A stretch of 64,000 nt of DNA from Kiritimatiellia bacterium (GCA_031553315.1 JAVBLT010000020.1:20856-84855); one strand, 5' to 3'. Counted from the stretch's first letter, positions 1-64,000 are shown. Made by a program: numbers and translations. The notes: generated by a model not told the origin, from the letters alone.

Positions 1-1
1 G

Positions 2-1048
2 CGCACCCTCGAAACCCAGCTCGAAGGCAAACGCGGCGCCGGCGTGGCGCTCGACCCGCGCAACGGCGACGTGCTCGCCATGGCCAGCTCCCCCGCCTTC
101 GACCTTTCCGACATGGTGCCCTTCATCACCTCCGCCGTGTGGAACCGCCTCAACACCGACCCCGCCAGGCCTCTGCTCAACCGCGCCGTGCAGGGGCTGT
201 ACCCCCCGGGGAGCGTCTTCAAACCCTTCACGGCCCTCGCCGCGCTCAAATCCGGCATTCCGGACGACTGGAATCACTTTTGCGACGGCCGTTTCAAGCT
301 GGGCAACCATTTTACCCTGCGTTGCGCCAGCCGCCACGGCCACGGCGAAGTGGCCCTTCACGCGGCGCTCGCCCAATCGTGCAACCCCTATTTTTGCGCC
401 GTGGCCAATGAAATCGGCTTCACGCCCATCTTCACCGTGGCGCGCGACGCGGGCTTCGGCGCGCTCACCGGAATCGACCTCGACGGCGAGCTGCCCGGCC
501 GCCTTCCCACGCCCGAGTGGAAGAAAAACCGAGGCGAGTATTGGGTTCCGGGCGACACCTGCCAGATTTCCATCGGGCAGGGCGCCCTCACCGCCACGCC
601 GCTCCAGGTTGCCTCCGCCATCGGCGCGATCGCCATGTACGGTCGCGTGATGAAGCCCCGCCTTGTGGCCGGAACCGTGAAAAACGGCGTGGTGGAGCGC
701 GAGATCGCCTGGCCGCGGAAAGACGTGAGCAAAGTGATCAACGGCATGATCGGCGTGGCCGAAAACGGCACCGGCCGCCGGGTGAGGCTCGAGGGGATTC
801 AGGTCGCCGCAAAAACCGGCTCCGCCGAATACAACATCGCACCCGGCGACCGCCGCAAACACACCTGGGTCGCCGCCTTCGCGCCGGCGCAAAACCCTGA
901 AATCGTCGTCGCCGTCGTCATTGAAGACGGTCAATCCGGCGGTCTCACCACCGCGCCCCTCGTGCGCAACGTGCTCGCCGCCCATTTCGGCGCCGCCGCG
1001 GCATCCGCCGCCGAACCGCGCGCCATCGGACTGGAGGCCGACGACTGA
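2..1048 (+). CDS. mrdA: Penicillin-binding protein 2 (transpeptidase domain), 5' truncated by the window edge
   Basis: Frame is open from base 2. SxxK (GSVFK), SxN (SCN) and KTG (KTGS) motifs present. Stop overlaps the rodA start. Confidence 0.92.
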   Translation, partial: RTLETQLEGKRGAGVALDPRNGDVLAMASSPAFDLSDMVPFITSAVWNRLNTDPARPLLNRAVQGLYPPGSVFKPFTALAALKSGIPDDWNHFCDGRFKLGNHFTLRCASRHGHGEVALHAALAQSCNPYFCAVANEIGFTPIFTVARDAGFGALTGIDLDGELPGRLPTPEWKKNRGEYWVPGDTCQISIGQGALTATPLQVASAIGAIAMYGRVMKPRLVAGTVKNGVVEREIAWPRKDVSKVINGMIGVAENGTGRRVRLEGIQVAAKTGSAEYNIAPGDRRKHTWVAAFAPAQNPEIVVAVVIEDGQSGGLTTAPLVRNVLAAHFGAAAASAAEPRAIGLEADD

Positions 1049-2244
1049 TGAACGCCCTCCTCTCCCGCCTCGCTTTTGTGCTCCGGCGCCTCAACTACAC
1101 CCTCCTCGCCTCCTCCGCGCTGCTGGCCGCCACCGGCGTGTGCTTCGTGCGCAGCGCCGCCTCCGTGCGCCAGGGCGAGCTTCAGTTTCTTTACATGGAG
1201 CACCTCCAGTTTGCGATTGCGGGCCTCGTCATCATGCTCGCGACCGCCTGCGTGAATTACCGCAGCGTGATCCGCTTCGCGCCCCTGTTCTATGCGGGCA
1301 CGATTGCCGCGCTTGTGGCCGTGCTGTTTATCGGCACCTGGATTATGGGCGCGCGCCGCTGGCTCTTCGGCATTCAGCCTTCGGAAGTGGCGAAGATCGC
1401 GGTCGTGGCGCTGCTGGCCTACCTGCTGGGCCATTTCCGAAACAAACTGCAAGGCTTCAAAGGGTTTGCCGCGTGCGGCCTGATTGTGGCGCTGCCGGCG
1501 GGGCTGATCCTGCTCCAGCCCGATCTGGGCACGGCGATCGTGCTGGCGCCGACCTTTCTGGCGATGCTCTTCACGGCCAACATCGCGCCGCGCATCTTCT
1601 GGCCGCTGATTTTCACGGGCGTGGCCGCCACGCTCTTCGTGCTGGGCGCGATCTACACCGCCAACGTGATGCCGCTCTCCGAGGCGGAGCGCGAAAGGCG
1701 CATCAACGCCACCTTCCTCCGCAAGCACCAGGTGGAGCGCGTGGAGGTGTTTCTCTTTCCGGACCGGATGATTCACGACGAAGGCTACAACGCCCGCCAG
1801 TCTGAAATCGCCGTGGGTTCCGGAGGTTGGACCGGAAAAGGTTACCTGAAAGGCGACCAGAACATGCTGGGGTACCTCCCGCCCTCGGTGTCGGCCAACG
1901 ATTTCATTTTCCCTGTTTTAGCGGAAGAGACGGGATTTGTCGGTTCAGTGGCGCTCCTGCTGCTGTTTCTGGGCGGAATTTTCGTGCCCGGGATCATTGT
2001 GGGGGCTCGTTGTGCGGATGATACGGGAAAATTACTCTGTGTTGGAATAACAACCTTGATGTTCTGCCATATGTTTATTAACATAGCGATGACAGTGAGA
2101 TTGGTTCCGATCACGGGGTTGCCTCTGCCGTTTATCAGCTACGGAGGCACCTTCATGCTCACAATGATGTTTGCTGTAGGAATTGTTCAGAGCGTCGCGG
2201 TCTACGGCCGCGAGCAGGAACATGTGTTTATAAGGACAGAATGA
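1048..2244 (+). CDS. rodA: Rod shape-determining protein RodA (SEDS family)
   Basis: Multi-TM protein with GARRW, QPSE, LQPDLGT, AVGSGG and TGLPLPFISYGG motifs; directly after PBP2. Confidence 0.93.
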   Translation: MNALLSRLAFVLRRLNYTLLASSALLAATGVCFVRSAASVRQGELQFLYMEHLQFAIAGLVIMLATACVNYRSVIRFAPLFYAGTIAALVAVLFIGTWIMGARRWLFGIQPSEVAKIAVVALLAYLLGHFRNKLQGFKGFAACGLIVALPAGLILLQPDLGTAIVLAPTFLAMLFTANIAPRIFWPLIFTGVAATLFVLGAIYTANVMPLSEAERERRINATFLRKHQVERVEVFLFPDRMIHDEGYNARQSEIAVGSGGWTGKGYLKGDQNMLGYLPPSVSANDFIFPVLAEETGFVGSVALLLLFLGGIFVPGIIVGARCADDTGKLLCVGITTLMFCHMFINIAMTVRLVPITGLPLPFISYGGTFMLTMMFAVGIVQSVAVYGREQEHVFIRTE

Positions 2245-2293
2245 GATGCGCATAGGCGAAACAGTTTGCGATTTCCTGCGCGAAGGAGGAAAA

Positions 2294-3874
2294 ATGTTCG
2301 GTTGGTTGTTCAGAAGAAACTCGAAGAAACGCGAGATTGTGGTTAACGTTGAAAAGCTCGAAACCCGCGTGGCCGTGGTTGAAAACGGCCGCGTGGAGGA
2401 ATTCCAGGTCGAGCACCCCACGGAAGAGCGCCTGGTGGGCTGCGTCTTCAAAGGCCGCATCCAGAACCTGGAGCACGACCTTCAGGCGGCCTTTGTCGAC
2501 ATCGGCCTCAAGAAAAACGCCTTTCTCCATTACTGGGACATGATCCCCGATGAAGACAGCATGCTCGATGAAGACGAGGAATCGCGCCCCTCCCGCCGCC
2601 GCCGCGTGTCGAACGACGACATCTCCAAACGCTTTCCCCCCGGATCCGAGATCGTCGTTCAGGTCACCAAAGGCGCCATCGGCACCAAAGGCCCGCGCGT
2701 GACGGCGAACCTCAGCCTGCCCGGCCGTTACCTCGTGATGATGCCCGGCTGCAAGACCACGCGCGGCGTCTCCCGCAAAATCGCCGACGCGAAGGAACGC
2801 TCCCGCCTCAAGAAAATCATCGACCGCCTGCCCCTGCCCGAAGGCGTCGGCCTCATCGTCCGCACCGTCGGCTCCGGCGCCAACCAGCGCGCCTTCGCCC
2901 GCGACCTGCGCAACATCCTCGACGTGTGGGCCACGCTCCAGAAAAACATCCAGGAAATGCGCGCCCCCGCCTGCGTGTATCAGGAACCCGACCTCGTGGA
3001 GCGCGTAGTCCGCGATTGGCTTACGGAAGACATCGACCGCGTGGTGATCGACGACGCCGAAGCCTTTGACCGCATCCGCGAAGTGGCCGGCCGCATTTCC
3101 CGCCGCGCCCGCCGCGTGATCACCCACTACGAAGGCCACCTGCCCATCTTCGACCACTACGGCGTGGAACGCCAGATGGAAGAAGCCTTCCGCCGCAAGG
3201 TCAACCTCAAGTCGGGCGGGTACCTCGTGATCGACGAGACCGAGGCGCTCATCGCCATCGACGTGAACACCGGCCGCCACCGCGGCAAGGGCTCGCAGGA
3301 AGACGCGATTCTGGAGGTCAACTCCGAGGCCGTGGAAGAAGTCGCCCGCCAGCTTCGCCTGCGCAACATCGGCGGCCTCGTGGTTCTCGACCTGATCGAC
3401 ATGAAGAGCCGCAAATCGCAGAACCAGATCTACAAGACCATGAAAGCCGCCCTCAAGCGCGACCGCGCCCGCACCAACGTGCTGCCCATCTCCGAGCTCG
3501 GGCTCATGGAAATGACCCGCCAGCGCCAGGAAGAAAGCCTGCTCTCGCAGATGTATTCCGACTGCCCGTATTGCCGCGGCCACGGCGTGATCAAATCGCC
3601 CCTCGCCCTCAGCGTCGACATTCAGCGGCAGATCACCGCCATCATGCGCAAAGTGCAGCACGACCCCGGCGCCACCGAGCTCCAGGTGCTCATCGCCCCT
3701 GTGGTGCTCGACCGCCTGCGCAATGAGGATGAAGCCATGCTGGTCGATATGCAGAAGCGTTACGATGGCCGCCTGACCTTTAAATCGGAAGCCAGCCGCC
3801 ACCCCGAATCCTTCGCCATCCTCGATAAAAACGGGAAGATTCTCCACTCCGTGGATAAAGACCGCAACGTTTAA
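2294..3874 (+). CDS. rng: Ribonuclease G/E family (RNase G size)
   Basis: S1 domain (AAFVDIG), IDVNTG, LRNIGGLVVLDLIDM and CPYC Zn-link. ATG at 2294 chosen because of the AGGAGG RBS. Confidence 0.9.
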   Translation: MFGWLFRRNSKKREIVVNVEKLETRVAVVENGRVEEFQVEHPTEERLVGCVFKGRIQNLEHDLQAAFVDIGLKKNAFLHYWDMIPDEDSMLDEDEESRPSRRRRVSNDDISKRFPPGSEIVVQVTKGAIGTKGPRVTANLSLPGRYLVMMPGCKTTRGVSRKIADAKERSRLKKIIDRLPLPEGVGLIVRTVGSGANQRAFARDLRNILDVWATLQKNIQEMRAPACVYQEPDLVERVVRDWLTEDIDRVVIDDAEAFDRIREVAGRISRRARRVITHYEGHLPIFDHYGVERQMEEAFRRKVNLKSGGYLVIDETEALIAIDVNTGRHRGKGSQEDAILEVNSEAVEEVARQLRLRNIGGLVVLDLIDMKSRKSQNQIYKTMKAALKRDRARTNVLPISELGLMEMTRQRQEESLLSQMYSDCPYCRGHGVIKSPLALSVDIQRQITAIMRKVQHDPGATELQVLIAPVVLDRLRNEDEAMLVDMQKRYDGRLTFKSEASRHPESFAILDKNGKILHSVDKDRNV

Positions 3875-3931
3875 TCCTCACGACCGCCGCACGGCGCCCC
3901 CGCCGTGCGGCCTTCGCCGGAAGGAATGCGC

Positions 3932-6262
3932 ATGAAAGCCTTCGCCACTCTCCTCTGCGGCCTCTTTGCCCTCGCCGCCGCCACAGCCGCAAACCCCACT
4001 CTCGTTAAATCCGAGCTGCTTGATCTCATCAAAACCCGGCAAACGGCGAGCAATGTGGAAATGACCGCCGATACCTTGACCGGCGACCAGAAAACCGGCT
4101 GGTTCGAGCTCAGGAAAAACGCCGCCGTCAACTTCGGCCTCTACACGCTTCATGCCGACCGCGTGCGTGTGAACCGCGGCTCGGGCGAAATCGAAGCTGC
4201 GGGCAACGTCAGCATCGAATCCAAGGATTCCGGCAGCTGGAAGGGCGACAGCATCGCCTTCAACTACAAGACCGGCGAAGGTCTTATTTCCGACGGCACC
4301 TTCCGTTTTTCCGCCTTCACCGTCAACATGCGCAACGTGAAGCGCTCCCCCCTCGGCGTCTACACCGCCGAAGACCTCGCGATCACCAGCTGCACCAACG
4401 CCCCCTCCGCCTGGCACTGGCACGTCTCCGGCGCCGGCGAGTATGAGCATGAGCAGTATGTGAAAGTGACCGATGCCGTGCCCCACTTCCTCGGCGTGCC
4501 CATCGGCTGGATGCCCTGGTTCTACCGCGATTTCGCCAATCACTACGGCCTGCGCCTCACCCCCGGCTACACCTCCCGCTGGGGCGCCTACCTCCAAAGC
4601 GGCTACGTCTACCCCATCGCCGGCAACGCCGCCACCCCCGCCGAGCTCTACGGCAAAACCCGGGTCGACTACCGCACCAGCCGCGGCCTGGGCGCCGGCC
4701 AGGAGCTCACCTGGCGCGGCGAGCGCTACAACCTCAGCGGCCGCCTCGAATTCTACTGGGCCCACGACCTGGATCTCCCCGACCAGAAGCTGTATCACAA
4801 CTGGATGTCGCCCATGCACGAGGATCGTTACCGCGTGGCCCTCTATAACCGCGCCGACCTCACCCCGCGCGATTCCATCCGCATTCACGGCGAGTATGTG
4901 AGCGACTCCGAATTCCGCGGCGATTTCCTCGAACGCTACGCCCGCCGCTATGCCCAGCCCCTCAACCAGGCCTCCTACGAACACCGCGCCGCCGACACCG
5001 CCTCCGGTCTCACCGTCTCCGGCCCCCTCAACGCCTTCTACGCCGGCGTGCAGCGCCTCCCCGAAGCCTGGGTCTCCCTCATGCCTGTGACCTTCGGCAT
5101 TCCCGACCTCTATTACGATGCCGATATCCGCCTCGGCTGGCTCGCCCGCCAACCCGGAAAATACGCCGACGCCGAGCCCCAATACCGCTACACCCCCGGC
5201 CCCTGGGCCGATTACGACACCGCCCGCCTCGACATGCGCCAGTTCATCCGCCGGCCCTTCCGCCTCATGGAAGGCGTCGCCCTCACCCCCCGCATCGGCT
5301 GGCGCGGCACCTACTACTCCGATTCCGACACCCCCCGCTCCGACCTCTTCCGATCCTATTTCGAATTCGGCGCCCTCCTCTCCGCCGAAGCCTATGCCGA
5401 CTACAATTCCCTCCGCCACACCATCCGCCCCTACATCGACTGGGCCTGGATCCCCAAAGTCACCGGTCTCACCGAAGGCGACAATTATGCCTTCGACCGC
5501 GCCGACGCCTCCTACGAATGGCGCGACCAGTTCGGCCAAGACGGTCTCTACGCCCCCCATGAATACCACGGCCTGCGCTTGGGCCTGCGCAACCTCCTCC
5601 AGGATCGCGCCCTCTACACCCCCCGCTCCCTGATCGACTGGGACCTCTACGCCGCCTGCGTCTTCCAAAACGGTTACGACAACTGGCTCTACACCGGCCG
5701 CGACCCCCAGCCTGCCGGTGAAACGGTTCACGAAAAGCGCGATACCGGCTGGCGCCTCCTCGGAACCCGCATGGCCTGGAACCCCTCCAAAACCCTCACC
5801 TTCAACACCACCTTCGAATACGACCCCGAAAACAACGCCGTCGCCCTCTTCGATTTCCACACCCGCCTCAACCTCAGCGATTTCACCGTCTACGCCGGCT
5901 ACCTCAGCCGCGATCACGACGTCTACGACTACCGCTGGCGCGACCATTTGGAAGACATCATCGCCTACGGCGGCTTCATTCACCGCCTCTCCGATGCCTG
6001 GGGCTGGTCCCTCTACACCCGCTACAACCTCGACCGCAACGACCTTGAAGAAGTCGGCGGGTTCATTCAATACAGCCTCGACTGCATCACCTTCCGCATC
6101 GTCTCCTCCTACATGCCCTCCTACATCGCCTCCGACCACACGAAATACGACAGCGATTTCCGCATCGGCTTCAACGTGTGGCTCCGTGAGCGCCCCTCCC
6201 GATCCCATGAAGACTGGATGACCTGGGGCGGCATGTATAAGGAAGACGACATGATGGATTGA
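3932..6262 (+). CDS. lptD: LPS-assembly protein LptD
   Basis: Signal peptide, OstA-like N-domain (LHADRV..AAGNV, ITSC, GVPIGWMPW) and an aromatic-rich beta-barrel region. Confidence 0.8.
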   Translation: MKAFATLLCGLFALAAATAANPTLVKSELLDLIKTRQTASNVEMTADTLTGDQKTGWFELRKNAAVNFGLYTLHADRVRVNRGSGEIEAAGNVSIESKDSGSWKGDSIAFNYKTGEGLISDGTFRFSAFTVNMRNVKRSPLGVYTAEDLAITSCTNAPSAWHWHVSGAGEYEHEQYVKVTDAVPHFLGVPIGWMPWFYRDFANHYGLRLTPGYTSRWGAYLQSGYVYPIAGNAATPAELYGKTRVDYRTSRGLGAGQELTWRGERYNLSGRLEFYWAHDLDLPDQKLYHNWMSPMHEDRYRVALYNRADLTPRDSIRIHGEYVSDSEFRGDFLERYARRYAQPLNQASYEHRAADTASGLTVSGPLNAFYAGVQRLPEAWVSLMPVTFGIPDLYYDADIRLGWLARQPGKYADAEPQYRYTPGPWADYDTARLDMRQFIRRPFRLMEGVALTPRIGWRGTYYSDSDTPRSDLFRSYFEFGALLSAEAYADYNSLRHTIRPYIDWAWIPKVTGLTEGDNYAFDRADASYEWRDQFGQDGLYAPHEYHGLRLGLRNLLQDRALYTPRSLIDWDLYAACVFQNGYDNWLYTGRDPQPAGETVHEKRDTGWRLLGTRMAWNPSKTLTFNTTFEYDPENNAVALFDFHTRLNLSDFTVYAGYLSRDHDVYDYRWRDHLEDIIAYGGFIHRLSDAWGWSLYTRYNLDRNDLEEVGGFIQYSLDCITFRIVSSYMPSYIASDHTKYDSDFRIGFNVWLRERPSRSHEDWMTWGGMYKEDDMMD

Positions 6263-6277
6263 TCGCTCTCCCGCGCG

Positions 6278-6324
6278 AAAAGCAAGCGGCCCTTTCCGGT
6301 TGCGGAAAGAGCCGTTTGCTTTTT
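6278..6324. terminator. Bidirectional intrinsic terminator
   Basis: aaaagcaagcggccctttccg-gttg-cggaaagagccgtttgctttt between converging genes. Confidence 0.8.
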
Positions 6325-6339
6325 GAAACGAGCCAAGGG

Positions 6340-6768
6340 TCACTCCCTGAATGAGCAGATCATGGAGCCCTGAGCCTGTTCAACGCGCAGCGTGTTGACA
6401 TCGAGCCTGTAGATGCCGCCGCGGCTGGTTTCGATGCGCAAAGCGGAATCGTTCTCGAAATTGAGCTTTGAAATGGAATCCGTTTCGCCGCAGTGGCCGC
6501 CGCTTTTCGTACAGGCATGGCGGACAACGTAAATCTGCCTGTTCCAGATGGGCAGGTCTGTATGCAGCCAGTAAGCCTCCAGGCAGCCCTCCTGCTCGGC
6601 CGGGAGGTATTCGATGCCGTTTCTCACCGCTTTGACCGGGGCCTTTCCCGCAAGATCGTAATACGCCGCGAAAAGAGGCAGAAACGCCAGCGCGATAATC
6701 GCCGCGATGCCCAGAACCGTGAACCCCGCGCTGAGCGGGGATGTCGGGCCTTGGTTGGAAAAAAGCAT
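6340..6768 (-). CDS. Hypothetical membrane-anchored protein
   Basis: ATG at 6768 with AGGAG RBS; one N-terminal hydrophobic helix; downstream of the SDR gene. Confidence 0.6.
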   Translation of the reverse strand: MLFSNQGPTSPLSAGFTVLGIAAIIALAFLPLFAAYYDLAGKAPVKAVRNGIEYLPAEQEGCLEAYWLHTDLPIWNRQIYVVRHACTKSGGHCGETDSISKLNFENDSALRIETSRGGIYRLDVNTLRVEQAQGSMICSFRE

Positions 6769-6815
6769 GGCTTTCTCCTTCCTTTTCAATCGAAAGCCGC
6801 TCTGATGGCGGCCTC

Positions 6816-7589
6816 TTACAGAATCGTGTACCCTCCGTCGACCACCAGGTCGGAACCCGTCGCGAAGAGAGAAGCGTCGGAAGCGAAGTAAACGAAGGCC
6901 CCGATGAGGTCTTCGGGGAAGCCCAGGCGGCTGCCTTCGGGCATCTTGGCGGCCCAGATGGGGAGCATGTCTTTCAGCGTGGCGATGAGATCGGTCTGGA
7001 TGTAGCCCGGGCTCACGCAGTTCACGCGGATGCCGTACTTGGCCCACTCCACGGCGAGCGCCTTGGTCAGGTGCAGCACGCCGGCCTTGGCGGCGCAGTA
7101 GTTGGCGATGGTCTGGGGCACGTTGATGATGTGGGCCGACATGGAGGCCGTGCTGATGATCGAGCCGCGGTTGCCGCGCTTGCGCATGAGCCTGGCGGCG
7201 GCCTGGGCGGTGAAAAACACGCCGTTGAGGTTCACGTCGATCACGCGTTTGAAGGTGGCGGGGTCGATGTCGATGGCGGGGTCGCCGGTGAAAATGCCGG
7301 CGTTGTTCACGGCGAAATCGAGCTGGCCGAAGTCTTTTTCATAACCGGCGATCATCGCGTCTACGCTGGCGGGGTCGGTCACGTTGCAGGCGTAGGCGAT
7401 CACTTTGCGGCCGGTGGCCTGGGCGATCTCGGCGGCGGTGGTTTGGGCGAGCCCGATGTTCATGTCCACCACGGCCACATTGGCGCCGAGCTCGGCGAAG
7501 GCTCTGGCGAGGGTCTTGCCGATGCCTTGGGCGCCGCCGGTGATGAAGCCTTGTTTGCCTTCGAGCGAGAAGAGTTTTTTAACGTCCAT
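6816..7589 (-). CDS. SDR family oxidoreductase (polyol/ketose reductase-like)
   Basis: TGGAQGIG, NNAG and YxxxK (YCAAK) motifs. SMSAHIINVPQ resembles sorbose reductase/arabinitol dehydrogenase-type SDRs. Confidence 0.88.
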   Translation of the reverse strand: MDVKKLFSLEGKQGFITGGAQGIGKTLARAFAELGANVAVVDMNIGLAQTTAAEIAQATGRKVIAYACNVTDPASVDAMIAGYEKDFGQLDFAVNNAGIFTGDPAIDIDPATFKRVIDVNLNGVFFTAQAAARLMRKRGNRGSIISTASMSAHIINVPQTIANYCAAKAGVLHLTKALAVEWAKYGIRVNCVSPGYIQTDLIATLKDMLPIWAAKMPEGSRLGFPEDLIGAFVYFASDASLFATGSDLVVDGGYTIL

Positions 7590-7607
7590 TGTGTTGAGTC
7601 TCCTGTT

Positions 7608-9116
7608 TTACCATTGGGTTTGTTCAATACGGTCGCCGACGTCGGAACAGATGTCGGAAAGCGTTTGGAAGAGGGGGAGGATGCGGCCGTAGGCGGCGCT
7701 GCGGCCGGGGTCGGGGGCGATGCGGCTCTTCTCGGCGTGAAGGGCGGTCACGGGGGAGAAATCGCTCCAGATTCCGGTTCCCACGGCCGCGAGGGCGGCG
7801 GCGCCGAGGGAGCCGGCATCCTGGCCCACGCCGGTTTCGATGATGTCTTTGGCGTAGATGTCGGCGAAGAGCGAGCGCCAGAAGGGGCTTTTGCCGCCGC
7901 CGCCCACGATGAGCATGTCGGGAGAGAGGGCGGCGGTGTAGCCGGCCATTACGTCGAGCGCGAGGCGCAGGTTGAGGCAGATGCCTTCAAGCGTGGCGCG
8001 GATGATGTCGCCCTGCGTGTGGCTGAGCGTGAGCCCCAGGTAAGCGCCTTTGATGCGGGGCGATTTGTCGAGGCTCGACCCGCCGGCGAGGCTGGGGTTG
8101 AATATGAGGCGGTTGGATCCGGGGGGCGCTTCGCGGGCGAGTGTTTCCATGCCGCTGTAATCGAGGTTCCGGCAAAGCGTGTCGCGTAGCCAGCGGAAGG
8201 AGCTCCCGGCGGCGAAGATGGCGGTGGACGACACGAACATGCCCGGAACGGCATGGGTGAACACATAGGGCCGGCGGGCGCGGTCGACGATGGGGGCGTG
8301 GCCGGAAACGGCGATCCAGGCGGAGGAGCCGACCGAGGTGTAGGCCATGCCGTCGGCCACGCACCCGGCGCCGAGCGCCATGCAGGCGTTGTCGACGCCG
8401 CCGCAGACGACCTGCACGCCGGTATGGAGCCCAAGGGCCTGGGCGGCGGTTTCGGTGAGCGTGCCGATGACTTGGGCTGAGGGTTCGAGCGCCGGGAATT
8501 TGGCGGGGTCGATGCCGGAGGCGGCAATGAACCCTTCGCGGTAACCCCAGGCTTTGAGATCGTAGACGCCGCTGCCGGAGGCGTAGGAGTAATCGGAGCA
8601 GAGGCGGCCCGTGAGGAGGAAGTTGATGTAATCCTTGGTGCCGACGAATTGTTTGGCGGCGGCGTAGAGCTCGGGGTGGTTGTCTTTGTACCACATGAGC
8701 TTGAACACGGAGTAGAGGTGGGCGGGGAAGCCGTTGCCGGTGGCGAGATACCAGTCGCTTTCGTCGACGGTTTCAAAGAAGCGGGCGGCCTGGGCGGTGG
8801 CGCGGGCATCGGACCAGATGGGGGTGCGGTCGGCGAGGAGGGCGCCGTCGGCCCCGATGGGGATGATGCCCAGGCTGTGCCCCGAAACGCCGATGGCGCG
8901 GATGGCCTCCGCGGCGACCGGGTGCTTTTCGAGCACCTGGCGGGTGGATTGAACAATGGCGGCCCACCAGTCGTTGGGGTTTTGCTCGTGAAAACCGGGC
9001 CGGGGGTAATGGGTTTCGTAGGAGATGAAAGCGTCGGCGAGGGTGGCGCCGGTCTCATCGTGAAGCGAGGCCTTGGCGCCGCCGGTGCCCAGATCGTAGG
9101 CGAGGATGTAGGTCAC
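7608..9116 (-). CDS. FGGY-family carbohydrate kinase (xylulokinase-like)
   Basis: DLGTGG, WSDAR, DYSYASG and GGGGKS motifs. GTG start overlaps the deoC stop. Confidence 0.88.
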   Translation of the reverse strand: MTYILAYDLGTGGAKASLHDETGATLADAFISYETHYPRPGFHEQNPNDWWAAIVQSTRQVLEKHPVAAEAIRAIGVSGHSLGIIPIGADGALLADRTPIWSDARATAQAARFFETVDESDWYLATGNGFPAHLYSVFKLMWYKDNHPELYAAAKQFVGTKDYINFLLTGRLCSDYSYASGSGVYDLKAWGYREGFIAASGIDPAKFPALEPSAQVIGTLTETAAQALGLHTGVQVVCGGVDNACMALGAGCVADGMAYTSVGSSAWIAVSGHAPIVDRARRPYVFTHAVPGMFVSSTAIFAAGSSFRWLRDTLCRNLDYSGMETLAREAPPGSNRLIFNPSLAGGSSLDKSPRIKGAYLGLTLSHTQGDIIRATLEGICLNLRLALDVMAGYTAALSPDMLIVGGGGKSPFWRSLFADIYAKDIIETGVGQDAGSLGAAALAAVGTGIWSDFSPVTALHAEKSRIAPDPGRSAAYGRILPLFQTLSDICSDVGDRIEQTQW

Positions 9117-9808
9117 GGCTGCTTCTCCTGAAGGCGGGTTTCGACTTCTTTCATCACGTCGAGCGCGGTGGATATGCCCAGGCCGAAGCGTTCGCAGCCC
9201 GCGTCGATCATCGCGAGCACGGCGTCGAGCCCGCGGACGCCGCCCGCGGCTTTGATTTTGGCGCAGTCGCCCACCGCCGCTTTCATCACGCGGATGGTCT
9301 CGACGGTGGTCGGCTTGGCCGCCCACCCGGTGCCGCTTTTGACGAAGGTGACGCCGGCCCTGACGGCGATTTCGCAGGCGCGGGCGATTTCCTCATCGGT
9401 GAGATACGCGATTTCGAGGATGGATTTCACGGGGGTGCCGCCGGCGGCTTCCACAACGGCGCGGATGTCGGCATAGACCGCATCGTCCATGCCCGATTTC
9501 AGCGCGCCCACGTTGATGACCATATCGAGCTCGGTGGCTCCGGCCTTGAGCATTTCGCGCGCCTGGAAGACCTTCACTTCGGTGGTGTCGGCGCCGGAGG
9601 GGAAGCCGACCACGCCGCCGATGGCGATGTCGGGGTAAGCCTTGAGCTTTTCCGCGAGGTAGGCGGTGAAGCAGGGCATGGCGAAGGCGCACACAAAGCG
9701 GTATTTCGCGGCGGCGGCGGCGATCTGGTCGATTTCGTCGCGGGTGACGTTGGCGCGAACGCCGCTGATGTCGATTAAACGGGGAAGGGTGGTCAAATCA
9801 AAACGCAT
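9113..9808 (-). CDS. deoC: Deoxyribose-phosphate aldolase family protein
   Basis: VVGFPSG, ELDMVIN, KSILE, FVKSGTG and KAAGGVR motifs. Confidence 0.85.
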   Translation of the reverse strand: MRFDLTTLPRLIDISGVRANVTRDEIDQIAAAAAKYRFVCAFAMPCFTAYLAEKLKAYPDIAIGGVVGFPSGADTTEVKVFQAREMLKAGATELDMVINVGALKSGMDDAVYADIRAVVEAAGGTPVKSILEIAYLTDEEIARACEIAVRAGVTFVKSGTGWAAKPTTVETIRVMKAAVGDCAKIKAAGGVRGLDAVLAMIDAGCERFGLGISTALDVMKEVETRLQEKQP

Positions 9809-9875
9809 ACAAAACCTCATTTCATTTTTCATTAGTGTAGCGCCGGAGAGGAAAAGAGTCAAACCTCTTTTCCGG

Positions 9876-10496
9876 TTAGGGATACTTTTGGTAGACGAGC
9901 AGGGGGGAGGTCGCCGGAAAGGAGAGGCTGAAGGAAAAACCGGTTGCTTCGTTGAGCGTGGCGCGCCACCAGCGGGGCAGGGTGAGCGCGCGCAGCGGAT
10001 AGCGGAGCCCTTCCGAGGTAATGGGCTGGGTCGGGTCGAAGCTGAAAATGGAAACAGCCTGCCCCGGGGTCGAGGGGAGCGAACCGGCGGCGGCGAGGGC
10101 CCGGAAGGCGCCGGTATCCGTCATGAGGGCGACGCGGGCCTCGCGGGCGTAGTCGGCGAGGAGGGAGAGGTTGCCCAGCGTGTGGTCTTCGCGCTTGCCG
10201 GTGGCTCCGAGAATGGCGATTTCGGCGGCGGGATCCAGGCGGCGGGCGAAGCGGAAGGCCTTGGTCAGGTCGTTGGTTTCCTGGTCGGGGTCGTGGTGGA
10301 TGCGCCCCGCGCAGGCCTGGCGCGCGGCAGGGGGGAGGGAATCGAGATCGCCGGCCACGGCATCGGGCGGGCGGCCGGTCTTTTCGAGGAAAACCGCCGC
10401 CGCGCCGTCGCAGCAAATCACGGCGCCGGCCTCGCGCAGCAGGCGCAGCGGTTCGGGGTGCGTGGGAAAATCGCCGTTGGCGAGAATAACAAGCAT
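9876..10496 (-). CDS. thiN: Thiamine diphosphokinase
   Basis: ILANG, CCDGA, GDLDS, DQETNDLTKA and GATGKREDHTLGN motifs. Confidence 0.9.
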   Translation of the reverse strand: MLVILANGDFPTHPEPLRLLREAGAVICCDGAAAVFLEKTGRPPDAVAGDLDSLPPAARQACAGRIHHDPDQETNDLTKAFRFARRLDPAAEIAILGATGKREDHTLGNLSLLADYAREARVALMTDTGAFRALAAAGSLPSTPGQAVSIFSFDPTQPITSEGLRYPLRALTLPRWWRATLNEATGFSFSLSFPATSPLLVYQKYP

Positions 10497-10522
10497 AGAC
10501 AAGAACCTTTCGGATGGGGTAT

Positions 10523-10550
10523 AGTGTAGAGCGTAGATTGGATTTGTCAA
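10523..10550 (-). promoter_or_regulatory. Putative sigma70 promoter of the thiN/deoC operon
   Basis: Minus strand TTGACA-16 nt-TACACT. Confidence 0.45.
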
Positions 10551-10655
10551 AGCGATTCGCGTTGTGTTGTCTGCCGGATGATTGTTTTTTTGGCTGAATG
10601 AAGTTGCGCAGAGCGCAATTTTGTGTTTTCATATGCATACGAAAAGGAGTACCCC

Positions 10656-11882
10656 ATGAATTCTTCGCGCCGCACGTTCTTGAAAACCGCCGCCACCGGC
10701 GTTGCCGCTTTCGCGGCCGCACCCGCCGCGACCGCCGCGGAGGCTCTTCCCGCCGCCGCCGCGCCCGTTCAGACTCCCCGCGACTATTGGGCCGGCATGG
10801 CCGTGAAAATCGCCAGACCCGTGCTCGAAAACCTTGCCGCGCGAACGCTCAGGAAAAATATGCCCATCGAGGCGCACAATCCCAAATACCGCGAACCCTT
10901 CACCCACCTCGAAGCCTTCGGCCGCCTTTTCAGCGGCATTGCGCCCTGGCTGGAGTGCGACAAACCCGAACCGTGGCTGAGGCTCGCCCGGGAATGCGTC
11001 GACGCCGGCACCGACCCCCAGTCGCCCGATTTCTTCAACTTCACCGGCAAGCCCTACAACCAGCCCCTCGTCGACGCCTCCTACCTGGCGATGGCCTTCC
11101 TCCGCGCCCCCGAAACCCTTTGGGAACCGCTCGATTCGCGCGTGAAGGACAACGTGATCGCCGCCATGACCGCCACCCGCAAGATCCGCCCCAACCAGAG
11201 CAACTGGCTTCTCTTCGCCTCCACCATCGAAGCGTTTATGAAGATGGCCGGCCAGGAGGTCTTCCGCCCCCGCGTCGGCGAAGCCATTGTCAAATTCGAC
11301 CAGTGGTACAAGGGCGACGGCGTCTACGGCGACGGCCTCCACTTCCGCTGGGATTATTACAACGGCTATGTCATTCAGCCCATGCTCGTGGAAACCGCCC
11401 TGCACTTCGGCGACGACCCCGAATGGAAAGAGATGTTCAAAGACGTGATGAAGCGCGCCACCCGCTATGCCGGCGTGCTCGAGCGCCTCATCTCGCCCGA
11501 AGGCGCCTATCCTCCCCTTGGCCGTTCGCTCACCTACCGCTTCGGCGCCTTCCAGCCGCTCGCCCAGATGGCGCTGCTGAAGAAGCTGCCCGGCGGCGTG
11601 TCGCCCGCACAGGTGCGCTGCGCCATGACGGCCGTCATCCGCCGCCAGATGGAAGCCCCCGGCACCTTCGATGCCGCCGGCTGGCTTCAGCTCGGCTTCT
11701 GCGGCCACCAGCCCAGGCTCGCCGATATTTACGTTTCGACCGGCAGCCTCTACATCTGCTCCAACGGCCTGCTGCCGCTCGGCCTGCCCGCCTCCGATCC
11801 CTTCTGGAGCGACCCCGACGCTCCCTGGACCTCCGTCAAAGCCTGGAGCGGCGTCGACATTCCCGGCGACCATTCCATCTAA
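10656..11882 (+). CDS. DUF2264 family protein (GH154-like), Tat signal; paralog 1
   Basis: SRRTFLK Tat motif; HLEAFGR, QPLVDA, NWLLF, WYKGDGVYGDG, DYYN and GRSLTYR motifs. Confidence 0.85.
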   Translation: MNSSRRTFLKTAATGVAAFAAAPAATAAEALPAAAAPVQTPRDYWAGMAVKIARPVLENLAARTLRKNMPIEAHNPKYREPFTHLEAFGRLFSGIAPWLECDKPEPWLRLARECVDAGTDPQSPDFFNFTGKPYNQPLVDASYLAMAFLRAPETLWEPLDSRVKDNVIAAMTATRKIRPNQSNWLLFASTIEAFMKMAGQEVFRPRVGEAIVKFDQWYKGDGVYGDGLHFRWDYYNGYVIQPMLVETALHFGDDPEWKEMFKDVMKRATRYAGVLERLISPEGAYPPLGRSLTYRFGAFQPLAQMALLKKLPGGVSPAQVRCAMTAVIRRQMEAPGTFDAAGWLQLGFCGHQPRLADIYVSTGSLYICSNGLLPLGLPASDPFWSDPDAPWTSVKAWSGVDIPGDHSI

Positions 11883-11904
11883 CTAACCCTCAGCAAGGAA
11901 AATC

Positions 11905-13131
11905 ATGAACCGCCGTTCCTTCTTCAAAACCGCCGCCACCGGCCTCGCCGCACTGGCCGCCGCCCCCGCCCTCGCCCAAACCCAGGCTCCCGCCCTGCCC
12001 GCCCCCGTCCGGGGCGGGCCCGCCGCGCGCGCCTACTGGATTGCCCTCGCCGAGAAGATCTCCAGGCCCGTGCTGGAAAACCTCGCCGCGCGCACCCTCA
12101 AAAAGAACATGCCCGTGGAGGCCTTCAAACCCGAATGGCGCATTCCCTTCTCGCACCTCGAAGCGTTCGGGCGCCTGCTCAGCGGCATCGCGCCCTGGTT
12201 CGAGACCGACAAACCCCAGCCGTGGATCGACCTCGCCCTGCAAGGGATCGACGCGGGCACCGACCCGGCCTCGCCCGACTATTTCAACTTCACCGGCAAG
12301 CCCAACAAGCAGCCTCTTGTCGACGCCGCCTATCTGGCGATGGCCTTCCTCCGCGCGCCCAAGACCCTTTGGGAACCGCTTGACAGGCGCGTGAAGGACA
12401 ACGTGATCACCGCCCTCAAAACGACCCGCGTGCTCCCCCCCAACCAGAGCAACTGGCTCCTCTTCGCTTCGACCATCGAAGTGTTCATGCACACCATCGG
12501 GGAACCCGTGGTCAAACCCCGCCTCGAAGAAGCCCTCCGCAAGCACAACGAATGGTACAAAGGCGACGGCGTGTATGGCGACGGCAAGGACTTTCACTGG
12601 GATTACTACAACGGCTACGTCATCCACCCCATGCTCGTGGAAACCGCCCTCGTCTTAGGCGGCGACCCCGAATGGAAAGACCTGCTCAAAGACGTGATCA
12701 AGCGCGCCACCCGCTACGCCGGCGTGCTCGAGCGCCTCATCTCGCCCGAAGGCGCCTATCCCATTCTCGGCCGTTCCAGCGCCTACCGTTTCGGCGCCTT
12801 CCAGCCGCTTTCGCAAATGGCGCTCCTTAAAAAGCTGCCCAAAGGCGTTTCCCCCGCCCAGGTGCGCTGCGCCATGACGGCCCTCATCCGCCGCCAGATG
12901 GAAGCCCCCGGCACCTTCGACGCCGCCGGCTGGCTTCAGCTCGGCTTCTGCGGGCATCAGCCCAAAGTGGCCGACGGCTACGTCTCCACCGGCAGCCTCT
13001 ACATCTGCGCCAACGGCCTCCTCGCCCTCGGCCTGCCCGCCTCGGATCCCTTCTGGTCGGAGCCCGACGCCCCCTGGACCTCCGCCAAAGCCTGGAGCGG
13101 CGCCGACATCCCCGGAGACCACGCGATATGA
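11905..13131 (+). CDS. DUF2264 family protein (GH154-like), Tat signal; paralog 2
   Basis: NRRSFFK Tat motif; same motifs as, and near-identical to, the upstream copy. Confidence 0.85.
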   Translation: MNRRSFFKTAATGLAALAAAPALAQTQAPALPAPVRGGPAARAYWIALAEKISRPVLENLAARTLKKNMPVEAFKPEWRIPFSHLEAFGRLLSGIAPWFETDKPQPWIDLALQGIDAGTDPASPDYFNFTGKPNKQPLVDAAYLAMAFLRAPKTLWEPLDRRVKDNVITALKTTRVLPPNQSNWLLFASTIEVFMHTIGEPVVKPRLEEALRKHNEWYKGDGVYGDGKDFHWDYYNGYVIHPMLVETALVLGGDPEWKDLLKDVIKRATRYAGVLERLISPEGAYPILGRSSAYRFGAFQPLSQMALLKKLPKGVSPAQVRCAMTALIRRQMEAPGTFDAAGWLQLGFCGHQPKVADGYVSTGSLYICANGLLALGLPASDPFWSEPDAPWTSAKAWSGADIPGDHAI

Positions 13132-13823
13132 GGAAACATCTCTTTTTCGCGGCTCTTTGCGCGGCCGGGAGCCTCTTCGCGCAAACCTTCAAGGCCGGAT
13201 CCTCAATCGTCTTTCAGGGCGATTCAATCACCGACGGCGGGCGCGGCCGCAATCAGGCCGACCTCAACCATGTGTTCGGCCACGGCTACATGTATCTCAT
13301 CGCCTCCCAGGCGCTCGCCGAAAACCCCGCCCTCAATCTGCGCTTCTTCAACCGCGGCATCGGCGGAAACAGGCTTGCCGATCTTGAGAAACGCTGGCAG
13401 GCCGATGTGCTCGACCTCGAGCCCGATGCGCTCAGCATCCTCGTGGGCGTGAACGATCGAAACCCGCGCGTCGACCTGTTTGAAAAAACCTACGACGCCC
13501 TCCTCGAAACCACCCTCAAAGCCCGCCCCGGCATCAAAATCATCCTGGGCGAACCCTTCCTTCTCTCAACCGGCAAGTACACGGGCGAAGAGTGGAACAC
13601 CCGCCGCCGCGCGGTCGACGACCGCCGCGCCGTGATTGAAAAGCTCGCCGCAAAGCACAAGCTCCCCCTGGTGCGCTATCAGGCCATGTTCGACGCCGCC
13701 TGCGCCCGCGCCCCCGCCGTCTACTGGATCTGGGACGACGTCCACCCCACCGCCGCCGGCCATTGGCTCATGGCCGCCGAATGGAAACGCGCCTGGCAGG
13801 CCGCTTACGGCGAAGAAAAATAA
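13128..13823 (+). CDS. SGNH/GDSL hydrolase, secreted
   Basis: GDSITD, NRGIGGN, GVND and DDVHP blocks; signal peptide. Confidence 0.9.
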   Translation: MRKHLFFAALCAAGSLFAQTFKAGSSIVFQGDSITDGGRGRNQADLNHVFGHGYMYLIASQALAENPALNLRFFNRGIGGNRLADLEKRWQADVLDLEPDALSILVGVNDRNPRVDLFEKTYDALLETTLKARPGIKIILGEPFLLSTGKYTGEEWNTRRRAVDDRRAVIEKLAAKHKLPLVRYQAMFDAACARAPAVYWIWDDVHPTAAGHWLMAAEWKRAWQAAYGEEK

Positions 13824-13839
13824 CACCGAGAAACGCGGC

Positions 13840-13868
13840 TTGACTTTCCCGCCAAACGCGGTTACACT
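13840..13868 (+). promoter_or_regulatory. Putative sigma70 promoter of the rpmH operon
   Basis: TTGACT-17 nt-TACACT upstream of the rpmH RBS. Confidence 0.65.
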
Positions 13869-13905
13869 TCCGCCTTTCATTTTACGAGAAAGAGGATCAT
13901 AAACT

Positions 13906-14043
13906 ATGAAGATGACCTGGCAACCTTCGAAGATCAAGCGCAAACGCAAGATCGGTTTCCGTGCCCGTATGTCGACCAAAGGCGGTCGCGCCCTGTTGAA
14001 CGCCCGTCGCCGCAAGGGTCGCAAGAACCTGGTGCACGTATAA
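13906..14043 (+). CDS. rpmH: 50S ribosomal protein L34 (absent from the ORF track)
   Basis: Translates to [45 protein letters not shown]; first gene of rpmH-rnpA-yidD-yidC. Confidence 0.97.
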
Positions 14044-14061
14044 GCCGACCGGAAGGGTGTG

Positions 14062-14478
14062 ATGACGGAACAACCGGCATCCCCGGCTGCCGCCCGGCGA
14101 AAAGAAGGCGCTGAACAGGCGCCTCCTTTGCTTTTCAGGCCCTACCGCCTGCCGTCTCCGGTTTACAAAGCCGTGCTTTCGGGCGGAAAATCCCTGCCGG
14201 GGCGGATGGTCGTCCTTTGGGTGCTGCCCTCCGGCGCGGATCGCCCGCGAATGGGCGTGGTGGTATCGAAGCGCACGCTGCGCGAGTCGGTTGACCGCGC
14301 GCGTGCGCGCCGTCTTTTACGGGAATCCTTTCGCCTGCTTCGGCCCGGCCTTGCGCCGGGGGCCGATGTGATTTTGATGGCGCGCTTCAGAATCGCCGGC
14401 GCGGCTTGCGCCGATGTGATGAAAGACGTGGAAAAACTCTGCCGCAAGGCCGGCATCTGGCGAGGGTGCGGTGCGTGA
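14062..14478 (+). CDS. rnpA: Ribonuclease P protein component
   Basis: [24 protein letters not shown] motif and synteny. Confidence 0.88.
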
Positions 14479-14773
14479 GTTTTTTTCGCGCGCGGGGCGC
14501 ATGGGCGCGTTCGCCTGCGTGTGCCTCGTGCGGATTTACCAGGCCACGTTTTCGGTGTGGCGGGGAGCGCCGTGCTGCCGTTTTTCCCCGTCGTGCTCGG
14601 CCTACATGATCGAGGCGCTTGAGAAGCACGGATTGATTAAAGGGCTTTATCTGGGCTGCCGCCGGATTCTCCGGTGCCATCCCTTCGGGGCATACGGATA
14701 CGATCCGGTGCCGGAACCGTCACGAAAGGCTTCGGAAGAAGCCGGAACACATTGGAAAAACGGAAACGAATGA
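14471..14773 (+). CDS. yidD: Membrane protein insertion efficiency factor YidD
   Basis: [10 protein letters not shown] and [14 protein letters not shown] motifs; synteny. Confidence 0.92.
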
Positions 14774-16437
14774 ACAAACAGGAAAAAATCTTTGCGGCTC
14801 TGATCGCTTTGGCGATGGCGGGGTACATCGCGTGGACCAGCTACATGGCGCCCCCGCCTCCGCCGCCGGCGCAGCCTAAACCGCCCGCCCCGGCGGTCGC
14901 CGCCCCCGCCGCCCCCGCCTCCGCCGAAGCGCCGATTCTTCAGGCCGCCACCCGGTCGACGGAGGAAACCGCCACGCTGAAAAGCGACGAGCTCCTCCTC
15001 ACCGTTTCCTCGCGCGGCGGAGCGATCAAGAAGGCCGTGCTGCTCGATTACCGCGAGAAACCCGCGAAAGACAGCGACCCCGTGGCGTTTGATTTCGCAA
15101 CCGCTCCCGCGCTCGCGCTGACGGTGCCCGGCATGATCGCCGCCGATGCGGATTACGCATTGAAGCGGATCGACGACAAGACCGTGGAGCTGACCGCTGA
15201 AACGGCCGGCCGCCTGCGCGTCACCCGCACCATCCGCCTCGAAAAGGATTACCGCGTGGCGGTGAAAGATGCGGTCGCCAACCTCTCCGGCGCCGATTTG
15301 CCCGTCAACGCCTCCACCCTCTCGGCGGGCGCCCTCGCCCTGGGGCTTGAAGCGGGCGACGCCATCGCCGCCGATACCTTCGCCGTGGCCGACAAAGGCC
15401 CCGCCTACTGGGGCGGCAAGCTCAACGATTTCTTCGGCGCGAAATCATCGGGCTGGATGGGTTGCGGCGGCGCGCCCTCCGCGACCGGGCTCGCGCTCCA
15501 GGCCGCGCGCGACGTGCCCGGCGCCCAGCGCTGGCTGGCCGTGAAGAACCGTTTCTTCGCGCAGGTGCTCATCCCCAATGAAGCCGACGGTTCCGGCGCC
15601 CGCCTCACCGTTTACCGCGACCCGAAAAACCCCAGGCTCGCCGTCAACCGCATTTCCGGCGAAATGCTCTTCCCCGCCGCCGTCGTTCCCGCCAACGGCA
15701 CGCTTGAGCGCGGCGCCACGCTCTACATCGGCCCCAAGAAGCTTTCCACCCTCAAGAGCCTCGGCGTGGAAGATGTGATGGAGTTTGGCTTCTTCTCCTG
15801 GTTCTGCAAGCTCCTCCTGCCCACGCTCAACTTCTTCTACGGCCTGATTCCCAACTACGGCATCGCCATCATCCTGCTCACCTTCCTCGTGCGCACGCTC
15901 TTCTGGCCGCTCACCCACAAGAGCACGGTGAGCATGAAGAAGATGCAGACCGTGCAGCCGCTGATCAAGGAAATTCAGGCGAAGTACAAGGACAATCCCA
16001 AAAAGCTCCAGCAGGAGACCTGGGCCGTTTACCGCGAACACAAAGTGAACCCGCTTTCGAGCTGCCTGCCGATGCTGCTGCAGATTCCCGTGTTCATCGC
16101 CCTCTTCACGGTGCTGCGCAGCGCGGTCGAATTGCGCTACGCCCCCTTTCTGTGGATTTCCGACCTCAGCCAGCCCGAAAACCTCCTGGTCGGCATCGTT
16201 CCTCTGGGGCTCAACATCTGGCCCATTCTGATGGCCGTGACGATGGGCATCCAAAGCTGGCTCCAGCCCGGCGCCGGCGATCCCGCCCAGAAGAAGATGA
16301 TGACCTGGATGATGCCCATCATGATGCTCGTGATGTTCTACTCCATGCCCTCCGCGCTCTGCCTGTACTGGACGATCAGCCAGGTGCTCTCCATCGCCCA
16401 GATGCTGTGGATTCAGCGCTCGGCCAAACAGGCGTAA
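14770..16437 (+). CDS. yidC: Membrane protein insertase YidC
   Basis: [31 protein letters not shown] and LYW motifs. Confidence 0.95.
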
Positions 16438-16440
16438 CCC

Positions 16441-17058
16441 ATGAAGCGGGTCGTCATTCTCGGCGCAGGCGGTTTCGGCGGCGAAGCGGCATGGATCCTC
16501 AGCCGCATGCCCGGCGGCTACACCTGCGCCGGTTTCTGCGACGACGCCCCCGATTTCGCCTCCGGTTCCCGTTTCGGTCTCCCCCTCCTCGGCCCGCTTG
16601 AGGGCGTGAGGGAGGCCGCGCTCCTCTTTCACTGCGCGGTCGGCCGAAACGCCCTTCGCCGCGCCCTGACCGCCCGCGCCCTTGCGCACGGCTGGCAACC
16701 GCTTTCGCTGATTGATCCCTCGGCCCTCATTGCCCCCACCGCCACGATCGGTGCGGGGTGCTTCATCGGCCCCGGAGCGCTTGTCTCCGCCGGCGCCGCG
16801 CTGGGCGGCGGCGTGATCGTGAACCACCAGGCCACGGCCGGTCACGATTGCCGCATCGGCGATTTCGCCCAGCTGTGCCCCGGAGCCCGCGTCTCGGGCG
16901 GGTGCGCGCTGGGCGAGGAGGCGCTCATGGGCTCCAACGCCGTCGCCGTGCCGGGCATCGCCATCGGCCGCGGGGCGGTCGTCGCGGCGGGCGCCGCCGC
17001 CTTGAAAAACGTCGACCCCGGCGCCACGCTGATTCGCTTTTCACGACTCTCGGATTGA
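16441..17058 (+). CDS. NeuD/PglD-family sugar O-acyltransferase
   Basis: GAGGFG N-domain, hexapeptide repeats and GHD motif. Confidence 0.85.
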   Translation: MKRVVILGAGGFGGEAAWILSRMPGGYTCAGFCDDAPDFASGSRFGLPLLGPLEGVREAALLFHCAVGRNALRRALTARALAHGWQPLSLIDPSALIAPTATIGAGCFIGPGALVSAGAALGGGVIVNHQATAGHDCRIGDFAQLCPGARVSGGCALGEEALMGSNAVAVPGIAIGRGAVVAAGAAALKNVDPGATLIRFSRLSD

Positions 17059-17070
17059 GGGAGGTTCTGA

Positions 17071-18414
17071 ATGACTACCGTTTCCCGACGTGTTTTTCTC
17101 TCCACTGCCGGCTTTTGCCTGGCCGGAACCCTGCTCCACGGCTGCCGCTTCGGAAGGGTTGCGCGACCCCGCCCGCGCCCCGGCAAGCTCCGCGTGGCGG
17201 TCATCGGCCTAGGCGCCCAGGGCCGTTTCGACTGTCGCGAGCTGATGCGCTTCCCCGACCGGATCGAGCTCGCCGCGCTCTGCGATCCCGACCGGGTCGC
17301 GCTTTCCCGCACCGCCGATATTCTGCGGCCCCACGCGCCCGGCCTTCAGCTTTTCGCGGATTACCGCGCCCTTTTCAAAGCGTTGAACCCCGCGCCCGAT
17401 GCCGTCGTCATCGCCGCGCCCGACCACCACCACGCCTGCGCCGCCACCCTCGCGCTGGAGCGTGGAATCGCCGTGTACATGGAACCGCCGCTCGCGCGGA
17501 CGCCTGCCGAATGCCGGGCGCTGGAGCGCCTCGCCGCCGGGAAGGGCGCGCTGCTGATGCTCGGCGACCAGGGCGCCGCCGCCGACGGTTTCCGCCACGG
17601 CGTGCGCCTGCTTGAAGCGGGCGTGCTGGGCGAGGCGACCGAGGCGTGGGCGTGGACTGAGGCTCCGGCATGGCCGCAAAGCGTGCTCCGGCCCGCGGGC
17701 GAAGATCCGGTACCCGAATCACTCGATTGGGATGTGTGGCTCGGCGGCGCGCCGTGGCGGCCTTTCAAGCGCGGCGCCTATCACACCGGCGTGTGGCGCG
17801 GCTGGTACGATTTCGGAACCGGCGCGCTCGGCGCCGCCGGGATTCACCTGCTCAATCTGCCCTTCCGCGGGCTGGGCATACGCGCCGTCGACCGTGTGGA
17901 AGTCGCCGGCTTGCCCTTCGACACCCCTGAAAGCTATCCATCCGCGAGCCGGATCCGCTTCACCTGCCGCACCGCGTCGGGGTCACCCCTGGTGCTCAAC
18001 TGGCTCGAAGCCGGTCAGCAGCCCCCCGCTTCCGTGCTGGCCTGCGTGCAGGAAACCTTCGGCGCTGTGCCCGCTTCGGGGTGCATGATCGCCGGAAGCA
18101 AAGGCCGGCTCCTGGGCGCGCACGACCGCTGCGAATACGTTTACGCCGCGCTCGGCGCCGATACCCGCTTTCAACCCGTGGATCAGCACCCGCTTTGCGC
18201 GGCATACAGGCCTGAAGCGTTGGAACAGAACCGCCTCGGCGCGTTTTTGAGCGCCCTTTCCCTGGGGAGCGACCCCGCCGCCGAGCGCGCCCATGCCGCC
18301 GGGCTCACACAGCTCGCGCTGCTGGGCTGCTTCGCCCAGCGCACCCGCGCCACGCTCCGGAACCCCGCCGCCGCCATGGCCAAAGACCCGGCTCCCCGGA
18401 AAGGGTGGCGCTGA
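17071..18414 (+). CDS. Gfo/Idh/MocA family oxidoreductase, Tat signal, degenerate active-site motifs
   Basis: SRRVFL Tat motif; IGLGAQG, PDHHHA, LDWDVWLG and WRGWYDFGTGALG motifs. The family EKP motif reads EPP. Confidence 0.8.
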   Translation: MTTVSRRVFLSTAGFCLAGTLLHGCRFGRVARPRPRPGKLRVAVIGLGAQGRFDCRELMRFPDRIELAALCDPDRVALSRTADILRPHAPGLQLFADYRALFKALNPAPDAVVIAAPDHHHACAATLALERGIAVYMEPPLARTPAECRALERLAAGKGALLMLGDQGAAADGFRHGVRLLEAGVLGEATEAWAWTEAPAWPQSVLRPAGEDPVPESLDWDVWLGGAPWRPFKRGAYHTGVWRGWYDFGTGALGAAGIHLLNLPFRGLGIRAVDRVEVAGLPFDTPESYPSASRIRFTCRTASGSPLVLNWLEAGQQPPASVLACVQETFGAVPASGCMIAGSKGRLLGAHDRCEYVYAALGADTRFQPVDQHPLCAAYRPEALEQNRLGAFLSALSLGSDPAAERAHAAGLTQLALLGCFAQRTRATLRNPAAAMAKDPAPRKGWR

Positions 18415-18417
18415 GGC

Positions 18418-19326
18418 ATGATCTTTCTCGGGATTGCCGTGGGGCTGCTTTCCGCCGTGCTCCAGGCCTGGTCGTATGTGTGCAGCACCTGGTTTCTGCA
18501 AAAGAAACACACCCCTTTCCAGCTTCTGCTCTATTCCCAGGTGGTGATGGGCGCGGTCTCGCTGCCGCTGCTGCTGGCGATGCTGCCGGGCGTGCCCTTT
18601 CCGGTGATGAAACACGCGCTCTTCATCCTCGGCTTCTGGCTGACCGGGTATCTCGCCGGGCAGTTCGGGTTCTTTCAGGCGCAGAAGACGATCGAACCCA
18701 GCCGCATTTCCTCGCTGATGGGGTTGAAGATTCCTCTCCTTGCCGCTTTTGTGCTGCTTCAGGGAAAACACCTCGGCGGCGGGCAGTGGCTCGCCGTGGC
18801 GATTGTGACGGCTGCCGCGTTTTGCCTCAACTGGAGCGGCGGCGGGCGCATTTCACCGGTGGGGCTGCTCTGGCTCAGCCTCACGCTGACCGGCTATGCC
18901 GCGTGCGACATGATGGAGACCGGCGTGGTGCAGCTGCTGGCCGCGCAAGACGGCTGGTCGATGTTCCGCGCCGCCTTGACCGCCATTTTTTTCTTCTACA
19001 CCGCGCTTGGCCTCATTTGCGGCGCCGCGCTTGTGCGCAGAGGCCGCTTCGATTGGCCTGTCGCCCGTGATTCCCTGCCGTTTTGCGCATCGTGGTATGC
19101 CTCGCAATTGACGCTTTTCTTTTGTTTTGGCGCCTTGGGGGCTGTTTTCGGCAATGTGATACAAGCCAGCCGCGGCGTCTTCTCCGTTTTGATCGGTCTG
19201 GCGCTCATCGCGCTGGGGTGGCGTTATCCCGAGCCCAGGATCGGCCGTTTCGCCTGGATCCGCCGCGCCTTTGCCGCCGTGCTGATGGCGGCGGGCATCG
19301 CCCTCTACGCCCTGGCGCAGGGGTAG
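18418..19326 (+). CDS. EamA/DMT-like membrane transporter
   Basis: About 10 hydrophobic segments in 302 aa with two similar halves. Confidence 0.65.
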   Translation: MIFLGIAVGLLSAVLQAWSYVCSTWFLQKKHTPFQLLLYSQVVMGAVSLPLLLAMLPGVPFPVMKHALFILGFWLTGYLAGQFGFFQAQKTIEPSRISSLMGLKIPLLAAFVLLQGKHLGGGQWLAVAIVTAAAFCLNWSGGGRISPVGLLWLSLTLTGYAACDMMETGVVQLLAAQDGWSMFRAALTAIFFFYTALGLICGAALVRRGRFDWPVARDSLPFCASWYASQLTLFFCFGALGAVFGNVIQASRGVFSVLIGLALIALGWRYPEPRIGRFAWIRRAFAAVLMAAGIALYALAQG

Positions 19327-19419
19327 AGCGTGTTCACACGAGAGCACCTTTTCTTTACACCTGAAGGCTTTTGCGTTAAACTCCGCGCACATCTTTCACT
19401 TTTAGTTTTGGGAGCTGCC

Positions 19420-21300
19420 ATGAATGGATTTTACCGCATCGCCGCCGCCTCGCCGCGCCTCGCCGTGGCCGACCCGCATTTCAACGCCGCTCAAATCGCG
19501 GCGTGTTCCAAAGAGGCCGCAGCCCAAGGCGCCCACGCGGTGGTCTTCCCCGAGCTCGCGCTCACCGGCAGCACCTGCGGCGACCTCTTCGGCAACCGGG
19601 CGCTTGAAGAAGCCGCCTTTCAAGCCATTGACTGCCTCTGCCGCGAAACCGCCGCCCTTTCATCCGGCACGCTTCTCGCCGTGGGCGCCCCGCTTCGCGA
19701 AGGTTCGCGCCTTTTCAACTGCGTGCTGGCGATTCAAAACGGCCGCGTCATCGGCGTGGTTCCAAAAGCTTGCCCAACGGGGCTTTTTTCTCCCGCCGCG
19801 CAGCGTCAGCACGATTTCATCGGCATCAACGGCGTGAAAATTCCCTTCGGCGAGGATGTGCTCTTCGAGCTCGCGCCCAAAGAAGGTTCCGCTTTGCGGG
19901 TGGGCATCGAAATCGGCAGCGACCGCCTCGCGCTCATTCCGCCCTCGGCCGGGCTCGCGGCGAACGGCGCGCACCTGATCCTCAACCCCGCCGCCGAGGG
20001 GGAGACGATGACTGGGGCTGAGATCCGCCGCGAGGGTGTGCGCATACAAAGCCGCCACCTTTTCTGCTGCTACGCCCACGCGGGGGCCGGTGTGTGGGAA
20101 TCGACCGACACGGCGGCATGCAGCGGGCACCTCCTCATTGCCGTGGATGGGCGCCTGCTCGGCGAAAACCCCCGTTTCGAGCGCGGCGGCGCCTGCATCT
20201 ACGCTGATTTCGCCCCCGATTGGATCGACCGCCTCCGCCGGGCCGCTCCCGCATTCAACGCCTCCCCGCGGCCCTTTAAAGCCCGGATCATTGAGTGCGA
20301 GCCCCCCGCGATCCCTTTCGCCGATCTTGCCCGCGCCGGTCTCTCCTGCGCGCCTTTCACAGCCCTCGACCCCGCCATTCTCCGCGAACGCTGCCGGGAA
20401 ATCTTCCGCATTCAGGCCGCGGGCCTCGCCAAACGCTTCCTCCACACCGGCAGCCGGCGCCTCGTGCTCGGTCTCTCCGGCGGGCTCGACTCCACGCTCG
20501 CCCTCCTCGCCTGCCTTGAAATGTGCGAAGCGCTCGCTCTGCCGGCCGCCACCGTTCTGGGCATCACCATGCCCGGTTTCGGCACCTCAGGGCGCACCCG
20601 GGCCAATGTGGACGCCCTCGCCGCCGAAACCGGCATTGAGCTGCGCGCCATTCCCATCGCCGATGCCGTGAGCGCCCACTTCGCCGACATCGGCCACGAC
20701 CCCGCCAGGCTCGACGCGGTCTTCGAAAACGCCCAGGCCCGCGAACGCACCCAGATCCTCATGGATGTGGCCAACGGCTGCGGCGGCATCGTCGTCGGCA
20801 CCGGCGACCTCTCGGAGGGCGCCCTGGGCTGGTGCACCTTCAACGGCGACCACATGGCCATGTACGGCGTCAACGGCGGCGTGCCCAAAACGCTCATGCC
20901 CGCCCTCATCGAAACCTGGGCCGAAAGCGCCGCGCCCGCCCTCGCCGCCGTGTTGCGCGACATTGCCGACACCCCCGTTTCCCCCGAGCTCCTCCCCGGC
21001 GAACAGCATACCGAGACCATCGTGGGCCACTACGCCTTGCACGACTTCTTTCTTTACTACTTCATCCGTTTCGGCCTGGGCCGCGCCGACCTCCTCGACC
21101 TCGCCCGCGCCCTCCTTCACGACCGCTACGACGACGCCACCCTCGCCCGCACGTGCGACATCTTCCTCACCCGCTTCGTGACCCAGCAATTCAAGCGCAA
21201 CTCGCTCCCCGACGGCCCCGCCGTCGGCTCCATCTCCCTCACTCCGCGCGACGGCTGGAAAATGCCCGCCGACGCCTCCCCCGCGCTCTTCCGGGAATAA
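19420..21300 (+). CDS. nadE: NAD(+) synthetase, two-domain (nitrilase-like plus synthetase)
   Basis: VVFPEL nitrilase-fold N-domain; LGLSGGLDS, ENAQARERT, GTGDLSE, GDHM and QQFKR motifs. Confidence 0.9.
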   Translation: MNGFYRIAAASPRLAVADPHFNAAQIAACSKEAAAQGAHAVVFPELALTGSTCGDLFGNRALEEAAFQAIDCLCRETAALSSGTLLAVGAPLREGSRLFNCVLAIQNGRVIGVVPKACPTGLFSPAAQRQHDFIGINGVKIPFGEDVLFELAPKEGSALRVGIEIGSDRLALIPPSAGLAANGAHLILNPAAEGETMTGAEIRREGVRIQSRHLFCCYAHAGAGVWESTDTAACSGHLLIAVDGRLLGENPRFERGGACIYADFAPDWIDRLRRAAPAFNASPRPFKARIIECEPPAIPFADLARAGLSCAPFTALDPAILRERCREIFRIQAAGLAKRFLHTGSRRLVLGLSGGLDSTLALLACLEMCEALALPAATVLGITMPGFGTSGRTRANVDALAAETGIELRAIPIADAVSAHFADIGHDPARLDAVFENAQARERTQILMDVANGCGGIVVGTGDLSEGALGWCTFNGDHMAMYGVNGGVPKTLMPALIETWAESAAPALAAVLRDIADTPVSPELLPGEQHTETIVGHYALHDFFLYYFIRFGLGRADLLDLARALLHDRYDDATLARTCDIFLTRFVTQQFKRNSLPDGPAVGSISLTPRDGWKMPADASPALFRE

Positions 21301-21461
21301 CGTTGCTGTGAAAGCACCCTCTTCAAATACATCCGTTTTCCTCTTGATCGTTTTCTCAGCCGGGGCGGCGACAGCCCCCGCCCGACCGACCGCCGAAGCG
21401 CGGTATCCGGCACAACCGATTCAAAACTAAAAACATAATTTTAAAAAAACGCCCCAACGGG

Positions 21462-21490
21462 TTGACAATTCAAACAAAACGAGGTATTCT
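21462..21490 (+). promoter_or_regulatory. Sigma70 promoter
   Basis: TTGACA-17 nt-TATTCT preceded by an A-rich UP-like tract; GAGGAGG RBS downstream. Confidence 0.7.
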
Positions 21491-21526
21491 CGCCTTACTT
21501 TCACCACCTATGAGGAGGGAATTAAA

Positions 21527-22165
21527 ATGAGAAGAAATCTATTCCTATTGACGATTCTGCTTGCTTGCGCCGCGATTGCGGGCAATCAAACCATCACAAC
21601 CAACAGGGACTTTTCCGGCGACGGCTATGCGATCACCCCTGGAGGTTACGATGGCGAATACCTCGCCGGCACTTTGCGGCTCTACACCGATTCCTACGTG
21701 TCGTTTCAGCGTGAAGAGGAATTGGGCCGCGACTTCGGCTCCTGGACGGCCGACTCCATCACCTTCGGTTATTACACCATGAACAGCTGGGGCGCTCCCG
21801 AAACGATGATCGCCTGGCCGGGCGGCAGCGAATCCGGGTCTTTCGGCGAGCTGGCCGCCGGGTCTTTCCTCGGTTTCACCATTTCCAACGGTGAAACCAC
21901 CATCTACAGCGGCTTTCACACCCCAGGCATCCAGGGCGACAACTATGGCTACGCAACCGATGCTTATGTGCGCGACGGCATGCTCTACATCGGCTTCCTT
22001 GTCAACGGCTATTCGGGATCCACTCCCGAGGCCATCTACTACTCCGTGAACCTCGGGGTTCCTTCCACGCCCAACGGCCAGCCTCTGCCTGGCGTGTTGG
22101 CAAGCCTTGCCCTGGCCGGCGGCATCTTCGCCATCCGCCGTAAGCGGCTCTTAAGGAATCACTGA
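21527..22165 (+). CDS. Secreted protein with a PEP-CTERM-like sorting tail (GQPLP variant)
   Basis: Signal peptide; C-terminus NGQPLPG, then hydrophobic helix VLASLALAGGIFAI, then basic RRKR. Confidence 0.75.
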   Translation: MRRNLFLLTILLACAAIAGNQTITTNRDFSGDGYAITPGGYDGEYLAGTLRLYTDSYVSFQREEELGRDFGSWTADSITFGYYTMNSWGAPETMIAWPGGSESGSFGELAAGSFLGFTISNGETTIYSGFHTPGIQGDNYGYATDAYVRDGMLYIGFLVNGYSGSTPEAIYYSVNLGVPSTPNGQPLPGVLASLALAGGIFAIRRKRLLRNH

Positions 22166-22166
22166 T

Positions 22167-22328
22167 TGGAGCATGTTTCGATTGATCTTTCCGCTTTTTC
22201 TCGGTACTTTTTGTTTTTGACTTCACCCTTTCAGATCGCCGTAGCGTTGCTACGGCGATCTGAAAGCGTTTGTCAAAATCAAAAATCACCTTCGCAAAAT
22301 CCGGAAATCTCATTCGAAACCTGCTCTA
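22167..22328. repeat. MITE-like palindromic repeat, copy 1
   Basis: Termini TGGAGCA/TGCTCTA; central 18-bp perfect inverted repeat around gtt; near-identical to 50680-50842. Confidence 0.85.
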
Positions 22329-22357
22329 ACCCCGGAAATGAATCATTTGATTCCATT

Positions 22358-22387
22358 CTCACGCGGATTCACGCGTGAGTTTTTTTT
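22358..22387 (+). terminator. Intrinsic terminator
   Basis: ctcacgcg-gattca-cgcgtgag followed by a long T-run. Confidence 0.8.
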
Positions 22388-22412
22388 GATTACGGAAGAT
22401 TCGCCGGGGCGG

Positions 22413-23810
22413 TTATTCGGTTTGGCCGGTGATGAGGCGGCGGGGGTTTTCGCAGCAGATGTCGCGTAGGATGGAGCCCATCCAGGGGAGATCGTCGGGG
22501 AGGGATCCGGCGGTCATGCGGGCGGCGAATTCGGCGCAGAGGCGGCGGCGGAAAAGTTCGTGGCGGGTGAGATGGGCGAATGAGGTGGCGCAGGAAGGCG
22601 CGCCGACCCATTCGGTGAGGGCATGGAGGAGCCCGAGAAGGTCGAGCTGGGAAGCCAAAAGGCCGGGTATGCGGCCCATGGAGCCGGGTGTGCCCAAGGT
22701 GACGCGGCCTGCGGGAACGAAGGGGCTGATCGCATCGATCACGCTGGCGGCGGAGAGGGCGTCTTCGGGGTCGATGGGGGAAATGAGCGTTTGCGGGAGC
22801 GTGCCGGCGGCGTTTTGGCGCTGAAGCATGGAGAGGAGGGCCACGCTGAGGGCGTTTTCGGATCCGGTCACGTTTTCCATTGCGGGGGCGCGCAGGGTGT
22901 GGGCGCGCAAAAGAGCGAGGCCGCGCAGGCGACCGAAGCGGATGTGGCTGACCCAGTGGGCTTTGGAGGCCATCACGCCCAGGTCGTGAAGGAGCTCGGA
23001 GCGGAAGGCGGTCACTTCGTCGGCGGAGGCGGGCTGGCGGGCGTTGCGGATTTTGCGGATGACGGAATCGAGTGAAACGTGGTCGGGCGGTGTGCGGGGC
23101 ATGCCGAAAAGGGCCATGCGGCAATCGTTGATCACGCAGCCCTGGGCGGCGAAAACCGCCATGCGGCGCTCGAGGGCGGCGAGGAGGTCTTCGTAGGTGC
23201 GCACGGTGCGGCGGCTGCATTTTTCAAGGCGGTCGATCCAGGCGTTCCACCCTTTGAGGTCTTCGATTTCGAAGGCGGCGTCGGGCCGGAATGTGGGGAT
23301 GACCCACCCTGTGGCGGTTTGCTTGAGGCTGGTGAAATGTTTGAGGTCTTCGCACGGATCCATGGGAATGCAGAGGGTCTCCACATTGAAGCGGCGCAGG
23401 AGGCAGCGGGCGGTGAAGGCGGGGTCGGCCAGGCGCTCGGTGAGAATGGCGTTGATCTGGGGGGCGGTGCCGGGGGTGAGCTGCCGCATCACGCCGAAAA
23501 GGCGGGTGAGCTCAAGCTGGGAGGAGGCGAGCAAGGGGGAGCCGGCGAGGCGGGGGATGTGCGCGGAGAAGGCTTTGACGGAAAAATCGGGCTCTTTGCC
23601 GCCGGTGAGGAGGGCGCTTTTTTCAGGGTCGGGCTTGAGCCAAAAATCGCCGGGATTCGCCCAGCCGGAATCGGCGGCGAGCTCGGCGGGGGAGAGGAAC
23701 GCGCAGATGTCGACCACCGGCAAGGGCTCCACATATTCATGGTAGAGCGCGGCGGCGCGGGGCGAGGCGAGGAGGAAATCGGGGTTCATCCAGGTCTGAG
23801 AAGGGGTCAT
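22413..23810 (-). CDS. uxaC: Uronate (glucuronate) isomerase homolog, catalytically degenerate
   Basis: DFLL..LY...LPVVD, ELTRLFG, PTFRPD and RHELFRRRLC match the UxaC scaffold, but the metal and catalytic residues are substituted. Confidence 0.75.
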   Translation of the reverse strand: MTPSQTWMNPDFLLASPRAAALYHEYVEPLPVVDICAFLSPAELAADSGWANPGDFWLKPDPEKSALLTGGKEPDFSVKAFSAHIPRLAGSPLLASSQLELTRLFGVMRQLTPGTAPQINAILTERLADPAFTARCLLRRFNVETLCIPMDPCEDLKHFTSLKQTATGWVIPTFRPDAAFEIEDLKGWNAWIDRLEKCSRRTVRTYEDLLAALERRMAVFAAQGCVINDCRMALFGMPRTPPDHVSLDSVIRKIRNARQPASADEVTAFRSELLHDLGVMASKAHWVSHIRFGRLRGLALLRAHTLRAPAMENVTGSENALSVALLSMLQRQNAAGTLPQTLISPIDPEDALSAASVIDAISPFVPAGRVTLGTPGSMGRIPGLLASQLDLLGLLHALTEWVGAPSCATSFAHLTRHELFRRRLCAEFAARMTAGSLPDDLPWMGSILRDICCENPRRLITGQTE

Positions 23811-23822
23811 GGCGGTTTCTCC

Positions 23823-25787
23823 TTAGAGGCCGTAGCGTTGGCGGGTGAGGTCGCGGGGGAGCTCTTTAACGAAGCGGGAGGGTTTGAGGAAGAGCATGCC
23901 GCCGCCGGCTTTGAGGTTGCGGCGCTCGGGCACGCAGAGGGTGAGGCGGTCTTTGGCGCGGGTGAGGGCCACGTAGAAGAGGCGGCGTTCTTCGCTGTCG
24001 TCGCCGCCGGAAAGGGCTTTGGCGGAGGGGAACATTTCTTCGGCCATCCAGAGGACAATGACGATGGGCCACTCGAGGCCTTTGGCCTGGTGAACGGTGC
24101 TGAGGTGGACGGTGTCGCTGGAGGCTGTGTGGCCGGCGGGGGTGAAGTCGACATTGGTCATGAGGGCGACTTCGGCAAGGAATTCCTGGATGGGGCGGTC
24201 TTTGGGGATTTGGATGCCGAGCTCGCGGACGTCTTGTTCGCGGTCGTCGGCGTTGTCGTAGGCGCGGCGGAGGTAGTCGGTGTAGAAGGCCTGGAGGAAG
24301 CGGTCGACGAGCTCGCCGCCGTTGTTTTCGAGGTTGTCTTTCCAATACTCCTCGAAGAGGCCGTCGAGAATGTCGTAGGCGGGGAGGGCTTTTTTGGGGA
24401 TGAGGGCTTTGAGCTTGAGGCGCTGGGCGGGGTTGGAGGTGTCGAAGGCGCCGTCCATTTTCTCCCAGAGTTTTTCGGCGGTGCGTTGGCCGAGGGAGGG
24501 CAGGAGCTGGAGCAGGCGGAAGAAGGCAAAGAGATCGCCCCTGCCGGTGCACACGCGGAGGAAGGCGAGCATGTCTTTGGCATGGGCCTGTTCGAAAACG
24601 CCGACGCCGGAGGTAATCACGTAGGGCACGCGCAGGCGGCCGAGCGCCATCTGGAGCTCGATGGAGTGGAAGTGTGAACGGTAAAGGATGGCGACGTCGC
24701 GCAGGGAAAAGCCTTCGTCGAGGGCTTTGTTGATGTGGCGGATGACGCAAACGGCCTGTTCGTCGCCGTCGCGCAGGTAGACCACTTCGGGGCGGGGGCC
24801 GTCGTTGCGGGTCGGGCGGAGCTCTTTCTGGAACTGTTCGGGGTTTCCGGCGATGCAGGCGTTGGCGAGGGAAAGGATTTGGGGGCGGCTGCGGTAGTTG
24901 CGCTCAAGCTTGACCACGCGGCAATCGGGCCAACGCTCGGGAAAGCTCATGATGTTGCGGAAATCGGCGCCGCGCCAGGAGTAGATGCATTGGAAATCGT
25001 CGCCCACGGCCATGATGTTGCGGTGGCGGGCGGCGAGAAGATCCACGAGCTGGGCCTGAAGGCCGTTGGTGTCTTGGTATTCGTCGACGAGGACATGTTC
25101 GAAGCGCTCCTGATACACGGCCAGCACATCGGGAAAATCGCGGAGCACGCGCAGGGCGAACACGAGCAGGTCGTCGAAATCCATCAGGTTTTCGGTCTGC
25201 TTGCGCCGGGTGTAAAGCGAGGCGATGCGGGCGACGTCTTCGGGGGCGGCGGTATCGGCAAGGCCGAAGGTTTCGACCATGTCGGCCACGGGGCGCTGGC
25301 GGTTGGCGGCCTGGCTGACGACGCCGGCAATCACGTCTTTCTTCGGAAACTGCTTGCGGTTGGGAACCACTTCGACGATGCAGGTTTCGACGAGGGAATG
25401 GGCGTCGTCCTGATCCATGATGGTGAAGGATCGGGTGAAGCCGATCAGCTCCGCATGGCGCCGCAGAATGCGGTTGCACACATGGTGAAAGGTCCCGCTC
25501 CAGATGCCTTCGAGGTCGAGTGTGGCCACTTTGTTGGCGCGCTCGAGCATTTCCCGGGCGGCGCGGTTGGTGAAGGTGAGCAGTAGAATGTGCCAGGGCG
25601 CCACGCCGCGCTCAATCAGGTAAGCGACGCGGTGAACGAGGGTGCGGGTCTTGCCGGTGCCGGCGGCGGCCAGCACGAGGATGGGGCCGTCGGGCGCGGT
25701 GACGGCTTCGCACTGCTCGGGGTTGAGGATGGCGGCCCAGTCGGTCGGGGCCGGCGGGGCGGAATCGAAGGGGTCGTCGTCAAACAT
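23823..25787 (-). CDS. UvrD/PcrA-family ATP-dependent DNA helicase
   Basis: AAAGTGKT, TFTNRAAREM, VDEYQD, VGDDFQCIYSWRGA, TVHQAKGLE and EERRLFYVALTRA motifs. Confidence 0.95.
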   Translation of the reverse strand: MFDDDPFDSAPPAPTDWAAILNPEQCEAVTAPDGPILVLAAAGTGKTRTLVHRVAYLIERGVAPWHILLLTFTNRAAREMLERANKVATLDLEGIWSGTFHHVCNRILRRHAELIGFTRSFTIMDQDDAHSLVETCIVEVVPNRKQFPKKDVIAGVVSQAANRQRPVADMVETFGLADTAAPEDVARIASLYTRRKQTENLMDFDDLLVFALRVLRDFPDVLAVYQERFEHVLVDEYQDTNGLQAQLVDLLAARHRNIMAVGDDFQCIYSWRGADFRNIMSFPERWPDCRVVKLERNYRSRPQILSLANACIAGNPEQFQKELRPTRNDGPRPEVVYLRDGDEQAVCVIRHINKALDEGFSLRDVAILYRSHFHSIELQMALGRLRVPYVITSGVGVFEQAHAKDMLAFLRVCTGRGDLFAFFRLLQLLPSLGQRTAEKLWEKMDGAFDTSNPAQRLKLKALIPKKALPAYDILDGLFEEYWKDNLENNGGELVDRFLQAFYTDYLRRAYDNADDREQDVRELGIQIPKDRPIQEFLAEVALMTNVDFTPAGHTASSDTVHLSTVHQAKGLEWPIVIVLWMAEEMFPSAKALSGGDDSEERRLFYVALTRAKDRLTLCVPERRNLKAGGGMLFLKPSRFVKELPRDLTRQRYGL

Positions 25788-27138
25788 GGGTGGGGAGCTC
25801 CTGGTCGAGCACAGTTTGGGCGAGCGTTTTCCACTCGGCGAGCTCTTCGGGGGTGTGGGTTTCCATCAAAAGGCGCAGGTAGGGTTCGGTGTTGGAGGCG
25901 CGCACGTTGATCCAGCCCTTGGGCCACTCGAGGCGGATGCCGTCGAAATCAAACCGGGCGGCCGGTTCGCCTTCGCGCGCGATGAAGGCCTTGCTCAGCG
26001 CGCCGATCACGGCCGCTTTGTTTTCGATGCGGATGTTCATCTCGCCGGAATTGGCATACACGCGGACGGGGGCAAGGAGGTCGCTGAAGGTTTTGCCTTC
26101 GCGCCTGGCCTGGGCCACGGCGCCGAGCACAATGAGCGCCGCCCATTCGGCGGAGTCGCAATGGTAAAAGTCACGAAAATAGTAATGCCCGGCAAGCTCG
26201 CCGCCGCAAACGGCCTTTTCGGTGCGCAGGGCGATTTTGGCGTAGGCGTGGCCGACTTTCCCCATCACTGTGCGGGCGCCGAGGCGGTGAAGCTCTTCGA
26301 TGGCGCCGCGCGAGGTGCGGATGTCGTGAATGACCACGGGTGCCTGTTCATTCGGAATGAAATGCGAGGCGATCAGGGGAATGAGAAAATCGGGCTGCAC
26401 GAAAACGCCTCTTTCGTCGATAAACATCACGCGGTCGGCGTCGCCGTCGAAAATCACACCGATGTCGAGGCTGTTTTCTTTCACGGCGGTGATCATCTGG
26501 CGGCGGCTTTCCGGGTTGAGCGGGTTCGGGTCGTGGTGCGGGAAAGCGCCGTCGGGGATGTCGTTGAGGTAGATCGGCTGTTCGCCGAAGAGCTTTCGCG
26601 CGAGGAGGCCGGCCATGCCGTCGGAGCAATCGATCGCGAAGCGCAATCCCGAGAGGTCTGGTTTTTTGCCGAGAAGCCAGGCGATAAATTCGGGCAGGAG
26701 ATCCATTGCGCGCACTGAGCCCGATTTTTCCGCCGGCGGCGGAATCCGGTTTTCGCGGAGATCGGCTTCAATTTCGCTCAGCCCCGCGTCGTACCCCACA
26801 GGGAGGGCGCCGCGCCTGGAGATTTTAAGGCCGTTGTAGACCGGCGGGTTGTGGGAAGCCGTGACCTGCACGGAAGCGTCGTACCCGTGGCGGGCGGTGA
26901 AGAAGTAGACCATGGGTGTGGTGGAAAGCCCCATGTCGTCGACGTCCGCCCCGGCTTCCGTCAGGCCGCGCACCAGCGCATCGCGGATTTCGGGCGAGCT
27001 CAGGCGGGCGTCGCGCGCGACCAGCACGCGTTTCGCGGCAAGCTTCGCCGGAATGCACCGCCCGACCAGATAGGCGGTTTCCGCAGTCCACTCTTCCCCG
27101 TAAACGCCCCGGATATCATATGCTTTGAATACCGACAT
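25780..27138 (-). CDS. Phosphomannomutase/phosphoglucomutase
   Basis: FKAYDIRG, TASHNP, DGDADR, GELAGH and RASNTEP motifs. Confidence 0.93.
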   Translation of the reverse strand: MSVFKAYDIRGVYGEEWTAETAYLVGRCIPAKLAAKRVLVARDARLSSPEIRDALVRGLTEAGADVDDMGLSTTPMVYFFTARHGYDASVQVTASHNPPVYNGLKISRRGALPVGYDAGLSEIEADLRENRIPPPAEKSGSVRAMDLLPEFIAWLLGKKPDLSGLRFAIDCSDGMAGLLARKLFGEQPIYLNDIPDGAFPHHDPNPLNPESRRQMITAVKENSLDIGVIFDGDADRVMFIDERGVFVQPDFLIPLIASHFIPNEQAPVVIHDIRTSRGAIEELHRLGARTVMGKVGHAYAKIALRTEKAVCGGELAGHYYFRDFYHCDSAEWAALIVLGAVAQARREGKTFSDLLAPVRVYANSGEMNIRIENKAAVIGALSKAFIAREGEPAARFDFDGIRLEWPKGWINVRASNTEPYLRLLMETHTPEELAEWKTLAQTVLDQELPTHV

Positions 27139-27238
27139 TGCCCGCTCCTTTCATTCCTGCGACCAGTATAAAACAGTGAGCGTAAAAAAACAACTTCTTC
27201 CCGCCTTGGTGCGGCTTTCGATTGAAAAAGGCGTGTTC

Positions 27239-27403
27239 TGGAGCAAGTCTCAATTGAGCGTTCCTATTTTCTTCGGCGCTTTTCCTTTTTGAACATCACC
27301 CTTTTCAGGTTGTCGTAGCGCTGCTACGCTTCCCTTTCAAGGGTTCGTCAAAAAGGAAAATCGCTTTCATAAAATCAGGAATTCTCATTTGAAAATTGCT
27401 CTA
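27239..27403. repeat. MITE-like palindromic repeat, copy 2 (diverged)
   Basis: Termini TGGAGCA/TGCTCTA, central cgtagc-gct-gctacg, same internal layout as the other copies. Its end supplies the TAG stop of the 27401-29113 gene. Confidence 0.75.
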
Positions 27404-29113
27404 TTCGGCGTCGGGGTAAGCGCGGGCGAGGCGGCGGGTGGCGCACCAGTCTTTCATGAAGCGGATCCAGCCGATGGCGGCGCAGCCTTGGGCGCGGTTT
27501 TGGGCGCCGACGGCGAAGAGGGTGCGGACCATGTCCATCAGGGTTCCGTAGACGGTGGAAATCGGGGTCGCGGGATCCCAGATGTGGAGGGGCTGGCCGC
27601 TGCGGCCGGAGCCGTTGATTTCCATGATGCGCAGGTTGGCGCCGGCAAGGAGGTCTTCTTCGGTGGGGCAGCGCAGGTCGAGGCGGATCCAGCAGAGGCC
27701 GGAAACGCCGCCGAGGATGGCGTCGACGGTTTGGGCGAGGGCGGGGGTGACGCGGGTGCGGATGTCTTTGGAAATGGCTCCCTGGCCGTGGTTGCCGGTG
27801 AAGCTGATGGGGATGCGTTCGCCGGCGGGGATGACGGTGTCGAGCGCGGGCAGGTTCTTTTTGAAGAAGAGGGCGGCGATGCGGCGGGCGCGGTTGTTGT
27901 TGAGGATGAGCTGGCGGAGGGTGTGGAAACCGTCGCCAATCATGCAGGGGGTCTCGCGCAGGGCGAGGGAGATGATTTTTCCGGCGCGCTCGCCCGGTCT
28001 GCGGAGGTAGACGAGGCTGGCTTCGACGGGGTCTGTGAGGAGCTCCTGGATGAGGAGCGGCTGTTCGCGGGGATAGGCGCGGCAGTAGGCGAGGAGCTCG
28101 CTTTCGTTGCGGATGCGGCGAACGCCGGCGCCGGCGTAGGTGAGGTCGGGTTTGGCCACGAAGGGGTAGGTGATGCCGGCCGCGGCGCGGAGGCGGTCGG
28201 CTTCTTCGGCGCGCTCTTCGAAGGTGGCGTGGGGCATGGCGGGGAGGATGGCGGTTTGGGCGAACCATTTTTCGCGGATGCTTTGGGGGAAGAGGGCGTA
28301 TTCGGCGCTTTTGGATTCTTTGACGGCGCCTGAGGCGTAGAGGGCGGGGTTCACGCAAAGAGGCGCGCGGAGGCTGCGGGTGCGGAGGGCTTGCCAGAGG
28401 CCGTAGAGGGAAAGGGGAATGATGAAAAAGGCGGAGTGCCAGAACTCGTAGCCGGAGCAGGGGGTGTCGTCTTTCGGCAGGGGGTGGGGATCGGAGGCGT
28501 ATTTGCGGTCGATGTGGCGGGAGATGAGCCTGGTGGCGATCCAGTTGAGCGCCAGGAAGAGGAGGAAGACCCCGGCGATGAGGCTGATTGCGGTCGCGGG
28601 GTGGGTGCGCCAGAGCTGTTTCAGCCAGGCGACGGGGCGCTCAAGCACGTATTTTCCGGCGAAGACCACGAGGGTGGCCTGGACGACGGAGGAGAGGAGC
28701 GAGTAGAGGATGTAGCTGTGCAGGGGCACGCGGAGCATCCCGGCGGCGATGAGGGCGACGGTGCGGATGCCGGGGGTGAAGCGGATGATGAACATGGTCT
28801 TGCCGACGTGGCGGCTGAAGAAGTCTTCGAAGATGCGGATGTATTTGCGGTTGTTTTCGACCCATTTGAGCTTGTCGATGTAGCGCATGGCGAAGCGGCT
28901 GGGGGCGTAGATGATGATGTCGCCGGCGAAGACGCCGAAGGTCGCCGCCCAGAAGGCCACGCGGGGGAGCATGTCGCCCGAGGCCACGAGGCCGCTCATG
29001 ATCACGCAGACCACGTTTTCCACAATAAGGGTTCCGATTGCCGCGACCCAGCCTTGAAGCGTGGGGTGCTCGGAGAGCTGTTTGATTACTTCCTGCCAAA
29101 ATTCGTAACTCAT
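27401..29113 (-). CDS. DedA/VTT domain fused to an ATP-grasp (Ddl-like) domain
   Basis: N-terminal GDIIIY and RFTPGIR DedA motifs; C-terminal YPFVAKPD..GAGV, LIQE, RLDLR and MEING ATP-grasp motifs. Confidence 0.75.
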   Translation of the reverse strand: MSYEFWQEVIKQLSEHPTLQGWVAAIGTLIVENVVCVIMSGLVASGDMLPRVAFWAATFGVFAGDIIIYAPSRFAMRYIDKLKWVENNRKYIRIFEDFFSRHVGKTMFIIRFTPGIRTVALIAAGMLRVPLHSYILYSLLSSVVQATLVVFAGKYVLERPVAWLKQLWRTHPATAISLIAGVFLLFLALNWIATRLISRHIDRKYASDPHPLPKDDTPCSGYEFWHSAFFIIPLSLYGLWQALRTRSLRAPLCVNPALYASGAVKESKSAEYALFPQSIREKWFAQTAILPAMPHATFEERAEEADRLRAAAGITYPFVAKPDLTYAGAGVRRIRNESELLAYCRAYPREQPLLIQELLTDPVEASLVYLRRPGERAGKIISLALRETPCMIGDGFHTLRQLILNNNRARRIAALFFKKNLPALDTVIPAGERIPISFTGNHGQGAISKDIRTRVTPALAQTVDAILGGVSGLCWIRLDLRCPTEEDLLAGANLRIMEINGSGRSGQPLHIWDPATPISTVYGTLMDMVRTLFAVGAQNRAQGCAAIGWIRFMKDWCATRRLARAYPDAE

Positions 29114-29144
29114 CGCGCGCTCTCCGTTATGTCATGCAATCGTA

Positions 29145-30914
29145 TCAGTCGTTCATCCCGGTTGTTTTGTCGGAGGGAATGGCCAGGTAGCGCCCGATCT
29201 CTTCCGCCACTTGCGCAAAGACCGGCGCCGAGATCGAACCGCCCGTGCGCGACTTTTTGGGGTCTGGCCGCTCAACGGTCACAATCACGCCGATTTCGGG
29301 CGCCGTGGCGGGAAAGAACCCGACGAACGTGGCGTTGTGGTCGGTATTGCTGTACCCTCCGGCGATTGGAATCTGCGCGGTGCCGGTTTTCCCCGCCACG
29401 GTGTAAGACTGGGTGGCGGCTTTTGGGGCCGTGCCGCCTTCTTCGGTTACGCCGCGAAGCATTCCGCTGACCGACGCGGCCACTTCTTTTCGAATCGGCC
29501 GGCCGATAAGCCGGGGCGTGGTCTGGATGGTTTCGCCCTGGGCGTCGACAATCCGATCCACGATGTAGGGCCTCATGAGATTCCCACCGTTGGCAAGTGT
29601 ACAATAACCGTTGAGCATTTGCAAGGCTGTAACGGCGATGCCTTGACCGATGGCGATGCGGCTGGGGGAGAGGACGTCCCACTTGGCGGCGGCGGAGAGG
29701 ATGCCGCGCTCTTCGCCGTTGAGGCCGATCTCAAGCGGAGATCCGAAGCCGAAGGCTCTGATGTAACGCTCGAAAAGCTCGTTTTTTTTGAAGGCGACGC
29801 CGTCTCTGACGGTGGGCTTGGCGAGCTCAAGGCCGATTTTGGCGCAGGCGATGTTGCTTGATTTGGCGAGGGCGGTGCGGGTGTCGATGTGGCCGATGAC
29901 GTGATCCGTGAGTTTTTTTCCGGCGTAGATCCAGAAGCCCTGGTGAACGTCGAAAATCGTGTCGGGGGTGATGAGGCGCTCGTTGAGGGCGGCCGCCACG
30001 ATGAAGCTTTTCATGACGGAGCCGGGTTCGTAGTTTCGGCTGATGGCGGCATTGCTCCAGTTGTTGGAGCCGCCTTCCTGATAGGCTCCGGGGTTGAAAT
30101 CGGGGTAGGCGGCCATGGCGAGGATCTCGCCGGTCCGCACGCGCTGCACGATGGCGATCCCGGAGCGGGCGTCGGCCCCGATCACGGCGGCGGAGAGGGC
30201 GCTCTCGACGATGCGCTGGATGTTGTTGTCGATGGTGAGGTAGATGTCGGCCCCGGGCACGGGGGGTATGCCCACGCGGCGGAGGGTGCGGATTTCCTTG
30301 CGGTGGGCGTCGCGCGAGCCTTCGATCATGCCGGGGATGCCGCGCAGGTTCTTGTCGTATTTCAGCTCCAGGCCGGCGCTGCCCACGCCTTCGCTGTTGA
30401 CGAAGCCCAGCACATGGCTCAAGCGCCGCCCGTTGGGGTAGGCGCGGATGGTTTTGTCGGTCATGCCCACGCCGGCGATGGTTTTGGCGTCGAGGCGGGC
30501 GGTGAGGTTGGAGATGACCGATTCTTTGGCGGTGGTGGCCATGGGGATGAAGCGCTTGTCTTTTTTGGAGAAGGCTTCGATGATGCTGTCTTCATCGACC
30601 TCGAGCAGTTCGGAGAGGTCGAAGGTGAGGCGGGTGCGGAGCTCGGGCTTGAGCTTTGCGAGGCGTTCGTCTCTCGGGTCAATGAATACAAGGCGGCCGG
30701 GGATGCTTTCGGCGAGGGTCGCGCCGTTGCGGTCGCAGATGCGGCCGCGCAGCGCGCTGAGCTCATATTTCCATTCCCGGTTGAGGGGGGCCGATTCGAT
30801 GAAGTGAAATTGCACGAGCCGGCAGAACACGGCGATGAAAAGCACCGCCAAAACACCTCCAACCAGGCCTATTACGCCGAGTAAACGGCTGTTTTCACGG
30901 TTGAATCCCGCCAT
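29145..30914 (-). CDS. ftsI: Peptidoglycan transpeptidase FtsI/PBP3
   Basis: RGRICDRNG, GSVMK, SSN and GKTGT motifs; dcw position. Confidence 0.92.
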   Translation of the reverse strand: MAGFNRENSRLLGVIGLVGGVLAVLFIAVFCRLVQFHFIESAPLNREWKYELSALRGRICDRNGATLAESIPGRLVFIDPRDERLAKLKPELRTRLTFDLSELLEVDEDSIIEAFSKKDKRFIPMATTAKESVISNLTARLDAKTIAGVGMTDKTIRAYPNGRRLSHVLGFVNSEGVGSAGLELKYDKNLRGIPGMIEGSRDAHRKEIRTLRRVGIPPVPGADIYLTIDNNIQRIVESALSAAVIGADARSGIAIVQRVRTGEILAMAAYPDFNPGAYQEGGSNNWSNAAISRNYEPGSVMKSFIVAAALNERLITPDTIFDVHQGFWIYAGKKLTDHVIGHIDTRTALAKSSNIACAKIGLELAKPTVRDGVAFKKNELFERYIRAFGFGSPLEIGLNGEERGILSAAAKWDVLSPSRIAIGQGIAVTALQMLNGYCTLANGGNLMRPYIVDRIVDAQGETIQTTPRLIGRPIRKEVAASVSGMLRGVTEEGGTAPKAATQSYTVAGKTGTAQIPIAGGYSNTDHNATFVGFFPATAPEIGVIVTVERPDPKKSRTGGSISAPVFAQVAEEIGRYLAIPSDKTTGMND

Positions 30915-30938
30915 GGCGATTCCTCCTTTTCGCTCCGG

Positions 30939-31319
30939 TTACCGGGTTTTGACTTGGCTTGCGGTTTTTCCGCGCTTGTGGGCGTCGGCGATGGCCTGGC
31001 TGGGGCTGACTCTGCCGTCGCGGTGGACGTGTACGATTTGCGAAGGGGCGGGGGTGTTGAAGGTCATGGCGCAGCGCCTGAGGGCGGCGTCGAGGTTTTC
31101 CGGGGTTTTCATGGTGTTCCAGTTGGCCGTTTCGCGCTGGAGTTGTTCGTTGCGGACCCGCTCCTTGTTTTCGAGCAGCTTGAGGTCTTTGCTGCGGTCT
31201 TCGATCTGGATGGCCAGCGTGCGGTAGGCAATGCCCACGATGAGGATGCAAAGGAGCAATCCGGCGGGGGCGAGCATTGAGGCGGTGAGGCGGCGTGTGT
31301 GTTTTTTATTTTTTCTCAT
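30939..31319 (-). CDS. ftsL: FtsL-like cell division protein
   Basis: Basic N-terminus, one TM helix and a coiled coil; located between rsmH and ftsI. Confidence 0.65.
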   Translation of the reverse strand: MRKNKKHTRRLTASMLAPAGLLLCILIVGIAYRTLAIQIEDRSKDLKLLENKERVRNEQLQRETANWNTMKTPENLDAALRRCAMTFNTPAPSQIVHVHRDGRVSPSQAIADAHKRGKTASQVKTR

Positions 31320-32292
31320 GGCGGTTCTCCTTCCCGGTCGATGGGTGACGGCTGCGGCTGGGAATCTCCGCGAGCCGTTCCACGGCTCTGAGCCTGGCGG
31401 AGCGGGAACGCGGGTTTTCCGCGAGCTCGCTTTCGGAGGCTGTGAGGGCGTGTTTCAAAAGGTTCCGTATGGGGGGCTCTTCGCCTTGCCAGCGTTCGCC
31501 GCCCTGTTGCAGCGCCTCGAAGCGGCCTTCGTGGGCTTTGAAAAACTGTTTCACGGCGCGGTCGGTCAGGCTCTCGAAGGTGATCACGGCGAAGCGGCCG
31601 CCGGGTTTGAGCAGGGTGAGCCCGCCGCGCAGGGCGGCCTCCAAATCGGCCATTTCGTGGTTGACGGCCATGCGCAGGGCCTGAAAGACCCGTGTCGCGG
31701 GGTGGCGGGCTTTGCCTTTTGCGCCGCCGAGCGCGTCGGCCACAATCCCGGCGAGCTGAAGGGTGCCGGTGACGGGTTGCCCGCGGCGGGCGCGGTCGAT
31801 GGCGCGGGCGGCGCGCATCGCCTGGGGTTCTTCGCCCCAGGTGCGGAAGAGGCGGGCCATCTCTTCCACGGTCATGCGGGCGAGGAGGTCGGCGGCGGTT
31901 TCGCCGGAGCCTTGGCCCATGCGCATGTCGAGGGGGCCGTCGAGGCGGAAGCTGAAGCCGCGCGCGGGGGTGTCGAGCTGATCGCTCGAAACGCCGAGGT
32001 CGAGCAAAACCGCGTCGGCCTCTTCAATGCCGTTTTGCCTGGCGAGGGAGAGGATGTCGCCGTGTTCGCCTTGCACAAGGATTTTTTCGCCGGGCACGGC
32101 GGCCAGGCGATCCCGGGCGCGGGCGAGGGCCTCGGCGTCGCGGTCGATGCCGAGCAGGCGGCCTGAGGGGCCCGCGCGCAGGAGCATTTGGGCGGCGTGG
32201 CCGGCGCTGCCGAGGGTGCCGTCGATGCAGGTGGCGCCGGGGGCGATGGCGAGCGCGGCGATCGTTTCGTTGAGCAGAACGGAGAGGTGCAT
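31306..32292 (-). CDS. rsmH: 16S rRNA C1402 N4-methyltransferase
   Basis: HLSVLLNE, DGTLGSAGH, DLGVSS, PLDMRM and NPRSRSARLR motifs. Confidence 0.96.
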   Translation of the reverse strand: MHLSVLLNETIAALAIAPGATCIDGTLGSAGHAAQMLLRAGPSGRLLGIDRDAEALARARDRLAAVPGEKILVQGEHGDILSLARQNGIEEADAVLLDLGVSSDQLDTPARGFSFRLDGPLDMRMGQGSGETAADLLARMTVEEMARLFRTWGEEPQAMRAARAIDRARRGQPVTGTLQLAGIVADALGGAKGKARHPATRVFQALRMAVNHEMADLEAALRGGLTLLKPGGRFAVITFESLTDRAVKQFFKAHEGRFEALQQGGERWQGEEPPIRNLLKHALTASESELAENPRSRSARLRAVERLAEIPSRSRHPSTGKENRHEKK

Positions 32293-32298
32293 GGGGGG

Positions 32299-32775
32299 TT
32301 ACTCTCCTTTCCTGCGGCTGCGGATGGTTTGAATGGCTCGCAGCAGCTGATCCTGGTCGATTTCATCTTCGATTTCCATGCGTTCTTCGGCCCAGATCTG
32401 AATGCGGTCAAAGGTGCCGACCATGACGGCTTTTCCCGAAAACCCCGCAAATTTCTGAAGGCGGTCGCCAATGCGGATGCGCCCCTGCACATCAAGCTGA
32501 AGCTGTTCGGAGTTGGCCGCCAGCACGCGCATGGATTGGGTCAGCTCATCATCGAAAAACGCATCGTCGCCGCTGGGCTGGGCAAAAAGGGTCTCCATCT
32601 TCTCGATGGTGATGAGGTTGAGGCATTTTTCTTTGGGGTCGGGCATCACAAACACATATTTTGGATCGCCCATCATTTCGCGCCAACAGGAAGGAATGGT
32701 CAGGCGGCGCTTGGGATCGAGCGCATGCTCGAACCTTCCGCAAAATCTGCCTTTTCCATTTGTTTTTACTTCCAT
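32299..32775 (-). CDS. mraZ: Division/cell wall cluster repressor MraZ
   Basis: LDPKRRLTIP and LDVQGRIRI repeats; first gene of the dcw block. Confidence 0.93.
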   Translation of the reverse strand: MEVKTNGKGRFCGRFEHALDPKRRLTIPSCWREMMGDPKYVFVMPDPKEKCLNLITIEKMETLFAQPSGDDAFFDDELTQSMRVLAANSEQLQLDVQGRIRIGDRLQKFAGFSGKAVMVGTFDRIQIWAEERMEIEDEIDQDQLLRAIQTIRSRRKGE

Positions 32776-32790
32776 CGACACGATACACCT

Positions 32791-32830
32791 CGCCTGACAT
32801 TCTGCCCCACAGTATGCCACTTTCTGACAC
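32791..32830 (-). promoter_or_regulatory. Putative MraZ operator (10-nt phased GTGG-like boxes)
   Basis: Minus strand gtgtcagaaa|gtggcatact|gtggggcaga|atgtcaggcg directly upstream of mraZ. Confidence 0.6.
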
Positions 32831-33033
32831 CATTTGGCAACACTAAAAGTGAAATAAAATAATGCATTGACAAGTGGTGTTTTATTTATCCGTGATGATT
32901 TTTGTTCCGTTTTTTCCTTTTTTGACTATTCATTGGAAATCGGCTCCATGTGCATTTTGGCCTTGCCGGATGGCACTTGTTTTGCTATTTTGTCTGCATA
33001 CGAAATTACTTTTCGTTTTTCGGAGATTAAATT

Positions 33034-36000
33034 ATGAAAAAAAGCATTCTTATTTTGGCACTTTTTTCAACGGCCCTCGTTTTTTCAGCGGGTGTGCCGG
33101 ATGAAACGGGCCTCGTGCCCACGCTGAATATCTCTTTCAACGTGGCCGGAACCACGGGCGATTTGAAGGATACCAATACCGGCTCCATCGCCATTTCGGG
33201 TACTGGCGACTATGTGGCCTCGCCCAACGGCAAGGCGATTAATCTGGTGGATAGCACGAAGAATCCCTACGGTAGCGTTGGCGGAGTGGTTCCCGCCGCC
33301 ACAGCCTATACGGTCGCCTTTTTCGCCAAGCTTTCGGGGAATGACGCCGGCACTCTTTTTCACTTGCAGGATTCCGCGGGAGGCTTGCTCTTTCGCCGGG
33401 GCGCCACCGCCGGTTCGGTGGTGGTGGCCAATGCCAAGGGAGCCGCGACGATTTCGCTCACAGGGCTTTCGGATTTGGAAACAAAGTGGCATTTCTACGC
33501 GCTGACCGTCGATGCCCAATTCATCACGCTTTATATTGACGGCGTGCCGCGCGGCCAAAGCGCTTCGGGCGCAACCTCGTTTGTCAACGCCAAGACAGCC
33601 TATCAGTTTGGCGCCCGGCATGGCGGGATGGGAACCGGCGAAGCGAAAAACGGCGGATTGCTTGATGATTTCCGTGTGTATGCCCGAATTCTCACCGCCG
33701 AGCAGCTTGCTGCCGTGAACTGGGCACTGGTGCCTCATTCGAAAAAGGTCATCAGCCTGAATTTTGCCACAAACGCGAATGCCTCTGCGTTGCCCGCCAC
33801 CGATGCTCGTGTGGGGCTTGAGCCGGTTGCCGCATCATCGTGGATCAATCTCGCCAATGCCGCGCAGGAGGAGGCGGTTTCGATTTACGCCAACGATTGT
33901 GCCCACCCCTTTCCGGCTCCGGCCGTTGCCTGGAGCGCTTCAACGATGTATCGTCAAGGCAGCACAGTCTCACTCGAGGCGACGGTTCTGCGCAACTATC
34001 TCGCCGATGCCCAAACGCGCACGGGCGTTGGCGTTCAGATCACCGTTTCCGATATTCCCTTTGCCGCTTATGAGGTCATCATTTATCAGGCGGCCGATTC
34101 CGCCACCCCTTTCCGCCCGCCCTCGGTCAACGGCCAGTTTTACACCTTTGATGCCACCGGTTGCCGCATTGTCAAAGGCAGCGCGAATTACGGCGATGCC
34201 AACGCCTCGCGCACCGCGTTCACGCATGGGGTCAATGCCCTGCGCATCCGTCGTGCCGCCATCGATCCCGCCGATGGCGATTTCTCCGGCGCGCTGACCA
34301 TTCTGGGGCAAATTTCCGCCGGTTCCTCCATCGCCCGCGGATGCATCGCCGCCATTCAAATTGTGGAAGTGGAACCCTTCGAAACCGTTTATACCCGAGC
34401 GATCTCAGCCGATGGCGTTTGGGGTGATTCGCTTTGGAATACCTCCTCCGCTTCCAATCAGGCATGGGTCGATGGCGCGACCGCCATTCTGAACGCTTCC
34501 TCCCCCGCCACGCTTTCGCTGGGGGTGCCTGTGCAGGCCCATGATCTGATTATCCAGGGCAAGGGTTCCCTGGCGCTCACCGGCGCTTCTCTCTCCTTCT
34601 CCGGCGCGATCAACGCCCAACTGTTCAACGCCGCCGATTCGATCACGATCGCTTCGCCCGTGCAAAATGAAAATCTGACCCTTTATGCGCACAATCCCAA
34701 CGCCTCCGCCGCCGGCAAGCTTGCTTTAACCGGATCTTTCCAGAATCTGACCCTCGGTTCCGGCACGCTCGATGCCGCCGTAAACGCAGGCAACCTTTCA
34801 CTGCAAGGCGGTTCGCTTGCTATCGCCCCGGGGATCTATGCCTATCCGGTCTCGGTTGGCGCACCCGCCGTGTTCCGGGTGGATTCCGGCGACGCAGCCT
34901 TCACGCAACCCGTGAATTCCAATGCGATCCTCACCAAGACCGGATCCGGGAACCTCACCTTTGAAAATAATCTGACCTCGACCGCCGCGCTCAGCGCCGC
35001 CGCCGGGCAGGTCACGCTCAAGGGCACCGCGAATTCGCTCCCCGACTACCCGGCCAATACCGTTTTCGCCGATGGCACAACGACCACGCTGACAACCGAG
35101 CGGCTGACCATCGCCACCGAAACACGCACCTGGCCGATGGCTCCCGGCGCAACGATCGAGACCGCCGCCTTTCGTGCGGCCAATACGAGCGCTTCGAAAT
35201 CAGTGATCAACCACACCAACGGCACCTTCCGCGTCACCGGCAACGTCTCCACCGCCGATACCGTGCCCACCTTCCTGCTCGCCTACTGGACCAACGGCGG
35301 CGCCGGCACCTACAACCTCAGCGGCGGCACCCTTTCCGTGCCCAATGCCGAAATCCGCCTGTCGCACTCCGGCACCGGCACGCTCAACATCTCGGGAAGC
35401 GGGCGCGTGGAAACGCTTGGCTTCCAAAATTGCGGCCTTTCCGGAACCATCGCCATGTCGGGCGGGAGCATCGCTCTCAACAGCGCCGGCATTCGCAGTT
35501 CCAAGATTTACCCGAAGTTTTCCGGCGGCACGCTCGAAGCCGCCGCCAGCTTCAGCATCGACAGCGCTGTCGAGCTGCTTGCGGGTGAAGGCCCTGTGAT
35601 TGAACCCAACAGCCACACCATCACCGTCAACCAGCCTTTCTCCGGCGAAGGCAGCGTGACCTTTGGTTCCGCCGGGAGCACCGGCAGCGTGATTCTGGCC
35701 GCAGACCTCAGCCACACCGGCGGCACCGTGCTCGCCGGCGGCACGCTCGATATCGGCCTACGCACGGTCATTCCCGGCGCGGTCACGGTTCAAGGCTCGC
35801 CCGCGCTGAAAATCAACGCGGGCATCTTGCCGAATTATTCCGACAGCGGCGCGTTTCACCCCTCCGCGCTGACTTTTGCCGCCGATGCTTCTCTGCGCGT
35901 GGAGGTCGATGCCGGAGGAAGCGATGTGTTGCTTGAAAGCTATGCGTTTTTCGGCGCGGTTGAAGGCATTGACGCCTCCAAAATTTCGGTTTCACTCGTC

Positions 36001-37635
36001 AATACCGGCTCCGGTTTTCCCTCGGGCGGCGCCATGCGCGCCGTCTCCGGTCCAAACGGCACGGTGCTTTTCGTGGTCTCCGGTGTGATTCACCCGAAAC
36101 GCCTCTTCTGGAACGGCTCATTCTCCTCGCGCTGGTCGACCGATCCCGCTGATATCAACTGGGGCGACGGCGCCGTTGACGGCCCCGTTGCCGCTTTTAC
36201 CGATATTGACACCGTGAATTTCACAGACCTCGCCTTTGCCGAGCAAACTGTGGATCTTTATGGTTCCCTTGCCCCCGTCTTCCTCTTTTTCAATACCGAG
36301 CTCACCGCCTATACCCTCGCTGGAACCGGCGGCATAACCGGTTCGGCAGGTATCGAAAAAACCGGAGCCGGAACCGTCACCCTCGCCACGGCCAACACCT
36401 TCACCGGCGATATCTCCATCGGCGCCGGCGAGCTCATCCTCAGCGGCACGCTTGGCACCGCCGAGGCTCCCTATTCCGGTGCGGTTACCATTGCCGAAGG
36501 CGCTGCTTTGCGCATGGAATCGGCCGCGGAAGAATCGTACAAGGGCGTTTTCAAAGATTTCGGAACCATTCGCAAAACAGGAAGCGGCACGCTGGCCATC
36601 AAACTCCCGCAGCCCTATTTTAAAGGACAGCTTCAGGTGACCGCCGGTGCCGTTTCGCTCGACAACGGTTCCTCCGCCGTGCATGGAGGCGGGTCGGGGA
36701 TCTTTGGCGATCCCATCTACAAGACCAGGTACCCCGTTCTCATCAGCGGGGAATCGGCTGTGGTGGATCTCACCGTCAATGAAGTGGTCGGGTGGTCAAC
36801 CGGGCAGGTCGGTTATCGTTTTGCCGAAATGAAAGAAGGCGCAACTCTTCTCAAAACCTCCCAAACTCAAAACCTCCTGCGCAGCTTCCTTTTCTCCGGC
36901 GATGCCCGCATGGTCAACGCGCACGAAACCGATGGCTGGAAACTGGGGCCCGGCGCCGTGTTCAAAGCGACCTCCGGCACCACCGTCTTCAGCAGCACCG
37001 GAACCCCCAACGGTCTCCTTCTGATGGGCGGCGATGCCAACCGCACCCGCGTGGAGTTTGCCGTGGAGCCCGGCGCAGAAATCCGGTTTGATACTGCCCT
37101 CGCCTGCAACTCCATCAATACCGGTATCCTTAAGACCGGCGGCGGCCTCCTCACCTTCAACGCCGCCACCGAAAACAACGCCATGCCCACCGAAATCGAA
37201 GCGGGAACCCTTGCGGTCAATGCCGCCGCCACCGGCGCCGGCACCTACACCATCGGTACCGGTGCCACGGCCGCCACCTTGCGCGGCAGCGGCACAATCG
37301 AGGGAACCGTTGCGGTCAAAGCCGAATCCATCGTGGAAACCGGTTTGACAATCGGTACCCTCGCGCTCGATAAAGACGCCGCCATCCGCGTGGTTCCCGG
37401 TCAGGAGCTCGCCGTCGGCGCCGCCTTCACCGCCGATACCTCCTTCATCGTGGACCTCTCGCTCTACACACTCGGCACACCCAGACAATTTGTGCTGACT
37501 CTGCCTGAAAGCGCCTCCATTCCGAGCGCCGAATGCGTGCTTCAGGGAGAACTGGCGAGGAGCTACCGCGCCGCCTGGGTTGGAAAAAGCCTGGAAGTGG
37601 CCCTCATGCGGGGCATATTGATCACGATTTATTGA
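33034..37635 (+). CDS. Large secreted protein 1 (1533 aa): LamG-like domain, one uncharacterised repeat domain, autotransporter-associated beta-strand repeats
   Basis: Signal peptide; WHFYALT..LYIDG..GLLDDFRVY (LamG); KTGAGTVTLATANTFTG repeats; ends RGILITIY. Confidence 0.85.
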   Translation: MKKSILILALFSTALVFSAGVPDETGLVPTLNISFNVAGTTGDLKDTNTGSIAISGTGDYVASPNGKAINLVDSTKNPYGSVGGVVPAATAYTVAFFAKLSGNDAGTLFHLQDSAGGLLFRRGATAGSVVVANAKGAATISLTGLSDLETKWHFYALTVDAQFITLYIDGVPRGQSASGATSFVNAKTAYQFGARHGGMGTGEAKNGGLLDDFRVYARILTAEQLAAVNWALVPHSKKVISLNFATNANASALPATDARVGLEPVAASSWINLANAAQEEAVSIYANDCAHPFPAPAVAWSASTMYRQGSTVSLEATVLRNYLADAQTRTGVGVQITVSDIPFAAYEVIIYQAADSATPFRPPSVNGQFYTFDATGCRIVKGSANYGDANASRTAFTHGVNALRIRRAAIDPADGDFSGALTILGQISAGSSIARGCIAAIQIVEVEPFETVYTRAISADGVWGDSLWNTSSASNQAWVDGATAILNASSPATLSLGVPVQAHDLIIQGKGSLALTGASLSFSGAINAQLFNAADSITIASPVQNENLTLYAHNPNASAAGKLALTGSFQNLTLGSGTLDAAVNAGNLSLQGGSLAIAPGIYAYPVSVGAPAVFRVDSGDAAFTQPVNSNAILTKTGSGNLTFENNLTSTAALSAAAGQVTLKGTANSLPDYPANTVFADGTTTTLTTERLTIATETRTWPMAPGATIETAAFRAANTSASKSVINHTNGTFRVTGNVSTADTVPTFLLAYWTNGGAGTYNLSGGTLSVPNAEIRLSHSGTGTLNISGSGRVETLGFQNCGLSGTIAMSGGSIALNSAGIRSSKIYPKFSGGTLEAAASFSIDSAVELLAGEGPVIEPNSHTITVNQPFSGEGSVTFGSAGSTGSVILAADLSHTGGTVLAGGTLDIGLRTVIPGAVTVQGSPALKINAGILPNYSDSGAFHPSALTFAADASLRVEVDAGGSDVLLESYAFFGAVEGIDASKISVSLVNTGSGFPSGGAMRAVSGPNGTVLFVVSGVIHPKRLFWNGSFSSRWSTDPADINWGDGAVDGPVAAFTDIDTVNFTDLAFAEQTVDLYGSLAPVFLFFNTELTAYTLAGTGGITGSAGIEKTGAGTVTLATANTFTGDISIGAGELILSGTLGTAEAPYSGAVTIAEGAALRMESAAEESYKGVFKDFGTIRKTGSGTLAIKLPQPYFKGQLQVTAGAVSLDNGSSAVHGGGSGIFGDPIYKTRYPVLISGESAVVDLTVNEVVGWSTGQVGYRFAEMKEGATLLKTSQTQNLLRSFLFSGDARMVNAHETDGWKLGPGAVFKATSGTTVFSSTGTPNGLLLMGGDANRTRVEFAVEPGAEIRFDTALACNSINTGILKTGGGLLTFNAATENNAMPTEIEAGTLAVNAAATGAGTYTIGTGATAATLRGSGTIEGTVAVKAESIVETGLTIGTLALDKDAAIRVVPGQELAVGAAFTADTSFIVDLSLYTLGTPRQFVLTLPESASIPSAECVLQGELARSYRAAWVGKSLEVALMRGILITIY

Positions 37636-37670
37636 TAAACTGATTTTGATTCAAAGAATTATCCTGAATG

Positions 37671-37699
37671 CCGGCGGCAGGTGCTCAACCTGCCGCCGG
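37671..37699. terminator. GC-rich hairpin, probable terminator
   Basis: 12-bp perfect stem ccggcggcaggt/acctgccgccgg after the gene; weak T-tail. Confidence 0.55.
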
Positions 37700-37805
37700 T
37701 TATCGTATGAAAAATCGTGTGAAAAATTTGTTTTGCGATTGTTTTTTTTTCAGGCATGTGCTACGTTGTGAACAAATTGTGTTGTTGATTTCAAGGCAGA
37801 TGGAT

Positions 37806-38126
37806 ATGATGCGATTTTGCTTTTTTTTGACCATGGGGCTTTTTTTGGCCGGCTGCGGCGATTCTCCCGGAGCTTCCTCCCTGAAATTCATTAAAGCCGT
37901 GCGCGACGGCAACATTGAGCGCGCCTCTTCTTATTTGGCCGAAGGCGTGGCGATTCCAGCCGATACATCCGCCATTGTCAACGGTTTCATTGTTGAGCAG
38001 GAGGTCGTCAGCGGTCAGGTCGCCACCGTCGTCCTCCGCCGGCAGTATGATAAAACCGTGCCCTCCGTGTTGATTGAGCTGGAAAAGAGCGGCGCCTCCT
38101 GGCGTTTGAAGACGCTTCCCTTTTGA
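37806..38126 (+). CDS. Small lipoprotein (DUF4878-like)
   Basis: Lipobox LAGC; SP...FIKA..G, ATVV and LEK..WR pattern. Confidence 0.6.
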   Translation: MMRFCFFLTMGLFLAGCGDSPGASSLKFIKAVRDGNIERASSYLAEGVAIPADTSAIVNGFIVEQEVVSGQVATVVLRRQYDKTVPSVLIELEKSGASWRLKTLPF

Positions 38127-38274
38127 AAAGCCGTTTTTATTTTCAGGCTGCGTTCCGCGTGACGCACCTTCGTGAAATGGCGCTGTGATTTTCTTGTGCC
38201 GGAGGCTCGCCTCCCGTATGCTCTCTTTATAATTACGGTTGGATACTTTTCGGGGCTAGCCCAAGGAGCGTGAT

Positions 38275-41200
38275 ATGAAAAAAATGTGCTTTGTTGCGTT
38301 GTTATTGGCCGGAGGCGTGCCGTTTTTCGCGGTTGCGGCCTCGCTGAGCGTGAACTTTACAACACCGGGCGGAACCGGCGCGCTGGTTCAGGGCTCGAAT
38401 TACGGGCTTGTGCCCGTGACGGCCGCCAATTGGAACCAGGTCACCACGGTCAGCGCCGCCGCAAATGATGTGGCCGATGATGTGTTTCCCGCCGCGGTCG
38501 CGCTGAAAGACAGCTCCGGCGCTCTGACCGCCGCCACTGTCGCGGCCGATGCCCGAACGCTTGAAACCGGCCTCGGAACCGCCTATGATCCCATTTTGCG
38601 CGGTTATATGCTTGATTATGCCGGAGGAACGGCGCGCTCCGAGAATGGTTGGCCCAAGGTGAAGCTCACCGGAATTCCGTATTCGCGCTACCGCGTGTAC
38701 GTCTATATGTGCAATGAAACCTGGGAGAAAAGCGGTTCCGTGACCATTACGCCCGAAGGCGGAGCCCGCAGCGATTTTTATTATATGGACGGCGCCTCCG
38801 TTAAAACCGCCGCCGACAACACCGGCTGGGGCAACCGCGGGATCAACGCGCTTAAGCTGGGCGTCAACTGCCTGCGGACGCCTGTGCTGAGCGAGCCTGC
38901 GATCACCGTCGGCGCGTATCGGAGCAACAGCGCCTATTTCCGCGGAACCATCGCGGCGATTCAGGTTGAGGAAGTCAGAACCGAAACCCTCACGCTGACC
39001 GGAAACCAGACCATCAATGCCGCCGACTACACGCCCGGCGTGGAGCTCACGATTGACAATGCCGGCTCCGGCAATACCCTCACGGTGAAAGGCGCGCTCA
39101 GCGTGGGCACGCTGACCTTCACCGGCAACCCGTTGAACATTCGCCTGGCCGAACCCATCGCGGCCGACACCCTGCTGGTGCAGAACAGCCTCACATTCAC
39201 CACTTTTCTCAAAAATTCCGTCTTGCCGCAACGGCTGACTTTGCTTGATGGAACCATCACGCTTGAAGGTGCGGGCGCGCTGAACCTGCCGCCTCCGGCG
39301 GGCGCCGATTCGTTCACGCGCGATACGGCCGCCACCACCGGCCTTCACGCTTACGCGCAGCGCCTGCTCCCCCAGGCGGGGCTCGGCTCGGTCAGCGTCA
39401 ACTTCGCCTCCAACAAAGCTTCGCTTGAAGGTCAAAGCGGCGTTGTCGGCGCCTATCCCGTCGATGCCGCCCGGTGGATGAACACCGCCAATCCCGGCAA
39501 CAGCGGCGGCACGCCGACCACAACCGTCTTTTCCGCGCTGACCAACGATCTGGGAACCGTTCTTTCCGCTTCGCTTCAGGTGTGTTCCAACGGCGGAACC
39601 TACAACAATGGTTCCAACGCCACACTGATCGGCAAGCTGATGTATGGGTATCTTGACGATTCCCACGGAAGCAATTTCGCCGGTTTTCAGGTCACGGGCG
39701 TGCCGTATGAGCGATATGGCGTGATCATCTATTTCAATACCGACAGCGGCAACGCCACGCCCTTCCCCGCTTACCGCGTCAACGGAGCCTACTATCGCGG
39801 AACCCCCGCTTTGGGCACATTGACCGGCACCGGCGCGCAGAACTACTGGGGCGCCAAATCGACGACGGCGCTGACTGAAGGCGGCAACTATCTTGTCGTG
39901 ACCGGCTTCAGCAACACCGACAATCCGAACCTGCTGGTGTCTCTCCCCGCCGGAGCCGTTCCCTGGTATGCGGGATACCGCGCCTGCATTTCCGGTTTTC
40001 AGCTCGTCGACATGACCAGCCTCTTCCCGCCCGAGCATTACACCGCCACCGTGCCCGGCAGCGCCGCCATGACCGAAATCGAATGGGACAACGGCAAAAA
40101 CTGGAGCGGCGGCTCTTTGAATGCCACCGCCGCCATTGATTTCACCTCCGCCGCCACCCTCACGCTCGATGGATCCGTGATGCTTCAACAACTGGCGCTT
40201 TCCAGCGCCGGCAGCCTCCTCATCAGAAATGCCGCCGTGCCCCTTGCCGTGGCCTCCTGGGATCTCGGCGGCGTGACCGCGCTGGTGATCGACGGCCAGA
40301 GCGATACCCTCTTCCCGGCTCCCATGACGAGCCTCCCGAAAAAATACCTCTACACCGCCCCCGGCGGCACGGTTTCAATCGATGCCGGAAAGGTCTATGA
40401 ATTCCACGCGGGAACCGCCGAATCCCCCGCCGTCTACACCCCGGTCTACGCCGGCGGCGAGCTTCAGATCACCGGCGGCCATTACCGGATGACCGCCGCT
40501 CCCACCCCCGCGAAAACCACGCTCAAAATCAGCGGCGACCCCGTCATTCACTTCAACAACGGCTCCGCCGATACCAATTTCGACGTCGGCTCGATGGACG
40601 TCACGCTCTCGGGCGGCACGATTCGCGCCGGTAAATTCATCACCTCTCAAGGCGGCGACAACCGCCCCAACACCTTCACCATGACCGGCGGCGAGATCAT
40701 CGTCTCAGGCAACGGTTCGGCCGGCGCCACCGGCACGGCTCCGCTCATGTTCGGCCACTGGGGCGCGGCCGCGACCGGCAAATCGGTCGTCAACCTCTCC
40801 GGCGGCTCCATCCGCGCCGACAACGGCGGCTTCCGCCTCAGCAACGACAGCCAGGTCGATTTCACCATGAGCGGCGGCTATCTCCGCGCCAAAGAAATCA
40901 GAGGCAAAGGCAACAACGACACCACCTTTACCCTCTCCGGCGGCGAGCTCGCCATCGGCTCCGGCGGTTTCGACAACCTCGGAAGGTGCACCTTCACCCT
41001 GGCCGGCGGCGCCGTCACGGCGCTCGAGACCAACGGCATCCGCATGACCGTTTCCACGCGCGCCGGAACCACCTCCACCGTCTCCGCCGCCGCCGGTCAA
41101 TCGACCAGCCTCGCGGTCGTTCAGGGCGGAGGCAACCTTGTGTTCGGCACGGAAACCAACACCGGCGCCATGAGCCTCACCGCGCCCTGCCCCGCTTTCA

Positions 41201-44200
41201 GCGGCAGGCTGACGCTCGGCGGCATCGCCTTTAAAATGGGAACCTTCCGCATGCCCGCCGCCACGCTCGATCCCGCCTCAGCCGGCGCAATCAGCCTGAC
41301 GCTTTCAAATGAGGACTTCACCGCCGTCGACCCGCTCGCCATAATCGGCTGGAGCGGCGCCGACCTGCCTGAAAACATCACCTTCGCCGTTTACGAGCCC
41401 GACGGCGCCACCCTTCGCGCCGATTGCCCGGTCATTCTCGACACCGCCCGCCAATGCCTCGCCATCGCCCTTCCCGGGCAGACCTGGACGGCCTCCTCCG
41501 ACCTCTCCGGCCTCAATGCCTACACCAACCTGACCGTGGGCGACGGCGCCGCGGCCGACGGCCTGATCGCTTTCAACCAGCTCATCGTTCCGGCGGCCGG
41601 AGGCGCCATCGCCTGTTCGGGCGATGCCTCGATCCGCCCCGCCTCGCTCGTGCAAACCGGCAGCCTCACGCTCGACGCCACCGCCTTTGCATCCAAAGCC
41701 GCCTATGCCGCCCCCGGCCTGCCCTACAGCGCCTGCCTGCTCCACACGGCCATCGGCGACACCTCCAAGGTCACCATCATTCCGCCCGAGCTGCCCGTGG
41801 GGTATGAAACCGCCACCGAAGTCTATGCCGACGGCGCCTACCTCGTCATCACCTCGCCGGTCTACACCACCCCCTGCATCAGCCTCAACTTCATCGCCGC
41901 CGACGGCGTCGACGGCCCCAAAGCCGGCTACGGCCAGCTTCAGAGCCCGACCATTCACTACGGCGCTTACCCCGTGCCCGGAGCCGACTGGCATGAAATC
42001 GATGCCGTCGCCAATTCGGCCAACACCACGACCAACATCGGCCAAATCAGCGTGTCGCAGTGGGGGCAGCGCGGTTACTACGGCTGCTCCACCGTGCCGC
42101 TCGATTTCCTCAAGGGGTATATCGACGACGGCACCGATTATGCCCGCCCCTCCCTCACCATTCGCGGCCTCGAAGCCGCCTTTGGCGAAGGCGCCAAGTA
42201 TCGCGTGGTCTTCTACGCCTCCACCGACACCGCGGGCGGTCAGTTTGGCTATGCCACCATCGGCGGCGTGAACTACTCCGCCAAACACGGCCACACCGTT
42301 AAAGCCCTCGCCGAAAAATGGGGCGACTCCCGCTCCACAACCCCCGTAGAGGGCGATTTCCATGTGATTTCCGACGTCCTCACCGGCGATGAACTCATCC
42401 TCAGCGGCAACCGCCTCAGCGGCTCCGTGCGCGGAACCATCGCCGCCATCCAGATCGTGCAGGTCACCGATACGCTTCGCCAGGTGCCGCTCTACCAACC
42501 CACCGCCCTCGCCACCGGCGATTGGACCGACAGCGCCTGGGTCGACGCTTCCAACGGCGACGCCCCCTACGGCGGCTCCTGGAATGAACCCGCCGCAATG
42601 GCGCTGATCGATGCAACCAACGCCGGCGCCGTCACGCTCACCGTGAATCAGGCCGTCGCCCTCGCCAAGCTCACCGTCAAAGGCGGCGGCGACCTGACCA
42701 TCGCCCTGGGCCCCGGCGGCAGCTTCACCGCCGCGGAGTACGATTTCTCCCAGCACACCGGCACCCTTGCCGTCGGCTTTGCCACCGGCGTCGCCAACGT
42801 GACCTCCGGCGCCCGCACCGCCCTGGTTTCCGGCTCGGGCATCCTCACCATCGATCCCGGCAAAGTGGCCACCCTGCCCGCGCTCGGCGCGTGGAGCGGC
42901 ATCGTGATCAACAACGGCATCATCCGTTACCGCGGTGCCCTCACCGCCTCGGCCGTGCCCGCCCAGGTCGGCGTCGTCGCCTTCGACGACCTCACCTACA
43001 CCGGCAATGCGGGCTTCAGCGTGCCCACCTTCAAAATGGAACCCGGCGACCGCCTCCTGATGAACAACACCGAAAATCCCGCCAACGCCCACCGCTTCGC
43101 CAGCAACGCCCTCATCACCGGCGGCACCCTCACCATCGGCTCCGCCGCTTCGCGCCAGGCCGCGTATTGGAACGGCAACACCACCATCACCCAAACCGGC
43201 GGCGACATTGTTTACGAGAGCGACGGCATTCAAGACGGCGTGACCCAAGCCAAAGGCTTCCTCTTCGGCGCCAACGCCGGCAGCACCGCCTGGATCGCCT
43301 CCGGCGGCTCCATCCATGCGCCCAAAGCCCCGCTCAACTTCTGGTCCCTGCCCGGCAGCCTCACCCTTTCGGGCGGCGCCCAGGCCGCCTTCGCCGGCAT
43401 TATCCGGGGCAGCGGAAACGGCAGCAGCACCGTGATCGTGAAAGACGGCGCCTCGCTGACGCTCGGTGCGACCGGCGTGCCCGCCGCGACCGGCCTGGCG
43501 ACCTTTACCGTGACCAACGCCACACTCAACGCCTCCGCCACCACCGCCTTCGAGAATACCTTGACGCTGGGCGGCGAGGTCTCCCTCGGCGTTGCTCCCG
43601 GCGAAACCCTGACCCTCGGCGGCGCCCTTTCGGGCACTGGCGTGGTCTCGCTGAAAAGCGGAACCCTCGCCGTTCAGGCAAACACCTCCTCCGGGTTCAT
43701 CGTGGAAAACGGAGCCGCCTTGCGCATCGAAGGCCTCATGGGCGGCGCGAAGAACCGCCACATTCGCCTACGCGTGACCGATTGGCCCAAAACCAACCCC
43801 AACGGCAACCTCTCGCTCGTCGCCTCCGGCGTCGCCATCGGCGAATTCCGCCTCCTCTCCGGCGGCCGGCCGCTTGCCTGGGGCCAAGCCACCCTCGCCG
43901 CCAACCCCGAGCACGGCAACGGAGCGGCAGCCAATGAAGGCAGCGGCAAAATGTTCGACGGCGCGTTCAACACCAAAGCCTACATGAGCGCCGTCGCCGC
44001 GCAATACGTCTTCACCTTCGACCGGAAAGACGGCGCCCCCGTGTTCGACGCCTACCAGATCTTCGCCACCGACGTCAACGGCCGCAACCCCATCGCCTGG
44101 GTTCTCGAAGGCAGCGACAACGGCACAACCTGGGTTGAACTCGACCGGCGCACGCTGACGCTCGACGAGGCCGCCGCCTGGTCCTGGACCGGCGCAACCG

Positions 44201-44592
44201 CAAACGAGCCCGGCCCCAGCCAGGGCAAAACCTTCACCCTCGCCTCAGGCCGCGCCCGGGATCTCACCGTCAGGAGCGGCGCCGCACTGGGCGGCACCGG
44301 CCTTGTCTCCGGGAAACTGGTTTTGGAAGACGGCGCCCTGCTCAGAAAAACCAACCCCGACCCTGAAGCCGCGCTCACCCTCAGCACCCCCGCCCAGCTC
44401 GGCGGTTCCGTTCGCGTGCAATGGTCCGGCTTCCCGCTTCAAAAGAACGTGAAAAACTACATCCTCAAAGGCCCCGGCACGCAAAGCCTCGACCTTTCAA
44501 AGATCGTGCCGCCCCCCGCGGCCAGGATCGGCCTCGACGAAACCGGTCTTTTCCTCCAGACCCGCGTGGGATTGACGATTCTGTTCTTCTGA
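38275..44592 (+). CDS. Large secreted protein 2 (2105 aa): three copies of an uncharacterised domain, beta-repeat stalk, discoidin-like insert
   Basis: Signal peptide, GG-rich passenger-like repeats, WVLEGSDNGTTW motif; ends VGLTILFF. Confidence 0.85.
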   Translation: MKKMCFVALLLAGGVPFFAVAASLSVNFTTPGGTGALVQGSNYGLVPVTAANWNQVTTVSAAANDVADDVFPAAVALKDSSGALTAATVAADARTLETGLGTAYDPILRGYMLDYAGGTARSENGWPKVKLTGIPYSRYRVYVYMCNETWEKSGSVTITPEGGARSDFYYMDGASVKTAADNTGWGNRGINALKLGVNCLRTPVLSEPAITVGAYRSNSAYFRGTIAAIQVEEVRTETLTLTGNQTINAADYTPGVELTIDNAGSGNTLTVKGALSVGTLTFTGNPLNIRLAEPIAADTLLVQNSLTFTTFLKNSVLPQRLTLLDGTITLEGAGALNLPPPAGADSFTRDTAATTGLHAYAQRLLPQAGLGSVSVNFASNKASLEGQSGVVGAYPVDAARWMNTANPGNSGGTPTTTVFSALTNDLGTVLSASLQVCSNGGTYNNGSNATLIGKLMYGYLDDSHGSNFAGFQVTGVPYERYGVIIYFNTDSGNATPFPAYRVNGAYYRGTPALGTLTGTGAQNYWGAKSTTALTEGGNYLVVTGFSNTDNPNLLVSLPAGAVPWYAGYRACISGFQLVDMTSLFPPEHYTATVPGSAAMTEIEWDNGKNWSGGSLNATAAIDFTSAATLTLDGSVMLQQLALSSAGSLLIRNAAVPLAVASWDLGGVTALVIDGQSDTLFPAPMTSLPKKYLYTAPGGTVSIDAGKVYEFHAGTAESPAVYTPVYAGGELQITGGHYRMTAAPTPAKTTLKISGDPVIHFNNGSADTNFDVGSMDVTLSGGTIRAGKFITSQGGDNRPNTFTMTGGEIIVSGNGSAGATGTAPLMFGHWGAAATGKSVVNLSGGSIRADNGGFRLSNDSQVDFTMSGGYLRAKEIRGKGNNDTTFTLSGGELAIGSGGFDNLGRCTFTLAGGAVTALETNGIRMTVSTRAGTTSTVSAAAGQSTSLAVVQGGGNLVFGTETNTGAMSLTAPCPAFSGRLTLGGIAFKMGTFRMPAATLDPASAGAISLTLSNEDFTAVDPLAIIGWSGADLPENITFAVYEPDGATLRADCPVILDTARQCLAIALPGQTWTASSDLSGLNAYTNLTVGDGAAADGLIAFNQLIVPAAGGAIACSGDASIRPASLVQTGSLTLDATAFASKAAYAAPGLPYSACLLHTAIGDTSKVTIIPPELPVGYETATEVYADGAYLVITSPVYTTPCISLNFIAADGVDGPKAGYGQLQSPTIHYGAYPVPGADWHEIDAVANSANTTTNIGQISVSQWGQRGYYGCSTVPLDFLKGYIDDGTDYARPSLTIRGLEAAFGEGAKYRVVFYASTDTAGGQFGYATIGGVNYSAKHGHTVKALAEKWGDSRSTTPVEGDFHVISDVLTGDELILSGNRLSGSVRGTIAAIQIVQVTDTLRQVPLYQPTALATGDWTDSAWVDASNGDAPYGGSWNEPAAMALIDATNAGAVTLTVNQAVALAKLTVKGGGDLTIALGPGGSFTAAEYDFSQHTGTLAVGFATGVANVTSGARTALVSGSGILTIDPGKVATLPALGAWSGIVINNGIIRYRGALTASAVPAQVGVVAFDDLTYTGNAGFSVPTFKMEPGDRLLMNNTENPANAHRFASNALITGGTLTIGSAASRQAAYWNGNTTITQTGGDIVYESDGIQDGVTQAKGFLFGANAGSTAWIASGGSIHAPKAPLNFWSLPGSLTLSGGAQAAFAGIIRGSGNGSSTVIVKDGASLTLGATGVPAATGLATFTVTNATLNASATTAFENTLTLGGEVSLGVAPGETLTLGGALSGTGVVSLKSGTLAVQANTSSGFIVENGAALRIEGLMGGAKNRHIRLRVTDWPKTNPNGNLSLVASGVAIGEFRLLSGGRPLAWGQATLAANPEHGNGAAANEGSGKMFDGAFNTKAYMSAVAAQYVFTFDRKDGAPVFDAYQIFATDVNGRNPIAWVLEGSDNGTTWVELDRRTLTLDEAAAWSWTGATANEPGPSQGKTFTLASGRARDLTVRSGAALGGTGLVSGKLVLEDGALLRKTNPDPEAALTLSTPAQLGGSVRVQWSGFPLQKNVKNYILKGPGTQSLDLSKIVPPPAARIGLDETGLFLQTRVGLTILFF

Positions 44593-44593
44593 A

Positions 44594-44630
44594 AAAAAGC
44601 GGCGCTCCCCGAAAAGGAGCGCCGCTTTTT
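44594..44630 (+). terminator. Intrinsic terminator
   Basis: aaaaagcggcgctcc-loop-ggagcgccgcttttt. Confidence 0.85.
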
Positions 44631-44747
44631 CGCCTGCTCACACGAGGATGCACATCGCGTCGCCGTCAAATCGTTCACTTGCTTTTCTCCCTTTTGGCTT
44701 TTATGATTCCCGCAACACACATTGAGGTGCTGTCGAAAGGAATCAAA

Positions 44748-47700
44748 ATGAAAAACATCGGGAATTTTAAGCGTTTGCGCATCGGCGTTTCTCTCATGGC
44801 TCTGTTTCCGCTTCTTGCGGCCGCCGGATCGATCAGTTTGAATTTCACCCCCGCCGGCAATATCGGCGACCTCGAGGCGGGAACCAACTATGGTCTTGCC
44901 CCTGCGGACGGAAGCGCCTGGACTCAGATCACCGCCGTCAGCGGTGGAGGAGAAGCCAATCTAAACGAGCTCTGGTCTGCCCCCGTGATTCTCAAAGATG
45001 CCAAGGGCGTAATCACAACCGCGACCATTGAGACCGATGCCCGCGCACTTGAGCGCGGAAACGGTACGAATTACGACGGCCTTCTCCGCGGTTATTTTCT
45101 CGATTACTGGGTAGGTGCCCGCTGGGAGCAGCAAAGCTGGCCCAGAATCAAGTTAAGCAACATTCCCTATGCGCGCTATCGTATCTACGTTTACATGTGC
45201 AACGCCAGCATCGTGAAAAACGCCTCTCTGACCATCACGCCCGAAGGCGGCGAGCAAAGCCTCTATTATTATATGTCGGGCGCCACGCTGAAAACCGCCG
45301 CCACGCCCACCGCCTGGGGCGATAAAGCCGTCACCGCGCCCACGCTGGGTTCCAACTGCCTGCTCACGCCCATTCTGAGCGAACCCACGATTACCATCAA
45401 GCTGCACCGGGTCGCCGGCGAATCCCGTGCCAGCGTGGCGGCCATGCAAATCGTGGAAATGGATGAGCCCACCCTCACGCTCTCTTCCGATGCCACAATC
45501 AATCCCGTTGACTACACGCCGTGCAGCGCGCTGACCATCGTCAACAACGGCACGGGCAACACCCTCACCCTCAACGGTGCGATCAGCCTCTCCTCGCTCA
45601 ACGTTTCGGGCAACCCGCTCATTATCAAGCAGAGCGCGCCTCTCTCAATCGAGAACACCGTTGAAATCAATACCGCGATCACATTCGTTCCCGCAATCAC
45701 ATCTTCCGTTTGGCCGCAGCGCCACCTGCTGATCAACGCGCCCGCCGTCACCCTTGGCGCTTCCGGTTCCGTGCAGTTTGCGCCGTCGCGTGAAGGGTTT
45801 ATCGTCAGCCAGGAAGGATCTCTTGGCGCAGGTCTTTCGGCCATTGTCCGCTCCGCCCTTCCCGAGCCCGGAAGCGCCCGAACGGTTTCCGTCAATTTCG
45901 CCTCCGACATTTCCTCCCTTGCAGGCGAAACCGGTATGGTGGGCGCCTATCCGGTCGATGCTTCTCTTTGGATCAATTGCAATCAATACGGCAACACAGG
46001 CGCAAACCCCACGCAGACCGTTCTCTCCGCATTGGCCGATAATCTTGGCAACACCAATGAGACCTCCTCGCTGCAGGTGGCTTCACGTGGCGGCGGTTAT
46101 TACAGCGGCACAAAAAACACGCTGATCGGCAAGCTCATGTATGGTTATCTCGATGATTCAAACAACGGCAGCAACTATGCCGGTTTCAAGGTCACCAACG
46201 TTCCTTACGATTCTTATGCCGTGGTCATCTATTTCAATAACGCGGGCGGTCAGGCCAATCCCTTCATCGCCTATCGCGTCAACGGTTCCTATTATCGCGG
46301 CGATGCCGCCCTGGGCGGAACCCTTCCCGCCTCCGGCGCCACCGCCTATTGGGGATCGAAATCGACCACCGCGCTTACAGAAGGCGGCAACTATTTGGTG
46401 ATCGGCGGCTTCTCAAAAGAACGCACCCCCGATTTGCTTGTTTCAATCGATAACTGGGGGTCAGGCGGTTATCGCGGATGTATTTCCGGTTTTCAACTGA
46501 TTGAAACCGATTCAACGATCCCTGCTGAAACATTTTCGGCAACCGTTTCCGGCGATGCGACCCTGTCGCAAATCGCCTGGGATGATGGAAAAGCCTGGAT
46601 CGGCGGCTCGCCCAACACCTCCGCCACGATCACCTTCGAAGGCGATGCCACCCTCACGCTCGACGGCGTGGTCTCGCTCAAGAGCTTCACTCTGATTTCT
46701 TCCGGCAGGTTGCTCATCAAAAATGCAGCCACGCCTCTTTCCGTTTACAACTGGGATCTGGGCGGCGTTGCCGCGCTTGAGCTTGATGGCCAGGGCAGCA
46801 CGCTCCTTCCTTCGCCCATGGCGGCCATTCCGAAAAAATACTTCTACACCGCTCCCTCCGCCACGCTCAACGTGGCCTCGGGCGAAGTCTACGAAATGCA
46901 TGCCGGTTCCGCGGAATCGCCCGCCGTTTACACCGCCAGCTACGCCGGCGGCGCGCTTGAGATCAGCGGCGGCAATTACCGCATGACCGCCCCTCCCACG
47001 AATACCCGAACCGCGCTTGATATCAGCGGCAACCCCGTTGTCCGTTTCCACAACGGCACCGCCGAGCAGACCTTCGGCATCGGCAAGATGAATGCGGTCA
47101 TCTCCGGCGGAACCATTTACGCCAGCAAGTTTGTGACTACCGAAGGCGCGGATTTCCGTACCAACACCGTCGATATCACCGGCGGCGACATCATCATCTC
47201 CGGAACCGGCGCCGCCAGCGCAACTTCAACCGCCGCCCTGATGTTCGGCCACTGGTCGGCCGGAAATTCCGTCGTTACGCTTTCGGGAGGCTCCATCCGC
47301 GCCGACCAGGGCGGTTTCCGCATCAGCAACGACAGCCCTGTCGACTTCACCGTGAGCGGCACCGGTTACCTCCGCGTGAAAGGGATCGGCGGAAAGGGCA
47401 CGCAACCCACCGCCTTCACAGTCGCCGATGGCGGCGAGGTCGCGATTGGCGTCAACGGCTTTACCAGCCTTGCCAACCTCACCTTCACGCTCGCCGGCGG
47501 TGCGTTGACCTCGTTTGAAAACAACACCATCAGCATGGCAATCACCGCCCGGGAAGGAACCGTTTCCACCATTTCCGCCGCAGCCGGGGTCACAGCCACC
47601 CTCAACGCCATTCAAGGCGGCGGCTCGCTCATTCTGGGTACCGCCGCCAACACCGGCACCCTCAAGCTCGCCTCCGCGCTGCCCGCTTTCACAGGAACCC

Positions 47701-50603
47701 TCACCCTCAACGGCGCCATCGATTTTGGCACGTGCCGCCCCACCGCCGCCACGCTCGACCCCGCCTCCGCCGGCTTGGTTAATCTCAAAATCACCGCCGC
47801 GGAAATCAAAGCCGCCAAAGTTCCCCTGATTGGCTGGAACGGCGCCGAGCCGCCCGAAAATGTGACCTTCGCCATTTACGGAACCGATGGCGCGCTCCTG
47901 CCAACCGCCCGTGTGAAAGTGGATCCCGCCAGCCGCAGCCTTTGCCTTGCAATCAACGAAACCGTTTGGAACGGAACCCTTGATCCCGCCTCCCTGAGCG
48001 CCACCTCCAATCTCGCTCTCGGAGACGCTGCAACGGCGGATAGCCTGCTCAATTTCCAATGGCTGCTTGTGCCGCCCTCCGGCGCCACAGTGACCTGCCT
48101 TCCCGGCGCTTCCATCCGCCCCGCCGCCGGTACGGTGTTTGATGGCCCGCTCACGCTCGATGCCACAGCCCTTTCCGCGTGCGCCGGTTACACCGCCTTC
48201 GGCATGCCCTACACCGCCTGCCTCCTTTACGGAACAATCGGCAATACCGACCTCGTCACCGTGATTCCTCCGGAAGTGCCGACCGGCTACACCGCCACGG
48301 TCGAGGTCTTCGCCGACGGCGTGTACCTGACTCTCGCCTCGCCGATCATCGAAAACCCCAGCCTCTGCGTCAACTTCACCGCCAATGCCATGACGGGCGT
48401 TAAAGATAAAGAGCCGCCTTACTTCGGAGCCCTGAGCAATCCTGCCGCCCGTTACGGCGTCTTCCCCGTGTTGGGTTCCGAATGGTTCGAGGTTTTTGTC
48501 GCCAACACCAACCTGCCCTTCACCGTTGAAATCGCCCCCGGTCTCTCCGTTTCCGGCGAAAATCACCGCGGAGCCTATGGCGGAACCACCTTCCCCGCCG
48601 ACTATCTCAAGGGGTATATCGACGACAATTCCGCAGTCTCCTCCCCCACCGTTGCCATTACAGGTCTTGAAGAAGCGTTCGGCGCCGGTGCGAAATACCG
48701 TGTGATCGTCTACTCCTCGACCAACTACAACGGCGCCAAATTCGGTTACATGACCATCGGCGGCGTGAACTACTCCATCGCCCACAGCCACACCGTCGGT
48801 GCTCGCGATGACAACTGGGGCAGCCCTCAGGCCGCGCTTTTGGCCGAGGGTAATTATCACCTCGTTTCCGATGTGCTGACCGGCGATGCCGTCACCGTTA
48901 CGGCTCACAGCAAGAGTACAAACGTTCGCGGAACGATTGCCGCCATCCAGGTTGTGCAGGTGTTCGATGAAGCCAAAGCCGTGCCGTTTTTCAAAGCCGC
49001 CGAAGTGGCCGATGGAAGCTGGACGGCGCTCCCCTGGGTAAACATAAGCGAAAATGATGAACCTTACACCGGCGATTGGATCGAACCCGGCGCTGTGGTG
49101 TGGATTGATGCCTCCAATGGCGACCCCGTCACGCTCACGGTTGAAGCTCCCGTTGAGATTTCCAAGCTCATCGTCACCGGTTCGGGCGAGGTCACGCTCA
49201 CCCTGGGCGATGCGGGAAGCTTTTCCGCCATTGATTATGATTTCGCCGCTCATACCGGAAAATTTACCGTTGGTTTTGCCACGGGTGCGGCGAACGTCGC
49301 CGTGGGTACCCACACCCGGCTTGTCGGCGGTTCCGGCTCGCTGACCATCGCAGCCGATAAAATGGCCTCCATTCCCACCTTCGGCGCGTGGAGCGGCTAT
49401 ATGGTGAAAAACGGTATCCTTCGCTATCACAATTCAATCGCGGTAACCAACAGCATTCCCGCTCAGACCGGAACAGTCGCTTTCAACTCGCTCTCCTTTG
49501 TCGGCAGCGGAACGAACGGTCTTGCCGTGCCCACGCTCTTAATGGAAGAGGGCGATGAAGTGACGCTTGTCAACAACTCAACGAGCGCCGCAACCCGGTT
49601 TGACAGCAATGCCGTCATCACCGGCGGTACGTTGACCATCGACGCGAATAAAAACCCGGCGGCGTTTTGGAACGGCAACCGCACCATCACCCAAACCGGC
49701 GGCAGCGTTGTCCATCTGGGTACCGGCACAATGACCGGCACCGCCAACGCCACCGGTTTTGTTGTGGGTACCGGTTCGGGTTATACCACCTGGAATATGA
49801 GCGGCGGAACCATTCACTCCCCCAACGCGCCGCTCCATTTCTGGGCCAACGGCGGCGCAATTACGCTTTCCGGAACGGCCCGGGCGACCTTTACGGGCGT
49901 GATTTGCGAGGGTGGCGGCGACCGCCAGTATACACGGCTGATTGTGAAAGACGGCGCCACGCTCGCGCTCGGAGCGCGGGGAATTACCCGAACTGCGATT
50001 ATGACCCAGTTTCATGTGTCCGATGCTTCTCTTACCGCATCCGCCTCCACTGGTATCGCCCATGCGATGACGGTGGGCGGGGTGGCGAACCTCAGCGCTG
50101 CTGCCGGTCAAACGCTCACCTTTACCGGAGCGCTTTCCGGCGCCGGCGGCATGGCCGTAACCGGCGGCACGCTTGCCCTTGGCGGTGAAGTTTCGGTGGC
50201 CGGCGAAGTGGCGGTTGAAACGGGCGCGACCCTGCGCGCCGCCTCCGCGGCCATCAACCCCGAAAGCGGCGTCCGCGTGAAAAACGGCGCCACGCTCACC
50301 GGATCCGGAACCATCGGAACCGGCTTGGCCTTCGAAGACGGCGCCGTGCTTCTGAAGCCCTCCGCCGATCCTCTCGATGCCCTCACCCTTACCGGTTCGC
50401 TTACCCTCCCCGAAACCGGTGCGCTTCGCGTGGCCTCGATCGGCGGGCTTGCCAACAGCGTGAAGTATTACATCCTCAAAGGCGCCGGCACGCAAGACGC
50501 CGACCTCGACAGGATCGCCCCTGCCGACGAAGCCCGAGTGGGCAAAGACGAAACCGGCATCTTCCTCCGCCGCCGGATCGGGATCCTCATCAGCATCTAT
50601 TGA
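44748..50603 (+). CDS. Large secreted protein 3 (about 1951 aa), paralog of protein 2
   Basis: ATG 44748 with AAGGA RBS and a signal peptide; colinear with protein 2; ends IGILISIY. Confidence 0.85.
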   Translation: MKNIGNFKRLRIGVSLMALFPLLAAAGSISLNFTPAGNIGDLEAGTNYGLAPADGSAWTQITAVSGGGEANLNELWSAPVILKDAKGVITTATIETDARALERGNGTNYDGLLRGYFLDYWVGARWEQQSWPRIKLSNIPYARYRIYVYMCNASIVKNASLTITPEGGEQSLYYYMSGATLKTAATPTAWGDKAVTAPTLGSNCLLTPILSEPTITIKLHRVAGESRASVAAMQIVEMDEPTLTLSSDATINPVDYTPCSALTIVNNGTGNTLTLNGAISLSSLNVSGNPLIIKQSAPLSIENTVEINTAITFVPAITSSVWPQRHLLINAPAVTLGASGSVQFAPSREGFIVSQEGSLGAGLSAIVRSALPEPGSARTVSVNFASDISSLAGETGMVGAYPVDASLWINCNQYGNTGANPTQTVLSALADNLGNTNETSSLQVASRGGGYYSGTKNTLIGKLMYGYLDDSNNGSNYAGFKVTNVPYDSYAVVIYFNNAGGQANPFIAYRVNGSYYRGDAALGGTLPASGATAYWGSKSTTALTEGGNYLVIGGFSKERTPDLLVSIDNWGSGGYRGCISGFQLIETDSTIPAETFSATVSGDATLSQIAWDDGKAWIGGSPNTSATITFEGDATLTLDGVVSLKSFTLISSGRLLIKNAATPLSVYNWDLGGVAALELDGQGSTLLPSPMAAIPKKYFYTAPSATLNVASGEVYEMHAGSAESPAVYTASYAGGALEISGGNYRMTAPPTNTRTALDISGNPVVRFHNGTAEQTFGIGKMNAVISGGTIYASKFVTTEGADFRTNTVDITGGDIIISGTGAASATSTAALMFGHWSAGNSVVTLSGGSIRADQGGFRISNDSPVDFTVSGTGYLRVKGIGGKGTQPTAFTVADGGEVAIGVNGFTSLANLTFTLAGGALTSFENNTISMAITAREGTVSTISAAAGVTATLNAIQGGGSLILGTAANTGTLKLASALPAFTGTLTLNGAIDFGTCRPTAATLDPASAGLVNLKITAAEIKAAKVPLIGWNGAEPPENVTFAIYGTDGALLPTARVKVDPASRSLCLAINETVWNGTLDPASLSATSNLALGDAATADSLLNFQWLLVPPSGATVTCLPGASIRPAAGTVFDGPLTLDATALSACAGYTAFGMPYTACLLYGTIGNTDLVTVIPPEVPTGYTATVEVFADGVYLTLASPIIENPSLCVNFTANAMTGVKDKEPPYFGALSNPAARYGVFPVLGSEWFEVFVANTNLPFTVEIAPGLSVSGENHRGAYGGTTFPADYLKGYIDDNSAVSSPTVAITGLEEAFGAGAKYRVIVYSSTNYNGAKFGYMTIGGVNYSIAHSHTVGARDDNWGSPQAALLAEGNYHLVSDVLTGDAVTVTAHSKSTNVRGTIAAIQVVQVFDEAKAVPFFKAAEVADGSWTALPWVNISENDEPYTGDWIEPGAVVWIDASNGDPVTLTVEAPVEISKLIVTGSGEVTLTLGDAGSFSAIDYDFAAHTGKFTVGFATGAANVAVGTHTRLVGGSGSLTIAADKMASIPTFGAWSGYMVKNGILRYHNSIAVTNSIPAQTGTVAFNSLSFVGSGTNGLAVPTLLMEEGDEVTLVNNSTSAATRFDSNAVITGGTLTIDANKNPAAFWNGNRTITQTGGSVVHLGTGTMTGTANATGFVVGTGSGYTTWNMSGGTIHSPNAPLHFWANGGAITLSGTARATFTGVICEGGGDRQYTRLIVKDGATLALGARGITRTAIMTQFHVSDASLTASASTGIAHAMTVGGVANLSAAAGQTLTFTGALSGAGGMAVTGGTLALGGEVSVAGEVAVETGATLRAASAAINPESGVRVKNGATLTGSGTIGTGLAFEDGAVLLKPSADPLDALTLTGSLTLPETGALRVASIGGLANSVKYYILKGAGTQDADLDRIAPADEARVGKDETGIFLRRRIGILISIY

Positions 50604-50620
50604 GATCCGCTATGAAACGG

Positions 50621-50653
50621 AAGCGGCGCCTCCTCTTGGGAAGCGCCGCTTTT
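50621..50653 (+). terminator. Intrinsic terminator
   Basis: aagcggcgc-loop-gcgccgctttt; same stem as the terminator after protein 2. Confidence 0.75.
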
Positions 50654-50679
50654 CTTTTCACCGGATATTTCCGGTTCTT

Positions 50680-50842
50680 TAGAGCATATTTCGATTGATC
50701 TTTCCGCTTTTTCTCGGTGCTTTTTGTTTTTGAACTTCACCCTTTCAGATCACCGTAGCGTTGCTACGGCTCACCTCAAGCGTTTGTCAAAACCAAAATT
50801 CACCTTCGCAAAATCCGGAAATCTCATTCGAAACTTGCTCTA
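50680..50842. repeat. MITE-like palindromic repeat, copy 3
   Basis: Perfect termini TAGAGCA/TGCTCTA; near-identical to 22167-22328. Confidence 0.85.
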
Positions 50843-50869
50843 GGGGAAGCGAAATCAGCCGGTCGGGGT

Positions 50870-51700
50870 TCAGAGCGCCAGCGTCAGCTTTTCCCATTCG
50901 GCGACGGTCAGCGTTTCCGGTCTGCGCATGGGGTCGATGCCCGCCGCTTCAAGCGCCTGCGGCGCATTCGGCCAGGGGCCTTTGCGCAGAATGGTCGCGA
51001 GCTGTTTGCGGCGGTAGAGGAAGCAGTGTTTGGTGAGCGCGCGGAAGCGTTCTTTCTGCGCGGGGGAAAGCGTGCCGCGGGTGTGGCGGCGCATCGCCGC
51101 AATGGTCGATTGAACCTCGGGGCGGGGCCAGAAACAGGAGGCCTTCACGTGGCGCACGATCGACACGTCGAAATCAAGCTGGAGCCACACCCCCGCCACG
51201 CCTCGATCGGGGGCGCCCGCCTCGGCGGCGAAGCGCTCGGCCACTTCGGTCTGAACCATCGTCACGAGTGTGGCGGGCGCGAGCGGGTCGGCGGCCACAT
51301 CCATGAGAATGCGCGTGCCGACCGAGTAGGGGAGGTTGGAGAGAAACGCGTCGAACGGTTCCGGCGAGAGCGATGAAAGCGGGCATTCGAGCATATCGGC
51401 ATTGCGCAGCTCGAGGCGGTCGGGGAAGCCGGGCCGGAGTGATTCCGCGAGCCACTCGGCGAGGCGCTTGTCCTTCTCCACGGCGGTCACGCGCGCGCCG
51501 CGGCGCAGCAGTTCTTCCGTCATCACGCCCAGGCCGGGGCCCACCTCAAGCACGCGCGCGCCTGCGGTGAGGCCGGCCGCATCGACAATCGCTTCGAGGA
51601 TGTTGCGGTCAATGAGGAAATTCTGCCCGAGCACCTTGTTGGGGTGAAAGCCCCGCTCGATGCACCAGGCTTTTACTTCGCTGGGGCTTGTGCGGTTCAC
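50870..51700 (-). CDS. rsmA: 16S rRNA adenine dimethyltransferase
   Basis: LGQNFLID, LEVGPGLG, SNLPY, MVQTEVA and RPETL motifs; GTG start at 51700. Confidence 0.95.
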   Translation of the reverse strand: MNRTSPSEVKAWCIERGFHPNKVLGQNFLIDRNILEAIVDAAGLTAGARVLEVGPGLGVMTEELLRRGARVTAVEKDKRLAEWLAESLRPGFPDRLELRNADMLECPLSSLSPEPFDAFLSNLPYSVGTRILMDVAADPLAPATLVTMVQTEVAERFAAEAGAPDRGVAGVWLQLDFDVSIVRHVKASCFWPRPEVQSTIAAMRRHTRGTLSPAQKERFRALTKHCFLYRRKQLATILRKGPWPNAPQALEAAGIDPMRRPETLTVAEWEKLTLAL

Positions 51701-52662
51701 AGCGGGCTGATGGTGTTGATTTTCAGCACAGCCTTCGAGCGGAGCGCTTCGATCCATTCCGTCATGCGCTGGCGGTAACGGGTTTCGCGCAGCTTCGCCT
51801 CGACCTTCGGCCAGGCGGCGTCGAGCGGCAGCACGGCGGCCTTCACTTCGCTCTCCTTGTAGAGAATGTAGTTCTGGTCGGCCAGCTTCACAATGCCCGA
51901 ATATTCGCCCGGCTTCAATGCCGCCAGCGCGGTCACGATGGCTTCGGAAAAGGTCTCCTCCGGGTCGATCACGCCCCAGCTGCCGCCGTCTTGCGCGCGG
52001 GTATCCTTGGAATAACGCTTCGCCACATCGGCGAAGGGCGTGCCTGCCTTGAGCTCGGCAAGGGCCTTTTCGGCTTCGGTCTCGCCTTCCTTTTCAGGAA
52101 TCAGAATCATGCCGACTTTCACGCCCGCGGCGCTGGTGAATTCATCCTTGTGTTCGCCGTAATAGGTGCGGATATCGGCGGGGGTGATGTTGAGCTTCTT
52201 GTCGATCTGCGTGTAGCGGAGCATGGTGAGAATGAGGTTCTCCTCGGTAATTTTTCGCCATTGGTCTCGCGTGATGCCTTCGCGCTGAAGCGCGGATTCA
52301 AACGCGGCCTGATCGCCGTTGAAATTACTCGCGATGATATCGCGGATGTGGTTGTCGAGCGCCGCATCCTGAAGCTTCATCTTCGATTCATTGTAAAACT
52401 TCAGCATGAGCTTGCGGTCGATCATCAGCTCCAGCATGCGGCCGTACGCTTCGCGGAGAAGGGCGGTGCGCTCCTCTTCGGGCACGAGACCGAAATTGAC
52501 CGATTTGCGCACCTCGCGCATCACCTCGTCGATCGTGATCACCTCGCTGTTGACATAGGCGGCCACGCCGTCGAATTGAATGGCCTTCACGGGCGCCGGC
52601 TCCGCGCACCATGCCGCTGAAGTGAACCCGGAAAGCAGTAAAACGATTGCAAGCGATTTCAT
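51697..52662 (-). CDS. surA: SurA-like chaperone / parvulin PPIase
   Basis: Signal peptide, DGVAAYVNSEVIT N-domain, FADVAKRYSKD..GG parvulin motif; upstream of rsmA. Confidence 0.75.
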   Translation of the reverse strand: MKSLAIVLLLSGFTSAAWCAEPAPVKAIQFDGVAAYVNSEVITIDEVMREVRKSVNFGLVPEEERTALLREAYGRMLELMIDRKLMLKFYNESKMKLQDAALDNHIRDIIASNFNGDQAAFESALQREGITRDQWRKITEENLILTMLRYTQIDKKLNITPADIRTYYGEHKDEFTSAAGVKVGMILIPEKEGETEAEKALAELKAGTPFADVAKRYSKDTRAQDGGSWGVIDPEETFSEAIVTALAALKPGEYSGIVKLADQNYILYKESEVKAAVLPLDAAWPKVEAKLRETRYRQRMTEWIEALRSKAVLKINTISPL

Positions 52663-52738
52663 GCGAGTGTTTCTCCTTTATTGAAACGACTCAGTATGAT
52701 ACCCTATTCTCGCGTTTGAATAAAGGATAAACTGATTT

Positions 52739-53602
52739 ATGCCCACACTCGTCACCAGCCTCGCCAATCCCCGCGTGAAAGACGCCGTGCGCCTGCGCCA
52801 GCGCTCCCACCGCGACGCCGCCCGCCTCATGCTCGTGGAAGGCTACCGCGAAATCACCCGCGCCCTCGAGCACGGCTACCGCCCCCGCGCCCTCTTCTAC
52901 TGCGAAGACCTCTGGCTCAAACACGAAAACGAGCCCGGCGTGGTCGCCGCCTGCGAAGCGCTCGGCGCCGAGCTGCTTTCCTGCTCCAAACCCGTCTTCG
53001 AAAAGCTCGCCTACCGCGAACGGCCCGACGGCCTCCTCGCCGTGGGCCCGCAAATCTCACGCACGCTCGAAGACCTAGACCTCCCCGAAAACGCGCTGGT
53101 GCTCGTGGCCGAATCCATTGAAAAGCCCGGGAACCTCGGCACCATGCTCCGCTCGGCCGATGCCTCCGGCGCAGCCGCCGTCATTGTGTGTGATAAATGC
53201 ACCGACATCCACAACCCCAACGTGGTCCGCGCCTCCACCGGCACCCTCTTCACTCTTCCCGTGGTTGAAGCCACCGCCGAAGAAGCCCTCGCCTTTCTGA
53301 AAGCCCGCGGCTTCTCCATCCTCGCCGCCACCCCCCACGCCGAAAAACTCCACTTCGAAGTGTCCCTCACCGGCCCCACCGCCCTCTGCCTCGGCTCCGA
53401 ACAATACGGTCTCACCCACCACTGGATGGATGCCGCCACCCTCCGCGTGCGCATTCCCATGCTCGGCGTGGCCGATTCACTCAACGTGGCCGCCGCCACC
53501 ACCATCCTCCTCTCCGAAGCCGTTCGCCAGCGCATCCTCAGCGGTCAAATTCTTCCGCCCCCCGCCGAACCCTGGCACGGCGAATCCACCCATGACCATT
53601 GA
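52739..53602 (+). CDS. TrmH/SpoU family RNA methyltransferase
   Basis: TSLANP, EKPGNLGTMLRSA, GSEQYGL and IPM..DSLNVA motifs. Confidence 0.93.
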   Translation: MPTLVTSLANPRVKDAVRLRQRSHRDAARLMLVEGYREITRALEHGYRPRALFYCEDLWLKHENEPGVVAACEALGAELLSCSKPVFEKLAYRERPDGLLAVGPQISRTLEDLDLPENALVLVAESIEKPGNLGTMLRSADASGAAAVIVCDKCTDIHNPNVVRASTGTLFTLPVVEATAEEALAFLKARGFSILAATPHAEKLHFEVSLTGPTALCLGSEQYGLTHHWMDAATLRVRIPMLGVADSLNVAAATTILLSEAVRQRILSGQILPPPAEPWHGESTHDH

Positions 53603-53676
53603 TTCGGGGGCTCACCCCCGAACCCCGACGAACGCCGTGCGTTCGATCCCGGTCGCCTCTTTTTGCCACAGATGGT

Positions 53677-55449
53677 TTAGCGCTCTTTTACTGAAATACT
53701 TTCATTTGTTGCTTGAGTGCAATTCAGTGTGACTGTATGTGGGTATTGTTTTTGTGGTGTTCCTTTTTCCCACCATTCATGTTCAGAATTTGCCTCAATT
53801 CGCTCAATTGTCAACGAACTTCTCCAATTTCGAATACCTGGGTTAACACGAACATTTGTCAACGGGTAAGGAGAGTTATTCACAATATGAAACCCATAGG
53901 CAAAAAGCCCTTCGTCAATGTACCATGTTACATTTGGAGTTTTGAAGCTACGCCAATGTGAAGTGTTAGAAATAGCAAGGCTAGTGTTGGCGAAATCGGT
54001 GTGGTAGTCTTTGTATCCACGTTGTATTGCAGAACAAAGCCAATCTGTTGCCTTCTGTTCGTTTTTCGCTGCGGCCGATACATAAAATGCCCACCAACAA
54101 GGCCGCCAGTTGTTAGGTTCCATTTGTGCTGCTTTTGAAAAGCACTCGATTGCTTTTGCCTTGTTTCCTCCCGTGTAATAAATTTCCATGCCAACATAAA
54201 CATGACTTGATGCATTATTGGGCCATTTTGATAAAAGGATATTACTTACAGTTCGAGCATCATCCCAGCGTCCACCTTCATTCAGCCAATGGATCAAAAA
54301 TTCATGAAGTTTGTTTGAAATGATATCATTACTTCGTTTTGTTTTTGGCCACTCTCGAATGGTTGTTGTAAGAAGCTTAATTTTTACTTCAGTCGAGATT
54401 GGTTCGTATCTGCCATTGCAAAACCCTAAGAAAATACTTGCCGGACTCTCTCCTGATTTTTCAATAGATGGGTTACTTCTAAAATAAGTTTTTAGTTCTT
54501 CGCTTAATTGGTTGATTATTTCGTTTACAGCGGCATTCCTTTTTTCTTCAACTTCTTTATTTATTTGATGAATGTTGATTGCAAGACTTGCGATTGCAAC
54601 TGCCGCTCCGAGAAAATCACTATCAGTTGATTCACTAATTGCGTTACCGATATCTGCGGCATTTAAACCACTATTGAACCCTTTGATCATTGCGTCGAGT
54701 CGGTCATCAGACTCTCCTCTGCGAATGGAGCAGATTCGTTTTACTCCATCACGAATTGTTAAAAATATCTTTTGTGTATGAGGTGATGCTGCATCAATGG
54801 TATAAGAACAAAGATCATCAAAAAGAAATTCTCCCATCTCTGGGTTATGTAAATTACTGATTGTAAAAATCATTACATCTGCAGTTTCTTGATCAGGTGA
54901 TTTTTGAGTTGGAACTGGAGATAATGAAAATTCAATTTGCGGTTTTGCTCCATGTTTTGGTTTTTCTTCTTTTTCATGTTCTGTTGCAATGTTTTTAGTA
55001 TTATCAGTTTTGATAATTTCGTTATATTTTGAACACGAACCAATTATTAAAACAATACATAAAAAAGAAATAACTAAACTTTTTGGTTCTTTTTTCTTTA
55101 GAGAAAAGGCAAAGAGGTGAAATCTGCTTATTATAACCTGTGTAATGTTTGCGTAATTTATTTTTTGAAAATCTATAAGAAGTCTCAATGGAATTGATGA
55201 TGTCTGGCAAAAGTAAAGTGTGTCGCCAGTTTTTACTTTAGCTTCGGAAAATGTCTGTGTCTCTTTCAGTATTTTTTCGTTGTTTTTGAATATATAGATA
55301 AGAACTTTTCCATTTGTATCACAGTCTGGTAGATTGTATTGCTCACGAAAAAATGAAATTGCTCGACTGATAAGTGTTTCGTCGGAGAGTTCAATTTCAA
55401 CCAATTCTTTTCGAATTGTATTCCATACCGTTATTTCTAAATTTGCCAT
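53677..55449 (-). CDS. AT-rich gene: ubiquitin-like (YukD/EsaB-type) N-domain, TM segment, TPR region
   Basis: ATG 55449 with GGAGGT RBS. N-terminal LP.CDTNG..Y..L..TQTF..AKVKTGDTL pattern, hydrophobic LVISFLCIVLIIG, and TPR-like KAIECFSKAAQMEPN. Confidence 0.7.
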   Translation of the reverse strand: MANLEITVWNTIRKELVEIELSDETLISRAISFFREQYNLPDCDTNGKVLIYIFKNNEKILKETQTFSEAKVKTGDTLYFCQTSSIPLRLLIDFQKINYANITQVIISRFHLFAFSLKKKEPKSLVISFLCIVLIIGSCSKYNEIIKTDNTKNIATEHEKEEKPKHGAKPQIEFSLSPVPTQKSPDQETADVMIFTISNLHNPEMGEFLFDDLCSYTIDAASPHTQKIFLTIRDGVKRICSIRRGESDDRLDAMIKGFNSGLNAADIGNAISESTDSDFLGAAVAIASLAINIHQINKEVEEKRNAAVNEIINQLSEELKTYFRSNPSIEKSGESPASIFLGFCNGRYEPISTEVKIKLLTTTIREWPKTKRSNDIISNKLHEFLIHWLNEGGRWDDARTVSNILLSKWPNNASSHVYVGMEIYYTGGNKAKAIECFSKAAQMEPNNWRPCWWAFYVSAAAKNEQKATDWLCSAIQRGYKDYHTDFANTSLAISNTSHWRSFKTPNVTWYIDEGLFAYGFHIVNNSPYPLTNVRVNPGIRNWRSSLTIERIEANSEHEWWEKGTPQKQYPHTVTLNCTQATNESISVKER

Positions 55450-55787
55450 AATACCTCCATTGTCAGGGGGCGCTCTGTGTGAGACAAAAAGCACACCTCT
55501 CAGTTCAGTACTCTCAAAGGAGGCTTCGCACGGCCTAAGCTGAAAGCATGAAGAGAGGCGTGCCAAATAATGACACAACCTCCGCTTACATGTCGTTCAG
55601 CTTAAAGAAAGTGCGAATTTCCTTTGAACGATTTGTATGCGGTGAACGCAAATTATTGAAAACTATACGTCTTTGGGGTTGAAGGAAGGTTGCCTAAGCA
55701 ACATCTTCAGCAATCCATCAAACATCATGAGGGTAACAAAAGAATTGATTGAATGCAAGCGTAGTTTTGTCTCTTTCAAAAAAGAAA

Positions 55788-56527
55788 GGTTCATGACAAC
55801 TTAAGCGGGTCGTTTCGCAGTAACTTTAAAAGCATCTTATAAGTGTCAGCCTTCCGATAATTGAATCGGAACTCACACTCCTTTAAATGCAAGTAAAAGG
55901 TATTTTTAGAGATCCCTTTGAATTTTGCAAGCCTCGTTTTTGCAAGTCCCCAAAAATTCTCAATCCCGTTGATATGGGCCTGGCCGACGGCAAACTGATT
56001 CTCACCGTGTTTTACGCGATAATGCCGCCGATACCCAAAATCAACCAGCCCATCATAGGTGCGAAAACCATCGGTATAGACGACCACATCGTGGCCGACG
56101 TGATTGCTGATAATCGGATAAAGTTCTTTCACTGAACAGGTTTTAACCACTTGCGTATAAACCTTTCCGCCGCGTTTGATCAACCCGAAAACAATTTGTT
56201 TCCCTCGTGCGCCTCGCCCACGGATTCCCCGCACGCGCCTGGCTCCGAAATAGCTTTCATCCATTTCAACGCTTTCCTGTTCAAACGGGCTTTCCTGTTC
56301 ACACAGCCAGGCAATGCACACGCGCAGGGCTTTTAAAACACGATTGACCGTATTGCGGCTCAGCCCTGTCAAACCCGCAATTTTAACCGCTTTAATATCG
56401 TTAACAAAGTAACAAACAAGTGCTCGCGTTTGAGCCTCCGAAATTCGAGAACGAACGATATACTTATTAGCCATTGAAATCATGATAGCTTATCCTGAAT
56501 TTTATTCAAGTTAAGTTGTCATGAACC
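55788..56527 (-). mobile_element. IS1595-family insertion sequence (IS1016-like size), 740 bp, intact
   Basis: 17-bp perfect terminal inverted repeats GGTTCATGACAACTTAA. 8-bp target duplication AAAAGAAA at 55780-55787 and 56528-56535. Confidence 0.93.
55791..56474 (-). CDS. IS1595 family transposase
   Basis: EMDESYFG, RGRGA, VYTD, HINGIENFW and LKECEFRFN motifs. Alternative start at 56483. Confidence 0.93.
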   Translation of the reverse strand: MANKYIVRSRISEAQTRALVCYFVNDIKAVKIAGLTGLSRNTVNRVLKALRVCIAWLCEQESPFEQESVEMDESYFGARRVRGIRGRGARGKQIVFGLIKRGGKVYTQVVKTCSVKELYPIISNHVGHDVVVYTDGFRTYDGLVDFGYRRHYRVKHGENQFAVGQAHINGIENFWGLAKTRLAKFKGISKNTFYLHLKECEFRFNYRKADTYKMLLKLLRNDPLKLS

Positions 56528-56532
56528 AAAAG

Positions 56533-56560
56533 AAAAAACGCCTCTGACTTGGGCGTTTTT
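56533..56560 (-). terminator. Intrinsic terminator of the toxin-antitoxin operon
   Basis: Minus strand aaaaacgccc-aagtcaga-ggcgtttttt. Confidence 0.7.
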
Positions 56561-56596
56561 CGAGGAAATATCGTTTGTCGGAAATCAGTGGAAGGA

Positions 56597-56902
56597 TCAG
56601 CCGAATAGAATCCGCGTGCAATCCCGGCGAGTATAGAGAACGCGGATGATGCGGGCGGTGTTGGTTTCAAGGTAGTAAAAAATGCGATACTGACCACACA
56701 GAAGCGAACGGTAGGGTGTGGAAATTCCGATTGGCGAAAACTCAACGCCGGATTGAGGAAAGGTACGCAATCGATGGGTGGCTTCGAGAATGGCGGTGAG
56801 TGTTTTGGTAGCGGCCTCTGGATTCAAACACTCTTCGCCAAGATAAGATCGAATCGCCTGAAGGTCGCGCAAAGCCTCAGGGACAAAGTGGACATCATAC
56901 AT
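56597..56902 (-). CDS. RelE/ParE family toxin
   Basis: MYDVHFVPEALRDLQAI..L.TFPQSG..YRIFY..IIRVLYTRRD; overlaps the antitoxin stop. Confidence 0.88.
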   Translation of the reverse strand: MYDVHFVPEALRDLQAIRSYLGEECLNPEAATKTLTAILEATHRLRTFPQSGVEFSPIGISTPYRSLLCGQYRIFYYLETNTARIIRVLYTRRDCTRILFG

Positions 56903-57152
56903 GGTGAGGCAATCCGAGCGCGGTTTCCACTTCGGCTTGAGTGAGCCATCCTTCCTCGCGCGCGGAAGCTTCGCCTTGCGCAAGCAACCGGAGGAGCTCC
57001 AATGTGGCTTGGGTTTTCTCGTAGTCTTCGTGGTCAATCATGACGTAACGCCCGCGACCATTTTTTGTGAGAAAAACCGGTTGCCCGGTGGTGATGTCTT
57101 TCAAAACGGTATTGTAATTGCGTAAATCGGAAACGGGTTTGATGATGGGCAT
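56895..57152 (-). CDS. Phd/YefM family antitoxin
   Basis: MPIIKPVSDLRNY..PVFLTKNGRG motif; GGAGG RBS. Confidence 0.9.
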   Translation of the reverse strand: MPIIKPVSDLRNYNTVLKDITTGQPVFLTKNGRGRYVMIDHEDYEKTQATLELLRLLAQGEASAREEGWLTQAEVETALGLPHHV

Positions 57153-57161
57153 ATGACCTCC

Positions 57162-57202
57162 TTTGATGTCAAAAAGATAGCACAATTTTTCGCAGTATTC
57201 AA
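57162..57202 (-). promoter_or_regulatory. Putative TA promoter with operator palindrome
   Basis: TTGAAT-17 nt-TATCTT with an extended TG, followed by the inverted repeat TTTGA-ca-TCAAA. Confidence 0.55.
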
Positions 57203-57211
57203 CAGCGTTTT

Positions 57212-58051
57212 TTAGGGTTGCCGCTGGAAGGTGGTCGGGTCTTGGGGGGTAATGGCGAAGTTGGGTTTCCAATTGGGTGAGGCGCTGTAGAAGGTGTTGG
57301 GGGTATGGAAGGTGATGGTGTCGATCACGGATTGAGTGAAGCCGTCGGCTTTGAGCTGGGCGACCACGTTGATGAGGCTGAGGGGATCGGAGATGCCCCA
57401 GTCGGCGGAGCCGTTGACGATGACGCGGTGGTGGCCGTGCTCGCGGATCATGGCGGAGGCGCGGGCGGGATCGAGCTTGGAGTAGGGGTAGACGGTCATG
57501 CCGGCGTAGCAGCCGCTTTCGAGGGCGAGGGCGATGGTTTCTTCCACGTTGTGGTCAATGTCGATCCGCTCGACGGTGAGGCATTCGGTTTTGATGATTT
57601 CGAGCACGCGCGTGATGCCTTTGAGCTTCTGCGTGTGCGGCAGGTGCAGCACGATGGGCATTTTGCGCGCTTCGGCCATGAGGAGCTGGCGCACGAGGGC
57701 GTGTTCTTCGTTGGGGGTGATGAGGTTGAAGCCGATTTCGCCGAGGGCCACGCAGCGGGGGTGGTCGAGGTAGTCGCCCATGCCGTCGATGACTTCATCG
57801 GCGAGCCTGCGGTCTTCGGCTTCTTTGGGGTTCATGCCGATGGCGCTGAAGTGGTCGATGCCGAAGCGGGCGGCGCGCTGGGTCTCAAACTCGAGTGAAA
57901 GCCGGAAATAATCGAAGAAGGAGCCGGCATAGCGGCGGTTGGCGCCGAGCCAGAAGGAGGGCTCCACGCAGGCGCGGATGCCGGCGGCGTGCATGGCCAT
58001 GTATTCGTCGGTGGTGCGGGAAATCATGTGGATGTGAGGTTCGATCATCAT
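57212..58051 (-). CDS. TatD-family metallohydrolase, EboB-like
   Basis: PHIHMISRTTDEY, EPSFWLG, NPKEA, GEIG, HLPH, IDH and SADWGISDPL motifs. Confidence 0.82.
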   Translation of the reverse strand: MMIEPHIHMISRTTDEYMAMHAAGIRACVEPSFWLGANRRYAGSFFDYFRLSLEFETQRAARFGIDHFSAIGMNPKEAEDRRLADEVIDGMGDYLDHPRCVALGEIGFNLITPNEEHALVRQLLMAEARKMPIVLHLPHTQKLKGITRVLEIIKTECLTVERIDIDHNVEETIALALESGCYAGMTVYPYSKLDPARASAMIREHGHHRVIVNGSADWGISDPLSLINVVAQLKADGFTQSVIDTITFHTPNTFYSASPNWKPNFAITPQDPTTFQRQP

Positions 58052-58560
58052 GGCTGGGTCTCTTTCTTGAGCGATTCAAAGCGTTCGGGGGGGATGTGGC
58101 AGTAACCGCCTGGATTTTTGACGAGGTATTTCTGATGGTACTCCTCGGCCGGGTAAAAACAGCTTAACGGTTCGCATTCGATTGCGATGGGGTGGGTCAA
58201 GCGGGTTTGCAGGGTGGCGAGGGAGGCGCGGATTTCCGCTTCGTCGGCGGGGTCGGTGAAGTAGATGCCGGTGCGGTATTGGGTGCCGGCGTCGGGCCCT
58301 TGGCGGTTGAGCGAGGTGGGGTCGATGAGTGTGTAGAATTCTTCGAGCAGGCCGCGCAGGCTGATGCGATCCGAATCATACACCGTTTCGACGGTTTCGG
58401 CGTGCCGGGTGAGGCCGGTGCACACTTCTTCATAGGTGGGGTTGGCGGTAACGCCGTTGGCATAACCCGCTTGGGTGCGCATCACGCCGGGGAGTTGCGC
58501 AAGGTAGTGGTCGGTGCCCCAAAAGCACCCGCCTGCAAGATAAATGGTTCTTTCGGTCAT
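58048..58560 (-). CDS. msrA: Peptide methionine sulfoxide reductase A
   Basis: GGCFWG, GYANG, QYRTGIY and AEEYHQKYL motifs. Confidence 0.95.
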   Translation of the reverse strand: MTERTIYLAGGCFWGTDHYLAQLPGVMRTQAGYANGVTANPTYEEVCTGLTRHAETVETVYDSDRISLRGLLEEFYTLIDPTSLNRQGPDAGTQYRTGIYFTDPADEAEIRASLATLQTRLTHPIAIECEPLSCFYPAEEYHQKYLVKNPGGYCHIPPERFESLKKETQP

Positions 58561-59126
58561 TTGATTCCTCCTTTTTCGGCGGCGGCGAACCAGCGGGCGG
58601 CCTGTTTGGGATTGTAGAGGTCTTTTTGTGCGGGGTCTTGGCAGAAGAGGCCCATTTGATGCTGGGAGGGGGCGAAGCCGTGGGTGGCGGCTTCGTAGAA
58701 GAGGTCGAGGGCTTTTTGGAAATCTTTGGGGGTGCCGCGGCCGTGGAGGTGGCAGAGGGCGAGGGCGTGGATGGCGTCGAGGGTTTTTTCTGCGGCGGCT
58801 TTTCGGTAGAGCGCGAAGGCTTCCCCATGATTCCCGATCGCGGAAAAATGCTGGGCGAGGGTATAGGCGGCGAGGGGGTGGCCTTGGGCGAGGGCTTTGC
58901 GGAGCCAGAACTCGTGTTGGGGGGAATCGGAGGATTTTTTATGCAGGGTGGCGAGGAGGAAGGCGGCGTTGGGCAAGGTGTCGGCGGCTTTGGGGAGCCA
59001 GTGGAGGGCTTCGGCGATGTTGCCTTCTTTGAGGGCGCGGAGGGCGAGGTGCAGCATGGCTTCGGCATCGCCTTGCCGGGCGCGAGCCGCTACTTTCAGG
59101 AGAATTTCATCGGGTGGGGGTGTCAT
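58557..59126 (-). CDS. Sel1-like repeat protein
   Basis: LALCHLHGRGTPKDFQKA..AATHG and related repeats. Confidence 0.85.
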   Translation of the reverse strand: MTPPPDEILLKVAARARQGDAEAMLHLALRALKEGNIAEALHWLPKAADTLPNAAFLLATLHKKSSDSPQHEFWLRKALAQGHPLAAYTLAQHFSAIGNHGEAFALYRKAAAEKTLDAIHALALCHLHGRGTPKDFQKALDLFYEAATHGFAPSQHQMGLFCQDPAQKDLYNPKQAARWFAAAEKGGIK

Positions 59127-59128
59127 GG

Positions 59129-59278
59129 TTACTTTGCGCCTCGAAGGAGGCGGAGGAGTTCTTTTTGGGTTTCGGCGATGCGGTAATAGTCTCGCAGCGA
59201 ACGGGCGGTTTCGGGCGGGAAGGGGCGGAAGGCGTCGATTTCAGCTTTGTAGTGTTCGCAGAGGGTAAAATCGTTCAT
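59129..59278 (-). pseudogene. 49-aa ORF, probable internally deleted Fic-family gene
   Basis: Translates to MNDFTLCEHYKAEIDAFRPFPPETARSLRDYYRIAETQKELLRLLRGAK; translationally coupled to the upstream gene. Confidence 0.6.
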
Positions 59279-60171
59279 GGGGTTTCCTCGAAGCCGGGGA
59301 CGCGGCGGGCGGCGGGCTCGGTCTGGGCGATGCGGCCAAGGGCGGCTCGGATGACGGTTTCGGTCTGGCCGAAGTGGTGGGCGAACTGGGGGATGGTGAG
59401 GGGGTGGCGGATGAGGAGCTCGCGGAGGGCGGTTTCGGTGTAGGGTGAGGTGGCGATGGGGGTCTGCCGGGGGGCGGCGGCTTGGGCGAAGAGGGTGCGG
59501 AGCTCGGCGAGGCGCTGGGGGGAGAGGGGCTTTACGCTGGAATCGGCGGGGGGGCGCTCGGCGGTGTTGAGGGTGACGGTGTCGGGGCGGATGGTCTGCA
59601 AAATGGCGAGGATGCGCCGGGTCTGGTCGGGGGAATCGTTGACGCCGGGGATGAGGAAGACTTCGACGTCGAGCTGGCCGGTGTAGGTTTGGCGGAAGGC
59701 GCGGTAGGCTTCGACAATGGCGGCGAAATCGAGGCCGGTCTGTGGGCGGGTGATGGTTTCAAAGGAGGCCTGATCCCAGCTGTGGAGGGAGACTTTGACT
59801 CGCGAGGCGAGGGCGGCGTCGCGCCGCACGCGGGGGTCGGTGAAGAGGGAGCCGTTGGACATGAGGAGGGAGGGGTAGGGGGTCTCTTCGCGGATGAAGC
59901 GGAGCACGTCGCCGAAATGGAGGTGGAGGGTGGGTTCGCCGGAGCCGCAGAGGGTGAGGATGTCGGCGGGTTCGCCTTGGGCGAGCCAGGCGCGGAGCTG
60001 GGTGAGGATTTCCGCCACGGGGACCCAGTCTTTGCGCTCAAGGGTGGTGGCGGGGTTGGGGCCGAGCTGGCAGAAGGAGCAGTTGAAGGAGCAGGTTTTC
60101 ATGGGCACGATGTCGATACCCAGCGAGCGGCCGTAGCGGCGGGAGGGCACGGGGCCGAAGATGAGGTTCAT
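59275..60171 (-). CDS. Radical SAM protein (COG0731-like)
   Basis: FGPVPSRRYGRSLGID, CSFNCSFC and GSGEPTL motifs. Confidence 0.9.
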   Translation of the reverse strand: MNLIFGPVPSRRYGRSLGIDIVPMKTCSFNCSFCQLGPNPATTLERKDWVPVAEILTQLRAWLAQGEPADILTLCGSGEPTLHLHFGDVLRFIREETPYPSLLMSNGSLFTDPRVRRDAALASRVKVSLHSWDQASFETITRPQTGLDFAAIVEAYRAFRQTYTGQLDVEVFLIPGVNDSPDQTRRILAILQTIRPDTVTLNTAERPPADSSVKPLSPQRLAELRTLFAQAAAPRQTPIATSPYTETALRELLIRHPLTIPQFAHHFGQTETVIRAALGRIAQTEPAARRVPGFEETP

Positions 60172-61598
60172 GGCGTGTCTTTCCAAAGGGCGGTTGGGGC
60201 GGGGGCTTTGGCCTGGTTTTTGAGGGTGCGGGGGCCGTAGGGCACGGGGCCTTTGACGAGCTCGGGGACGTTGTAGGACTGGAGGCGCTCGAGGTGGTCG
60301 GCGGGGCGTTTCCGGGGGAGGATGAAGGGTTTTGTGAATGTGCCGGTTTCGGGGTCGAAGGCGGTGATGTGGGGGCGGGTTCGGGTGGCGTCGGGGCGGC
60401 GGCTGTTGAAGATGAGCCAGCGGCCGTTGGAGGACCAGGTTTCGTAGCTTTCGGCGTGGGGGCTGTTGAGCTCGGCGAGGGGGCGGATGGTCTTTTCGCG
60501 GGTGTCGTAAAGGAAGAGGTCGGAGGCGCTGTGCCAGATCTGGAAACAGCCGTAGGGGCCGATGGTCATGACGATCCAGCGGCCGTCGGGCGAGGGGCGG
60601 GGGTGGGTGATGCTTTTTGAGGGGCCGTCGATGAGGGTGACGGGGGGAGAGAAGGTGGCGGTTTCGGGGTCGAAGGCGCGGGCCACGAGGTCGTAGCAGA
60701 GGTTGGTGTAGACGGAGATGCTTTGGGCGAAACGCTCGGTTTTATCTTCGGGGATGCGGGTGACGGGGGGCTGGGCGCAGACGGTGTAGAGGGTGGTGCC
60801 GCAGGGGGACCAGGCGGGAAAGGTTTCGAAGCGGAGGGGGTCGAGGGAAACGGGGGTGAGGGTGTCGGTCTCAAGGTGGTAGAGGACGATGCCGGAGCGG
60901 GAATCGAGCACTTCCACTTTGTCGGGGTTGGCGGTGTAGAAGACCTGGGCGGTGTCGTTGACGGAGTAGGCGATGAAGGGGCGGGTGGGGTGCCAGGCGG
61001 GGTAGACGCCGGAGGCGTAGAGGGGGCCGGTTTTGAGGGAGCGTTTGCGGATGTCTTCTTTTCCGTTGAAGACGACGGTTCCGGGGGATTCGCCTCGGAG
61101 GTGGAATTGGAAGGTTTCCGGGTTTTTATCCTGGAAGGCGTGGCAGTTGACGCATTGCCGGGTGGTGAATTGTTCGTTGCGGTAAATGGGGGTTTCGACG
61201 AAGGAGGCGAGGTCGCGCTGGTAAATGCCCATGCGGCTGTAGCTTTCGTAGCTGGGGCCGATGAGGCGGTACACGAGGGTGGGGTCGATGGGGTGGCTGG
61301 AGACGGCGTAGGCGGTGGCGAGGGCTTCGACGCCGTTGGTGCGGATGGTGAGGGTGAGGTCGGAACCGGCGTTTTGGGCGAGGAGGTCGCGCCAGGCGCG
61401 GAGGGGGTAGCGGAGCTCGGAGCCTTTGAGGGTGATGGCTTTGCCGCGGGGGCCGGAAAGGGTGGTTTCGGTGGAGGCGCCGGGGGGGATGCCGAGGATG
61501 TCGGCATTGAGGGGGGCGATGTTGGGGGGGAGGGTGAGGGCGGTGTAGTCGGGGTCGAGGGCCACGCCGCTCATGAGAAGAAGGGCGGTGCGAATCAT
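60168..61598 (-). CDS. TolB/PD40-like beta-propeller protein with a CxxCH motif
   Basis: PPNIAPLN, CVNCH, YPAWHP, FPAWSP, PRPSPDG and WSSNGRW motifs. The real start is MIRT at 61598. Confidence 0.75.
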   Translation of the reverse strand: MIRTALLLMSGVALDPDYTALTLPPNIAPLNADILGIPPGASTETTLSGPRGKAITLKGSELRYPLRAWRDLLAQNAGSDLTLTIRTNGVEALATAYAVSSHPIDPTLVYRLIGPSYESYSRMGIYQRDLASFVETPIYRNEQFTTRQCVNCHAFQDKNPETFQFHLRGESPGTVVFNGKEDIRKRSLKTGPLYASGVYPAWHPTRPFIAYSVNDTAQVFYTANPDKVEVLDSRSGIVLYHLETDTLTPVSLDPLRFETFPAWSPCGTTLYTVCAQPPVTRIPEDKTERFAQSISVYTNLCYDLVARAFDPETATFSPPVTLIDGPSKSITHPRPSPDGRWIVMTIGPYGCFQIWHSASDLFLYDTREKTIRPLAELNSPHAESYETWSSNGRWLIFNSRRPDATRTRPHITAFDPETGTFTKPFILPRKRPADHLERLQSYNVPELVKGPVPYGPRTLKNQAKAPAPTALWKDTP

Positions 61599-63451
61599 GG
61601 CTGGAATCCTTTGTAGAAGGGGTAGGCGTCGCGGTAGGTTTTGCTGAAGGCCTCGCGGTCGGCCGGGGTGGTTCCGGGGGCGAGGAGGCGGCGGGCGTCG
61701 CGCTGGAAGCGCTGGAAACGCTGCACCACGGCCGGGTCGAACGCATCGGGCGGGATGGTGCGGGGGTGGTCGGCGGCGGGGATTTCCGCGAGGGCGGTGA
61801 GGAGGGCTTCCTGATAGTAGCGGGGGAGGGGGCGGGTTGGATCGGGGCGCAGGCGGAGGAGGGTCTCGAGGTTTTCGAGCACGGAACGGGGGTTGTTGAG
61901 GAGGAGGTTGGCGGCGAGGTGGAGGTGGAGGGTGGTTTCGTTGGCTTTGCGCATGATGGCGTAGCGGTTGTAGATGATGTCTTCCACGTTGTGGTTTTTT
62001 TCGAAGACGGGGTTCGCCGGGTCTTGGCTGAGGCATGTGAAGAGATCGTAGACGGTGAGGAGCTCGGGGTCTTCCACCCGGGCGGCGGGGTCTTTGGAGA
62101 GGCGGAGGCCTTCGGCGGCTTCTTTGCCGTAGAAGGGGCAGCGGGCGAGAAGGGTGAACCAGGCGCGGGCGGCGTCGAGCTCGCCGGTGATGAGGGCGAT
62201 GCGGCCGAGGTAGAGGAGGGTGTCGGGGGTCCAGGAGAGGTCTTCGGTTTTTTCCCAGCACCATTTGCGGGCGATCTGCACGAGGCCGTAGTGGTAAAGC
62301 AGGCGGAAGCCGTCGATCTTCATCGTGTCGATGGAGGTTGTGGTGTGTTTGGTCTGGATGGGGTAGGCGAGAAGGCGCTCGGGGAGGGCGCCGGTGCGGA
62401 AGAGCGCGAGGATGCGGTAGGCGGTGAGCGTGCGGTGGGGTTCGCGGTCTTTGGGGGTGGGAATGTTCAGCAGGGCCTTCCAGTCGCCGCGCTCGGCATG
62501 GGCCTCGGCGCGGATGATGGCAAAGAGGTTTTGGGTGTCTTTTTCCGCAGTGAAGAAGGCGAGGGCCGCAGCCGATAAAAAAGGAAAAAGGAAGATCACA
62601 GGGTGAAAAATCCACATGGAAAGGTTGAGGCGCAGGGCGTTGAAGATCGCGCAGAGGGCGGCGGCGGCGAGGATGGCGCCCGCGGCGATGTTCCACCAGA
62701 GGGCTTGCTCTTCGAAGAGCAGGATGGCGTTGACGGTGTAGGCGGTGTCGAAGGCATACGCGCCGTAGAGGAATTCGGCGCAGAGGCCGGGGACGGCGCC
62801 CGTGAGGAGGAGGGCCGCGGAGGCCGCCGCCCAGCGGCGCTGAACGAGCGCGTGGACGGCAATGAGCCCGTTGGCGAAGAGGGCGGGAACGCCCAGCGGC
62901 GGGTAGAGGGCGGCGGCCAGAAGCGGCACGCTGGGGGCGAAGCGGCGGGCGTGCTGCCAAAGCAGGTAAAGGAGAAGCGCGCAGGCCAGCCCCAGGAGGT
63001 GCAAAAAGGGGAAAGACGTCTGCTTGAAAAGGTATACGGAGAAGCCGAGGTGCCCCAGCTGGCAGAGGAAAAAGAGCGCGGGGAGCGGCGCGAGAAGCTG
63101 GGCGGCGCGGCTCCTGCGGAAGGCGAAACACCACAGCGCGGTCACGCCGGCGGAAAGCAGGGCGAGCGCGCCGATGCCGAGGGCGGGGCGCAGGCCGAGC
63201 GTGGTGAGGCCGCGGGAGAGATAGTCGAGAAACTCGCCGGGGCGCGGCGCGGTGAAGGCGAGCCAGGCGTCGTGCGCGGTTGCGAAGAAGAGCGTGCGGC
63301 GGGCGAGTTTCCCAAGAATGGGCTCGTAGCGGAGGCCTGCGATGAGGGTGACGATGACGGTGAGGCAAAGGGCGGGCGGAAGCGGGTGCGTGAGCCCGTT
63401 CGGGAGCCGGCGGTGGATGCCGGGTTCTTTCTGCTGATGCCGTTTTGCCAT
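61595..63451 (-). CDS. DUF6057-like membrane protein
   Basis: N-terminal TM bundle (LFF..PG..DYLS..LT) followed by a helical domain with LPRYYQEALL; typically paired with the TolB-like gene. Confidence 0.6.
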   Translation of the reverse strand: MAKRHQQKEPGIHRRLPNGLTHPLPPALCLTVIVTLIAGLRYEPILGKLARRTLFFATAHDAWLAFTAPRPGEFLDYLSRGLTTLGLRPALGIGALALLSAGVTALWCFAFRRSRAAQLLAPLPALFFLCQLGHLGFSVYLFKQTSFPFLHLLGLACALLLYLLWQHARRFAPSVPLLAAALYPPLGVPALFANGLIAVHALVQRRWAAASAALLLTGAVPGLCAEFLYGAYAFDTAYTVNAILLFEEQALWWNIAAGAILAAAALCAIFNALRLNLSMWIFHPVIFLFPFLSAAALAFFTAEKDTQNLFAIIRAEAHAERGDWKALLNIPTPKDREPHRTLTAYRILALFRTGALPERLLAYPIQTKHTTTSIDTMKIDGFRLLYHYGLVQIARKWCWEKTEDLSWTPDTLLYLGRIALITGELDAARAWFTLLARCPFYGKEAAEGLRLSKDPAARVEDPELLTVYDLFTCLSQDPANPVFEKNHNVEDIIYNRYAIMRKANETTLHLHLAANLLLNNPRSVLENLETLLRLRPDPTRPLPRYYQEALLTALAEIPAADHPRTIPPDAFDPAVVQRFQRFQRDARRLLAPGTTPADREAFSKTYRDAYPFYKGFQP

Positions 63452-63458
63452 GCGCGCC

Positions 63459-64000
63459 TCATGCGTTGTAATGGGCGAGGGTTTTTCGGGCTTCCTCAAC
63501 GGTGGTGAAGAGCTCGCTGTTGAGGCCGGCGGCGCGGGCGCCCTCCACATTGCGGATCGCGTCGTCGAAAAACAGGATGCGGTTGGGGGGCAGATTGAGC
63601 CGGTCGACGAGCTCCTGGTAGATGCCGAGGCTGGGCTTGACCTTTTTCACGCGGGCGGAGATGATCTCCACGTCGGAAAGGAGGCGGAATTCTTTGGCGC
63701 GCTCGAACCAGGGGAGGAATTCGAGGGGCATGTTGGTGAGGATGCCCAGCTTGTAGCCGGCGGTTTTGAGTTCGCGTGCCCAAACGAGGGTCGTGGGGTT
63801 GAGCTCGGCCCAGCTGTCGAGGTCGCGGGAGGCGATGGCCTGGCAGAAGGCGGGGGAGGGAGCGTCGATGCCGTTGTCCTGGAGAATGCGGCGGTACATA
63901 TCGGCGCCCGAAAGGAGGCCGCCGTCGAAATCAAGGCGGTAGCGCGCCCAGCCCTCGCGCACGGTCGCTTCGTCGAGCCCGGTTTGCTCCTGCATCCAGG
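63459..64000 (-). CDS. HAD-family phosphatase, 5' truncated
   Basis: GILTN, KP..IY and FFDD..NVEGA..AG motifs. Confidence 0.85.
   Translation of the reverse strand, partial: WMQEQTGLDEATVREGWARYRLDFDGGLLSGADMYRRILQDNGIDAPSPAFCQAIASRDLDSWAELNPTTLVWARELKTAGYKLGILTNMPLEFLPWFERAKEFRLLSDVEIISARVKKVKPSLGIYQELVDRLNLPPNRILFFDDAIRNVEGARAAGLNSELFTTVEEARKTLAHYNA

Follow-up and report, generated by a model that had tools for sequence, protein, structure and literature searches.

Tripartite sorting signals, as outlined by Haft (bioRxiv 10.1101/2023.06.07.544157), lie at or near the C-terminus, occur in several copies per genome on proteins most of which have a signal peptide, and consist of a signature motif, a hydrophobic segment of transmembrane (TM) length and a cluster of 2-5 basic residues. 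Here we describe a short C-terminal tail that closes three giant proteins in a 64,000-nucleotide stretch of Kiritimatiellia DNA (the window). Like PEP-CTERM, the tail is found at the extreme C-terminus, recurs in many copies (23) in one genome, is borne by proteins that have a signal peptide but differ in their N-terminal parts, and follows the same beta-helix cap that comes before PEP-CTERM in a sister order. It differs from PEP-CTERM in having one near-invariant residue (Gly at -7) instead of a signature motif, and in having 5-6 hydrophobic residues followed by at most one terminal K/R. The tail has no P-E-P and no TIGR02595 match at E <= 10; it is distinct from PEP-CTERM and too short for a TM segment, as a preliminary description of the locus had maintained.

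A second point of comparison is the beta-signal of outer-membrane barrels. The tail can likewise be read as a short terminal strand with a Gly near its end, a strict position at the end of the chain and, in this genome, a Y/F terminus, whereas the phase of its hydrophobic residues is shifted, its terminus is K/R in most lineages, and no barrel lies upstream. The C-terminal 240-250 residues are instead modelled as a right-handed beta-helix, so the tail would not be the last strand of a membrane barrel. With type Va autotransporter passengers and their C-terminal autochaperone/cap region, the tail proteins share a Sec signal, N-terminal functional domains, a right-handed beta-helix stalk and PATR repeats. 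Unlike autotransporters, they have no linker helix and no 12-stranded barrel, and the chain stops seven residues after the cap. The lack of a barrel, already noted for the three proteins, is confirmed by Pfam and extends to the whole genome, in which PF03797 has 0 matches.

The C-terminal domain of type IX secretion (T9SS) cargo is a beta-sandwich of ~80-100 aa found in Bacteroidota. The tail is comparable in being a candidate C-terminal export or attachment tag common to many large surface proteins of one lineage, but no T9SS model matches either 47 tails collected across genomes (E <= 10) or the three whole proteins (E <= 0.01), in line with the dissimilarity claimed earlier. Two-partner secretion differs in its components, as TpsB (PF03865) has 0 matches in the genome and the TPS domain is absent from the three proteins. 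Cargo of type I secretion has no Sec signal peptide and an unstructured C-terminal signal, whereas the tail proteins carry Sec-type N-termini. More broadly, the same 47 tails have no relevant model in Pfam or NCBIfam at E <= 10, so that the comparison with described domains that had been called for finds none that matches, and a literature search of titles and abstracts found no published description of such a tail. The tail bears on how bacteria of the PVC group export and hold giant, barrel-less, passenger-like beta-helix proteins.

The three giant proteins and their neighbourhood

The window is part of a genome of 2.47 Mb in 64 contigs (94.6% complete). All three reading frames are uninterrupted on the + strand and share the C-terminal ending given in the preliminary description, which had also assigned Sec signals to them; Sec-type N-termini are indeed present on all three. 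The coordinates of these and other features are collected in Table 1.

Table 1. Features of the window, numbered from its first nucleotide.
Feature	Position	Strand	Description
ORF of 212 aa	21527-22165	+	no Pfam match; weak terminal PEP-CTERM match at 22088-22147 (13.5 bits, under the cut-off)
Protein 1 (P0001)	33034-37635	+	1533 aa, ends ...MRGILITIY; Sec signal peptide; LamG_3 (aa 86-225); domain common with proteins 2 and 3 (~aa 240-447); PATR/TIGR02601 repeat (aa 1106-1136); cap and tail
Protein 1, C-terminal module (last 60 aa)	37453-37632	+	tail GILITIY at 37612-37632
Small ORF between proteins 1 and 2	37668-38126	+	lipobox-like L-A-G-C after an internal Met; no Pfam match
Protein 2 (P0002)	38275-44592	+	2105 aa, ends ...RVGLTILFF; Sec signal peptide; uncharacterised ~200-aa domain present three times; beta-helix stalk; cap and tail
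Protein 2, C-terminal module (last 60 aa)	44410-44589	+	tail GLTILFF at 44569-44589
Protein 3 (P0003)	44748-50603	+	probable start at the signal-peptide Met; ends ...RIGILISIY
Protein 3, C-terminal module (last 60 aa)	50421-50600	+	tail GILISIY at 50580-50600
Low-GC island	53677-57037		GC 0.37 in 54001-56000; includes a 633-aa ORF without Pfam match
IS1595-type transposase (in island)	55791-56483	-	
ParE toxin gene (in island)	56597-57037	-	

Within the three proteins, known families are few. At E <= 0.01, Pfam recognises LamG_3 and a single PATR repeat in protein 1 and has zero matches in proteins 2 and 3, while the only NCBIfam match is TIGR02601 in protein 1. The repeat in question scores 43.9 bits with TIGR02601, over the cut-off, and 26.5 bits with PATR, for which the cut-off is 27. 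Proteins 2 and 3 are paralogues with 50% identity over 1836 residues. Protein 1 had been credited with a different architecture, which is correct only in part because it has one ~200-aa domain in common with proteins 2 and 3 (27% identity). Region 1650-2105 of protein 2 resembles discoidin-domain proteins, and a homologue search with the C-terminal 456 aa of this protein returned just seven distant matches, all by way of the discoidin domain.

The reading frame of protein 3 is open from position 44421 and gives 2060 aa from the first ATG (44421-50603), whereas the gene as called in the database encodes 1966 aa and starts at residue 95 (position 44703). The signal peptide itself begins at the Met of M-K-N-I-G-N-F, which is residue 110 and lies at about position 44748. 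The true start is most likely later than the first ATG, and with a start near 44748 the apparent overlap with protein 2 disappears.

The genes around the trio are of the housekeeping kind, with mraZ, rsmH and a penicillin-binding protein (PBP) gene upstream, and ksgA and a SurA-like gene downstream. The small ORF between proteins 1 and 2 may encode a small lipoprotein, and the low-GC island is probably inserted mobile DNA.

The tail in the source genome and its relatives

The same ending closes 23 ORFs in the genome, 21 of which are 837-2110 aa long. In a set of 13,209 stop-to-stop ORFs with a length of >= 80 aa, 20 end in the strict pattern G-[ILVFMT]-x-[ILVFM]-x-[ILVFM]-[FYW]-stop, and 18 of these are ORFs of 837-2110 aa. 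A C-terminal scan of the kind that had been proposed finds this pattern at 17 termini of 1753 crude genes, compared with 0.33 expected by chance from 154 internal matches in 814,084 positions. With a profile built from the last 45 residues of those 18 sequences, 22 ORFs are recovered at E < 0.01, each with a match that reaches the last or next-to-last residue; the 23rd is weak by this profile and was included by eye. Two or three further divergent endings, spotted in the genome by eye, are not counted among the 23. A signal peptide is recognisable by eye on at least 20 of the 23 proteins, and their cargo is varied (LamG, CBM35, DUF642, phosphodiesterase/sulfatase and discoidin). The tail is a real, conserved and strictly C-terminal feature of signal-peptide proteins, and it reaches well beyond the three paralogues to which it might have been confined. 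The three proteins are best explained as members of a family of Sec-exported surface proteins with a beta-helix stalk, found in gut Kiritimatiellia and numbering 23 in this genome.

The preliminary description treated the tail as a free-standing single strand. We find instead that it is the end of a module of 45-60 residues, which runs from a generic beta-helix cap through a basic stretch and a turn residue to six mostly hydrophobic residues and the stop codon. The cap follows the pattern '...Y-x-L-L-x-W ... G-x-F ... L-P-x-G-W-x-L-x-Y ... G-L-Y-L-x-R' and is of a widespread kind; one off-target protein has it in internal copies, with the tail absent. The spacing from the turn residue to the stop codon is exactly six residues in all 23 copies here (G in 22, P in 1), and the same spacing is seen in other genomes in 29/29 matches and in 36/36 more (G 30, P 3, A 2, F 1). 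Among 1.84 billion representative proteins, position -7 is Gly in 105 of 114 matches, and off-target repeat proteins account for five of the other nine. Basic residues flank the tail at -10 to -8 and, in most lineages, also at -1, and between them both faces of the tail (-6 to -2) are hydrophobic in most lineages, with Ile at -4 in 74/105 tails and V, I or L at -2 in 98/105. The last residue is less uniform: of the 105 database tails, 72 end in K or R and 15 in Y or F, whereas 19 of the 23 tails of the source genome end in Y or F, and some genomes have a mixture. One class of tails, G-T-[LM]-I-x-[LIV]-x, is hydrophobic at alternate positions only, the others being variable, as is usual for a structural strand, and resembles the G-T-L-x-L strand of PATR repeats.

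The chain end itself is strict. An extension beyond the tail is seen only in P0052 among on-target database matches and in none of the 88 copies taken from genomes. Such strictness is notable beside two further C-terminal motif families of giant ORFs in this genome, used as an internal control, in which the motif is followed by 3, 5, 3, 3, 8, 3, 3, 3 and by 14, 12, 4, 4, 5, 6, 5 residues, respectively. The first of these families comprises eight giant ORFs (1235-2140 aa; contigs including C14, C4, C16, C58 and C51), which stop a few residues past K-R-S-[YF]-P-V, and the second comprises seven (870-3729 aa; contigs including C49, C44, C53 and C57), in which an F-F-R motif lies 4-14 residues before the C-terminus.

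By RNase G, the nearest public genomes (84-86% identity) are metagenome-assembled Kiritimatiellae from gut and rumen, some of them named 'Candidatus Spyradenecus'. The profile of the 23 tails has a match in 0/18 same-family genomes at E <= 0.001. Across the order, 54 of 301 genomes (the source genome included) match at E <= 0.01, among them 48/203 in one family and 1/32 in the source genome's own family. A broader profile of 47 tails matches 21 of 401 genomes of the phylum at E <= 0.001, with 13/17 genomes in the family that gave 48/203, 2/6 and 1/2 in two others and 1/17 in the source genome's own. With its 23 copies, the source genome contrasts sharply with this tail-poor family of its own, in which the 1/17 to 1/32 genomes that match do so weakly. 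Tail-bearing matches are confined to one order of gut Kiritimatiellia, and the three matches outside this order are to the cap only. In a genome of the same class and another order, the cap runs directly into a PEP-CTERM anchor. Two genomes of other classes have an additional domain of ~130 aa after the cap, which in one of the two is itself closed by an ending of the F-L-R-L type. A search of the 1.84 billion representative proteins gives the 114 matches mentioned above at E <= 0.001, with the match ending <= 4 residues from the protein end in 107; about 12 of the 114 are the source genome's own proteins and five are the off-target repeat proteins.

Divergent tails, with the spacing preserved and the Gly lost, occur as well. 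One same-family genome has a cap and a hydrophobic tail ending in R without Gly at -7 (L167, G009:C9:75300-76200), and in four copies from another family (L194-L197, genome G050) the spacing is kept while -7 is Pro in three and Ala in one. Orthologues of the giant proteins were not found in the same-family genomes, where searches returned discoidin-domain matches only. Such discoidin-like matches in relatives that lack the tail (L141-L146, in genomes G004, G007, G009, G010 and G012) lie in open frames of 4,515-9,797 aa.

Structure models and the search for a partner

AlphaFold2 models the last 250 residues of protein 3 as a right-handed beta-helix with a mean pLDDT of 82.8 (alignment of 45 sequences), and a 240-residue relative in the same way with a mean pLDDT of 92.7 and a pTM of 0.90 (103 sequences). 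In both models, the last strand assigned by DSSP precedes the turn (in protein 3, it is G-I-F-L-R-R), the final nine residues are not a strand, and the cap domain appears complete without a donated strand. Neither model, then, builds the tail as an ordinary terminal strand of the last domain, an outcome that would have undercut the earlier proposal. The final ten-residue block has a pLDDT of 82 and 84 in the two models, compared with 94-98 just before it; such values do not indicate disorder, and the models therefore place the tail somewhere. Foldseek returned nothing from the PDB at E <= 0.001. The VIA-align neighbours are generic beta-helices (Z 8-11.5) that include the autotransporter passengers Vag8, pertactin, Pet and Hbp (Z 8-10). 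When the last 90 aa of P0029 were co-folded as a trimer, without controls, the score was 0.00, which favours neither binding nor its absence.

The preliminary description envisaged a dedicated outer-membrane translocon that acts on the tail in trans. Family searches of the genome and comparison of gene neighbourhoods found neither such a translocon nor another partner of the tail. The genome has a single Omp85 protein (BamA) and three secretin ORFs, and TamB has no match. In the 6 kb on either side of each of the 23 tail genes, no family recurs apart from a few enzyme-sized ORFs, and the flanks of 41 loci in other genomes have no recurrent neighbour, only alternative-frame artefacts. About 12 prepilin-type genes form two clusters; they were considered as partners and set aside, as none is within 8 kb of any tail gene. 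The three exosortase-family genes of the source genome (contigs C22, C40 and C61), compared with one in 17/18 same-family genomes, raised the possibility of a cognate enzyme, which we rejected since 14/22 tail-positive genomes have a single exosortase and 1/4 tail-negative genomes has two. The two extra exosortases do not track the tail.

Readings of the tail

The best single reading, to which we give a little less than even confidence, is that the tail is a functional C-terminal tag, a retention or sorting strand that docks in trans. We favour it because the chain end is strict, because both faces of the tail are hydrophobic in most lineages, because it lies outside the folded cap in the two models, and because it closes many different cargos and takes the place held by PEP-CTERM in the sister order. 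We infer action in trans, a role in retention or sorting, and binding by strand addition. The last seven residues would form a beta-strand that is sticky and left unpaired, with a free chain end that has to keep its exact position, and beta-strand addition would join this strand to an envelope partner. Docking would either keep the part of the stalk nearest the cell at the surface or pass the protein on for export, and the tail would thereby take the role that the PEP-CTERM anchor plays after the same cap in the sister order. Several observations speak against such a tag: no partner emerged from the searches, one class of tails alternates, the last residue varies, and the pLDDT of 82-84 is not that of a disordered segment. 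The many copies could also reflect paralogy of one module because all members share the stalk and the cap.

Taken further, cap and tail could represent a novel class of signals for sorting or anchoring at the C-terminus of proteins in diderm bacteria, a proposal that we put forward tentatively and with some leaning towards doubt. In such a class there would be no TM segment, and the free end would be read by a receptor in the envelope, so as to display giant barrel-less, autotransporter-like adhesins and enzymes, up to 23 per genome, in an order of gut Kiritimatiellia. If it acts as a signal, the tail would be the PVC group's first short C-terminal sorting tag that lacks a membrane-spanning segment, and it would point to a receptor or translocon. 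In either case, the combination of turn residue, six residues and stop codon provides a searchable handle on probable surface adhesins and glycan-active proteins of uncultured gut and rumen Kiritimatiellia.

The alternative that survives best is purely structural: the tail would be the last, truncated strand of a beta-helix rung that caps its own stalk, with no role in targeting, and its copies would reflect expansion of a stalk-and-cap module. We consider this a real possibility, if one that we would rather doubt than accept. It stays a serious rival because of the PATR-like alternating class of tails, the common stalk and the failure of the searches to find a partner or machinery; the tail is, moreover, always attached to the same cap, and the pLDDT of its last block is consistent with a defined place in the fold. 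On the other hand, DSSP assigns the tail no strand in either model, and most tails are hydrophobic on both faces. A strand of this kind should also tolerate C-terminal extension, which is limited to P0052 here, whereas the length past the motif varies in the two other motif families. Even if it is only structural, the tail would still be a useful family marker, and its strict chain end would still want explaining.

Two other explanations are both improbable. In the first, the tail mimics a BamA beta-signal, such that the BAM complex recognises it and exports or anchors a barrel-less passenger. The high proportion of Y or F termini in this genome (19/23) and the fact that BamA is the sole Omp85 protein found are in its favour, and a resemblance to the beta-signal had been remarked on in the preliminary description. 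The likeness proves superficial: the genome's own barrels (two TonB-dependent receptors and BamA) have hydrophobic or aromatic residues at -1, -3, -5 and -7, whereas the tail conserves -2, -4 and -6. Furthermore, K or R is the usual last residue across the family (72/105), the upstream fold is a beta-helix rather than a barrel domain, and BamA would be expected to be blocked by any strand that paired with it stably. In the second, which we hold to be just as unlikely, the aggregation-prone tails pair with one another between copies, by strand exchange or in a cross-beta arrangement, so that the stalks are gathered into fibres or into a layer on the surface. The tails, as hydrophobic, beta-branched hexapeptides flanked on either side by basic residues and common to many different proteins of one genome, would suit this, but there is no direct sign of such pairing, and in both models the cap domain needs no donated strand to look complete.

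Finally, it is very unlikely that the tail is a shrunken PEP-CTERM, that is, a remnant of an exosortase signal that is still processed or has become functionless: the same cap does precede PEP-CTERM in the sister order, a hydrophobic run is followed by a basic end, and exosortase-family genes are in excess here (3 vs 1 in 17/18 same-family genomes), but 5-6 hydrophobic residues cannot span a membrane, the P-E-P motif and TIGR02595 matches are absent from the tails, the extra exosortases do not follow the tail, and strong conservation opposes a functionless remnant. A working set for PEP-CTERM proper is present in this genome, with about nine matches over the cut-off, all in ORFs of 141-268 aa, in addition to the exosortases.
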